Under the pieces are notes generated by a model. It searched no databases, was not told the DNA's origin, and saw only the letters and a program-made list of their open reading frames with translations. From the NCBI GenBank assembly GCA_950097015.1, contig CATNEN010000001.1, positions 22,692,001-22,756,000 of the forward strand: a stretch of DNA of 64,000 bases, read 5' to 3'. The DNA comes from Macrostomum hystrix. Taxonomy: Eukaryota > Animalia > Platyhelminthes. Shown piece by piece: positions 1-64,000 of this stretch (positions are counted from its first letter, which is position 1; each line of letters opens with the position of its first letter). The position numbers and the translations under genes are program-made.

Positions 1-678
1 CAAGAATTCTTGATGGTTATTCGATGTGACAGAAAACCGCGAGACGGGAGCACTTTTCTTAAAGACAGCTTTACAGCTTCTTTCGCTTCTCTATATTTTC
101 AAGTTGAGGCAGAGAAGAGAGAGACAAGAGCTGGCTCACTGGTGAGTACAGTTGAGGGCGTTGGTCGCTGTCTTTAATTCAAAACCTTCTTTCCACGCGA
201 CAAAGCAAGAAGAATGAATGCAATGCTTGAAGTGAATGTAAATTTGAGCAAAAAACTGAGTGAGTAAGAGAAGTTAGTGGCTTCGCCGACAACTCTAGCC
301 CACATTGAGCTGCTTGAGATATAGTTCTCAAAGCTACTGACACCGCTAGAGAAAAAATAGAGCTGGCAATAACACCTGCTAATTTGTCAGAAATTCGCAT
401 AAAATGAATGACTCAGAAACCATAAAGTTGGACAATAAATAACAGGTAAATAGCCGGGTTGGCTTTGAGTCCTGGGTGGAAACGCCTTAATTTTTGTATA
501 TGCGGACTAGCACGATTAGCCCCCCGTGATAGAGGCACATAGAAAATTAATTGAAAAGGAGTACTGGCAAAATATACGAGAATGAAAGCATACAGCCTTA
601 GACATAACTGTCCTTTAATGAACATCCTCACTAAATTTCTTAAAATATTGTAAGCCAAAATAACTACCCTAGAAATAC

Positions 679-757
679 GGGGGCTCAGTGGCAGAGCGCT
701 CTAACGCGTTTGTCTCTCGCACCAAGGTCCCTGAGCTCGATTCCGCGGCGAGGCCAC
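679..757 (+). mobile_element. tRNA-derived SINE, family A, 5' head only
   Basis: Pol III A-box-like TGGCAGAGCG and B-box-like GCTCGATTCC; the same sequence heads the longer copies at 35274 and 44412-44724. Confidence 0.7.
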
Positions 758-1036
758 AATAAAAAAATCGGTCATTCGGTTAGGGAGCTATCGTGAAATA
801 GGCAGTGGGTATTTGAAATAACCCCGTTGTCTTTCCCCAGGGGGGAAAGTAGCGTGTTTTTTTATTTCAAAGTATATACTCGTGCATAATAGGCCATTGT
901 AGCATCATATATACTCGCACAAAGAATTTTCATAGAAGTTACTGTGACACTGAATTAACCACGAAAGTCATGGACATAACGCTTGAAAAAAGACGAAACA
1001 CCTTTCAAATATTGCTATTGTAACCAAGGGCTTCAC

Positions 1037-4000
1037 CTGAATGACCCGCCTAGCGGCGAACAGCGACCAGCGCAGCCGTCTGAGCTGCCGCACAGCCAGC
1101 CAGCGCCTCACAGCCGCCTGGCACTTGGTCACGGCACTCAGCAGGTGAGCCCGCCGGCGAATCAGCATCTCAACGTGGTGATACTTGAGGAAAACTTTGT
1201 GCCGACCGACTAGCCAGCCTGTGAGGCCGAGCTTCTTGAGCACGGTCCGGCACAGATCCATGGCAGCCTGGCCGGCGGAAGCGCCTCGGCTGACGGGCGA
1301 GAAGCCGAGCACAAGCGGCCCGTAGTCGGCTAGGAACTCGCGGAAGCTCAGCCGATGTGAGTAGCCCTGTCGGCGAATCTCTACGGTTTCAAGTACACCT
1401 GTGTAGCGCAGCTGCTCTAGCACCTGCGGCGATTTCGAGACGATTGATTAGATAAATACTATCAAACAAATGAAGGCTGAATGCAATACTTAATTCAATA
1501 TCTCAGTAGTATGAGCAGAATTCGATAAGCAAAAAAAGAAAACGCTGCAAAAACTTCCAGCCCATCGATCTAACTCTCTGATTTATCATATGATAATTTA
1601 CGATCCTAACTGATAAAAATGGGGTCATTATCCACTGCATACTGATCATCATGGGTCATTATCCACTACCTACTGATCATCATGGGTCATTATCCACTCC
1701 CCACTGATCATCATGGGTCATTATCCACTGCATACTGATCATCATGGGTCATTATCCACTGCATACTGATCATCATGGGGTCATTATCCACTGCATACTG
1801 ATCATTATGGGGTCATTATCCACTGCATACTGATCATCATGGGGTCATTATCCACTGCATACTGATCATCATGGGGTCATTATCCACTGCATACTGATCA
1901 TCATGGGTCATTATCCGCTGCATACTGATCATCATGGGTCATTATCCACTACCTACTAATCAAAATGGGGTCATTATCCACTGCATACTGATCATCATGG
2001 GGTCATTATCCACTACCTACTGATCATCATGGGTCATTATCCGCTGCATACTGATCATCATGGGTCATTATCCGCTGCATACTGATCATCATGGGGTCAT
2101 TATCCACTGCATACTGATCATCATGGGGTCATTATCCACTGCATACTGATCATCATGGGGTCATTATCCACTGCATACTGATCATCATGGGTCATTATCC
2201 GCTGCATACTGATCATCATGGGTCATTATCCACTACCTACTGATCAAAATGGGGTCATTATCCACTGCATACTGATCATCATGGGTCATTATCCACTGCA
2301 TACTGATCATCATCGGTCATTATCCACTGCATACTGATCATCATGGGTCATTATCCACTGCATACTGATCATCATGGGTCATTATCCACTGCATACTGAT
2401 CATCATGGGGTCATTATCCACTGCATACTGATCATCATGGGGTCATTATCCACTGCATACTGATCATCATGGGGTCATTATCCACTGCATACTGATCATC
2501 ATGGGTCATTATCCACTGCATACTGATCATCATCGGTCATTATCCACTGCATACTGATCATCATGGGTCATTATCCACTACCTAATGACTACCAAAGGTT
2601 CATCATCCCTTTACTAGTCGATATCCCCTGGCTACAGATCCCATTAAATTCAGTTTCAACCCTAGCATCTAGCAACCCTATTATCAGTTCCAGAAAAAGC
2701 TGGATGGGTACAACTATAGTTTGCATATAAAATTAGAGCATTAGCCTGTGTATGCTCTTGACTAAAACTTTTTTGAGTAAATAGCAAGAGCAGATGCATT
2801 AATTAATCTGACTAAGGAGAGCATAGTTACTTCTAATCAAGTAAGTAGGCAGGTAAGTAGTGGGTATTTGAATAACGCCTGTGGTCTTTACCCAGTGGAA
2901 AAAGTAGCCTGGTCCTTTTACTGCAAAGTGTCTCGCTAAAGTACACAAATTGTTCCAGTGTAGTCGGGAATCGAACCCCCGACCTTCAAGCCGTAAGTCC
3001 GACGCTCTTAACCACCAGGCTACGACCCTTACCTTTTATTGAGCTTTTAAAAGCCAACTTAAATTCAAAACGATTGATTGAAACAAAAAAAAGTACTTTT
3101 AAAAGCAAAGAAAATGCTTCGCCACCTTATCCGGCTCGATCCGGTCCGGCCGGCCCTCCCTATTGGGCCGCAGGCAGCGCACAAAGTGCGGCTGGGCGGC
3201 CAGCAGCCGATTCAACAAATCGTGCAGCGAGGCTCGGAAATAGGCGGCCAGAGTCTGGCCGGTGATGCGGGAGCCGGCAACGCCGCTGCCGCCGCTGCTC
3301 AGCTTGTGCAGCCCGGCGCTGCTCAGCGGCGTGACCAGGGTGGAGCCGGAGCTGCCCGGCCGGCCCATAGACACCGCCGCGGACGAGCCGGCTGTAGCGC
3401 CAGCGGCATTGTTAGCGAACAAAGACCTCAACAGGGCCAGGTCTGAGCCGCGCAGCAGAGCGGCAATCTCCACTGGCAGGCGGTCTTTGTTCTTGCTGAG
3501 AAAGCCCTTAGTGGAATAGGTCACCTGACCTGCGTAGTGCCTCACGGTGAATGCCGGGTCCGTGGCAGCCTTTGGCGGCTGGTACAGCCTGGGGAATCTC
3601 TCGGCTGCGTGCTTGTGAAGCTTCTCAGTCAGGGTGAGGTCCGTGGCCTTGGGGAACGCGCACTCCTCGTCTAGCAGGGCCAGCAGGCCGTACGGACGGC
3701 CCAGCAGCAGGTCCAGCACCGGCTTGTTGTCGTACACCTGGCGCGGAGAGAATAGGAGGCTCTGACCTTTGCACTGATCTCTATAGCAAGTCCACTGCTC
3801 CCATTTCCCTGTCCACTGCTCCTATTTCCCTATCCACTCCTCCCATTCCCCTGTCCACAGCTCCCATTCCACTGTCCATTGCCCCCATTCCCCAGCTGAT
3901 TCCCATCACACCCAGAGCAGCGCACCTGCACGCTGATGCTGATGCCCTCCTGCTCCAGCTCGTGCTTCTCCCAGTTGAAGACGTGCTGAATGAAGAAATA

Positions 4001-7000
4001 ATGCAGCTGCTCGTTGGCCGTGTTGATGCACAGCTGCTCAAAACTATTGAAGCTGAGATTCTCGAACCCAAAGATGTCGAGAATGCCGATGGAGGAGGTC
4101 GAGCTGGAGCTGCCAGCAGGCGCCAGAAGGTCGTTGGTTCTCTGGACAATCCAGGAGAACAGCTTATTGTACACAGCCTTGGCCATGGCGTCCCGACTAG
4201 CTCTGGCATCCGCCGGACTGTGAAACTTCTGAATGGACTCTCCGCGAGCCACCAGAGAAGACTTGGTCAGGGCGTCCGCCAGGTCAACTGGTGACACGCC
4301 CAGCAGGTTGGCCGCCGCGGCGGCAGCGTCCGGATTGGCCACCTTGGACGAGTCAGTCGCAATGTCAGCGTTGGATCGCTCGACGTGGTCGTTGAATCGA
4401 AGGTTGCCTAGAAACAGAATGCCGGACAAAAGGCGGAACACGGAGGACACCTCGGACTCGGCGAAGCCCAGGTCCAGGAAGCCGCGCCGCACAGCCGAGA
4501 GGTGCGCTCTAAAAGTACATTCAAGACACAGCTGATATTAATAACAATAATAACAAGAGGGCTGCGGGCAATGGCGCATTATTTGCAATTCTGCCCAATT
4601 CGCTGACTCCCGAGCACACACACACAGATACCGTACGCAGGCACACACCCACACAGGTGTGTACATCTGCCCTGACTTTTTCATCGTTGGGCAGTGTACA
4701 CTTGATGGTTGGCCCCAAAAGGGCATAAATTGCGCGACAAGCCCGCAATCCATCTCTACGCGGCTGCGTCCCAAATGAATGTGGCCTCGCCGCGGAATCG
4801 AGCTTAATTAACTCTCTAATGCTTTATTTCACTCAGTTGTGAAATAGGTATTAGAATCAGCAAAGGTTAGACATTTGGGTGGGTGTGGCACCTCCTTTGG
4901 AAGGCCAATTGAGAGTGTACGCCCCTAGCCGACAAGAGAACCGCATAGAATGTGCATGTGCAACAGTCCAGTTCTCTCACCTGTGCACCGCGGCGCGGCC
5001 AGAGTCAGGCGCAAACGTGGCGTGCAGATAGCGGAAGTCGGTCTGTTTAGCCAGCAGGGCCGCGTGCTCGTGCGACTCGCCGTGAGCTAGGTGATAGAAG
5101 ATGTGAAAGTTGCGCTCTCCCTTGCTCTGGTAGACCACCCGAGCCTTCTCTAGCAGGAAGTGGGCGAGGCGGGCGCCCCGGATGCAGCCTGTTGGGGACA
5201 CCAGCAGCTCCAGGTACTTCCCGAATCTGCTGCTGTTCTCATTCAGCACCGTGGCAGCGTTGCCGAATGCCTCCAGCAGGGGATTCACCTGCGTGCCAGA
5301 TTCAGTGAACTCTTGGCTATTTGCTGTTGCTACTCATAGTACTATTAAGTAGCTAAATTCTAAGGCAACGTATTAGAGTATACTGCACTGCAGTCTTGAA
5401 ATAAAAATACAGACTAGATTACAGACTAGACAGACTAGAACAGAATATACAGACATACTAGAACAGAATATACAGACTAGAACAGAATATACAGACTGGA
5501 ACAGAATATACAGACTAAAACAGAATATACAGACTGGAACAGAATATACAGACAGGAACAGAATATACAGACTGGAACAGAATATACAGACAGGAACAGA
5601 ATATACAGACAGGAACAGAATATACAGACTGGAACAGAATATACAGACTAGAACAGAATATACAGACAGGAACAGAATATACAGACTGGAACAGAATATA
5701 CAGACTGGAACAGAATATACAGACTGGAACAGAATATACAGACAGACTGGAGCAGTCAGAGCTCGCACCAGTGAGTATATTCCTACCTGCAGGAGTCTCT
5801 CCATGAGAGCGGGTTGCTCAGTAGTACTGAGTCGCACCAGCTGTCTGAGCAGTAGGTCGGCTGTGCAAGTCTTTCCAGCGCCCGACTCGCCAGAAATCAC
5901 CACGCACTGGCCCCGACTGCCAGCCGACTGGCGCAGGCGCTGAAGGCACTCGTCGGCCACGGCGAAAACATGCGGCGAGTTGTCGGCCTTGGCGGCATCA
6001 CGGTATCGCTCAGCAATGGCATCCGTGTAGATTGACAGCTGCTTGAAGGGGTTGATAGCCAGCAAGATGTCGCCCAGGTAGGTATAGACCATGTCTGAGG
6101 AATAGCGCTGGGCCAGCTGGGCCAGGATGCCGTCCTCTGTCAGGTGTGACAGCTGTGCCAGGTCGTCCCACCGAGTCTGGGCCAGCAGGCGGCGACTCTT
6201 GCGACCCCCGCCTGCTGTTGAGAGCGCGAAAGTTTAATCAAAGTCGAACAGCGAAGAAAACTAGCGATATACTATGTAACTTAACGAAAAAATAAATATT
6301 GACAATTGTTTGCACTTTCTTAGATTAGAAAATTAACGGATTAATGGTTTAAATTATTGGATACTAAACTAACGAATAGTAGTTAGTTTCTCGACGAAAA
6401 AGGAATTTGACCAATTTTTAATTCAACGAATTTGGAATTAAACAACTTTCTAGGAACTCAATAAATTCGTAACTCAACGAACTAGCAATTCAACGACTAA
6501 TGATTTCAACGAATTCGGAATTCAACGAATTAGGAATTTAACGAATTTGGAATTCAACTAATTTGTACTTCAAGGAACTTAAAATTTAACGATTAAGAAA
6601 TTTAACGAATCAGGAAACTAACGCATAAGAAGACGAATAAATAAGCTTTTGATAAAAAATAAGTTCATATTTTCTTTTCAAAATTCAATAATTTTGGGAA
6701 TAAAAAATGAGAATAAAAAGCATCTAATATGCAGAAGTTATTATTTTTTATCGTAGTAGCTAGTAAGTATAGTAGAATAGAAATGAAGCAAGCTCACTTC
6801 GGCTAGATAAAAGCCACTACATCATTCTCAGAATTCTCGGAACTAAGAATACTTGCTCACTCACCTCCGCGTTGAGCAGCTGGGGAGGCAGCGGAGGCGG
6901 CAGGATCCGCAGCTGTCATCATTCCGCCAGCCTCCCAGGCGGCTTTGTCGCTGATGAGTCGCCGAAGCATGGCCACGGGATCTTCGCCGCTAGTAGCAGC

Positions 7001-10000
7001 GCCTCCTAGGCTGGCCAGGAAGAGGTGGCTGCGCAGTTCGGCAGCTGCGGGCCGGATCTCGTAGTCCTTCACCAGGCACTTGGCTATGAAATCGCGCAGC
7101 AGTGAGGAGTGCCGCTCCGGCCGGCGCAGAGTTGGCGGCGGGTCGCTGGGAATGCGGAACAGCGCCTTGATTGGCGGCAGGTCGGCCAGCGGCGGCTTGC
7201 CTTCGCACAGCTCGATCACGGAGATGCCGAGGCTCCACACGTCGCAGCGGTTGTCGTAGCTGCGGGAGATTTGGAGAACGGATTTGTTCCATGATTTTGT
7301 AGGACCAATCCGGTTAGGTCCTACAGGTCCTCAGTGCCTACCGGTTAGGTCCTACAGGTCCTCAGTGCCTAATCTCAGTGCCTAATCTCAGTGCCTAACC
7401 TCAGTGTCTAATCTCAGCGCCTAACCTCAGTGTCTAATCTCAGTGCCTAACCTCAGTGTCTAATCTCAGCGCCTAATCTCAGCGCCTAATCTCAGTGCCT
7501 AACCTCAGTGTCTAATCTCAGCGCCTAATCTCAGCGCCTAATCTCAGTGTCTAATCTCAGTGTCTAATCTCAGTGTCTTATCTTCTCGGTGTCTAATCTC
7601 AGTGTCTTATCTTCTTAGTGCCTAATCTCAGTGTCTAATCTCAGTGCCTAATCCCAGTGTCTTATCTTCTCAGTGTCTAATCTCAGTGTCTAATCTCAGT
7701 GCCTAACCTCAGTGTCTAATCTCAGTGCCTAATCCCAGTGCCTAATCTCAGTGCCTAACCTCAGTGTCTAATCTCAGCGCCTAATCTCAGCGCCTAATCT
7801 CAGTGCCTAACCTCAGTGTCTAATCTCAGCGCCTAATCTCAGCGCCTAATCTCAGTGCCTAATCTCAGTATCTAATCTCAGTGTCTAATCTCAGTGTCTA
7901 ATCTCAGTATCTTATCTTCTCAGTGTCTAATCTCAGTGTCTTATCTTCTTAGTGCCTAATCTCAGTGTCTAATCTCAGTGCCTAATCCCAGTGTCTTATC
8001 TTCTCAGTGTCTAATCTCAGTGTCTAATCTCAGTGCCTAACCTCAGTGTCTAATCTCAGTGCCTAATCCCAGTGCCTAATCTCAGTGCCTAACCTCAGTG
8101 TCTAATCTCAGCGCCTAATCTCAGTGCCTAATATCAGTGTCTTATCTTCTCAGTGTCTAATCTCAGTGCCTAACCTCAGTGTCTAATCTCAGTGCCTAAT
8201 CCCAGTGCCTAATCTCAGTGCCTAACCTCTGTGTCTAATCTCAGCGCCTAATCTCAGTGTCTTATCTTCTCAGTGTCTAATCTCAGTGTCTAATCTCAGT
8301 GTCTTATCTTCTCAGTGTCTAATCTCAGTGTCTAATCTCAGTGTCTAATCTCAGTGTCTTATCTTCTCAGTGTCTAATCTCAGTGTCTAATCTCAGTGTC
8401 TAATCTCAGTGCCTAATCTCAGTGTCTTATCTCAGTGCCTAATCTCAGTGCCTTATCTTCTCAGTGTCTAATCTCAGTGCCTAATCTCAGTGCCTAATCT
8501 TAGTGTCTTATCTTCTCAGTGTCTAATCTCAGTGTCTAATCTCAGTGTCTTATCTTCTCAGTGTCTAATCTCAGTGCCTAATCTCAGTGTCTTATCTTCT
8601 CAGTGTCTAATCTCAGCGCCTAATCTCAGTGCCTAATCTCAGTGTCTTATCTTCTCAGTGTCTAATCTCAGTGTCTAATCTCAGTGTCTTATCTTCTCAG
8701 TGTCTAATCTCAGTGTCTAATCTCAGTGTCTAATCTCAGTGTCTTATCTTTTCAGTGTCTAATCTCAGTGTCTAATCTCAGTGTCTAATCTCAGTGCCTA
8801 ATCTCAGTGTCTTATCTCAGTGCCTAATCTCAGTGCCTTATCTTCTCAGTGTCTAATCTCAGTGCCTAATCTCAGTGCCTAATCTCAGTGCCTAATCTTA
8901 GTGTCTTATCTTCTCAGTGTCTAATCTCAGTGTCTAATCTCAGTGTCTTATCTTCTCAGTGTCTAATCTCAGTGCCTAATCTCAGTGTCTTATCTTCTCA
9001 GTGTCTAATCTCAGTGTCTAATCTCAGCGTCTTATCTCAGTGCCTAATCTCAGTGCCTAATCTCAGTGTCTTATCTTCTCAGTGTCTAATCTCAGTGCCT
9101 AATCTCAGTGCCTAATCTTAGTGTCTTATCTTCTCAGTGTCTAATCTCAGTGTCTAATCTCAGTGTCTTATCTTCTCAGTGTCTAATCTCAGTGCCTAAT
9201 CTCAGTGTCTTATCTCAGTGCCTAATCTCAGTGCCTTATCTTCTCAGTGTCTAATCTCAGTGCCTAATCTCAGTGCCTAATCTCAGTGCCTAATCTTAGT
9301 GTCTTATCTTCTCAGTGTCTAATCTCAGTGCCTAATCTCAGTGTCTTATCTTCTCAGTGTCTAATCTCAGTGCCTAATCTCAGTGTCTTATCTTCTCAGC
9401 GTCTTATCTCAGTGTCTAATCTCAGTGTCTAATCTCAGTGTCAAATCTGTGTCTAATCTCGGAATTTAAGCCGAAACACACAGCACAAATCCTGGTGAAG
9501 GAATCAACAGTTACTCAGCCGCCATCGGGCAGGTCGAGTGCTCACCGATAATCCGCCTGGTTCTCGCAGGCAATGACCTCAGGTGACATCCAGAACGGGC
9601 TGCCAATAGCCGTGCTCCTCTTCTCGCCGATGTCTTTAAGGTGGGCGCTAACTCCGAAGTCGCTGAGCAGAACCCGACCGTCTTTGGTCAGTAGGATGTT
9701 GGCGCACTTCACATCCCGATGGATGATGCAGTTCGAGTGCAGAAACACCAGGGCAATCAGTGCGCTGCTGGCGATGTGCGCCACCACAGGCTCCGGCACA
9801 GTGAGCGCATTGGCGGCATGGTATTTGCTTAGAGATGCCACACTGCCGCCTTCGCATAGCTCCATGGCCAGCCAAATAGTCTGCTGCGGACTGCTGCGAT
9901 CCAGGTACAGGCCATAGAATCTCGGCAGATTCGGGTGATCAACAAACTGAGTGAGGACTCGAACCTCGGCGCGCAGCTCTTCAACAATATCCTGGCCATC

Positions 10001-10177
10001 GTTCATTATTTTCACGGCACAGATTCGGCCGCTGGTTTTCATGCGGGCCCGGCGAACAACACCATAGGTGCCACGGCCAATGTAATCACCAATCTCAAAT
10101 ACTGACAGGGGGTCGGCCTTCTGTACTGTTAGGCCTGGGAGAAACAGCGGCTGCTGCTGCTGCTTCTGTCGGTCCAT
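1037..10177 (-). CDS. MYO3: Class III myosin (STE20-like kinase + myosin motor + IQ), 5' part; gene continues beyond the left window edge. Exons: 10177-9546, 7259-6865, 6214-5787, 5288-4981, 4508-3926, 3737-3126, 1423-1037
   Basis: Kinase motifs [35 protein letters not shown]. Motor motifs GESGAGKT (P-loop), [53 protein letters not shown], and an IQ-like CQAAVRRW. All junctions are GT-AG with matching phases. Confidence 0.93.
1619..2585. repeat. Intronic minisatellite, ~31-32 bp unit (ATGGG[G]TCATTATCCACTGCATACTGATCATC)
   Basis: About 30 direct tandem copies. Confidence 0.97.
2855..3030 (-). mobile_element. tRNA-derived SINE, family B (tRNA-like head plus body)
   Basis: The minus strand has TAGCCTGGTGGTTAAG (A box) and GGTTCGATTCC (B box), but the acceptor stem does not pair. 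The body (GTGGGTATTTGAATAAC...AAAGTAGC) recurs at ~805-855. Confidence 0.6.
4540..4804 (-). mobile_element. SINE family A, 5'-truncated copy in a myosin intron
   Basis: High similarity to 44412-44724, 57600-57853 and 35274-35585; (TAA/TTA)-rich tail. Confidence 0.8.
5435..5745. repeat. Intronic minisatellite, 19-20 bp unit (GAACAGAATATACAGACTG)
   Basis: Tandem copies immediately after the myosin exon donor at 5787. Confidence 0.95.
7330..9460. repeat. Intronic satellite, 13 bp unit CTAATCTCAGTG[T/C] with longer CTTATCTTCTCAGTGT variants
   Basis: A ~2.1 kb tandem array filling myosin intron 1. Confidence 0.97.
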
Positions 10178-12093
10178 TTTAAAAGCTTGCTAAATTACTA
10201 ATCAACTAAAAGGATAGTTGTAATTATCTTCTGCTTATATTCTATGTATATCACACTTCTTTCTGAAGCATGACAATTGTCTGCAATGGGAGTTTGGTTC
10301 AATATTCTTTCATGAAAAGAGCTGCTTTATACCAAAGGCATTTCTTTATAAAGTACTTTTAAACTTTCTTTAGATGTCTAAAGAAGAGATGACTTGAATA
10401 TTTTTTCGAAAAAATCTACAAAATATTATAAAAGAGCCCTTAGTTTAAAGGAACGATTTACAGTTATATATTTAGAAACATGTTGAGATAAAAGGGTATA
10501 AAATTGAACAATTACTTATAATAGCTTAGTAAGTCAGATTCCCTATTCAATTTCATACTTTAGAGGGCATACAATTGAAAGTTAAGAAAGGAATTGACAA
10601 ACGACTTGGTCTTAAGATTAAGTATGTACCATTTGAAAAGAACTTCTGAGATTTCTAAAATCAGAAATTTCTGAAAAAATCTTTAACTGTAAAATAGTCA
10701 AAGAAACTATAAAACTATAAATGGAAGTATTAAATGGTTTGACATTGCAGTACTAAGATAAAAATTGATGTAGTGGTCCCACTAGAAACTGCCATTTTCT
10801 TAGTATATATACATACATATACATACGTTTTGTCGTTCAACTTTTACTTTTGGTGAAAATTTATGTTTTCTTTCGGTTAAGCCAACTTTTGTTATTAGAA
10901 ATTCGATTCAAGTCAGGGCAAGGAAATAAAATTTTATATACGAAAAAATATTTTATAGGCATTTCATAAACAATTAATTTGATTAACTTGCTCTACCTTT
11001 AGTCAAGCACATAATCTGATAAAAAAGGCAAGTGAAGTTTATATAAAATTAGCTTTCAAGGCTAAATTAAATATTGAAAAGGGGAGGGCGTGCCTCTGTA
11101 TTTTCGTGACCACTGTTCTGTGCTAAATCTGAACTTTTTGCACATTAGAACTTAACTTTTTCTAGAACATAAGTAAAAAAGCAAGTTCTTTATTTATTAC
11201 TTTAGTAAAATGTGGTACTTTTGTTTAACCTATTTTCTAAGAAAGTGCGAATTTACTTGTTCTTACGCGATCTTACATAATCTCTATGCAAGTATAATGA
11301 AGACCCGAGGTCAAGCTTAGTTATTTTACTCACATCAATTTAATTTTGCTACAGAAGCATCGCATTTATTAACATTGATATCATTTAAATATATATAATA
11401 AATCATTTTGTTTACTGCAACTATTTATTAGCTTTTTGATGATCGAGAAGTAATGTGCGGATATTCCAGTCGAATGCTTGCAAGTGTGCGAGTAGGCCTA
11501 TTGTTTATTTGGGCGTGGGCCGTGGTAACACGCTTTGGGATAGCATATGGTATGGTCAAGCACTCATCTAGGGCACTGGGGAGTTGTGGCCTTAGACAAT
11601 TATTAGAATTAGAGAACAGCACAAACAATTATTAGTACATTTCCAAAGCATGTTAGGCCTATGTTACGCTATGCTACATATCACTTTGAATGTGACTTTA
11701 ATTAGCAAAATATACAAATAAATAGGTCTAACAAGCTGCTTGCCTGAGCCTATTGACTACTAATGGTAGGCCTACTGCCACTTAGTCTTCTATAGGCTAT
11801 AGATGCTCAATCCCTGTAGGCCTATAGGCAAGATTCAGGCCCAAAGGCAATATTAATACTAGGCCTAACGTAATATAGCATAGGATGACAATCTAAAATG
11901 GTCTCATTGCCTCTATCATACTACTTCTTAATGTAAACTTGTTACTTGTCATGATAGTTTTGTTCAATACATTTTAAACCTTGTGCTGAATATATTCACT
12001 CAAGGTTTTTATAGTTTTAATGAGAGAAATTATTTTTCTATAGTAAACATTTTCTATCAGTAGGCCTTTTGTCTGTTGTTGATTAGGTTTATT

Positions 12094-12598
12094 TCATAGT
12101 GTAGATCATGTAGTGCACGCGAGAATTATCCCGCATGCATTTTCAAAAGTGGCGTGCATCGGCGTGCAATTAGGTAAGTAGCATGCATTTGGCGTGCATA
12201 ATGCACACTACATAAATGCATGCCATGTGCCTAGCACCTGATGTGGCAATGCTGCCAATTCATTGGTAACGAGACATAAAATATGTATTATTGTATTTAA
12301 CTTTTGAAAAAAACTATTGTATATAAACAGTGTATGACTGTTTCATTTCTTTTATTTCTTTTGTAATAAGAAGATAATAAGATATTTCATTTCTTTTGTA
12401 CATAGTTTGTTGTTTTGTTTTACACAGTGAAATTTAATTTGCATTTTTTGTCTTTCAATTTGAATTTCAATTTGTTGTTTATCATATTAATTAACCATCA
12501 ATAATATTCATCGGCATGTATTCTCTTGTCGTCGGTGTGCTTCTGGGGATTAGCTTTGGGTCATTTCTTGCGTGCACTTAGCATGATCCACACTATGG
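12094..12598. mobile_element. Non-autonomous DNA transposon (MITE), ~40 bp imperfect TIRs, 8-bp TSD
   Basis: CATAGTGTAGATCATGTAGTGCACGCGAGAA at the left end is inverted at the right end (TTCTTGCGTGCACTTAGCATGATCCACACTATG). GGTTTATT is duplicated at 12086-12093 and 12599-12606. Confidence 0.75.
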
Positions 12599-13343
12599 GG
12601 TTTATTGTCAAAGCCAAAAGCAGATAATTTTTAGTTTAAGTAGTTAATTTTTGTGCCAATAATTTTTAGATTTGTAGGCTATAGTACTGAGCCATGTGTA
12701 ACATTTCAAAGTTGCCAGTGGCCACTTTAAATTATGAACAATGCAACTTAACTTGTCACAGGACTGAAACTGTAGCAGAACAGTGGCGCCGCTGAAAAAA
12801 ACACCCTGGCTGCCAATCACTATTAAGTGTATTTATATATCAAGCCACTTAGCATACAGTATAAGAGTTCGCCATGACAGTTCTGACAGGTACGCTCTCG
12901 AACTGGCATTTCTCTTATAGAAGGTCCTCGCTAAATCTCTCCTCTATCCTTGGCTGCCGGCCGTCTATTACTTGCTGTCCTTTTCAGCAGATAAAACTGC
13001 TAGAAAGCAAGAAATTTTGAGAGCCTTTACCTTTACAAATTTTCGACCATATCTGTGGCTTTTTACCTTTTTATTTTGTGAGCAACTTTTCTGAAGATTC
13101 TAAACTAAAGGAAAATCTAAATGCTTTGCTGTTAGAGAAATAAAAAATCGAAAAAAATATTTAACCTGTAAAAATCGCTAAACCTGTAAAGTAACTCAAA
13201 ACCAGCTGAAAAAAAGCTCAGTGACTTTCAGCAGAAAAATACGATCCATTTTTTCATTCCATTTTATTTCTTATCAAAACTACGCGTGAAAGCTCTAGAG
13301 AAAAAACTGCAAAGCTGCTTCGCTCCGCATTAAACACCACAGC

Positions 13344-15817
13344 ATGGCCCTGCTCAGTTTATACGGTGGTGTCCTCAGTGAGCTGCTCAAAACCTGCCGC
13401 ATTAATCGGAACGCTGATCTGCCGCTGCCTCGGATTCCCGGAGAGCCTCCACTGCTGAAGCTGCTGCAATCATCGCCATCAGAGGCAGATCGAATGTGCG
13501 AGCTTGTCCTGTCCATTTCGAACCCCAACGAAGCCAAAAGCTCTTCTCACAAGTCCGACTTCACATGGATGTCGCCCTATCACTCGGTAGTTTGCAGGAT
13601 TCTAGACAATGGGAGCCCTCTGAATTTGCCAAGCAACGATGAGCACCGTCAGTTTCTACTTTACGACTTATTTCGAGTGGCCTTCAACTGCCTCAAAGGC
13701 TGCCAGATCTCGGAGCTGAGGCTTCAGTGCGACCTTGCCTTGGCAGAGAGTTTGTTCGATTTCGAGAGACGGCCAAATCAAAAGCGAATCGCTGGCTTTC
13801 TCTCCTCTGCGTTTTTGCTGCTGCATCTCGTGCGGGTTGCGGACGCTAAACTCCTCACCGCCTCCGAGGAGGGCTCAAGCCTGTGCATTCGAGTCAACGA
13901 TGGACCCGAGTGTCCTCTAGGCTGGCTACCGTTTGACTTGAAGGGTGAGCAGCCCTTGCGGTTTGTGGAAGAACTACAAAAGCTGTTGATGGCCTCGGCG
14001 TCACGCAACTCAACGCCAATCCACATTTGTGTGCTCTTTGATGAACTTGGCATGAGCCACTGGTACCTGAGCGAAAGGGGCGCGGATCACCAGCACGACA
14101 GACTGCCGAACCACGACACAAGCCTGATTGAGTTTGAAGCAAGCAGCGGGTCCGTAACTGTCACAGTGACAGCCTTTGATGACTGTGAGGACAAGTACAG
14201 CAGTTTCAAAACACGGCTGACGGCTGCGCACCCCATCCCAGAGAAATATAAAGACGATGAACTTCTGCTGACATCAGTTCGACTTCTACTCAAGTTAATG
14301 GTGGACGACAACAATTTCTCGATTCACTTCTTTTGCCTGGCTGTTCCGTGCAGAACGACAGGAAGTTGGCTGGACATCGTGGAAAGACGGTACGCACTAA
14401 TCATGTTTCATCTACGAGCGTATATCTAAAAACTTGTTATTTTTAAAGCATGAACAAATAAACGACTAACCTCCTTACAGGGAGTTGCGAAGTTCTGCAT
14501 ATGAACGGGCGACACCAGGTTTAACACCCTTGGTGAGTGACGTCAGAATGGCAGCAAGTCCTCCGTTTCTTTCACGCTTCAAGCTGATTTCAATTTCTCA
14601 AATGCATTTTCAGGCGGCACCAGTCTCTCTGCACCAGGCGGCAGCGGACGGGAACGCAGCGTTGGTGGCTCGAATCGCGGGTTCAAGCCCATCATCAGTG
14701 GATGAGAGGCAAGTTGATCTCCCTCATCGCACTGCTCTGCTGTGTACTGCAGCTGCTTCGCTGGAAGACTTTGCTCAGGGCAGCAAGTCACATGCCGAGT
14801 GTGCTCACATTTTGATCGACAAAGGAGCTGATGTTCGAAGCGCTGATTCTCTCCGACACTCGCTTTTGCACTGCGCAGTTCCGTCTGGCAACACACCGCT
14901 GGTACAGCAGCTGCTGACTGAGACCGAAGCAGATCCCAACTGCAGAGACTGTGAGGACAGGACGCCGTTGCAGCTCGCTGTGGATGAGGAAAATGTAGCG
15001 ATCGCAGAGCTGCTCTTACGGAATGGAGCAGCGGTCTCCAGGAACAAAGATGGAAGTTGCATTGAACTCGCGAAGGCCATTGGTATTGAGAATATTGAGC
15101 TGGTGGAACTGCTTCTCAAGGCTGAATCCGAGTGTCTATCGGATCAACACTTCTCCAAGTACTATTGGACGGCGTGGAAACTAGACGCTACACGAATCTG
15201 CAGCGCTTTGATTCGGTGAGTGGATGGCGAAAGAGGCAGTTGGAATGTACCTTATAAGTACTTTTGAGACTTACTAGTTGCACACATTTACTCAAATGTG
15301 GTTTCAAATATTATTTCCAGATGGAAGTTCAACCAGACAGAAAGCGAAATCCTGGTAAGTTTATTGTGGCGTGTTCTATTATGCAGCTGAAAGAATATCT
15401 GTCGAAAATAACGAATTTCAGACCGCCGTCCGACTTGGCGAGCTGGCTTCTCAGGGCGATGTGAAGCAACTAGCCGGAGAGGTTAACAACCAAAACTGCG
15501 ACCTCAGAGACTGGGACTGCAGAACTCCGCTCATGTGGGCCGCCATCGGATGCTGCGATCCGACAGATGAGCATGCAGAGTGTGCTCAACTGCTGCTCAG
15601 ACTGGGGGCCAAGCATGGGCTCGTAGACCTGGATGGAAACACCTCCCTGCACCTTGCAGCCGCTTCTGGCAATAACCAGGTGATCAAGCATCTTCTGAAT
15701 CACGGAGCCAGTCTCCAAGCCACAAACCTGGAGGGTGAGCGGCCTGAGCAAGTCGCCGAGCACAATGGACAGCTGAGTGCTTTTGATATGGTTAACCACT
15801 CGACCTTGATCAAATGA
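13344..15817 (+). CDS. Ankyrin-repeat protein with a ~350 aa N-terminal domain of unknown function. Exons: 13344-14389, 14481-14532, 14614-15215, 15321-15354, 15422-15817
   Basis: Ankyrin motifs SLHQAAADGN, HSLLHCAV, RTPLQLAV, RTPLMWAA, GNTSLHLAAASG. GT-AG introns keep the frame. Confidence 0.8.
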
Positions 15818-16140
15818 CAAAAAGATCTTTATGTGAACCCGTCAATCATGAAAATAATTCAGAGCATATGCACAGAAGGAAATTTCCAGATAAAGACATA
15901 GGAAAGTACAGCAACAAAGGCCTGTCCAATCACAAATGGCGTGAGACAAGGTTGTCCCTTGTCGCAGCTACCATTTTACCTATACATAGACCCATTGTGT
16001 GCTATGTTAAATGAGTCATTCCACATCAACACCGATATAATGAATGAAGAAATCAACTACCTACTCTATTGTGATGACCTAGTTATTTTCGGCGAAGATC
16101 TAACAGAACTACAAAAGGGTCTGTTGGAGACTGTTGGATG
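15777..16140 (+). mobile_element. Degenerate non-LTR retrotransposon reverse-transcriptase fragment
   Basis: RT motifs AFDMVNH, GVRQGCPLS..F.LYID and LYCDDL in the expected order, interrupted by stops and frameshifts. Confidence 0.8.
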
Positions 16141-16802
16141 CCGTTGCAGCTCGGTGCGATTGAGGTCGAAAATGTAGCTATGTGAGTTTTATGAGATGGA
16201 TTATCGCTTTCTTGACCTTTTGATTGATTTTAGGTAACATGATTGGTTTGATTGTTGGTCGCTATGACATAAATATGGATTTGATACTATTAATAGTAGT
16301 TACATGACTTTTGATTGATTCGATAGTCCTTTTTTGGTGAAATGAATCACATGCTGATGCTGTACTTGTATGTTTTTTCGATGTTTTAGTATTTTATTTC
16401 TAAAAATACTACTAAGCGGATGAGTAGAGTAGTTAGCGCATGATTGGTTAAAAGAAACATTACCGTAATTCTGCTCTCTACAGAATATGATTGGCTGACT
16501 GACGCAATACGGGATGAATATGATTGGCTGATTGACGCAATATGGGATGAATATGATTGGCTGAAATGAGGCAGGGGCCGTTTTTTATCTATAAAATTAA
16601 ACTGCAAAATACTATTCAATTGCAACTGGCAAAGCATTGTTTGCATGCTGATCAATCTGCTCAATCGGAAACTTTCTTCTGATGAAATTTGCCGATGAAA
16701 TTTTATGTTGTTGGACAAACTTCGACACCAACATTTCGTGAAAATCAAACCTTAAACCCAACAGCAAAGTTGTCAGTTTACCATTTTATATGGTATATGA
16801 TC

Positions 16803-16963
16803 AAGGATCTGCTGCTCAAGGATCTGCTGCCCAAGGATCTGCTGCCCAAGGATCTGCTGCTCAAGGATCTGCTGCCCAAGGATCTGCTGCTCAAGGATCT
16901 GCTGCTCAAGGATCTGCTGCTCAAGGATCTGCTGCCCAAGGATCTGCTGCTCAAGGATCTGCT
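16803..16963. repeat. 15 bp tandem repeat (AAGGATCTGCTGC[T/C]C)
   Basis: About 11 direct copies; accounts for three overlapping low-complexity ORFs. Confidence 0.95.
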
Positions 16964-17445
16964 GCGGCTGGAAAGTGAGTTTTTTAGCCGAGTTTTCAAG
17001 ACTTCTTTAATTGGATTTTAAGGCCAAATTCGAAATTGTAGCCTCAAAATTAACTAAATTTTATCGTTTTCACATAGCCTAAGCCTTTTTGTTCTGATCT
17101 TAGACCATCGAAACGTGCACTCGTTTCAATTATTTGTCTCAAATTGTGCATGTCTCATTGTAAAGTACCTGAGTGTTTAAGGTGAGTTCGTTTGTATTTT
17201 CTTAGAAACATTCATAGTCCGGATAATCTCTGTCACTCTCGTAACTGCTCATTTACCTGTTCAATCGAGGTGCTGAGTTTTAAAATATGTATTTAGTTTG
17301 AATCAAAATTGAACGCAATAAATCTAAATAGATAAAAAGCGAGTGCAGCAATAGAAAAATGCAAATAATTAAACTATTCTGAATTTCTAGCAATCTCCAT
17401 GAGTATCTGCTTTTTACCCGCATTGCAGCACAGTCTCGGGAACAA

Positions 17446-17550
17446 CCAAGGACCACTAGAAGAAGGACGGGACACTTCTTTTCTTGGAAAATTCATCAAA
17501 GGCAGATTTTCACGGAAAAATGCACCAGCGAAATAGGAACTTTTCACGTG
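17446..17550. mobile_element. Solo TIR fragment of the 22927-24394 element family
   Basis: CAAGGACCACTAGAAGAAGGACGGGACACTT...GGAACTTTTCAC matches the left end at 22927. Confidence 0.7.
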
Positions 17551-19198
17551 TTTAATATTTGCGAGCTCTTAAAAGCTTCATTTATGAATAATTAACCCTC
17601 CTTTTCTTTTCGTTTGGTAATTATATCTTTTAAGTTTGTGTTGGTCTTAAATTACTATTGGTCTTAATATGACGATTCTCAATATATATTATTTATAGTA
17701 TTGTCGATTCTTAAAGAAAATTATTTTTATAATAGACCTCTTAGAAAAAGCAACTCATAAAATAAATTTTTCCTAGAATTAAAGATTCTTAGAATAAACA
17801 CTTCTCAGAATGAAAGGTTATCAGTATGAACGATAATTAGAGTTAATTATTCTTAAAATGAACGTCATTAGACATTACCGATTCGTGTGATATTTTAAGA
17901 TAAACCTACGCTCATATTTTTACTATGAACGATTCTTAGAATAATTGAATCTTAAAATAAGCGATTCTTAGATTGAATGGTTAATAGATTGAGAGCTGCT
18001 TAATAACGATTCTTAGAATAAACGCTTATTACTCGTATAATGATCGGTTATTAGTATGAAAGAAAATTAGAAAGAATTGTTCTTAGAATCAACATCAATT
18101 AAAATTAACGATTCGTGTGATATTCTAAGACAAACCTATGCTCGTATTTTTTAAATGAACGATTCATTCAATTTCCAAAAACTTTGAGATTTTCGCATGA
18201 TTGCTATACGATTCTTAAATTAATCCTAAACTTTTGACAAGAGTTTTTAGAAAAGGGTTTTAGTTGTCCCTGGTACTTATGCCTTCAAAACAAAGACCTG
18301 TTAAGCTGTTGTTCGAGCTCTGTGTCGACCTGAACGAAGCAGACAAAATTTGGTTTCTAGACTGACACTTGAAATGATCTCAATTTAGGCCCAATTTAGA
18401 TTATTATGCATTGATTTCGCTAATCATAAATGGCGCACGAGACTTGCTGCTGAAGCATTGCTGAGCTGACTGCAGAACCCACAGACATGCATGCAGATGG
18501 ATCCTGACCCTCATTCACACTGCCATCAAACGAGACCAAAACACGATTGTACATTCATTTAATGGCAACTCATTTGCACATCAAATGTAAACGTGCATAG
18601 CATCGCAGAACGAGAGAATAATAATGGAACTTCTCAACTGACTGCATGTCGACTGTGAACACATCAGAGACCCATATGCAAGTGGAAAAAAATATTCTTT
18701 TGAATTTTATAATAGAGGCAAGATGCTTTCATATGGCTGGTACATTTATTTGTTTTAAAACTTAACATTCTCGTACGAATACATGATAATTGAAAAATAA
18801 TCATCACATCAATTGATGCTCGATAAGAGATATATTAGCTAACTGAAAGCACTTTTGCTGGCGCGAAATTGAAAATTCATCAAGCCGTTATTTAGGTTTT
18901 CCGCTGAGACAAAAGAAAAGTTATACGAAATTAGCTCATGCACTAAAGGCACAGGTTTGATAATTTCTGGTAAGACACTGAAAATCAGTTTGAAAAGTGA
19001 AAAATTTAGCAGCTTACGATTTAAAGTTCAAGAAGAAATAATTTTAACTTTGATGAGAGTTGAATAAAATGTGGATTTGAAGACAGCTAAAAGACACGGT
19101 CATGTGATGCTATGTCGAACGTCATCCCGTCAGCATCACAAGTTTGGTTGAATCCAGTTGAGTGTTGGCAAATGTCGAGTTCAGCCGCCGGAATTCTG

Positions 19199-20340
19199 TC
19201 AACGAGTGTCGGAATCTGCTCGTCCATTCACTTTCTGGTGCACCGGGACACCGTCCTGCTGAGCGCACTGCAGCAGCGTCTCCAAGAATAAATCTCTCAG
19301 GTGGAGCCTTCGGCCTCGGAACTTCTGTTGGTCGAAGGTAATCAGGGCGTAGCGCAGCTCGAAGTACAGGTTGGCGTGCACCAGGTAGACCACTCCGAAT
19401 TTCAGGCTACGAAGGACATGTTTGAACTTTTCTGTACAGTCCCCGTCGAGCCCTCCAGTGGCGCGCTGGAATCTGTCTTGGTCACCTTCCGCACAGGGTT
19501 GCTCATGCAGGTGGCGCACGGGCAGTTGTGCAGCAGTATGTTCTCGCCATCGATTCTGTCCACAAATCGAATTTCCCTTTCCTCCTGCTTCTTAATAATA
19601 AGTCTGCATGCTTTTCAGAGCAGCTGAAGTACTCGGGTGGCCCGAAATTTATGCTCTTCACTGACACCTTGACGTCTCCACGCCCAGGGACGGTAATGCG
19701 GATATCCCACTTTTTGCTCTCGCGGCAGTAAACACATCCGGGAAAATTGAACTCGGGATGAAAGCTGACGTGAACCAGTGCCAGGTACTCGCTTAGAATC
19801 GAATCATTATTTGTGTCTTGCTTCTCACTGTGGCGAATCATCTCGAGCAGGCACGGAATCTCAATCGCTCGCTGGTTGCCACCACCGCCGCTGACCATGA
19901 AGGTGAGGCTTGCATCCCTGAGCAGCAAGTAGAGGGTAGCGGCGGCAAGGCCCTCTGAGTATGATTTGGGAACATCGACCACAGCTCGGTCAGTCAGACG
20001 CCAAGCTTTGTCAATCAGTGGATTCGCAGCATCGGGTTGAGGAGCAGCTGGCTGGTTTTCATGGTCACGGAAGACAGGCCTTGACACGCTACCGATGCTT
20101 TCAACGGATGTTTTGCTTAGGAAAAGATTAAAGGCTCTGTCATAATTCTCTTTAAAAGCAGACTCACACGAGGTCAGAACCGTTAGCAGAGCGGAAATCT
20201 CCCGGACATGAACACGAATACGATCAGACAGACCAGGCACAGAGACCAGCTTGCACTGTTACGAGGTCCGGCCGGCAAGTAAGGCCGCCGGTCAGATTCC
20301 TTTCCACGCTGGTCAACCTGCTCAGGAGAGGTAACGAGAG
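19199..20340 (-). pseudogene. Frameshifted coding region of unknown function, possibly a distant paralog of the 13344 N-terminal domain
   Basis: A GC-rich island with a 245 aa ORF (20240-19503) that continues in other frames to 19199. No recognisable family motif. Confidence 0.4.
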
Positions 20341-22926
20341 CTAAGGTGTAGTCGTGTCGTATGCTGCCTGTGTTCTATGTGCCTGTTAGCTTTTCTTTAA
20401 TAGCTTTCGCCAATCTTTTCATTTTGTCATTAGTTTAGTATCTCTGCGGTCGAGCCTTGAATCTTCGGATTAGGTTTTGGCCATAGTGTAAGCCTTTGTC
20501 GTAGTCATTGTTTGTAGCCTGTAGTTAGGAGTTTAGCTTGGCTGCGGCCGCTGGTGCTGTAGTCGAGGCCGTCCAGGTTTTCGCTCCGCCGCCGATTTGC
20601 CGAAATTTTCGGCAGTCCTAGACAATCCTCCTGTTTGTCAATTTTTCAGTTTTGTTTAAAAAACATTGCATTTGCTAAAACAAAAAATATTTTCAATTCC
20701 TTTTATTGCCTCTGCGGTTTGATGACGTTTTTCAATTTGCCAATATCTTGCTGAATTTTGCCTTTGGTTTTTGTTCGAATTTCTGCCATTCGTCGTTCAG
20801 TTTTGCCACTCGATATTCCGTTTTGCCGTTCGTCTTTGAAATTTAATGCCTGTTTTTGTCTCACTTGAACTGCCATTGTTTACCTCATTTTTAAAATACT
20901 TCTAGACCGCTATTCAAATAACTCTAATAACGTAGCAAAAATTTAGAAATCGTTTTTTTTTCGCTAGCCATTTCGATGTTCGTAGCCACTACTTTTAGTA
21001 GGCCTATAAGCTTCTGAGAGGGAGGCGAGTGTGACGTTGTCTCTCTAATTTAATGTAATTTTAATATGCTAGTTCGAATTATGTGCATTATTTTCGTTAG
21101 CTATATTTGTTAGGGATATTTCTTCGGTTTTCCATTAATATTTATAATGGTTTTGTTTTAGTGTGCTACATAGTCGTAGTTCGTATTCAAATGTGCTAAT
21201 TAGGCCTTTCCAGGAAGGCTCCCTCCCTCCCCCGGGCTTGTTCTACGACTGAGTGCTGGTTATTTTATCAGTGGCTAATTTGATCTGTAGCCGTAGCTGT
21301 GTTTCAAGTGAAATTCATTGAGTAGTTCTGTAACCCATCTAAGATATAGCCAGCATTCGCCGTAAAGAAGATCTCTTAATTCGAAGGCCCAATTTATTGC
21401 ATGAGAGTGCTTTCCGCTACGAAGTTTTTGTAACGATTGATAATTTACCTTACTATTAAAATATACCGAAACTGCTACGCCTACTCGTTGGAACCGAAAC
21501 TTCGTCAAAATTAGATAGATGGATATCGCTATTGCATTTATAATATACAAGGATTGATGACTCATCATACTTTACCTTCTGACAAATAATGCACTGCCAT
21601 GTCCACACTAGTTGATTCAACTTGAAACTTGTACTTTCGCACATCGTCGGCAACAAAAATATCAAAAATAGGCATTTTCTGTCCAAATACTTTTAAGGCT
21701 TTTGACAATTAACTTTTTAGGTAAGTTTATTTGGACTTTTTAACCTAACCTACTAAACCAAGGAACTCTCAATAGCTAAGATCCAAAGAAAATGTTCAAA
21801 CTATTTGGTAACAATTGAAACAAAGTAACCAATAGTATTTGAAGTATCAGTCTAATAACTGCAACTCGAAAGTATAATAAAAAATTATATTTGGACAAGA
21901 AATAGCCAAAAACTAGCTACTCTAATGAAAATGTAAGAAACTACTAAACGTTCGAATGAAACAAGCCAAGTTAACTGTCAAAGCTTAAAAAACTGCTACA
22001 GGACCAATTTTAATATACAAGAGAAGCCTGTATGACAGTTGGAACATTAATTAAATTCTGAATAAAATACACGAAAGTTCGGATGTCAAATTTGTGCGCT
22101 ACGGCTACTGTCCACACTCCGGAAGGTGTACATTACGCCGGATTAATCCGGCGTACATTTGGCTTGGCTAACCCTTTCTTCGCGTACAGTTGGCGTACAA
22201 AAAAAGTTTTTATGCGTCTGGCGTACAACTGGCGTAACTTGTGCGCTGGACCAGACCGACCGACTACGTTAAACACGTTGACGTTAAACACAAATTATAA
22301 TGACAATAGTATTTAAATAAAAAAAAATTCAGCGCGGTCCAAATTAACAACTTGTTTATTGTATTGTCAGCAATAAAAATATTTTGACAATTTATTTAGA
22401 TTGACAGTATCGTATTGCTAAAAGAATGGCTGTGAAATACGTAATATTGTGTACTTTTAAAATAAACAATGTCTGGATTTGAATTTTTCGTTTTCTTTTT
22501 TTCGTTATAATCTTTTAAGTGTATAAATCCTTGACTTCCGGACATTCTGGTCAGGGCCAGTTGCTCATGCAATGCATAGAATTAAGAAGCGAAAAATAAT
22601 TATTGATTCTGATTCTAAATCGTCAGAATCACAAGTTGACGTTGATGACGAAGTATCAGTGGCTGTGGATCTGAAGCCTGAGCCTGAATCTGAAGATAAA
22701 GTTGACTCTGACGTCTCTGATGATACATTTTTGTTCTTTTTCCCGTGCTTTTCCACTCTATACACTTTGTGTGTTTGTACTCGTTTATACAGTCCTTTTG
22801 CGCAAGAAAATCAGTTGCAAATTTTGGCGTACAATTAGGTGAGAAAAATTCTAATGTCGGCGTACATCGGCGTACAAACATGTCCATTTTCAATCCGGCG
22901 TACACCCAGCACCAGCATGATCCGGA

Positions 22927-24394
22927 CAAGGACCACTAGAAGAAGGACGGGACACTTCGTTTCTTAAAAAATCTATTAGAGGCTGATTTTTACAGAAAAA
23001 TGCACTAGTGAGATAGGAACTTTTCACTTTTTTTCAACTTCAAATGTTGATAACTTTTTATTGGAAGCAGATACAAAGCTCTTCTTTTGATATATCTTAG
23101 TATATATTTTAGTAAACTAGCTAGTAAAATTTTTGTAGATAGGCAAATAGATGGTTAAACTATAATATTTGATGACTTCATGACATAATAAATAGCAATG
23201 TGCACACCATGTACCAAAATTAAAAAATGATATGAGTAGGAAAGAATAAACTATTTAACTACAAATTAAAAGTGCCAAATTTAAAAGAAAAATATAACCT
23301 TTCAGCTAATGTTTGCCATTGTTTAAATAAAAATAAAAACAAGAATGTCTGGATAAAATCAGAGCAAATAATAATCATTGTTTAAGAAATAATGGAAAAG
23401 CTAGCTAAAGTATAAAATAATGACAATATAGCTAAACATACATGCACAACACCCGGCCAAACCGGCTGGGTGAAACGAGGGCCAAGCAAGTTAAGTCGCA
23501 AAAACCAATCAACCAAGCACAAAAAAATCAAAGGGGGGACCAAGGGACAATGAGCTAAGTTGCAAATAAAAGCAAACTAAGTCGCAAAAGAGAGCAAACT
23601 AAGTCATAAATAGAACAATGAATGAATGTATGTCACATTTTAGGCTAAAAACTAAGTTGCATGGCTGGCTAAGATTTGGGAGGTTGCACATGTATGTAGC
23701 TAAAATAGGCCTAAGCAAAGTCTAAAAACAAGAGAAAACAAGCTAGGTTTAAATCATTTGCTTGGATTCATATATTTTTTTAAGTATAATAGAATATTGA
23801 TTCTTAATGAAATAGATCCTGTCTTGATAAACATTTAAAAACAGGCAACGCTTCATTCAGCTTTTTGTGGGCCTCGAAGCAGATGTGGCAAACATGTCGG
23901 AATTTACAGCTGGAACTGTAGCAATAACTAGGTCTAGGCATAGCTAGTATATATGTAGCTATATATTTAAATACTTATTTTATATAGAAATTATAAAACA
24001 AAAATGAAGAAGCTGTGAGTTGAGCATACAATTATAACCAGCTATTTTTATGATTTATTGCTAATAAAAAGATGTATTAGATTAAACAGAGATTGTAAAA
24101 TTCAAGTTTGTCACTAGTTAGCTTCAGACTATAATTGCTGCATGGTATAGTAACCAAAATAATATGATGATCAATTATTAATGTAAAAATCTTTATAAAA
24201 TTCGTTGAAGCAACATATTTTGTAAGTTATATCAAAAGAAGAGCTTTGTATCTGCTTCCAATAAAAATTTATCAACATTTGAAGGTGAAAAAAAGTGAAA
24301 AGTTCCTATCTTGCTAGTGCATTTTCCATAAAAATCTGCCTTTAAATTTTCTAAGAAACGAAGTGTCCCGTCCTTCTTCTTCTAGTGGTCCTTG
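22927..24394. mobile_element. Non-autonomous DNA transposon, ~1.47 kb, with ~170 bp TIRs
   Basis: 22927-23095 is the reverse complement of ~24229-24394 (CAAGGACCACTAGAAG... / ...CTTCTAGTGGTCCTTG). AT-rich non-coding interior; no clear TSD. Confidence 0.85.
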
Positions 24395-26475
24395 GTATTG
24401 TACTACATTGCCCCCCTCCACCACAAAAATCAATGTCCTCATAACATAAGAATATGCCAAAATACACAAGCTAGAAAATATATTTCAGTAATATTGGTGG
24501 AAATAAAATGAAATAGGTGAAATCACAATTGAACAAAATATGTTTAGATGAATGTCATTAAAACTATGAAAGCACAATTTAGAAATTGTAAAACTAAAAG
24601 CAATTAGCAACTACATGGCACACAGAACACTTAGGGAAAAATTAACTGCTACATGAGTGCAGCTGCCTTACTGACAATAGGCAGGGCTGAGTTCAGAAAA
24701 TCACCCTCTGACAATGTGTTCAATATGTGCATTAGTAGTACACAGTGGACATGACTAAAGTGCAGTGTATTCACAATGACAACAAAAACACAACTGACAC
24801 TACAAATTACAAGGACAGTGAAAGCAAATATCAACGCAAGGTTAGTGAAAAACACATGCTTGAGTCTATCACTTTGGGTCACAATGAATGCAAAAATCAC
24901 AGTACAGAATGCAGCAGGAAGTAGAATACATGTATATCACTACAACTAGGATTGCATATGGTAGGAACACATACCTGCAGATAAAACAGGCAGCACTTAA
25001 AAATTGTCCAGAGGCAAGTGGATTGGCGACCAAGGCGGGCGGGCTGAACTCGGGGAGTCAGTGGACATCAGTGTGAAGTTGCCCTCCTGGGTCATGTAGG
25101 CACTGTGATGGCTCCATGTGGCAACGCCTCACAGTCAGCAGATGCTCTCTGGAGCAGCAGCCTCCAGGTCCATTGCAGGCACCATTGGTGTCCCAATCAG
25201 GCCGCAGTCTGTGGGCACGAGCTTGATGTTGCAGATTGCCATGTCAAGCTGCTGATGCCAGGGTGACTTCTGCACACCGTCTCCTCCAATGCCACTGTCC
25301 TGGATGATGCTGGAGTGTGCTCCGGCCAACTTTAAAACATTTAAATATGTACATATTTAAAAGTGGCAGGAGTATTGTACTACACATGGGATACTAAAGC
25401 TTGCTTATCAGTATAGAAGAATAAACAGATAGTGTTCTGAATTGTCTACAATTTGATTGATGCAGTTAAAAAGAAGATAGGTTTTTGCTTTTTGCAAAAA
25501 ATAAAAAAAAATTAATAAGTAAACACTATAGAATAATCTTTAGGGTAATTACACCATTTTTATATCATTTTATGATCATTTTAAGGACTAATAGGCCCTA
25601 TGTTTTCTAGTCTTCCATGACAATGGAGAGCCTTATTACCAGGGCATTTGTGTAGAGGATGCACGAGCTTATCAGTCTAGTCTTCCCTGCCATTCTCTAT
25701 TGAAATAATTTTTCAACTCAGCCACAAAAATGCCACTTATTCCAATTGGAATGCCAATAAGTGGGCCTTCTTGTCACAATAATTGGCATGGTAGCATAGC
25801 AGTGGTGTGGCAATGCTGGCATGGTACTGTGTCAATAAGCATTGCTGCTTTTGTAAAATATTAACATGGCATGTTTGCAACTAGTAACCTGCTTGTATAT
25901 TAGCTCTTCTAATATTTTAACTGATTAATTAGTGAGTTAGATATTAAGCAATGGTTGTACTCTTACTGTTAAGCTGCCTGCAGCAACAGCAGCAGCAGTG
26001 GCAGACTAGACAAGCCGGCTAAACAACAATATGGTTGCTCTAGTTGCAATGGAATCGGTTATGTGACAGTGACTAAATGACATCGCAGACAATGCGTGTT
26101 CTGTGACTCTACTGGTCTTGTTGAGAATCGAAATGCAGAGGGTATTGTGAGAACCATGTGTAGCCTTTAGCTTTAGCTTAGTAGTGGGAATGAGAAACAA
26201 TGTAACTAATCAGTTGCACAGTGCACAGTTTCCAATGTTTGTTTTGTTTGTTTGTATACACTAAAAGTATTAAAAGTATCAGTCATTAAGAGAATTTGCC
26301 ATATAAGTTGTATTTTTCAGCATATATTTTGGTTTTGTTCACAAAACTGGAACAGTAAGCTACAAAATATGATATTAAGTCTAAACACTGTAAAGTGTTG
26401 TGGAAGACATGGACACAATGTACATTTCATCAAATGCTTCAAATCTTAGTACTGCATTATATTTTCCAGCTCGAA

Positions 26476-29400
26476 ATGCCCAAGGCTTCTACAGCTTTGT
26501 CTTCATCATCAGCCGCATTGCACCTTCCGGACCTAACGGCCTGGCGTGGTGCTCGCATTCTGTTCTTTGATTCCAGCCAGTCTGCCTACCTGCCAGGTGT
26601 GATTGCTGGCTTCTCACCCGACCAGCTGGTGGCAACCATTGAGCCTGACGAGGTCACCAAGTCAACCAGGCCTGACACCAGCAATGGCGATGACTCATCG
26701 AACTCTGGCAGCCTGATTAATGTCCCCATAGGCTGTCTGATTGCTGACGCCGTTCCTCAGACTGCTCAACTGACCGAGTCCGCGCCAGTGTGCGTGTTGG
26801 CATCGGCAGTGTCTGCCTCGGCGGGCAGTTCCGGAGCCTACCTGCCTGGCAGGGTTCAGCGGGCAACCGCCGCTGGATCCTCCTCTGCTGCCGTTGAATC
26901 GTCCGCAGGTTCAACTCGAGTCACCATTCGCTTGGATGTACCGGACGGTTCGGCGGACGAAGCCTCCTCGCTGGTGTCGGCGCATCGGTCTCAGCTGCGG
27001 CTCATCCAGCCACCCTGGCAGGAGGAGCTCCTCGCCTGGAGTCTGGAGATGCGGCGCGCTGTGCTAGCGGCGACAGCCTTCAATAGCCGAAGTCAGGAGG
27101 CCGAAGCCGCAGGACCGGCAGACTCGCCTGTTGACGCAGCCAACGAAGTAGAAGAGGCCGATGTTGACATCGAAGATGACGAAAATGTCGATGTTGACGT
27201 GGAAATTGCCGACGAGGAGATTAATGAAGTTGAGACTGGGCAGGCTGACGCAGGGGACGAAGCGGACCCCGAAGAAGACTACGAGGAGGAAGGCGCTGAC
27301 GAGAAGTCCATGCCGAGCTTGGAGGAGGCCGTAGACACGCCGCTGCATCTGAGGGACTCGCTGATCTCTATGCCCCTGCCGCTGTCTATGCCTCTGCCGT
27401 CTGCTATGCGCAAGTCGCTGCCGCCGCCGCCACCGCTTCATCAGCAGCCACAGCCTTATCCACACCATCACCACCACCACCGCCATCATCTGCATGTGGC
27501 TGGCTCAGCTGGTAAGTCCCTCTGGCTCAACTGGCTCAATCTCAACTGGCCTTTCCTTTTCTTCAGTATTTTGTGCTGTTATAATATTAGCATTCCTCGT
27601 ATAGAAGTATCTTCTAGATAGCTTGTTATCGGCACTTTAACAGTCTTCCCTTAACATACGCTCCCTCGCCCTCTAGCCCCCTTATACTTCGTCTTACCTT
27701 TTCACCTTCCCGCCCCTTCCATTATAATTCTCCCTCTCACCCTCTTCCCTTATAATTCTCCCTCTCGTCCCCTTTCCTTATAATTCTCCCTCTCGCCTCC
27801 TTCCCTTATAATTCTCCCTCTCGCCCCTTTCCCTTATAATTCTCCCTCTCGCCTCCTTTCCCTATAATTATCCCTCTCGTCCCCTTTCCCTTATAATTCT
27901 CAATCTCGCCCCTTTCCCTTATAATTCTCCCTCTCGCCCCTTTCCATTATAATTCTCCCTCTCGTTCCCATTCCCTTATAATTCTCCCTCTCGCCCAATT
28001 CCCTTATAATTCTCCCTCTCGCCCAATTCCCTTATAATTCTCCCTCTCGCCCCATTCCCTTATAATTCTCCCTCTCGCCCCATTCCCTTATAATTCTCCC
28101 TCTCGCCCCATTCCCTTATAATTCTCCCTCTCGCCCCATTCCCTTATAATTCTCCCTCTTACCCCTTTCCCTTATAATTCTCCCTCTCGTCCCCTTCCCT
28201 TATAATTCTCCCTCTCGTCCCATTCCCTTATAATTCTCCCTCTCGTCCCATTCCCTTATAATTCTCCCTCTCGTCCCATTCCCTTATAATTCTCCCTCTC
28301 GTCCCATTCCCTTATAATTCTCCCTCTCGCCCCATTCCCTTATAATTCTCCCTCTCGTCCCATTCCCTTATAATTCTCCCTCTCGTCCCATTCCCTTATA
28401 ATTCTCCCTCTCGTCCCATTCCCTTATAATTCTCCCTCTCGCCCCATTCCCTTATAATTCTCCCTCTCGCCCCATTCCCTTATAATTCTCCCTCTCGTCC
28501 CCTTCCCCTATAATTCTCCCGCCCTCTTTCACCGCAACCCTGCAGACTCAGATCCAGCTCACGGTGGCAGCTCCGGAGCCATCGCAGCTGCCTCCAGCTC
28601 CAGTCAGTCTTCTTCAGTGGCAATGCTGCAGAACAAGTACAAAAAGGGCGACATTGTGCGGACGCCTAGCGGTGTGCGAAAGAAATTCAACGGCAAACAG
28701 TGGCGCCGGCTGTGCAGCGCTGACGGCTGCAACAAGGAGTCACAGAGGCGCGGCTACTGCTCCAGGCATCTGAGCCAGAAGGGCAAGGCTAGCAAGTGAG
28801 TGCTCTGTTCTAGCTTTCATTAACTACATGTGTTTTAGCATTCTCTCTTATCCAGTTTCTTCTAGATCTGTCTGAGTAACACTACTCAGCCTTATTTATT
28901 CGTTCTAACCCTAGCTGAACTTCATACAATGCTTTTAGTCCCAGTTTGTGTCTCAAAGTTGTAGATGTTTACACAGCTGGTTAAATCGTGCTCTAGTGCT
29001 AGCGTGCTGGTCATAGTGTTCACAATGCTATCTGCGAACTGACTCACTGTCTCTCTGTGCATGCCTGCATGTCGCATTCAGTTTTCGAGAATAGAATTTT
29101 AGATTGGCTTCACTTTCCTAATCATGAAGAGATCTGCTCTAAACGGTTTATTAGTCAAGTAATTTGTAAGCACTAATTGATTCCTTCACAGGTATCAGCG
29201 TCCCCTGGAGCCCTGGTTCCATCATCCGCATCTGCACCACCATCACCAGCAGCAGCAGCAGCAGCAGCAGCAGATCCGCTCCGGCGGTCCGGGCCACTCA
29301 GGACCCCACCCGGCCGGCTTTCCCGGACTCCTGCCGGGTCCGCACCACCCGCACGGCGGCTTCCCGCCTCCGCCGCCTGGCTTCCTGTCTGCCGCCGCTG

Positions 29401-31170
29401 CCGCCGCAGCAGCCGCCGTTTCTGAGGCTGCAATGCGTCATCACCAGCAGCAGCAGGCTCAGTATCGCCGGGGACATCAGCTGCCACCGGCTCCGCCGCA
29501 GCCGCCACCGTGCACCAGCCTGCTGCCCATCTTGGAGTTTGAGCTCATGTCAGGCTCGGACAATGACGACGACAACGAAGACCGCCGCGAAGACCACTCC
29601 GACGATGGCGACAGCAACAACAACAACAATGATGGAAGCGAGCAATTCGACGATGACGATGATCTGCTAGACGACGACGATTGTGGATTCAACGGCGACG
29701 GAGACGGGCCGCCATCGGCCCTGAAGCTGCTGCCCATTGTTCGGCGCAGCCAGGGAGGCGGGCGCGACAGCCTGGAGATGGCCTGGCTGAGCAGCGCTTG
29801 GTGGCTGCTCAACAGAGAGGTTTGTGCTTCCCGCTGTTGCCTCCGGTTCTGCTGTGCCTGTTGTGCTTGAGGCTGCAGTGCCTGTTGCGCCTGTGTTAAA
29901 GCCAGTGCCCCCTTAACTAATTTCAGCCCAGTGATCGCGTTCGCCGCCAGTCGGGTCAGTCAGCCAGCTCGTCTGACTCATCGCGTTCGCCTTGCGCTTC
30001 GCCAGCCGCAGCCCCCACCACAGCCACCGCTGCGAGTGCCTTCGATGCTACGGCCAGCTGGGAGTGTGAGTGCAGAGTGCCATCTGTCAGCATTGTGTTG
30101 GTCGAAGCTGAGCTGTATCACTAGGTTGATAGAAACGGAAACTCAATGCCATTGAATGTTCTGGTGAAGAATGGTGTCTGTGACAGCTAGTTAATGGATC
30201 ATGTGCCAGCTAGTTATCGATCATGTGACAGCTAGTTAATGGATCATGTGCCAGCTAGTTATCGATCGTGTGACAGCTAGTTATCGATCGTGTGACAGCT
30301 AGTTATAGATCGTGTGCCAGCTAGTTATCGATCGTGTGACAGCTAGTTATAGATCGTGTGACAGCTAGTTATCGATCATGTGACAGCTAGTTATAGATCG
30401 TGTGACAGCTAGTTATCGATCGTGTGACAGCTAGTTATCGATCATGTGACAGCTAGTTATCGATCATGTGACAGCTAGTTATCGATCGTGTGACAGCTAG
30501 TTATAGATCGTGTGCCAGCTAGTTATCGATCATTTGACAGCTAGTTATAGTTCGTGTGACAGCTAGTTATCGATCGTGTGACAGCTAGTTATCGATCATA
30601 TGACAGCTAGTTATCGATCATGTGACAGCTAGTTATAGATCGTGTGACAGCTAGTTATCGATCGTGTGACAGCTAGTTATCGATCACATGACAGCTAGTT
30701 ATTGATCATGTGACCGCTAGTTATCGATCGTGTGACAGCTAGTTATCGATCACATGACAGCTAGTTATCGATCATGTGACAGCTAGTTATAGATCGTGTG
30801 CCAGCTAGTTATCGATCATTTGACAGCTAGTTATAGTTCGTGTGACAGCTAGTTATCGATCGTGTGACAGCTAGTTATCGATCGTGTGACAGCTAGTTAT
30901 CGATCGTGTGACAGCTAGTTATCGATCGTGTGACAGCTAGTTATCGATCGTGTGACAGCTAGTTATCGATCATTTGACAGCTAGTTATCGATCGTGTGAC
31001 AGCTAGTTATCGATCGTGTGACAGCTAGTTATCGATCGTGTGACTCTCAGTTATAATTAACAATCGTCCATTGTGAGGCAACCCGCATTAACATTGCAGA
31101 CGACTGTTGCTCGGAGCCTCCCAATGGCCAGCAGAAGGCCCTGCCGTTGTGCCCTGTGAAGCTGAACTAA
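26476..31170 (+). CDS. CIC: Capicua-L N-terminal-module protein (Tudor-like/DUF4819 + N1), apparently lacking the HMG box and C1. Exons: 26476-27511, 28546-28795, 29192-29819, then tentatively 29927-30065 and 31100-31170
   Basis: [46 protein letters not shown] is the CIC-L N1 signature. LIADAVP...VCV and [12 protein letters not shown] match the Tudor-like region. The first three exons splice in frame; the last two are less certain. Confidence 0.8.
27700..28520. repeat. Intronic minisatellite, ~28-29 bp (TTCCCTTATAATTCTCCCTCTCG[C/T]CCCA)
   Basis: Tandem array in intron 1 of the CIC-like gene. Confidence 0.95.
30180..31045. repeat. Minisatellite, 22 bp unit (TGACAGCTAGTTATCGATCGTG)
   Basis: About 39 tandem copies with no spacers. 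Confidence 0.96.
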
Positions 31171-32162
31171 TTGTTTTATCGCTCTGCTGAATTTGCTAGT
31201 CATAGTTTTCAATTGTTTAGTTTTACTTTTTCTTGCAATTTGATGGGAGCAACATTTTTCTAAACATTTTCTTTTGAACATGTGGCATTGCTTATGCATG
31301 TGTTGTGTCTCCTGCATAAGACCTGTGTTTTATTGTCGTCTAGTTTGTTTCGTTTCTAATTTAAAAATATTTACAATTTTTACGCAATTGATTACAATTC
31401 GAGTTGATTTTTTCATTTTTCCGCTTCACTTTCTCGCACTTTTATTTATTTTATTGATTTTCTAATAGTGCACTTGGACACCCTCAGTTACAATTTCGAT
31501 CAGTTTGGTTTGCATGTCTGTCTTATAATTTAATTGTTCAATCAATTGTCTGTTTTAGTGCAGCTTTTGCTCGCAATATCCGTGCAGTTAGTTCATGGTC
31601 AGGTGATCAACTTGTTAGCTAATGATTTATTACTCTTATTCAATCTGCAATCCGTGTACAGACTTACCTCACAAATTCATGCTTTGGCGGACCAGTCGTG
31701 TTTTGTCAGTTTAGCAATGCGATTTTTCCTTCTATTTGTTCCGTTTTTTACAAATTTTCGAATTAACTTTTCCCATTTTTTTTATTTGGACAATCGCTGT
31801 TCCAAGCAATGGTTTCTGTTGCTATGCCAGTTGTTTATTGCGAATTAAACACACATCCACACACCTTGATATTATTGCACCACTTATTCGCGCAAGCCTA
31901 ATTTCGACTGTTTTTTAAGACTCTTTTTTCTTTCATTTCGGAGGGGAAAATAATGAATAGTAACTTGTACTTGTATATGCTCTTGACTGTGCCGCTGACA
32001 ACCTTGTGAAAATCAGTGACGGCTTTGATACCAAAATGACAAAGTAGAAAAACTCTCCAGCAACAGTTTAGTATAATTAGTGGCTAAATTGCGTAGTTTT
32101 GTGTGTATTTACAGCTAAGGACCAGTGCGTTTATCAGTCTTAACTATCGGTGTGTCTTTAGT

Positions 32163-32774
32163 CAGGGGTCGGCAAACTTATTAGCTAGCGGGCCGCATTT
32201 ACTGTAGAGATATGATATTCAGGAGAGATTAGATAGAGAATAGATGACAGGGGGAGATGAGACAGCGGAGGGATAAGACACGAGATAGATAGACAGGGGA
32301 GGGATAAGACACGGGATAGATGAGACAGCGGAGGGATAAGACACGGGATAGATGAGACAGCGGAGGGATAAGACATGGGATAGATGAGACAGCCACAGGG
32401 GAGGGATAAGACACGGGATAGATGAGACAGCGGAGGGATACGGGATAGATGAGACAGCGGAGGGATAAGACACGGGATAGATAAGACAGCGGAGGGATAA
32501 GACACGGGATAGATGAGACAGGGGAGGGATAAGACACGGGATAGATGAGACAGCGGAGGGATAAGACACGGGATAGATGAGACAGCGGAGGGATAAGACA
32601 CGGGAGAGATGAGACAGGGGAGGGATAAGACACGGGATAGATGAGACAGCGGAGGGATAAGACACGAGAGAGATGAAACAGGGTACTGCAGGTGTCGGAA
32701 GGGGCAACGGGCCGGATTTGGAAGCTTCAAGGACCGCATCATCTGGCCCGCGGGCCGGAGTTTGCCGACCTCTG
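32163..32774. mobile_element. hAT/Charlie-like MITE carrying an internal 32 bp minisatellite
   Basis: Ends CAGGGGTCGGCAAACT ... AGTTTGCCGACCTCTG with subterminal GCGGGCCG motifs, typical of Charlie-group hAT MITEs. No intact TSD. Confidence 0.75.
32250..32680. repeat. 32 bp minisatellite (GAGACAGCGGAGGGATAAGACACGGGATAGAT)
   Basis: About 13 tandem copies. Confidence 0.93.
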
Positions 32775-33261
32775 AGTTAAGCGAATATAATAGACAACTG
32801 GTCTGTGAGAGCTTAGCAAAATGCATTCAGAGAATATATATATATTAGATATTGTGTACATAATCGGCATAACTGGGTAGAAGATAAGCAGATTTTACTT
32901 GAACCTATGGACTGCACTTGACATTGGTGGGGCCAAACAGTTGGCTCTTGAGTAGCCCACATCCCCTTAGTCGTGCCAGGATTTGAAATTTATCGATTGA
33001 TTCTTGGCATGGAAAAAGTCTCGACCGCCGTGTGTGTGTCCGGGGTGCAGCTCAATGCTTCCGTTCTTTCCATTTCCATTCCTGAACCGATAGTCAAATA
33101 TTTCTGAAGAGAGAAATCGCAGTTGAACTCACAGCTTTGGAAAAATGCATAATTTTCTCTGGTTATAGGAATGTTTCTGGCTGTCAATACAAGTCAATTC
33201 AAGTCTGGTTTAAAAAATTGACCACAGAATGAAACCTGACAATTTCTCATAGCGTTTCGAC

Positions 33262-34410
33262 TCAGACTTCCGCCCTGATCAGTACGAACAGCGGGTGCAG
33301 AAACAGCTTGAGATTCGAGTAACTCAACGAGTTCAGTCCATCTGTGCTCATGGTTTGCCGCACATTGTGGGTGTAGGGCCACGGCATGGTGTTGGTGACA
33401 ATGTCGTTGCCATGCCGAAGGTTGATGTACCTTGCATCAGGGCCAGCATTATACCTCAGTCCGTAGCCAGAGATGCTCAGCCTGGCCGCCAGCTCGTCAT
33501 CTTCCCGGCCCCATCCGTAATAGCGGTTCGAGTTGCCGTTAGCCTTCAGGAAAGCGTCCTTAGCGACGGCCGAAACTCCGCCGAAGAAGTTGTGATAGAG
33601 CCTGCCCTTGTAGTACTTGGCATTGTCCTGTGTGCGCATCTCAGAGATCAGCAGCTTCGGCGAGTTGCTGCAGTCATAAATGTTGGCCACATTCTCTGGC
33701 ACCTTGTCCGAGTCGTGAAACACGAAGCAGTCAAACTTGTAAAATTGTTGCGAAATTTGGAAGCCGATGTTCAGCAGCTTGGCCCGGTTGAACAGTCGCG
33801 AGTCCGCCTGCTCAACAATGAAGAGGCCGAACAGGATGTTCTGCCTGCTCAGCAGTCGATGAATATAGGGTACGAATATGTCCAGGTTCTCGCTGCGATT
33901 TCTGTACGGCACAATCACCGCCGTGTGCGACAGAGGCGGCCAGCAGCTCCTGGGCGCAAAGAAGCCGCCTTCAACGGTGCCAGGCGCAGCACCTTCGGCC
34001 GTCCAGTCTTTGAAGAGATAAGAAAGCATAGACTGCGACTGCGGCCGCTGACAAGCTTTGGAGCCATTGGAAGCAGCGGCGGCGAAGCTGACTGGTCGCG
34101 CTATGGGCTTCAAAGCGCTGAACAGCTTCGGGTAGCGCATGTTGGCGACCAGTCTAAGCTGCTGTTTTGAACTGTTCGATGCTTTCTTGGGCGCCATGAT
34201 AGCGGCGGAGTAGTTTGAAGCAGTCGGTTGACTCAAATTCCCTGCCTGCAGCTGCTCAGTTGGGGAGCTGGAAAATATCCGATGAAAGTAGGGCCGCCTT
34301 TCGCTAGTGACAATCAGCGCCCTGACTAGCAGCACAATGAGACAGGCGACAACAGCAGCTCCTAGCAGTTTCAGGCCTTTTCGAGTTTCAAGCATATTCT
34401 CTATGCTCAA
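33262..34410 (-). CDS. GT7 family beta-1,4-galactosyl/N-acetylgalactosaminyltransferase (B4GALT/bre-4-like), single coding exon
   Basis: N-terminal type II TM anchor; motifs AVIVPYRNR, FNRAKLLNIGF, CFVFHDSD (DxD), FFGGVSA, NG.SNRYYGWGREDD. Confidence 0.92.
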   Translation of the reverse strand: MSIENMLETRKGLKLLGAAVVACLIVLLVRALIVTSERRPYFHRIFSSSPTEQLQAGNLSQPTASNYSAAIMAPKKASNSSKQQLRLVANMRYPKLFSALKPIARPVSFAAAASNGSKACQRPQSQSMLSYLFKDWTAEGAAPGTVEGGFFAPRSCWPPLSHTAVIVPYRNRSENLDIFVPYIHRLLSRQNILFGLFIVEQADSRLFNRAKLLNIGFQISQQFYKFDCFVFHDSDKVPENVANIYDCSNSPKLLISEMRTQDNAKYYKGRLYHNFFGGVSAVAKDAFLKANGNSNRYYGWGREDDELAARLSISGYGLRYNAGPDARYINLRHGNDIVTNTMPWPYTHNVRQTMSTDGLNSLSYSNLKLFLHPLFVLIRAEV

Positions 34411-35273
34411 GCAGAGGTTTGAGGAAATCTTTAATTCAGAGAGTTGCAGAGACGATAGCTATAGAAATCTTGGCTGCTGTAGGCTGCGTGTGCATGAGCT
34501 GTTGGCACAGACAGGAGCACAATGCTTTACTTTCTCGTGTCTGTGCGACCCCCCTCTCAGGCAGGCCGGCAAGAAAAGAGATCTCTCGACTGTGGCGCAC
34601 GAATTTTAGACGTTGAGCGCAACCTCATGAACTTAGCGAATCAGAGACCAAGCTGGGACTCATTGTCCATTCACTAATTTTTTTCACCGTCCTTTCATAG
34701 ATTCACTCCGCCTCTCTCTGGCCATATCCCCAGCTGTGACCTCTGGCTATATACTTCTTTGAAGCAGTTCAACTTGCTTTAACAGGCATTAAATTGTCTT
34801 CCTGCCCGTCTGTTTATCCAGAAATATTAGTTTGGCTGTTCTGCGTTAGATACACTCGGAAAATTAGCCTGAAATTCACTCTGGACGTGACCATGAGCCG
34901 CCCGTGCCCATATTATCTCAGCCTTCGATCGAGTAAATATTTAGCGCGGCTCAAGATTATAGAATGCTAAAAAGGAAATTGAAATGCATTATACAAGCTC
35001 GAGTATGACTTCTTTAGTTTAACACTGCTATTCGAAATCTGCGAAATTAGAAAATCCTGAATCGGAACCATAATTTCAAGTCTCTACTTTTGTCACCTGG
35101 TCTGAAAAAATTGTAAAATTGAAAAAATTTAATAAGCTTTGTAAAGTCTGTGATATTTCTTAACTGAATTTTTAAATTGTGTAATTCTCGGAGACTGCAT
35201 TTTGTGACATTAAAAAACGCCTTATTGGACTGAGTGTCTATATGAGAACAGTGCCTGAATAACCGCTCGTGCC

Positions 35274-35585
35274 GGGGGTCAGCGGTTAATGCGTTTGCAT
35301 CTCCCACCAAGGTTCCTGAGCTCGATTCCGCGGCGAAGCCACATTCGTTTGGGGCGCAGCCGCTGAGAGAAGGCTTGGGGGCTTGACGTGCAATTTACGA
35401 CCTTGAGGGCCAACCTCCAAGGCACAGTGAGAGTGTACACACCTGTGTGAGCGTGTGCCTGCGAACGGTATCAGTGTGCGTGTGTGCTCATGAGTCAGCG
35501 AAATGGGCAGAATTGCCTACTGGCTGCGGGTCTGATGTCAGCAAATCATGCGCCATTGCCTGCAGCCCTCCTGTAATAATTATTA
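35274..35585 (+). mobile_element. SINE family A, near full-length copy
   Basis: tRNA-like head with GCTCGATTCC, shared body, TAATAATTAT tail. Confidence 0.8.
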
Positions 35586-35963
35586 CTTAATAACTCGTGT
35601 CGAGTCCGAAATAATAAACCAATAAGATTTCAGTTTAACGCTCAGGGACTCAGTCTCAAAACTCCGAAAAACGCTACCGCACATACGCATTCATTCACAG
35701 TTTATGAAATGCAGGCCAATAAGACGGTAATTAAACAGAAGTTTGGTAAAAACTAGCGTCTAGCTCGATTATGCTCAGTGCGAATACGTGCAGCGTCAAA
35801 TTTTGAGGCGACAGTTAGAAATGTCAATGGCTCCTTCCGACGACGTAGTATCGCTTCATCACGACTCTGTACTGCCGAGCTTTTTCGCTTCCTTGTCGGC
35901 ATCATCAACACTTTATCATCAATCTCGATTCTTGATTATCATGATTTAACTAACGAGGCACTA

Positions 35964-36871
35964 TTGGTTCTGTCAGCCTAACTGAGAATAAAGCCACCCA
36001 AAATGAGAATCCTGCCTACGCTGACTGCGAAGGGCCTGGCTGCGTGCAGCCTTAGTCTATGGGCCATAGACAATAAAAGACAAGCAAAGTGATAAAAAAC
36101 CATCCAATGTGAGAATCGATCGCTCTTTCTCTTTCCCCCAGCTCTCTCCACTCCTCCATCACTGCTTCTCCATCACCCACAGTCTCGTTGCTTTCTAGCC
36201 TATTTATCCAACACTTAGAATTAACAGAGTTCAGTCTTCACCACTGCAATAAAAATGCCCGCCTCATCTGTGGACCGCCAGCGACTCATCGCGGCCATTG
36301 AAAATGGAAGCTCACTAAGGGAGAATTTACACCCTTCCTCAACCCATCGGAACTGGCCAACAGTGCGCTGAAGGCACGGATCAAAAGCCGCCTGGCAGAC
36401 GCTTGACGCCTGGACTAGTCAACGAGGAGGCCGTTGCTCCAGATGGCGTCAACAAAGAGGAGTGGCGATTCATGCTGTTAGAGAGCGAGGCGCGCGAAGC
36501 GATTGACGACACAGTCACTGCTGGGAAGGCTGCCGCGTGGGACTTGCATTGCAGACGACTCTTTGGGCAGTGCATTGATGGACGGCTATTTTAACTCTTT
36601 ACTTTACTGTACTGTATCATCCAGCCTGTTCCTGTTTCCGTTATTCCGTTCAAGCTATTGGCTAGTCATATGGCTCAGAAGGTATAAAAATAAAAGAATA
36701 CGACGCATAGACCAATCGATTCTCACATTGGATGACTTTTTATCACTTTGCTTGTCCTTTATTGTCTATGGCCCATAGACTAAGGCTGCACGCAGCCAGG
36801 CCCTTCGCAGTCAGCGTAGGCAGGATTCTCATTTTGGGTGGCTTTATTCTCAGTTAGGCTGACAAAAGCAA
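35964..36871 (+). mobile_element. Internally deleted Tc1/IS630-like DNA transposon with ~155 bp TIRs
   Basis: 35964-36120 is inverted at 36715-36871 and flanked by TA on both sides. The interior encodes MPASSVDRQRLIAAIENGSSLRE (HTH-like start) joined to PFLNPSELANSALKARIK (resembling the P.LNPIE..K motif of DDE transposases). Confidence 0.75.
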
Positions 36872-38859
36872 TACTACAGCAACATACCCCAATTTTTAGT
36901 TTATGGCCATAGACGAAGCTCTGACTGCGAGAAGAATACACTAAAGAGATAAGACGGAGGACGGAGGAGATGCGAACTATGCATACATACATACATAGAA
37001 AAAAGACAGGTTTTTTCCGATTTATAAGAACAGCAAATTGAAATTGATAATTTTAAGCCGATGGTCGTTGGAAAAATTTGGCATCATTTGGTGTTGGTCT
37101 CTCATCCCAGTTCGCAACCGTCTAGGAGGAGGTTCGTTACAAACCCGTCCCGCCTGCCCGTCGATGACGTCAGCTTCAGTATTATTAGGATTAACTAAAG
37201 TAAGAATCACTTATAAAATTTAAAACACCTTATTATCTCAGTAAATTAACATTATTGATAAATAATGTAAGCCCAGTATTAATTAGTGACGAGTTTAATG
37301 GAACAAATAGCTAGGTAGAGGAATAGTTACAAATTTGTTTTTTCAGCGGTGAAAAAGCAGATAATTAGTAAATACGGCTTGTGCAATATTCGTAATTTGC
37401 AAGAAAGCAAGAAAAAATTGCTTGCTGAAAAAATATTTAGAAGCTAAATTTGGGTTTTTCAAATTAAATTAGTTTAAATCAAGATAGTTTATCGAAACCA
37501 GAAATTATGGTTAAAATAACTTTGTCTCGTTGATTCCAAACTTTAAGCATCATTCTTACTTTTGCCCACAGAAATTAGATGCAAACAGTATGAATATGAA
37601 GCCGAAAATCAACTGTGAGTTTTGAAAATCAAATTACAACGCGTTTCGCACTCCTAGGTGCATCTTCAGGTTTATTTTGTCAACAGAATGAAATTAAACA
37701 GGTTTTGCGAACTGGTTTAAAGACTATGTTTCAATATTTTTTTATTTATCACTATTTGTAATTTATTGCAAACCATTCTTGGGCTTCTGCATATACGTTT
37801 ATTTCGCCCAGCACAATTTATATTGATTTAAATAGACTGGTCGTTAGCAGCGCTGAGAGTGACCTCGTCGTCTCATAGCCTATAATTTTCAAAGCTCAAT
37901 TGACGGCCTACTTCGTTTTTGAATAGTTGAAAGCTAGCTCACAAACAATAAGTATGTGGAGTTGGGTGTAGAATAACAAAAAAATCAACAAATCAATATT
38001 GGAAACACACGAGTTAGTCCGTAAGGCAGTGTGAAGTCCGGGGGGCAGAAAGAATGTACACACAGTACTCTCTCACATCAAAAGACACGTAGTAGATTAA
38101 CCGCGCCACTATGTTGGAGTTGAGTGTTCAGGCTGGGTGGCTGGGTTAGGTAGGCTTTCTGCCCCCCCGGACTTTGTACATGTCTGGTCGCGTGGCCGCC
38201 TCCCCCCCCCGTGGTGTCGGCTCAGCCCTGCAGCTATTTTACTGTTGCGCGCTGTGGCTTTTACTGGTTTAAACCTTTTGGGCCATTGTGCTGCTGTTTG
38301 TACTCGTACAAAAAAGAAGGAATTTCATTGAGATTGCCACGAGAGTCACCGTTCAGAGTAAGAAGAATTTTTTCTCCCTGACCGGGATACTACCATTTGT
38401 CGTTGGCCAGATTGTACACATTTTGACGCGTTAGACCGCTCTGCCACTGACCCCTAGCCAGTTTTCGCCTGCTACAGCCTCATTTGTTAGGCAAGCAGGA
38501 ATGAACGAGCAGGAAGCCCAGGCTGAGTCACGTTGATCGTTGCCTTCTCTAGCCGTCTCTTCCATTATACGCAGCTCCCGATTTAGACATAGCTCAGATA
38601 ATCAGAGCAGAAAAAGCAAGTACCCATCGTCGAGATTTTTTTAACAACAAAAAATTGCTACCTCTACACTCAAGTGACCTAGTGAGCATTCTTTATAGCT
38701 ATATTCTCTGTATAACAAACACGAAACTGCTCGCCGAAACCTATACTCACACAGATTGCTCAAAAGTGCGATAAGAAACAAGCATTGCACACAGATTGTT
38801 TCTGCACTGAAAGGCGACTGTGCCAACGAAAGGGATTCGCTGTGTTTATAGGCTAAGCC

Positions 38860-41800
38860 ATGAGCGAAGAACCGAGCGTGCCTGAGATCAGCCACCCATC
38901 AGGTGAGTGCATGGGATATGCATTACCAAGCATTGGAACCCAAAACACCTAGCTATCCGTTTGTTCTTCTCATTAGGTGGCTTTTACTAATTGCAGGTGA
39001 CCAAAGACTGGCACTGTTTCTTTCTGAACCAGGTGTGACCCAAACTATTGGGTCACGCAAACTATTGGATCAAGCAAACGATTACTTGAATTTCTTGAAA
39101 ACTTGCGCCTTCAGTGTAAAGCAGCTGCAGCTGCAGAAGGATTTGTGTCTGAAAGACTCAGTGAACGGTACAAAAGAGGAAGTGCAGCAGCTAATCATTG
39201 TTGTCATTGTGAGCGAGTCAGTGGAATACCGCATGGAAACATGTCTAGATTTCATGATCGATCAGAAATTGTGCCAAGACCGTTTTCTATTGTTCTGCCG
39301 AATTAGAAACCCGGTTCAGACATCACCAGACCATCACGACGATAGTTTAGCAAACAACTTTTCGGACACCGATTTCAAGTACGGCAGCGTAATGATCGCC
39401 TACAAGTTCGATACGGCAGATATCATAGGGAAACTTCTTTGCGAGCTTGTTGATGCAAAGAATTCGCATTGGAGCAGTGAATGCGTTTCAGATATTCTAT
39501 ATTCCGATGCAGTAACAATCGGAATGAAAGTTCACCGCAGAAAGCCGGGTATCCGTAAGTTCCTGCGTGATATTATAGAACGACCCACCTGTTCGCTGCA
39601 GGATGAGAGTGCCCAGGAAGTTTCAGTGAAGCCGTGCGTGGAATTGAGCGACGAATGGAAAGATAGAAATGCCAAGCTGATCTACCCGAATGCGCGAGCA
39701 CCCAAAAAACCTACTGTGCTCATCATTTCGAATGTTAACAAAGGCGATAAACTTTGCCAGTCTATCCAGACTGATTTCGAAAGGCTGTGTCGGCTATTCA
39801 AGAAACTCGACTACACAGTGGCAAATGCGCAGACAGACAGTGCGGAAGTTCTAAAGCATAGAGTCGAAGTATTCACCCAATATCCCGATCACGGGGACTC
39901 TTGTGTCCTTGTTGTGCTAGATCAGGGTAATCTCAAAGAATCGCAAGTCGTTGGTATGTTCGAGAACTTGGCCAATAGTGAGATACTACGGGGCAAGCCC
40001 AGGCTATTTATTCTAAATGAGTTTGAGAGCACACTGCAGAGTGACTGCGATTCTGACTCAGTGCCGACAGGCATTTCAACGCTTCTGGCTGACGCCATAG
40101 ACTCCATGCAGAAGTATTTTAGTGTCCAGGATTCCACCATCAAGGTTCACCCGCAGAGTGGCGTAGTGTTTGGTTTTGCTAAAACTGCCGACAGAGCCGC
40201 TGAGCAAGGCAGCCCTTTCATAAAAAAGGTCTGCGAGACCTTCGCTGATTATGGAGGCACAGAGGATGTGGCTTCTATGATCAATTTGATTAATGAGCAT
40301 CCATGGCCCGAAAATAATAGGCCAGTTTGGACAATTCAGACCGTGAAGCTGTTTTACATCACTGATACGACCGGAATAAGCAGTGAGTAGCTTATTTCGA
40401 ATTGACAAATCTCATGTATGGAACAATTTTGCAAGTGAATTCAACGTAACTAAGTAAAAAAATTGCTGGGCAATGATAGATAGACTGCTAGACAATACTT
40501 TTTTAAAGCCTCGTACTCGTACCTTTTTCGCCATGATTTGCAACATTCATGATATATTTAGTACTCCTAGGATGAACTCGTTAGCAAAAAACTACATTTT
40601 GAAATAATTGTACCTCCCATTGTTTATCACCAGCCTCACACCAGGTCGTGTCACCGCAGGAACGGCAACAAGAGAAAAAGAAAAATCACCTAGTTAAATC
40701 TAACGCGGGTAAGTGCAACTGGGGGAGCTTCTTGACGAACAAGTTAGGAAATGCAGTAGAGAACCGGCACCACAACAGCTTACTTTAATGAACATTTTTC
40801 AGACAAAACTGGGTTCGCCATGATTCTGAGCGAGGGCTCATTCGATGCAGCCAGGAACTATCAGACTTTTCTTGAGTACGCCAGCTTTCATGTGCATTTC
40901 GACTTCATATCTGGCGAGATGGCTGCCCTTCAAAAGGCTATCAAATCGGTTCAGGAATACTGTACCGCCACTCTGGCCATCTTTGTTGTATTGCGCAAAT
41001 ATCGCGCTGGTGATGACCTGAATAAGCTCATCAATATCATCAAAGAAACAAGAGAAATGCCGTCAGAAAAAGTAGAGAGTGTGTTGCTAATTTTTTGCCA
41101 GGTAGCTGAACCTACGCTCAACGGCCCGCAAGAGCCTCCGAATCTGGAAACTGAAAGTTTGCCGGAGAAGTTCACAGTTGTGAATGTCTATGGCACAGAA
41201 GAGAAAGTACTAAAGTTTCTCGAATCCATGCTTGACGGTCCAAGAGAGCCCGAAGGATTGAACAACAGTTTTGTTGTTGGCAGGGACTTCAGTGAAGCTA
41301 ATGTTAACGAAGACTGTTTCAACATGACAGTGAACATTCATGATGAAAGGCCAAAATGGAGAAAGAGAATTACCTGGCTAGGTAACTTAAGCGCCCAGGA
41401 CATTGGACCCTCACCTGATCCACAAGTTAGCGATGACACGAGGTACGTTTTGAGAGATGAATTCCGTTTAGAGAAGGCTAGAAAAGAATGGCACCCCTGC
41501 CAAACGATTCATAGTCCTTTGCCAACACATGTACGTCGCGCACTCATTGTGCACAACGTTGTCTTCAAGGTAGAGCCATTCTGCACTCGCTTCGGCAGCC
41601 AGCATGACTGCCAACGCCTAACGGACTGCCTAATGGGGCTCGGCTTCAGAGTCAGCATCAGGTCTAACCTCAGCAAAGCTGAGATCGAGAAGCAAGTGCA
41701 GCAATTTTCTGACAGCGATGATCACAGCAGCACTGCCATTATTGCTTTCCTTTCTCACGGTCGTTTAGGTGAAATCATCGGCTCCGATGGCCTGTCAGTG

Positions 41801-42280
41801 GATGAGAATGAAATCCTAGCAAAATTCTCTAAGGGTACAGGAACTCGCGAAAAGCAGCAGTTGGCCATTTTTCAAACCTGCCGAATTTCACGCAAAGAGG
41901 CTGCGCTTCCGTCAATTTATCCAGGCATGATCATCGCTCACTCTACATCACCTGATGACGTGAGCCTCAGAGTAGCCAACAAAGGCAGTCGGTTCATTCA
42001 GAGCCTATGTACCGTCCTGGACTTATTCGCCACCAAGGATGACATCGTGACTCTCATACCGATCGTGAATTTCGTTATGGTGAACTCAATCTATGACGGG
42101 TTCAGTCAGCTACCCTACTGGATTGTGCAAACTGGGAAGAGACTCGTACTTGGAGAACAAGATAGCCCAAGCCCAAACGCTGGGATCGTGGTTAAAGAGC
42201 CCGGAAGAACGGCAGAGCCAAGACCCCCCTCTGACTGGGCGCCTGTGATTGACATCATGTTTGGTCAGCGGCATCACTAG
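38860..42280 (+). CDS. Tandem caspase gene 1 (pseudo-caspase unit + active caspase unit), ~993 aa. Exons: 38860-38902, 38997-40382, 40634-40708, 40803-42280
   Basis: All three introns are GT-AG, phase 1 and frame-preserving. The first unit lacks catalytic His/Cys (VLDQG, KPRLFILNEF); the second has FLSHG and IFQTCR. Confidence 0.8.
38997..40382 (+). CDS. Exon encoding an inactive caspase-like (peptidase C14) unit
   Basis: PTVLIISN, DFERLCRLFKKLDYTV, HGDSCVLVVLDQG, LRGKPRLFILNE, GSPFIKKVC; both catalytic residues are replaced. Confidence 0.85.
40803..42280 (+). CDS. Exon encoding a catalytically intact caspase (peptidase C14) unit
   Basis: RALIVHN, RFGSQHD, FLSHG, QTCR, IIAHST, SLR...GSRFIQSLC. 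Confidence 0.9.
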
Positions 42281-43640
42281 GGCGATCTGAACGCCCATTG
42301 TGTTGAGACTTCGTTTCATAGTCTCAAGCTAGCGTCTTAAATATATAGGAAAGCCAGCGTGACAAAAGGCAAAATGACAAAAGTAACCGAAATTAGCAGA
42401 GATGTTGATTAAGAACTCTATCCTAATTATTTTTATGCTGCTGTTTTAGCAATGTTTGAGCATCGTGATTCGCTACTGCTACAATAACATTAAATATCTA
42501 CCAAGCTCTCGATTTTAGCATCACCGTACTCAAACTTCATTTCTTCAGTAATGAGCTCTCTCTGATTTCTTAGATTCATTTTCCTTTCGTTTCAATACCA
42601 AAATACTCACCATTTTAGTGGCTTTGAAAATGTTTATCTTGTTAGTTTGCCTGATTTACGAATTTTATAAGCGCTGTTGCTGATATTCCGTTATGTTTGA
42701 TGGCCCTGCAAATCGATTTTTCAACCGCATCAAATTTTCGTTGTGATGTGACCCTGTCACTTTTGTTGAATTTGCCTCCCAATGGGACTTAATGTATTCG
42801 TTATATTTTTGTAATTTGATGTTCTGTTTTTTAATGTAATGTGCGCATTGTATAATGCAAATTGGGTTTAATTTGTTAAACTGCAAATTTCCTAGAAAAC
42901 AACATTTTAATTGGCTATTTTGTAACACTTTCCCTCAACAGTACGGTATTTCAAATTAGCGGAAGGGAAATCAGTTTACTTTCGGACAATACACTTGCTT
43001 CACACGCTGCCGCTCCGAAAAACGTTACCGCTCGATGCTCGCAGTGTAATTCAGTTTTAAAAATTATTATTGTTTACAATTTAAAACAAATGTATTGCGA
43101 ATACTCGAATATTGCGAAACTATTGATAGCGCGAACTTTATCATGTAAAAGAACTATTAAAAACATAATGATACGTTAGAATCGAGCTCGCGTGAAAGCG
43201 GCAAACCTCAAAGTACTACAATTTAATCAGCTAATTAGCTTTTGGCCTTACTTACGTGCACTAACACTTACCAAAAGTATTCTAACACAATACAATAAAT
43301 ATTGAACTGTGTTAGAGGGCGATTGATTTAACTGCTGCACCAAAATACTTCTTCGTCCCATTTTTTTCGTCACAGTGAAGATCAGTTGCAACCTTCAATT
43401 TAAAACTTCCCAAATGTAAACGTCACTTTATCATTTTTCATAAAAGCATATTTTTTAAGCTTGACTGTAATAGCATTGAATGTTTTCCACGTAGAGAAGA
43501 AAGAGCAAAGAGTTGATAGTTGATCTTTTTATTAAATTGTTGCTAAGATAAAAAATTAATTTCAGCACTCAAACTTACCGAATCCGTGGCAAAATAACAG
43601 AAACCTACTCCCGTGCTTCAAAGCAATTTCAAGACAAGTT

Positions 43641-46600
43641 ATGACTGAATCTGCTGACGCTCAAGAGACTAGCCTGCCAGGTACTCACAGTGAAAAAGTA
43701 AAATCTCTGCATATTTTGCCGCTAAATGCTATTCATTTGAATCTTTGTTAAAATTTCAGTGCATCCGGAAGCACAGGAGCCTTCAAGTGAGTCATTCACT
43801 GTTTCCTTCTTTTTAGTTTGCTCGAGGGCTACTCACACTTGTGCTCCTACGCGTTGTTGCACTTGCAACAATTGTTTGTAGTTTTTATGCAAGACAATGG
43901 TAGATTATATAGTATGTTACGGAGTTAAATAATGGCCATAACACGAGTGCGCGAAGCGTGTGCATCGAAAGAAAGGGGCGAAGGCCGAAAATTGTCTATG
44001 GCAATCATCAACCAATGAAAAGGCACGGGGGGAACCGGATGCAAAAGAGTCAAAAACGAAAATAGCCAGAGCCAGAATAGCAATCCATTCTATTCATTCA
44101 TCCATGGAGCCAAGCCAGACAGGCAGATAAGGAGCGGGCTGGGGGTGGGCGCACAAACAGAAGCTTAATTTTGACCAGGCCTTACAATTGGCTCGCGCAA
44201 AAATGCTAACTATAACAAGAAATTATCGATCGCAGAGTTCATGGAGCCTCCGGTCGCATTGCACAAATTGAGCTGGTTTCGTACTCTAACGTTTGCTTAA
44301 AGTAGCCAATAAAACACTTTCAAAATTGGCGGAAATGAATATTAAATTGACAAAATTCCAACATGAGTTAAAACGGCCCTAGTTAGATCCACATTCAATG
44401 ACAACGTCACATCATTTGGTGACACTAGAACCGCAGCCAGCGAGGAGGCAATTCTGCCCAATTCGCTCACTACTGAGCACACACGCATACTGTATGTAAA
44501 CACTCACACAGGTGTGTACATCTGCCCTGACTTTCTCATCGTCAGGCAGTGTACACTTCACTGTGCCTTGGAGGTTGGCCCTCATGGGCATGAATTGCAC
44601 CTCAAGCCCCCCAAGCCTTCTGTCCGCGGCTGCGCCCCAAATAAATGTCACCTCGCTGCGGAATCGAGCTCAGGGACCTTGGTGCGAGAGGCAAACGCGT
44701 TAACCGCTCTGCCACTCACACCCCGATGGTGATGATACATTGGTGGATCGATGATCGTTGATGATCGAGGATCGATGATACCTCGATCCTGGCGCTTGCA
44801 AAGCGCCTGGCCTGGCGCTTTGTCAAGCACTGCCGATCAAGGGCCGCCGATCTATGATAGGAATTGCACATTGTCTTTTTGAACGGTTGGATCAGATGTG
44901 CAGATAGTGGCAAAGCCGCGGCTACAGAGTGGCGCATAATAAAAGTTCTGTGTACAGCTGTTCAGTCAGGCTGAAAACCACATCGACCCGAATTTCTACT
45001 GGCACTTACTGGCTAATACTGGTACAGATGTGACAGCTCTGAAGTGATTGGGAATAGACGTGCTGAATGTCTTATTTTGATAATTGTGGAAAATCCGATG
45101 CTTTGTAAATATGCCAGCTATTGTTAAACGTTACAGAGACTGTCCCTTTGATTTCGTCAGAAAAACATGCACCAGCTGTGGGCTCAGTCAGCAGCGAAGT
45201 AGGTACGAAAAATATCACACAATTCTTTAAGAACTTTTCAACTTTGCGTCAACGATAAATTTCAGTCTAACCTTACGTCTCAGAGCCGATTTCGTTCCAG
45301 TTATCAACCAAACAACGAATTCTGAAATCGTGGGTGCAGAAGTCGACAAGATAGAGTTTGGTAAGCTCCTATTCCGTTGGAAATAAGCTTGGAATTAATT
45401 ATTGCAGTTAAGATCTGTATCACTATCATTTAAAGGATATATCTAAAAGACATGTTCTACTACTTAAAGCTTTCTGATTCTCAGTTTTTTTTATAAATGT
45501 TTGTCAGTCGTCTAATAGAAGCATACTACTGATTGATTTCAGACCATCAGCGCATGTTCTTAGTCTTTGCACAAGCTCCCACTGCGGAGCTAACTGCGTA
45601 CGCCAAGTTCATCGAAAGCTGCTGCTTCCACAAGCAGCAACTGCCTCTGCCCAAGAAGTCATCGAACCTGTTCGAAAACCTCGACTTTAGTCGCCTGCCC
45701 GTGAAGCAGATCGTATGCGTTGTTGTGTGCTCCAGTTCGTCTGCCTGTTGCATGGAAGACTTTCTGAAATTTCTCAGTCGATTCAACAAGGATGTGGATC
45801 AGGTTCTGCTCTACTGCAAGGTGTCCAACTTAGAGGGGGAAGGTAAAGATAAGCCAATGCGCGAGCAATTTAGCGACACAAAATTTCCGTACAAGAATAC
45901 TATAATCGGCTATCATAGGAGTGTCAGCAGTGAAGGCGTAGAGGCATTTCTGCGAAGTCTTCTAATCCAGCAAAAGACAAACTGGAGGGACATGTGCATG
46001 TCTAAGGTTCTGTTAAAAGTGGAAAGCGTATGCAGTGGGAAAACGTACAGTCCTGGATGGAGCGGCAGTACTCGTAGTTTCACGCGCGAAATTCTCTGGC
46101 CTTGCGAATCGCCAGAATCAATTTGCATCGAAGGTGCGGACTCGTTTGAAAACCAAGTCGACTCAAATGTAGTTGCCCCGCTAATCGATTATCTGTACCC
46201 GAACAAACGTGACATGAAGCCGCAGGCCCTCATAGCTATGAATATTTGGAGCTCAGGTGGAAAGCCGCACGCATCAATGCTCGCAGACTGGAAGCTTCTG
46301 TTGTGGCTGTTTGACAAACTGCACTACCAAGTAAAGGACGTGCAAACTGACGCTGCCAAGTACAACCAGCTTAAGGAGTGTGTTAGAAAGTTTGCTGAGT
46401 CCAGTTATCACGGAGACTCGAGTGTGCTGGTTATACTTTCGGAGACCAAACTGACAGCCGATTGCGTCAGCAGCATCAACGATTACATGACACACGGGAG
46501 CCAAATTACTGGAAAACCCAGGCTGGTGATTCTGCAAGATTACGATGCAAAGCAGATTGAATCGGCGGATGCTGCACCGAGTTCGCTCGCCCACTTCCTG

Positions 46601-48870
46601 CCCGATGCTGTGCAATCGATGCGTGACAGGTGGCGCATCTCCCTGCCGGATGAGAGAACTCATCCACTTAGCGGCATGATCTGGTGTCAGTCGACCACCT
46701 CAGTTACCGACTGTGACCGAGGCAGTCCGCTCATGCAGACCATCTGCGATATATTCATCGCCCACTCAGCCTCAGAAGATTTAGTTTCAATGATACCGCT
46801 CATTAATTCAAAGTTAGACCAGATGAAAGAAATTTTACCACTGTGGTGCGTGCAGACCTCCAAACTGTTCTACATCACTAACACAGCAACAGCACCAAAA
46901 AGTAGGTCGGATTTGCTAACTGCACTTCTCGCGATGCTGATAATAAGAAACCTGGTTGGATCTCAGCGCTCTGACTTCATAAAATTTTATCCCTTCCAGA
47001 TGAAATCGTCAGCAATGAGCCAGAAGAACCTCCCGGAACTGACAATGATCCAGGAGGCATTCTCCACGAGTCACACGTAATCTCAGAGGAAGTAGACCGG
47101 TCGCAGCTACCAAAAGATAAGTTCGGTGAGTTTTTAGCGCCCTAGTTTTTATTTCTAGACGTAAATAGAAGGATTTACCAGCGTTCTGATGACTTCCAAA
47201 AACTTTATCCCTTCAAGACGAAATCGTCAGCAATGAGCCAGAAGAACCTCCCGGAACCGACAATAATTCAAGAGCCATCCTACAAGACTCAGAGGAAGTA
47301 GACCGGTCGCAGCTACCAAAGGATAAGTTCGGTGACTATTTTAGCACTCTAATTTTAATTTCTAGACGTGTGAGAAGCTGAAGCAATGCCTTACTGAACT
47401 TTAGACCGGCCTGGCCTAGCCCTAGTTCTCACGGATGGACTTTTCGACTCAGCTCGCGATTATACAATGTTTCTGGAATTCGCCGGCTTTCGTGTGATTG
47501 CAGAGCGCATTGACATCCCGCGACAGTCTGCTCAGGAAGTTATTGCTTTACATCTTCAGCTCGGTGCTCCGAGCTCGAGCTCCACAATTGTGCTGGTCAT
47601 CAGGAAGCTAGGAACTGGTGATCAAGCAGACAGTGTGAAAGACATCATTGAAGCGATGAGAGCTACTTCAAGCGAAAGTGGTAGCTCTCTGCTGATCTAC
47701 TATGGAATAGTTGACCAGACGCCATCCGACATATGCCTACCAGATAATTTGCCGCAGAGGTTCTCAGTTGTCTACCATTGCGACACCGGTGATAAAATCG
47801 ATGTCCGGTTGAGACAGTTGATGAAGGAGCCTCGAAAAAAGCTGAAAAACACTATTTTGGCTGCGTGCGACTTTAAGAAACTAGCAAGGAAGGATGGAGA
47901 GCCTAAATTTACGTACAAATCGACTGACAGTAAGCCGGACTGGAGTTACACAATCAAGTGGCCCAGAAGTCGAGATATCAGAGGCGAGGAAAATAAGAAA
48001 GATGACCTGTTCTGTACAGCAAGCATGAGAAAGATGTGGTTTCCTGGGCTTGATTCTCAAGCTACCGATGCTCAAATAACAAACAGAGCCTTAATAGTTC
48101 AGAATGTAGTCTCTCAAAGCAAGGGCAAACGGGAAACGCGACTCGGAACCCAGAACGACTGCCAGAGACTAACCGACAGCCTGACGCGACTTGGTTACAG
48201 CGTATCGATCCGATCCAACCTGGCAGCAAATGAGATTCTGCAGGAGGTAAAAAGCTTTTCGGCAGCCAATAATCACGGTCGCTCGTGCGTTGTGGCAATC
48301 ATGTCTCATGGGTACCTCGGCGAAATCATGGACTGCAACAATCAACGGGTGGACGAAGCCGAGATTCTATCGAAGGTTCACGGTGGTAGCGGAATACAAG
48401 GAAAACAGAAGCTAATCGTCTTTCAAGCTTGCAGGCCGCTCAGAAAAGGCCACTTGACAAGGCCATGGCATACCATTCACTCCGACATGATCATCGCTCA
48501 CTCAACCTCACCAAACCAGTACAGCTACCGAAACAAGGTGCAAGGCAGTAGGTTTGTTCAAAGCCTTTGCTCGGTTCTAGATGAGTTCGGATCTGAAACA
48601 GACATTGTTACACTCATCAGTTTCGTGAACTTCATGCTGTTGAACTGCTTTTACGATGCCAAGCGTTCCAATCAGACAGACACTCAGCTACCGTTCTGGC
48701 TTGTTCAGACTAGAAGTGCCTTTGTTCTCGGTAATGTGAGACGAAACCGAAATGCTGGCTGCGCCGTAAGTGTTCCGGATGAAGAGAAGCCAAAAAAGTC
48801 AAAGTTTTCAGTCTCGGCTAGACTGGCAAGATTTTTCGAAATCTTTCGCCAACAAAAAGACGAGCTGTGA
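43641..48870 (+). CDS. Tandem caspase gene 2 (pseudo-caspase unit + active caspase unit), ~1077 aa. Exons: 43641-43680, 43760-43786, 45161-45202, 45301-45360, 45543-46901, 47000-47125, 47218-47331, 47405-48870
   Basis: All introns are GT-AG and phase 1, and the joined frame is open. The first unit lacks His/Cys (VILSET, KPRLVILQDY); the second has IMSHG and FQACR. The small 5' exons are less certain. Confidence 0.75.
44412..44724 (-). mobile_element. SINE family A, inside a predicted intron of caspase gene 2
   Basis: Reverse complement of the 35274-35585 and 679-757 sequences, including the A/B boxes. Confidence 0.82.
45543..46901 (+). CDS. Exon encoding an inactive caspase-like unit (paralog of 38997-40382)
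   Basis: QALIAMN, DWKLLLWLFDKLHYQV, HGDSSVLVILSET, GKPRLVILQDY, HPLSG, GSPLMQTIC, WCVQTSKLFYIT. Confidence 0.85.
47405..48870 (+). CDS. Exon encoding a catalytically intact caspase unit (paralog of 40803-42280)
   Basis: RALIVQN, RLGTQND, IMSHG, QACR, DMIIAHST, SYR...GSRFVQSLC. Confidence 0.9.
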
Positions 48871-49029
48871 CTACTCACCATTTTTATCCGACACTACTCA
48901 CTATCTCTCGCTATTTTAATATGAAAATAAATAGTTTTAATTAGATCAAGGTCTTCAATAAGACCCTGAGATCACTTAACGCTCCCTATATGCCTGTTGC
49001 AATCCAACATTTTATTTTAAACTCCATCA

Positions 49030-50835
49030 CATCTAAATCCCTCCCATCGAATCTAACACCCTCGCATCACATCTAACACCCTCGCATCACATCTAACACC
49101 CTCCCATCACATCTAACACCCTCGCATTACATCTAACACCCTCGCATCACATCTAACACCCTCGCATCACATCTAACACCCTCCCATCACATCTAACACC
49201 CTCGCATTACATCTAACACCCTCGCATCACATCTAAAACCCTCGCATCACATCTAACATCCTAGCATCACATCTAACATCCTAGCACCACATCTAACATC
49301 CAAGCATCACATCTTACACCCTCCCATCACATCTAACACCCTCGCATTACATCTAACACCCTCGCATCACATCTAACACCCTCCCATCACATCTAACACC
49401 CTCGCATTACATCTAACACCCTCGCATCACATCTAACACCCTCCCATCACATCTAAAACCCTCGCATCACATCTAACATCCTAGCATCACATCTAACATC
49501 CTAGCACCACATCTAACATCCAAGCATCACATCTTACACCCTCCCATCACATCTAACACCCTCGCATTACATCTAACACCCTCGCATCACATCTAACACC
49601 CTCGCAACACATCTAAAACCCTCGCATCACATCTAACATCCTAGCATCACATCTAACATCCTAGCATCACATCTAATAACCTCCCATCACATCTAACACT
49701 CTCCCATCACATCTAACACTCTCCCATCACATATAACACCCTCCCATCACATATAACATCCTCTCATCACATCTAACATCCTAGCATCACATCTAACACC
49801 CTCCCATCACATCTAAAACCCTCCCATCACATCTAATAACCTCCTATCACATCTAACACCCTCGCATCACATCTAACATCCTAGCATCACATCTAACATC
49901 CTAGCATCACATCTAATAACCTCCCATCACATCTAAAACCCTCCCATCACATCTAAAACCCTCCCATCACATCTAACACCCTCGCATCACATCTAACACC
50001 CTCGCATCACATCTAACATCCTAGCATCACATCTATCATCCTCCCATCACATCTAACACCCTCGCATTACATCTAACACCCTCGCATCACATCTAACACC
50101 CTCCCATCACATCTAAGACCCTCGCATCACATCTAACATCCTAGCATCACATCTAACATCCTAGCATCACATCTAACATCCTAGCATCACATCTAACAAC
50201 CTCCCATCACATCTAAAACCCTCCCATCACATCTAAAACCCTCCCATCACATCTAACACCCTCGCATCACATCTAACACCCTCGCATCACATCTAACATC
50301 CTAGCATCACATCTAACATCCTAGCATCACATCTAACATCCTAGCATCACATCTAACATCCTAGCATCACATCTAATAACCTCCCATCACATCTAAAACC
50401 CTCCCATCACATCTAAAACCCTCCCATCACATCTAACACCCTCGCATCACATCTAACACCCTCGCATCACATCTAACACCCTCGCATCACATCTAACACC
50501 CTCCCATCACATCTAACACCCTCCCATCACATCTAACACTCTCCCATCACATCTAACACCCTCCCATCACATCTAACATCCTAGCATCACATCTAACATC
50601 CTAGCATCACATCTAACACCCTCCCATCACATCTAACACCCTCGCATCACATCTAACACCCTCCCATCACATCTAACACCCTCGCATCGCATCTAACACC
50701 CTCGCATCACATCTAACACCCTCCCATCACATCTAACACCCTCGCATCACATCTAACACCCTCCCATCACATCTAACACCCTCGCATCGTATCTAACACC
50801 CTCCCATCGCATCTAACACCCTCGCATCACATATA
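49030..50835. repeat. 20 bp satellite (CACATCTAACACCCTC[G/C]CAT)
   Basis: About 90 in-phase tandem copies between caspase genes 2 and 3. Confidence 0.97.
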
Positions 50836-51544
50836 GCACCGCCAACACATAAATTGTCACGAAGTTAGACTTCTTGTTCCCTAAATTATGTTTCATTGCT
50901 TGTATTGCTCTATCTCCCATGTAGGATATGTCTACCCTATATTTACAGTTTTTAATAAATTCCAAAATATTTTATTCCAGCGATCTTACGCCAGTTTCAT
51001 AATAGTTGTTCTCGAAAAATTCTACAAACGCTTTAGCTACAACATCTGGAATGTTAAATGATTGTTTTTTATTTCTTCAATTATTGTTCCGCTAGAAATA
51101 AAAAACAGCACTGTACAGCGCTCTATACCTAACTCAGTGGGAGCTCATTTTTTAATGACTTGGTATTTTCTTTTGAATTGACAAAACTCTGAGGGCGTTT
51201 TGAGTCTAGAGGCTCTAGTCTCTGGCCTTCTATGAGGGGGGTGTAGATGGATGTAAATTTAATTATAATCCCGCAAGTCAATACTAGTATTAAGATTTAA
51301 CTAGGGTATACCCCCGTTAGGCAGAGGATGCAAAATTTAAACACAATGAAAATGCACATATTGAAGCCACAGGTTCTCCTTTTCTGGCACACAATTCTGC
51401 AAGCAACGTGTCTAGTGGCAGGTAAAAGGGTACGATGTAGGTCTATAAAAGCAGTACAATCCATTTTTAGTTAATTTAATTTCAAAAGCTTCGTTAGCTT
51501 AACATTTTGGAATAAAGAAAATCTTTGTAGTTTTCAAAATTCGA

Positions 51545-53326
51545 ATGAGCGAACAATGCGACACAACTCAGACGTCGAGCACGGCTAAAGCGCTTCCATG
51601 TGAAGGTGAGGCTCCTCTTGCAATTCCCGCCTTCAAAAATCCGTTCATACGCGATGTTTTTCGGCAGAACTTTCAGCACAAAACAATTCTTGTTTTATTC
51701 ATTGGAAACAGTTTTTAGTTCAAAAACAATATGGAATTTAATGTAAAAAAGTTCATTCCATTTTCAGAGCCTATTGATCCAAAATCATTTGATCTGAAAC
51801 CTGACGAGACTATGAGCATTGGCGAAGGACAATGCAGAGCCGTCATATTCAGCAAGCTGTGCGGCAACCAGCTCGACGGCTTCGCTGAAGTCAGCGACTA
51901 CGGCCAGTATTTGGACAGTTGTGGCTTCATTGTCAACTATGAGACGCCCGCTGACTTGAATCACGTCAGGAAGGTGATTACTGAGGCAGCCAAGGACGCT
52001 AAACAGCTTGTCGCTCTCTTTCTGATCGAGTCCGATCAGGAGACAGGTCTTGACAGCGTCGTCGAGTGGCTTCGAGAGGCGAACGATGCCGCTCAGAAAC
52101 TGCTAATTCATTGCAGAGTCTCAGCAACGGAAGCCGACGAGAAAGCGGACTGCGTCAAACTCATGCCGCCGACCGAGTGCCGAAAGATTCTCCGCAACAT
52201 TGTGCTCTTCAGCGTCGCAGTCAAGGCTAGAAAGGAGGCGCACAGGTTTCTGAGTGTTTTGAAGGATCTGCAGCAGAAGAGCTGGTCTAAAAATGGACTG
52301 GCTCATCTGATTCAATACGACATTGAGACTGATGTTTATGAGAAATTCAAGCTAAAGACACAGAACGGTCTCTCGAGTGAGTTCCTGCAGCCCCCGCAGC
52401 CCATCAAGATGCTGAAGGACAGGGAAGAATTCATGAGGATAATAGGCGACGGCACTCAACTGAGACAGCTAGACCCGAGCACTATCGAGAGCTTGAAGAA
52501 AGACTCGAACCCAATGGAGAGCATTGTTTACCCAATAGATTGCATGACAGCAAGGAAGAGAGCCCTCATCATCCACAATGTCGAATTCCTGCCACCTACC
52601 AGCAACAGGCCAGAAAGCTACGTGGACTATAAGAACCTGCACCATGTTCTGACACTCCTGCAGTTTGCTGTCACCGAGAAAGTCAACCGAACTGCTGCAC
52701 AGATTCGCGAAGACATCAGAGAATTCGCCAATGATGAGTGCCACGGAGATGTCTGCGTCCTCGCCGTCATGTCCCACGGCAGCCTCGGGGCTATCTGTGG
52801 CACCGATTATAGGTGCGAAAGCGGAACTGGCTTACTATTTGAGTCCGAGATCATCAGCCTTATGTGCGATGGAGCTGTAAAGTCAAAGCCTAGACTGCTT
52901 CTGATCCAAGCCTGTCGCAATGACTCAACCAGGTCTCAGGCCCTGACCGCGTCGGAAAAGACCTGCGCCACAATGACAGAGATGGCCATCCAGGTGGGCA
53001 TTCACTACGGTAATCCGGCTGAAAATGCCGAGCCCCCGCCAGATCAGAGCGGCCTGGTTGTCGCGCACTCCACTTCACCCGGATACTCTGCGTTCCGCAG
53101 TCGCTACGGCAGCCGATTTATTCTCGCCCTGTGCGCAGTCTTCTACGAGCTCGCTCACAAGGAGGACTTGCTGTCAATGATTACTAGAATTAACTTCATT
53201 ATGCTGAACGGCTTCAAACGACCAGAGCTGGATGGAAAAGTTCAGTCACTTCAACTGCCATGTTGGACAGTTCAAACGCACAAGAAGTTCTTCTTGGTTG
53301 ACACCAGTCCTCTGTTTAAAGATTAG
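51545..53326 (+). CDS. Caspase gene 3 (degenerate caspase-like N-domain + active caspase), ~539 aa. Exons: 51545-51605, 51768-53326
   Basis: RALIIHN, VMSHG, KPRLLLIQACR, VVAHSTSPGYSAFR, GSRFILALC. A phase-1 intron follows a short MSE... leader exon, as in gene 1. Confidence 0.88.
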
Positions 53327-54399
53327 GCGGTGCAGCCGACAAGGTTAATTGTTTTAGAGAACTGACGAAGTAGCATTTTTAGCTTGACTGTAAATTATTG
53401 TTTCTCTGTCGTTTAGTACATTTTGCAACTCAGTGCTTTATGAAATCAGTTTTCTCATTCCACTGACTGAAAATAGAAAACGCTAACTTTAACTTGTACG
53501 AGTAACTTTGTATGAGTATGCAAATACTAGACTGTTGCTAAGCAACAGCATCACGTCGAGCAATTAGCAACAATCAGCTATAATGTGATCAGGAAATTTG
53601 ACTTCTGTAGTTAAACTATGCAATTAATTTTTTCAATTAGAAAAATACGAGTATAAATACAAAACGACTACGGCGCTACATTCTAGATGCACCAGCTCTT
53701 CAGTTTACCCAGCAGCTCTACGAACTTAAGCATATGACTACTATCAGTAGCATCAAGAAACGAGATTTTGCAAGTGAATCCAACCAGCAAGATTTTCAGA
53801 TAATGCCCAGAGCCCAGACGCCTATGCCGTTTGCCATCTGCCAAACCAAGAGCTCCAGTGCAGCTGGCATCTGGACAGTACATTCAGCAGCGACGGCGGC
53901 GACTGCCGCTCGCCTTCGCACATTCGATAGGACCTGGAGGCGTGGCGTTGGATCCGGGCTTTACTGGCTGATCGGAGAGCTCGAGTCCGCTGGAAAGACA
54001 GCCTCAGCTGCTGCAGGGAGGTCCGCAGGGGAGCTCACTCCCATGCGCCTGGCGGGGGTTTTCTCACTAGCGAACAACTCTCAGGATACCCGCACCGCCA
54101 CAATAGGAATTAATGGACACTTTCGTCAAGGCCCTTGACAAGGCGACAAAGACAACGATGCAACGAAATGTAGGTTAAGCGACAAAGAGCTACAATGAAG
54201 AGATACACCATCTGCAAACACGGCGGACGCCGCCAAGCCCTGCTGAAACTGCGGGAGGTACTGCTGCGCCGCATCACGTGCACGGGCAGGCCTGGCACTG
54301 AGTCTTCCCGTGCTCCAGGCAAGACCATGCCTCGCAGATGTCGAAGAATGTCGGCGCATCGCAAACTTAACTAAAATTAGAACTAAAATATCTAAAATT

Positions 54400-55060
54400 A
54401 ACAGACAAGTCCAACCTCCCGGACAGTCTCCGACTGCGTCTGGCAGCTCAACAACCTGGCGGTAAAAATACCGTCAGACTCCAGTGGATACCAGGGCATG
54501 CTGGTTTTCCTGGAAACCAGCTTGCTGACTCCCTGGCCAAGCAGGGAGGTGCCAGCTCTGCGCCGGGCCCTTCCCCCCCGGTTCCAATTCCGAACACCGT
54601 CATCTATCGTCAGATTAATGACTGGGCCGCCAACCTCCATCTGACCCGGTGGAAATGCACCATTAATTGCCGCCAATCCAAAGCGTCAGTCCCGGTGCCA
54701 TCCATTCATCTCCAGAAGGTCCTTCTAAACCAAACCCGGAAGGACATCCGGGACCTCACCATGATCCTCCCGGGCCATGGCTGCTACGCCAGACACTGTT
54801 TCCTCCGAGGAGACCTCCGGAGTGAGCTGTGCCCGTTCTGCAACCTTGAGAACGAGGATGCCCTGCACTTCGTTTGTCACTGCCCTTTCTTTACCAGGGA
54901 GATGTTAAACTACCTCGGACCAAACCCATCCGTGGATGACGTTTGCAGATCCGAGAACATCTCACGGCTCATCCGGTTCCTGAGGGCTACCAGACGAGCG
55001 TCCTTCTTCCCTAGTGAAGAGCAAGCTGCAGGAAGGACCGGCCACGGACCTCCCTGACTG
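54400..55060 (+). mobile_element. 3' fragment of a non-LTR retrotransposon ORF2 (RNase H + CCHC zinc finger; LOA/R1/I group)
   Basis: LQWIPGHAGFPGNQLADSLAKQG at ~54480 and GH...CPFC...EDALHFVCHCP. Confidence 0.85.
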
Positions 55061-55943
55061 GCCCCGCGCCATCGGCCGAAGCAGGTATTTCAGGGAGGGA
55101 TTAGCGGAATGGGCGACCCCCGCCTCCCCGCTGTGTCCATCGGACCGCCCGGCAGATAAGTCAAGCGTCCGGTGTCGAAATCGGACAAAAAACGGGTGAT
55201 TTTCGTCCGCTTCTGAAAGTTGGTCAGAAATCGGACAAGCAACCGGACGAAGGTCCAGGTGGGTAGCCTGCCGGTCTGTCACATCTGCCAGGTCGAAGCC
55301 TCACAACATTGAAAATCAATAGAGAAAGGACGTCATAAAGCAAAATATGTACCTCCTTGTAACTATCCTGTATTGTCATGACGCTTCCAGTAGCATATCT
55401 GATGCATAAATTTCCAATCCATATATTACAAAATTGAAGTACAACTCAATGCTTTTGTGACAGCCATGGTCCCATGGCTGTGGCAACCATAAAATGGAAT
55501 GGAAATGGAAATAGAAACCAGAAAATGTTTTTTACATTGTGAAGTTTTGACCTTGTGTGAAGTCTTTTGCTAGAGTTTTCGGCATTGTGAAATTTCGAGT
55601 TTGCGAAATCCGCCGTCTATTACTACACACTGAGTTAGAGCCATTGTGCTAAGAAGAAATAAGGAAGTCAAACTCAAAACAATTCGTCCATTTTTTAGTT
55701 GAATCAGGTTTCATTTTAAGAAATTGAAGAATTTTTTGTTACCTATGGAAGTAAAACAGTGGCTACTCAGGAAAAGCTAGGAATAAATATGCTCACTACA
55801 CAGCTAGAACTAGTACAGTTAGCAAAAACTGGTACAACTAAATATATATTTACCGTACTGCCCATAGGAAAGGGATTTTCGATTTTGTAGTTCTTTAAAA
55901 ATGTCGGGTTCGAAGAAAAATGGAATCCATTGTCTTCGAGGAG

Positions 55944-57487
55944 TCAGCAAGAGTGGTTCCTTCTACGGCTGGCAATTGTGTTGAGCAGCCTGGCGGTGCT
56001 AACCAAGAAGACCTTCTTGTGGGTCTCCACGTCCAACTGCATATCTGCTGCGGCTGGCTTATTCCGTTCAGCTGAGGCTGCCTGAAGCCGCGAACCATGA
56101 TGAAATTGATCCTGTTAATCATCGAGACCACGTCCTCTTTGTGCGCGTACTTGTGGAAGGTGGTGCAGAGGGCTAAGATGAAGCGGCTGCCGTACGGGCT
56201 GCAGAAGCCTTGTTGGCAAGGGGCTGTGCAATGAGCCACAATCAGCCCACTTTGGGGTGCAGGACCTGGAATCACCTCCTGCAGAGGGTGACAACCATGG
56301 ACGGAACCTGTCCGTCCGCGAAGCGCGAGATGCTTCCGACTTTCTGGTCTTTGGTGTCACAGGCACATCTCGGCAAGCCTGAATGATTACCAGCCTTGGC
56401 TTAGCTCTCACAGTTCTCCCGTTTCTCATCAAGTTGATAAGTGCGAACTCGCTCACTAGTACATCTCTTCCGCCATCGGCATAGTCGATCCCGCATATTC
56501 CGTCCAGACGGCCGTGAGACATGATGACGAGAATGCAGGCTTCTCCGTGTGTAGTTTCGTTGGCGAATGCCGACACTATGTCATTAATTTCTTGAGCAGT
56601 CTTGTTGAACTTCTCTTCCACGGTAATGCTCATGAGCTGAAAAACGTGCTTTAAATTCTCATAGTCACTTATGCTAGACAATCTGTCACTAAGATTACGG
56701 AAGGTCATGTTGTGGATGATGAGCGCATGCTTCGTTGCTCGTGGTGGCTCACAGTAAACTAGATAGGCTGGAGGATCTTCGGAGGCCTTCAGAGTTCTGA
56801 CAGTTTCTGGATCCAGTGCCTTGAGATGGTCGCCCTCACCAAACTCTTTCGCCAGTTCTTTGTGCAGCAACTTGACTACCGGATGAGGCGCGTGATACTC
56901 ATCCAACAGTCCATTGACAGCTTTGATCTTGAACTTGTGGCTCTGCTCGTCAGTAATTTTGAATTGAATCAGGGGGCCAATTCCTTTAGAGAGCCAACAT
57001 ATTTCCTGCATTTTTCTCAACTTGCGTATGAACTTGCCAATTCCCTGGTCTCGATGGCGATGCTCAGAATGGCCGAGTTGCGCAGCTTCTCCTTACTTTG
57101 GACCGGGAGCTGCGGCTTCTTGCAGTCGGCAGATTCGAAATCAGCACAACTTGAAATTCGGCAGTAGATCAGCAACTTATGGACCGTTTCGTCCACCTTC
57201 GAAAGCACTGTTACAGTTTGGTCCAGATCGCTTGCTTTTTCCCTGTCCGTCAGGACGAGGACAACTAGCTTCTTGACGCCCTTGGCGGCGGTGGCAGTGA
57301 TTTTATCCTGGATGTCTTTGGCATTCCTTGATTGGTCATATTCGATGCTGAAGCAGCAGTTGATTAGGTAAGTCTCGTATTCCTCTAGCTCTTTCTCCTT
57401 GCCCATAGAGAAAATGATAGCTCTGTAGATATCGGCTTTGGCTCGTTGCGCTAACCATATTTCAGCGTTCCTAAAGTTTAATGGCAT
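55944..57487 (-). pseudogene. Caspase gene 4, inverted paralog of gene 3, with three frameshifts (pseudogene or assembly indels)
   Basis: HALIIHN, IMSHG, KPRLVIIQACR, GSRFILALC. Frame changes at ~57040, ~56300-56360 and ~56030; the corrected C-terminus WTVETHKKVFLV matches gene 3 WTVQTHKKFFLV. Confidence 0.8.
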
Positions 57488-57599
57488 GCTTCTGTAATTG
57501 ACTTTCTATTTGGCTAAATCCCGCTTCTGGGGGGGCATTCCAGTATGACAATTCGCATGACTTCTAGAAGTAGGGTAGTGCGATTGTTGATTGGTTAAT

Positions 57600-57853
57600 A
57601 ATTATAATTGCAGGAGGGCTGCGGGCAATGGCACGTCATTTAGTGACAATAGACCCGCAGCCAGCGAGGAGGCAATTCTGCCCATTTTGCTGACTCCTGA
57701 GCACACACGAACACAGATACTGTACGCAGGCACACGCTCACACAGGTGTGTACATCTGCCCTGACTTTCTCATCGTCAGGCAGTGTACACTTCATGGTGC
57801 CTTGGAGGTTGGCCCTCAAGGGCGTAAATTGCACGACAAGCCCCCAAGCCTTC
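57600..57853 (-). mobile_element. SINE family A, 5'-truncated copy
   Basis: Near-identical to the body of 44412-44724. Confidence 0.82.
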
Positions 57854-57958
57854 TACACTTTACGATGAACTAATTTTCAAAGCCGTTCGAGTCAGCATCG
57901 TCGAAATATTCAGCGATTCTTGCCGAAGACCCCGGTGACAATAACGAGTAACATTGCT

Positions 57959-58662
57959 ATGTTACTCGTTACGTTACTCGCAGGCCCGGTACGGCAGAAC
58001 TGCGTTGCGCCACTGATTCGCAGGCCCTCATCCGATCGCTCGAACAAGGCCCGCACTCTCACCTGTCCCCCTGCTGCCGGGACATCTGGCGCCTCCTCCT
58101 CAAAGTCCCTGCAGACTACCACGTGACTATCCAATGGGTCCCAGGACACTGTGACCTGAGGCGCAACGATCTGGCGGACAACCTCGCAAAAGACGCCGCT
58201 AGACTCCCACAAGACCTGTGGATATCGACTTAAACAGTGCCAAGTCCGCGATCCGCCGCACACTGGCCGCCGAGGCTCGCGCTGCCTACTAAGCGGACCC
58301 GCACTGCCGGACGCACCGCGCTGCCTTCCGCGACCACCGCAGATCCGAGGCGACTCTCAGCAGACGCGAGCTGATCACGCTAGCGCAACTTCGCACGGGC
58401 CACTCGCCTCTGCTGGCTCAGTACCGCCACCAGATTGACCAAGAACAGCCCGCGTCCTGCGGGCACTGCGGACACCAGGAGGAGGACCTGAAGCATGTGA
58501 TGCTGGAATGCCCAGCCCACGCCCAGACCCGCAACCGCGTCCTCGGCCCTAACCCGACGCTGGCCATCCTCTCCGACGACGGCCCCCGTGTCCTGTCCTA
58601 TCTCCAGGCGATAGGGTCGCTGACCCGACCCCCGGACCTGCCCGGCCAGGAACGTCTAACTA
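57959..58662 (+). mobile_element. 5'-truncated LINE 3' end (RNase H + CCHC; I-group-like) with candidate 12-bp TSD
   Basis: IQWVPGHCDL..NDLADNLAKDAA, LAQLRTGH, CGHC...EDLKHVMLECP, short CTAA tail. AGTAACATTGCT is duplicated at 57947-57958 and 58663-58674. Confidence 0.85.
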
Positions 58663-59489
58663 AGTAACATTGCTGTGTAGGAACTTCTACGGCGAGTCCA
58701 AATTGGTTCAAAAATGAACAATTTAATCAATCAAAAATAGTTTACTATGATAGCCAACATGGTTAAATGATGAAATTTTATGAGCAGAAAAATATCCTAT
58801 ATTTTTGGTTCTTGCCACCAGACACCCTGACGAGAATCGAGTTGTTTAACTTACAGAAAAAATGTGGGTTTTTTAACTACCCAGGTCTTTCTACTGTTCA
58901 AACCAAAGGTTAGCTCTCGTACGTATCAGAACAGCTCTTAAAATTGACTGCGTCTCACCACAACCGTCAGTCAGCACATGTGCGTCTAAAATTTCATCGA
59001 AATTCACAAAAAATTAAGGTCTCTTTGTCAATATATCAAGAATCAAGACTGTTTTCTGAGAAGATGCAAGCAAATAAACTTACGGTCCTTCGAGGATTCA
59101 AGTACTTCACCTTTCGAAGTGACTAGTCGCTGAACTGAAAATTATCAGGCCTTGCAACAGGCATTTAAGTGGTTGTGTTACAAACTCGCAGAAGAAATTA
59201 GGCCGCTCAGTTTTGCCAATTGCAACCCTTTTTATAGTGCAGCTAATGAGCTATCGAGGGCTGTGCTCACTGGAATGAGGGCTTATACGCAACCGAAAAG
59301 TGTCATTGCGATGTCATCTCCGATACACACTATCAAGGCGAAATCTACTTTAGTTATGCAAGCAGAATTTTTTTAGGAAATAGTTGTTTCGCAAAATGTT
59401 GTGATTCTATGACTTGTTACAAACATTTGTAACCAATCAAAATGTGTGGCACCTGTTATCCAGTGTGCATCCAGGCGTGTCATGGGTGT

Positions 59490-59600
59490 TTCACCTGTTA
59501 GACAGGATTTTCACCTATTAGACAGGAGTGTCACCTGTTAGACAGGATTTTCACCTATTAGACAGGAGTGTCACCTGTTAGACAGGAGTGTCACCTGTTA
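59490..59600. repeat. Short array of the 20 bp CACCTGTTAGACAGGAGTGT satellite
   Basis: Same unit as 61590-63750. Confidence 0.9.
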
Positions 59601-60335
59601 GCATTCTAGCATTAGTTACTGCTTCGATTCTAGCATTAGTTACTGCTTCGATTCTAGCATTAGTTACTGCTTCGATTCCAGCATCAGTTGCTGCTTCGAT
59701 TCCAGCATTAGTTGCTGCTTCGATTCCAGCATCAGTTGCTGCTTCGATTCTAGCATTAGTTACTGCTTCGATTCTAGCATTCTGCTTTGATTCTAGCATT
59801 AGTTGCTGCTTCGATTCTAGCATTAGTTGCTGCTTCGATTCTAGCATTAGTTGCTGCTTCGTTTCTAGCATTAGTTGCTGCTTCGATTCTAGCATTAGTT
59901 GCTGCTTCGTTTCTAGCATTAGTTGCTGCTTCGATTCTAGCATTAGTTGCTGCTTTGATTCTAGCATTAGTTACTGCTTTGATTCTAGCATTAGTTGCTG
60001 CTTTGATTCTAGCATTAGTTGCTGCTTCGTTTCTAGCATTAGTTGCTGCTTCGATTCTAGCATTAGTTGCTGCTTTGATTCTAGCATTAGTTACTGCTTC
60101 GATTCTAGCATTAGTTGCTGCTTTGATTCTAGCATTAGTTACTGCTTCGATTCTAGCATCAGTTGCTGCTTCGATTCTAGCATTAGTTACTGCTTCGATT
60201 CTAGCATTCTGCTTTGATTCTAGCATTAGTTGCTGCTTCGTTTCTAGCATTAGTTGCTGCTTCGATTCTAGCATTAGTTGCTGCTTCGTTTCTAGCATTA
60301 GTTGCTGCTTCGATTCTAGCATTAGTTACTGCTTC
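59600..60335. repeat. 24 bp minisatellite (TTCTAGCATTAGTTGCTGCTTCGA)
   Basis: About 30 tandem copies; accounts for four repetitive ORFs. Confidence 0.96.
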
Positions 60336-61304
60336 ATAAATAAAATTGAAAATTTCCGTTCCTGAATGTCAGACTAACACTGTGACAATTGGCTTAGACG
60401 GCATTTGAGCCGTTAAGGTTGGATTATAATTTAAAATTGTCAGTGAAAAGCGGTGCATGCTAAACAGCGAACAGTTCGATTTTTCAGTGTCAGAGAAGCA
60501 CACTGAAATGCAAAGTAAGGGGATTAAAAAGGAGTAAAAAATTGTCATATGACTTCACATTATACAGGCAGACAATAAGAGTGAAATCTAGAGAAAATGT
60601 TGCACACGATAAAGGTATAAAAATATAGAAAACTTACACATAATTGCGAAAATGCTTTCTGACGGAGCAGCCTATTTTAGTACAATTTTTTACATTCTTT
60701 AAGTAAGATGCACAGCAGGATTAAAAACTGTTAGTAGGTGCCATTGGAGAATGGGGTAAAATGGGAGAAAGAGGGGAGAATGGAATGACATTTATAAGAA
60801 TGCGAGAGGCGAATAAGGTAAAACTGGGAATGGTTAGTAAGAATGGGTATGCACTCGAATTATGACATGTAAAGGGCGGAAGACAGGGAGGAATTGGGGA
60901 GAAAGAGTTGGAATGGGGAAAATATGGAGGAAGAGGGGACAAGGAGGGAGTAATTAGGGAAGATTTTAGCAGGATGAGAGGAGAATGAGGGAGAAAGGGG
61001 ATTTTAGGAGGAAATGGGAGAATAGGGTAAAAGGGGGTGATTTAAGAGGAAGAGGGGAGAATTAGAGAGAAGGGGGGAAGAATGGGAAGGAAGATGGAAG
61101 AAGGCGGAGGAGATAATAAAAAGAGAATGCAACAAGAAATTATCATAGTACAGTAGTTCCAATTGAAGCACTTATTATTAGTAAATCAACAGTTCAAGCC
61201 AACGGGTGGGCATGCAAACATTACAAAATGCAAGTGTGAATTTAACACTGTTAGAACTAATCTTGAACTAAACTTGCAGCACAAAACTTGATGGACCGCA
61301 AATG

Positions 61305-64000
61305 CTAGTCAGAGAACTCGTCCGAGTGGTCCAGACTAGCGCTGGCCGCTCTCGAGTCAAGATTTAAAAATGTCCGCATAGCAACTGCCCCTTCGTGCGC
61401 TTTGCGGTTCTGGCTGTCCAATCGAATGGCGATCTCATAGTGCACTAGCGCCTCCTGCTGCTGGCTGCAGCGCGAGTGACAGTCGCCAAGGAGACGGTGC
61501 AGCTCGGCCGTGGCCTCGCCTGTTGGATCCTGGAGGAGTTGGGGTTGTGGGGAAACCGGGTTTAGTGGGAAACTGGGGTGTGAGATAGTAGAGTCACCTG
61601 TTAGACAGGAGTGTCACCTGTTAGACAGGAGTGTCACCTGTTAGACAAGAGTAGCAGATGTTAGACAGGAGTGTCACCTGTTAGACAGGAGTGTCGCCTG
61701 TTAGACAGGAGTGTCGCCTGTTAGACAGGAGTATCGCCTGTTAGACAGGAGTGTCGCCTGTTAGACAGGAGTGTCACCTGTTAGACAGGAGTGTCACCTG
61801 TTAGACAGGAGTGTCACCTGTTAGACAGGAGTGTCACCTGTTAGACAGGAGTGTCACCTGTTAGACAGGAGTGTCACCTGTTAGACAGGACTGTCGCCTG
61901 TTAGACAGGAGTGTCGCCTGTTAGACAGGAGTGTCACCTGTTAGACAGGAGTGTCACCTGTTAGACAAGAGTAGCAGATGTTAGACAGGAGTGTCGCCTG
62001 TTAGACAGGAGTGTCGCCTGTTAGACAGGAGTATCGCCTGTTAGACAGGAGTGTCGCCTGTTAGACAGGAGTGTCACCTGTTAGACAGACGTGTCAACTA
62101 TTAGACAGGAGTGTCGCCTGTTAGACAGACGTGTCAACTGTTAGACAGGAGTGTCACCTGTTAGACAGGAGAGTCACCTGTTAGACGGGAGTGTCGCCTG
62201 TTAGACAGGAGTGTCGCCTGTTAGACAGGAGTATCGCCTGTTAGAAAGGAGTGTCGCCTGTTAGACAGGAGTGTCACCTGTTAGACAGAAGTGTCGCCTG
62301 TTAGACAGGAGTGTCACCTGTTAGACAGGAGTGTCAGATGTTAGACAGGAGTGTCACCTGTTAGACAGGAGTGTCACCTGTTAGACAGGAGTGTCGCCTG
62401 TTAGACAGGAGTATCGCCTGTTAGACAGGAGTGTCACCTGTTAGACAGGAGTGTCAGATGTTAGACAGGAGTGTCACCTGTTAGACAGGAGTGTCAGATG
62501 TTAGACAGGAGTGTCACCTGTTAGACAGGAGTGTCACCTGTTAGACAGGAGTGTCAACTGTTAGACAAGAGTGTCACCTGTTAGACAGGAGTGTCACATG
62601 TTAGACAGGAGTGTCACCTGTTAGACAGGAGTGTGACCTGTTAGACAGGAGTGTCACCTGTTAGACAGGAGTGTCACATGTTAGACAGGAGTGTCACCTG
62701 TTAGACAGAAGTGTCAGATGTTAGACAGGAGTGTCACCTGTTAGACAGGAGTGTCAGATGTTAGACAAGAGTGTCACCTGTTAGACAGGAGTGTCAACTG
62801 TTAGACAAGAGTGTCACCTGTTAGACATGAGTTTTACCTGTTAGACAGGAGAGTTACCTGTTAGACAGGAGTGTGACCTGTTAGAGAAGAGTGTCACCTG
62901 TTAGACAGGAGTGTCAACTGTTAGACAGGAGTGTCACCTGTTAGACAGAAGTGTCACCTGTTAGACAGGAGTGTCACCTGTTAGACAGACGTGTCAACTA
63001 TTAGACAGGAGTGTCGCCTGTTAGACAGACGTGTCAACTGTTAGACAGGAGTGTCACCTGTTAGACAGGAGTGTCATATGTTAGACGGGAGTGTCAACTG
63101 TTAGACAGGAGTGTTACCTGTTAGACAGGAGTGTGACCTGTTAGACAGGAGTGTCACCTGTTAGACAGGAGTGTCACATGTTAGACAGGAGTGTCACCTG
63201 TTAGACAGAAGTGTCAGATGTTAGACAGGAGTGTCACCTGTTAGACAGGAGTGTCAGATGTTAGACAAGAGTGTCACCTGTTAGACAGGAGTGTCAACTG
63301 TTAGACAAGAGTGTCACCTGTTAGACATGAGTTTTACCTGTTAGACAGGAGAGTTACCTGTTAGACAGGAGTGTGACCTGTTAGAGAAGAGTGTCACCTG
63401 TTAGACAGGAGTGTCAACTGTTAGACAGGAGTGTCACCTGTTAGACAGGAGTGTCAACTGTTAGACAGGAGTGTCACCTGTTAGACAGAAGTGTCACCTG
63501 TTAGACAGGAGTGTCACCTGTTAGACAGACGTGTCAACTATTAGACAGGAGTGTCGCCTGTTAGACAGACGTGTCAACTGTTAGACAGGAGTGTCACCTG
63601 TTAGACAGGAGTGTCATATGTTAGACGGGAGTGTCAACTGTTAGACAGGAGTGTTACCTGTTAGACAGGAGTGTGACCTGTTAGAGAAGAGTGTCACCTG
63701 TTAGAAAGGAGTGTCACCTGTTAGACAGGAGTGTCGCCTGTTAGACAGGAGTTCAAAATTAAAACGCAGGATCTAACAGCAATCGTATTTCAGGCAAACC
63801 TGTTCAATTTTCTGCACCAGCAGAGCCTTGGCCTCGGTGAATCTCTTCTTCTCCATGTACAGCTCCGCCAGCACTGACACGCATTCGGGCAGACAGCCGC
63901 GGCCGCCGAACATAGCGAAGGCATCGGCCAGGATCTCGATGGCCTTGTCTTTGTTCTCATATGAGGTGGCTAGACCATAGAGTCCCAATGTTCGCGGATT
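61305..64000 (-). CDS. ANAPC7: 3' end of a TPR protein, probably anaphase-promoting complex subunit 7. Exons: >64000-63800 and 61529-61305
   Basis: Spliced KAIEILADA...LAELYMEKKRFTEAKALL...ELHRLLGD...QEALVHYEIAIRLDSQNRKAHEG followed by an acidic tail. This parallels the APC7 C-terminal TPRs as recalled (LHRILGD...EAMDQYSIALSLDP...EG). Phase-0 GT-AG intron. Confidence 0.65.
61590..63750. repeat. Intronic 20 bp satellite (CACCTGTTAGACAGGAGTGT)
   Basis: About 108 in-phase copies filling the last intron of the TPR gene. Confidence 0.97.

Follow-up and report, generated by a model that had tools for sequence, protein, structure and literature searches.

Locus and caspase units

The window (the whole stretch of Macrostomum hystrix DNA that was analysed, 64,000 nt in length) contains two adjacent tandem paralogous genes on the + strand, each comprising a dead caspase unit and an active caspase unit in one chain. 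The exon models of gene 1 (38860–42280) and gene 2 (43641–48870) encode 993 and 1085 aa, respectively. Four long open reading frames (38903–40390, 40820–42280, 45533–47080 and 47467–48870, +) alternate between dead and active units, beginning with a dead one, as described in an earlier sequence-only reading; the Pfam search for Peptidase_C14 (PF00656) suggested there places all four above the cut-off of 21.4 bits, with weak scores for the dead units (40.8 bits for ORF 1 and 26.8 bits for ORF 3) and strong scores for the active units (94.7 bits for ORF 2 and 114.7 bits for ORF 4). The top matches of the units in a PDB search were CED-3 and caspases 1, 3 and 7.

Gene 1 was modelled with four exons. 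Exon 1 (38860–38902) holds the ATG and 14 codons and ends in phase 1 at the donor CAG/GTGAGT, as supported by sequence and a frame check. Exon 2 (38997–40382) is the dead unit, consisting of a front caspase-like domain (about 38997–39700) and a dead C14 domain (39701–40382); alignments place LDQG (39917–39928) at the position of SHG, NEFE (40016–40027) at that of QxCR and a conserved Asp at DSD/S (40049–40060). Exon 3 (40634–40708) is a 75-nt linker mini-exon (phase 1-1) with an open frame between the acceptor CACCAG/ and the donor /GTAAGT; BLASTP found no match between its linker and that of the M. lignano protein P0003, and any likeness is by eye only. Exon 4 (40803–42280) is the active unit, in which a front caspase-like domain precedes an active C14 domain with SHG (41753–41761) and QTCR (41873–41884); the stop codon is at 42278–42280, and the 3' UTR extends to about 43337.

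Gene 2 has eight exons. Exon 1 (43566–43680, with the ATG at 43641) was assembled from contig pieces and the joint 43680>43760. An AG acceptor marks its start and 21 unmatched letters precede it in the contigs, so the exon is probably spliced-leader (SL) trans-spliced at 43566. Three small exons of phase 1-1 follow: exon 2 (43760–43786, 27 nt; GT..AG joints 43677>43757, cut +3, and 43786>45137 in two runs), exon 3 (45137–45202, 66 nt; GT..AG joints 43786>45137 and 45200>45299, cut +2, and frame) and exon 4 (45301–45360, 60 nt; the latter joint and 45359>45542, cut +1, in three runs). Exon 5 (45543–46901) is the dead unit, defined by the Pfam match and contigs, with a front caspase-like domain ahead of a dead C14 domain in which LSET (46436–46447), QDYD (46535–46546) and the conserved Asp of SAD/A (46562–46573) are found. 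The linker is encoded by two mini-exons with open frames, exon 6 (47000–47125, 126 nt) and its tandem duplicate exon 7 (47218–47331, 114 nt), which are connected by the joint 47125>47218. A 73-nt intron (47332–47404) precedes exon 8 (47405–48870), which is supported by the Pfam match and contigs and has a front caspase-like domain ahead of an active C14 domain with SHG (48304–48312), QACR (48424–48435) and the stop codon (48868–48870).

Two further family members lie downstream. A stand-alone paralogue of 531 aa (51731–53326, +) is encoded by a single exon and combines a front caspase-like domain with an active C14 domain (Pfam 116.1 bits, AF2, Foldseek and VIA-align). The other paralogue (56115–57487, −) is disrupted: its front and caspase domains lie in two overlapping ORFs, the C-terminal half of the caspase domain is out of frame and, compared with the intact copy L005, its Pfam match is confined to profile positions 2–143.

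The catalytic dyad is complete in both active units (SHG and QTCR in gene 1, SHG and QACR in gene 2), which are catalytically complete C14 domains by motif. In the dead units, both motifs are replaced in the alignments (LDQG and NEFE in gene 1, LSET and QDYD in gene 2), and the earlier claim that these units have neither the catalytic His nor the catalytic Cys holds. The S1 Arg is also missing from the dead units. All six dead units aligned retain an Asp in the inter-subunit loop, about 12 residues past the lost Cys position, and the motifs GKPRL, HP.SG and P.W..QT.KLFY are conserved among them. A disordered linker of 25–80 residues, derived from one or two phase-1 mini-exons, separates dead from active units. 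The chain probably begins with a short tail, which is followed by a front caspase-fold domain, a C14 domain that lacks His and Cys, the linker, a second front domain and a complete C14 domain.

Splicing, transcripts and relatives of the fused genes

Every named site is GT..AG in phase 1, each exon stays open in the frame proposed and the exon totals are whole codons with the stop included (2982 nt for gene 1 and 3258 nt for gene 2). The dead-unit donors (A/GTGAGT after 40382 and A/GTAGGT after 46901), the mini-exons and the acceptors are present as the sequence-only reading had named them, and the joints 40382>40634, 40708>40803, 46901>47000 and 47331>47405, as read from the genomic sequence, are GT..AG and in frame. 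Similarity of the active units to each other and to M. lignano proteins reaches back to the acceptors 40803 and 47405, past the ATGs of the ORFs, in agreement with what that reading had claimed. The first ATGs of the active units (40820 and 47467) are located 5 and 20 conserved codons 3' of the acceptors, within the front domain, so these units cannot start independently.

The RNA data comprised contigs and unitigs from three runs, all of one study. For gene 2, at least five GT..AG joints were found in RNA contigs, among them 47125>47218 in all three runs. Contigs (X2 and X4) stop exactly at 46901 and continue with 32 letters that map elsewhere, unitigs break at 47331/47332 and 47404, and contigs begin or end at 47404. 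The unitig break at 47331/47332 suggests that the donor 47331 is used. Part of the RNA keeps the intron 47332–47404, as seen in a gapless unitig (47302–47433) in X2 and X3 with a depth of 5.3–6.0 compared with 6.8–10.3 downstream; because this exceeds half of the neighbouring depth, much of the gene 2 RNA sampled here may not code for the fusion. By sequence, retention places an in-frame TGA at 47379–47381 and would yield a protein that ends after the dead unit. For the junction check proposed in the sequence-only reading, the three breaks and the mini-exon joint give partial support, and partial retention of this intron, which had been missed, counts against the fusion.

For gene 1, each run gave one contig (4571, 4513 and 3892 nt) over 41800–43337 that continues 3033 nt upstream; this reach of 2036 nt beyond the acceptor 40803 covers both units, and none of the three contigs breaks at 40803. 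The gene 1 fusion is supported by this continuity, by sequence and by an orthologue, a contig over two units not being proof of a single mature mRNA. In M. lignano, whose annotation is based on transcripts cut at trans-splice sites (PMC5730564), P0004 (1017 aa) and P0003 (838 aa) contain dead and active units within one CDS. The orthologues of gene 2 and gene 1 are PAA75222.1 (UniProt A0A267FQG9) and PAA73902.1 (A0A267FLP5), uncharacterised entries named 'Caspase family p20 domain-containing protein' that have the same dead-plus-active layout as their M. hystrix counterparts.

An alternative is that the locus produces four separate mRNAs from polycistronic precursors resolved by SL trans-splicing at 40803 and 47405, in which case the dead units would be free cFLIP-like proteins acting in trans. 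Macrostomum does possess SL trans-splicing and precursor transcripts coding for several proteins, gene 2 itself is apparently trans-spliced at 43566, and the contig breaks at 47404 and the intron kept in some RNA are compatible with such an arrangement. However, trans-splicing at an acceptor does not by itself explain a break exactly at the donor 47331/47332, the linker mini-exons are joined to each other by splicing, and the active units have no ATG until well into the conserved front domain. The gene 1 contigs run unbroken through 40803 and the M. lignano models remain one CDS even though their transcripts were cut at trans-splice sites, and we regard separate mRNAs as improbable. Instead, each dead ORF appears to be spliced in frame to the next active ORF to give proteins of about 1,000 aa, twice, as partly confirmed by RNA. 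The fusion claimed earlier is thus upheld by the two exon models, the partial RNA evidence, the M. lignano orthologues and a third dead-plus-active tandem elsewhere in the M. hystrix genome (contig C38).

In the phylogenetic tree, the dead units form one clade (100/99) and the active units another (100/98). Within the dead half, the gene 1 unit groups with that of P0003 and the gene 2 unit with that of P0004, and within the active half the gene 1 pair alone is resolved (100/99). The tree shows the fusion to be older than the split between M. hystrix and M. lignano. The dead, active and single units of Macrostomum form one clade (99/99) against eight other caspases (nematode, insect, trematode and other). 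The possibility that the dead units are functionless, decaying leftovers of tandem duplication carried along in the transcript is in keeping with their long branches and the loss of His, Cys and the S1 Arg. Against this, their frames of 452–461 codons stay open in the two paralogues and their M. lignano orthologues, their clade is old and the three motifs listed above are conserved, and decay is very unlikely.

Front domains and predicted pairing of dead and active units

A region of about 190 residues precedes every C14 domain in the family, including those of the stand-alone active members. Beyond Peptidase_C14, Pfam detected no further domain (DED, CARD or other) in the units or the front regions, and a profile search of PDB sequences with the front domain returned no caspase. 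An AF2 model of residues 31–270 of the stand-alone paralogue (pLDDT 70.9, pTM 0.68, core 80–93) displays a complete β1–β6 topology. Foldseek gave 236 matches to this model at E ≤ 0.001, and among the matches listed all are caspases or cFLIP-L. VIA-align gave Z scores of 14.7 to CED-3 and 14.5 to cFLIP-L (3H13), with the best 22 matches all in clan CD and unrelated folds at 9 or below. Comparison of the front-domain profile with the C14 profile of the family by hhalign (probability 62%, E = 7.7e-5) aligned β1 to β4 and placed a Cys-Arg of the front domain on QACR of the C14 profile. In the Atlas, the front domain falls in Peptidase_C14 clusters at 0.90, which we treat as a lead only. From the structural matches, the front domain, absent from the sequence-only reading, is predicted to have the caspase-hemoglobinase fold (clan CD), and the fused proteins are predicted to contain four caspase-fold domains and one active site. 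By the same prediction, the stand-alone paralogues probably each combine a pseudo-caspase with a caspase as well.

Complex prediction for the dead and active C14 domains gave an ipSAE of 0.66 compared with 0.30 for the best control, a pass that may reflect recall of solved caspase dimers and does not tell which caspase folds pair. The runs share at least 52% of contacts with a partner pLDDT of at least 75, and 51 of 78 solved complexes and two of 108 mismatched pairs attain the mark applied. The predicted interface is formed by α5 and β6 of both domains, the canonical caspase dimer face. Seven of the 27 columns that are invariant over dead, active and single units fall in the α5/β6 stretch, where conservation in the dead units is highest. 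The cFLIP/caspase-8-like pairing proposed earlier is what this controlled prediction gives, and of the suggested structural modelling the domain-pair run predicts an interface between the dead and active C14 domains; the full-length AF2 model of P0004 (pTM 0.34) showed no confident domain packing.

The fusion could also be real with pairing confined to each unit, the front domain associating with its own C14 domain and the dead unit acting as a module of its own, such as a decoy substrate, sensor or scaffold. The full β1–β6 topology predicted for the front domain, its presence ahead of every C14 domain in the family and the inter-subunit-loop Asp of all dead units are consistent with this arrangement. 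The passing of controls by the predicted dead–active pair and the pronounced conservation of the α5/β6 residues in the dead units argue against it, and we judge it unlikely.

Overall, we favor a single-chain dead-plus-active caspase in which the dead C14 domain is a built-in partner as the probable explanation. The dead C14 domain would dimerise with the active one through the canonical α5/β6 interface, so that one polypeptide would form a heterodimer with one active site, comparable to cFLIP-L:procaspase-8 and coral Caspase-X. The dead domain may then set whether and when the active site forms, acting as a brake or as an activator. The conserved Asp of the dead units may be cleaved in the manner of D376 of cFLIP-L, to which it is comparable, and retention of the intron 47332–47404 would yield a free dead unit that could act in trans. 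More tentatively, and with a good deal of doubt, the family could be one of covalent pseudo-oligomers with a cryptic dyad-less caspase fold before each active C14 domain, the fused four-domain chain mimicking a two-fold dimer or a dimer of dimers; intramolecular pairing would replace recruitment-driven dimerisation and be tuned by loop cleavage and intron retention.

Comparison with known systems and implications

Caspases become active on dimerising, and the best known of their regulators are pseudo-caspases, cFLIP among them. To our knowledge, coral Caspase-X is the sole case so far of such a regulator covalently tied to the enzyme. The cFLIP-L:procaspase-8 complex (PDB 3H11 and 3H13) likewise joins a dyad-less pseudo-caspase to an active partner at the canonical dimer interface, which for the flatworm pair is predicted, and its pseudo-enzyme has a conserved Asp in the inter-subunit loop. 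However, cFLIP-L is a separate gene product recruited through tandem DEDs, whereas the flatworm partners are covalent and Pfam found no DED in them.

The sequence-only reading did not recognise this architecture among described metazoan caspases. On this point it was preceded by coral Caspase-X (AmCaspase Xa–Xd of Acropora millepora; Moya et al., 2016), in which an inactive and an active caspase share one chain, as supported by cDNA, cell-killing assays and a model based on cFLIP/caspase-8 (PMC4715348). The single-chain design itself is therefore already described in corals, to which the Caspase-X type was said to be restricted (PMC4715348), and not in flatworms. Caspase-X resembles the flatworm proteins in having an N-terminal caspase domain that lacks His and Cys ahead of an active domain, in being modelled as a cFLIP/procaspase-8-like pair via β6 and α5, and in its lineage-specific family expansion. 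It differs in its 721 aa and two domains, compared with about 1,000 aa and an extra predicted caspase fold before each C14 domain, and in having been functionally assayed, whereas the flatworm proteins are known from sequence, RNA and models. Caspases with two CASc domains are also listed for the mussel Mytilus coruscus, to judge from the entries given there as genome predictions only (PMC10967218), and share with the flatworm proteins a doubling of the caspase domain in one predicted protein. In a survey of lophotrochozoan caspases, the only caspase of M. lignano reported as unusual is one with a kinase prodomain (PMC11463336). Because the Macrostomum units cluster apart from ordinary animal caspases, the tree, which covers the Macrostomum units and eight nematode, insect, trematode and other caspases, suggests that the flatworm fusion arose separately from Caspase-X. 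What is new here is this apparently separate flatworm lineage of the fusion, together with the predicted caspase-fold front domains.

The fusion is conserved across Macrostomum species and occupies three loci in the M. hystrix genome, and a second case in flatworms, of apparently independent origin, would mean that the single-chain solution evolves repeatedly. Transgenics and RNAi are feasible in M. lignano, which makes the role of a tethered pseudo-caspase testable in vivo in an animal that regenerates. Should the caspase fold of the front domains be confirmed, many of the 'long prodomains' of invertebrate caspases may merit re-examination.

Gene structure and transcripts

All four long forward-strand ORFs within 38860-48870 exceed the Pfam threshold for PF00656, the caspase domain, weakly in dead ORF 1 (38903-40390; 40.8 bits) and dead ORF 2 (45533-47080; 26.8 bits) and strongly in active ORF 1 (40820-42280; 94.7 bits) and active ORF 2 (47467-48870; 114.7 bits). 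The solved structures closest to active ORF 1 are CED-3 and caspases 1, 3 and 7. Alignment of the units places LDQG and LSET in the dead units at the SHG position of the active units and replaces the QTCR and QACR of the active units with NEFE and QDYD; the dead units therefore lack both catalytic residues, and the order dead, active, dead, active is correct as originally read.

The splice sites named in the sequence-only reading are all present, on the forward strand. Gene 1 (38860-42280) starts with an ATG at 38860 in a 43-nt exon followed by a 94-nt intron. Its dead unit ends at a donor (GTGAGT after 40382), which is followed by a mini-exon (40634-40708, with CACCAG before it and GTAAGT after it) and by the acceptor of the active unit (TTTTCAG before 40803). 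In gene 2 (43641-48870), the dead-unit donor (GTAGGT after 46901) and the active-unit acceptor (TTTAG before 47405) enclose two linker mini-exons (47000-47125 and 47218-47331). Translation of each exon shows it to be open in the proposed frame, with all junctions in phase 1. The exons sum to 2982 nt in gene 1 (993 codons and a stop) and 3258 nt in gene 2 (1085 codons and a stop), protein lengths that are arithmetic on exon coordinates, the exons having been translated one by one and never joined. The similarity of the active units to each other and to their relatives extends upstream of the ORF-track ATGs as far as the acceptors, as had been proposed. The active ORFs have their first ATGs only at 40820 and 47467, after 5 and 20 conserved codons of the domain, so that independent translation of the active units is hardly possible. 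The observation as a whole, that each dead ORF is spliced in frame to an active ORF, twice, is confirmed. Because all exons of both genes are phase 1-1, exon skipping or repetition preserves the frame. The two mini-exons of gene 2 duplicate each other in tandem: their 3' ends share 33 identical bases, and the flanking intron ends are identical too. Against the M. lignano linkers, the gene 1 mini-exon had no BLASTP match and the gene 2 mini-exons had one weak match at the right position (E 0.32).

RNA was taken from four sequencing runs (X2-X5) of a single study, which contain 66-71% of the words of the stretch, about the exon fraction; their contigs show GT..AG joints and hence represent RNA. 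The contigs were compared over 41800-47799, which covers the 3' end of gene 1, the spacer and the 5' end of gene 2 with its junctions. They place the 5' exon of gene 2 at 43566-43680 (ATG at 43641), exons 2-4 at 43760-43786, 45137-45202 and 45301-45360, and the dead-unit exon at 45543-46901, all on the forward strand; these five exons, unseen or only partly seen from sequence, are linked by four GT..AG joints. The contigs of X2 and X4 stop exactly at 46901, with 32 additional letters that map elsewhere, and joint 47125>47218 is seen in three runs. Fifteen joints are listed and 24 others of gene 2 lie outside the list; 46901>47000 and 47331>47405 are not among the 15.

An ungapped 132-nt unitig spans 47302-47433 in X2 and X3, so the intron at 47332-47404 is kept in some of the RNA. 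This unitig starts 30 letters ahead of the donor and stops 29-30 letters past the acceptor, and the downstream contigs start at 47404. Trans-splicing at the active-unit acceptor alone would not explain these contig breaks, as it leaves the break at the donor (47331/47332) unaccounted for; the pattern is that of a 31-mer graph bubble, with the spliced form as its other arm. The retained form has a depth of 5.3-6.0 versus 6.8-10.3 downstream, so that retention is not rare, rough as contig depths are. With the intron retained the frame ends at TGA 47379-47381, and only the dead unit would be produced.

Gene 1 RNA was compared from 41800 onward only. Its contigs (4571, 4513 and 3892 nt; depth 50-57) reach ∼43337 and, in all three runs, extend exactly 3033 nt upstream of 41800. 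This is 2036 nt past the acceptor at 40803, so that one contig spans both units; the 3033-nt length fits several combinations of AG acceptors, introns and spliced-leader lengths and does not decide on intron removal. A reading of the two genes as one is ruled out by the end of the gene 1 contigs near 43337 and by the start of the gene 2 contigs at 43565, directly after an AG and preceded by 21 unmatched letters. The genes lie on separate contigs ∼230 nt apart (43337-43566), and we infer that the 21 letters fit a spliced leader. The spacing of about 230 nt and the pattern of AG and unmatched letters match an operon-like arrangement of two genes whose transcripts are separated by spliced-leader trans-splicing. 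Run X1, from another study and with another organism label, gave short contigs with 90-99% similarity to active unit 1 only (41800-42129) and with an 8-base deletion at 42003; it may come from a related strain or species.

The 1350-nt intron of gene 2 contains a dispersed repeat of ∼300 nt (44000-44110 and 44408-44715) with an RNA-contig depth in the thousands and many variant joints. A first look at the genome gave at least 1963 candidates, and the 40 copies scored show 88-90% identity. Neither Rfam nor a tRNA scan gave a match in the high-depth region (44000-44720). A short stretch resembling the repeat seems to be present upstream of gene 1, near 38430-38460. Other neighbours in the window are a predicted myosin and a predicted ankyrin-repeat-like gene (968-10177, reverse strand, and 13344-15817, forward strand) and a putative galactosyltransferase-like ORF (33262-34410, reverse strand). 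The myosin appears by eye, from ORF translations, to have an N-terminal kinase-like part and to be class III myosin-like.

Relatives and ancestry of the fusion

A search with dead unit 1 against 1.84 billion representative proteins gave only 18 matches, the top seven all from Macrostomum lignano. In the M. lignano protein P0004 (PAA75222.1; 1017 residues), a single CDS encodes a dead unit (with LSEGW and QEYQ), a linker and an active unit (with SHG and QACR). P0003 (PAA73902.1; 838 residues) has the same layout without the first front domain (the region N-terminal to each caspase domain, described below), and in P0002 (691 residues) the dead unit directly precedes the active caspase domain, without the second front domain. 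The GenBank annotation of M. lignano derives from a genome-guided transcriptome that was divided into genes at trans-splice and poly(A) sites (PMC5730564), and the models of P0002-P0004 are thus transcript-based. A further M. lignano protein, P0006, consists of a highly divergent unit without the catalytic dyad followed by the beginning of a second unit.

A maximum-likelihood tree of the caspase domains only, which also includes nematode, insect, trematode and other caspases, resolves three clades, the dead units (100/99), the active units (100/98) and the stand-alone units of unfused paralogues (100/99), which together are set apart from those other caspases at 99/99. Among the dead halves, gene 1 pairs with P0003 (88/67) and gene 2 with P0004 (88/77); the sole resolved pair among the active halves is gene 1 with P0003 (100/99). 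The tree shows that the fusion arose once, before the split of M. hystrix and M. lignano, and was duplicated as a whole.

A third dead-plus-active tandem is found in the M. hystrix genome on contig C38 (locus L008, G000:C38:12914000-12923999; minus strand, 6095-8235) and is divided by more introns than the two tandems in the window; the same locus holds an unrelated 166-residue ORF at 2463-2963. Stand-alone active members occur at 51731-53326 in the window and at three further loci. The region 56115-57487 (reverse strand) is a paralogue of an intact gene (locus L005, G000:C1:25.73 Mb), with front and caspase domains in two overlapping ORFs and the C-terminal half of the caspase domain out of frame. 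We read it as a probable pseudogene or else as a gene with an unrecognised intron.

The front domain

N-terminal to each caspase domain lie ∼190-240 residues that have no Pfam match and that, as a query, matched only M. lignano proteins, with no relatives outside Macrostomum. For the stand-alone paralogue, an AlphaFold2 model of the region, built on a 12-row alignment (pLDDT 70.9, pTM 0.68, core 80-93), has the order β1-α1-β2-α2-β3-α3-β4 ... β5-α4-α5-β6. Foldseek returned 236 matches to the PDB at E ≤ 0.001, and among those listed every chain is a caspase or the protease-like domain of cFLIP-L. An independent all-against-all structural search gave CED-3 (Z 14.7, r.m.s.d. 3.6, 164 residues aligned) and cFLIP-L (Z 14.5, r.m.s.d. 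2.9, 162 residues aligned), followed by caspases 4, 9, 3 and 8, Dronc, MALT1, metacaspases and legumain, with unrelated α/β folds starting at about Z 9. Sequence-level evidence is thin: hhalign aligned the front domain to the family's own caspase profile with 62% probability (E 7.7e-5), with its conserved Cys-Arg opposite QACR and a residue other than His at the SHG position, and the front-domain profile found no caspase among PDB sequences. As a lead only, language-model features of the front domain gave Peptidase_C14 clusters at 0.90. Taken from these models, the front domain is likely to have a caspase fold. If so, the fused proteins would consist of four caspase-fold domains with a single active site, and the stand-alone members would already be a pseudo-caspase joined to a caspase.

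Predicted pairing and comparison with known systems

When the active and dead caspase domains of gene 1 were predicted as a complex, the score was 0.66, against at most 0.30 in three controls; at least 52% of the contacts agree between runs and the partner pLDDT is at least 75. A passing score was obtained for 51 of 78 solved complexes and for two of 108 mismatched pairs. The contacts involve helix α5 and strand β6 of both domains (DIVTLIPIVNFVMV and SQLPYWIVQTGKR versus DVASMINLINEH and RPVWTIQTVKLF), and the predicted interface is the canonical caspase dimer interface, as described for cFLIP-L:procaspase-8 and modelled for coral Caspase-X (PMC4715348). Of the 27 invariant columns shared by dead, active and single units, seven lie in the interface stretch, so that the dead units retain the predicted interface despite loss of the active site. 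The prediction may recall solved caspase dimers, and the front domains may be the actual partners. An AlphaFold2 model of full-length P0004, taken as a proxy for the joined proteins, had a pTM of 0.34 and no confident inter-domain packing. All six dead units retain an Asp ∼12 residues past the position of the missing Cys (ASD|A, LAD|P, SAD|G, SAD|A, DSD|S and DSD|H), where caspases and cFLIP-L undergo inter-subunit cleavage; in the active units the loop is short and has no conserved Asp.

On the reading we favour, each protein would be a single-chain heterodimer of the dead and active caspase domains, in which the dead domain governs formation of the sole active site. Cuts in the dead-domain loop and in the disordered linker may serve as switches, and a free dead unit from the intron-retaining transcript could act in trans. 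The dead domain is a predicted controller whose direction could go either way, as brake or activator.

The claim that such an architecture is not recognised among described metazoan caspases does not hold, since coral Caspase-X, cloned as a cDNA, combines an inactive with an active caspase domain (PMC4715348). In HeLa cells, removal of the inactive domain made Caspase-X a stronger killer, and the protein was modelled after the cFLIP/procaspase-8 heterodimer; the authors of that work thought the type restricted to corals (PMC4715348). Four mussel caspases are listed elsewhere with two CASc domains (PMC10967218), and in a survey of lophotrochozoan caspases the one unusual prodomain noted for flatworms is the kinase prodomain of an M. 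lignano caspase (PMC11463336). Unlike cFLIP, the flatworm proteins have no DED by Pfam and so are not its relatives in the family sense; in view of the tree with nematode, insect, trematode and other caspases, common descent with Caspase-X seems improbable. Of the original interpretation, the gene structure is right and the mechanism plausible, but the architecture is not new as such. What is new is a conserved, thrice-repeated flatworm version of the dead-plus-active fusion and a probable extra caspase-fold domain, as modelled, ahead of each caspase domain, in Macrostomum, a genus in which such a fusion is open to genetic testing.
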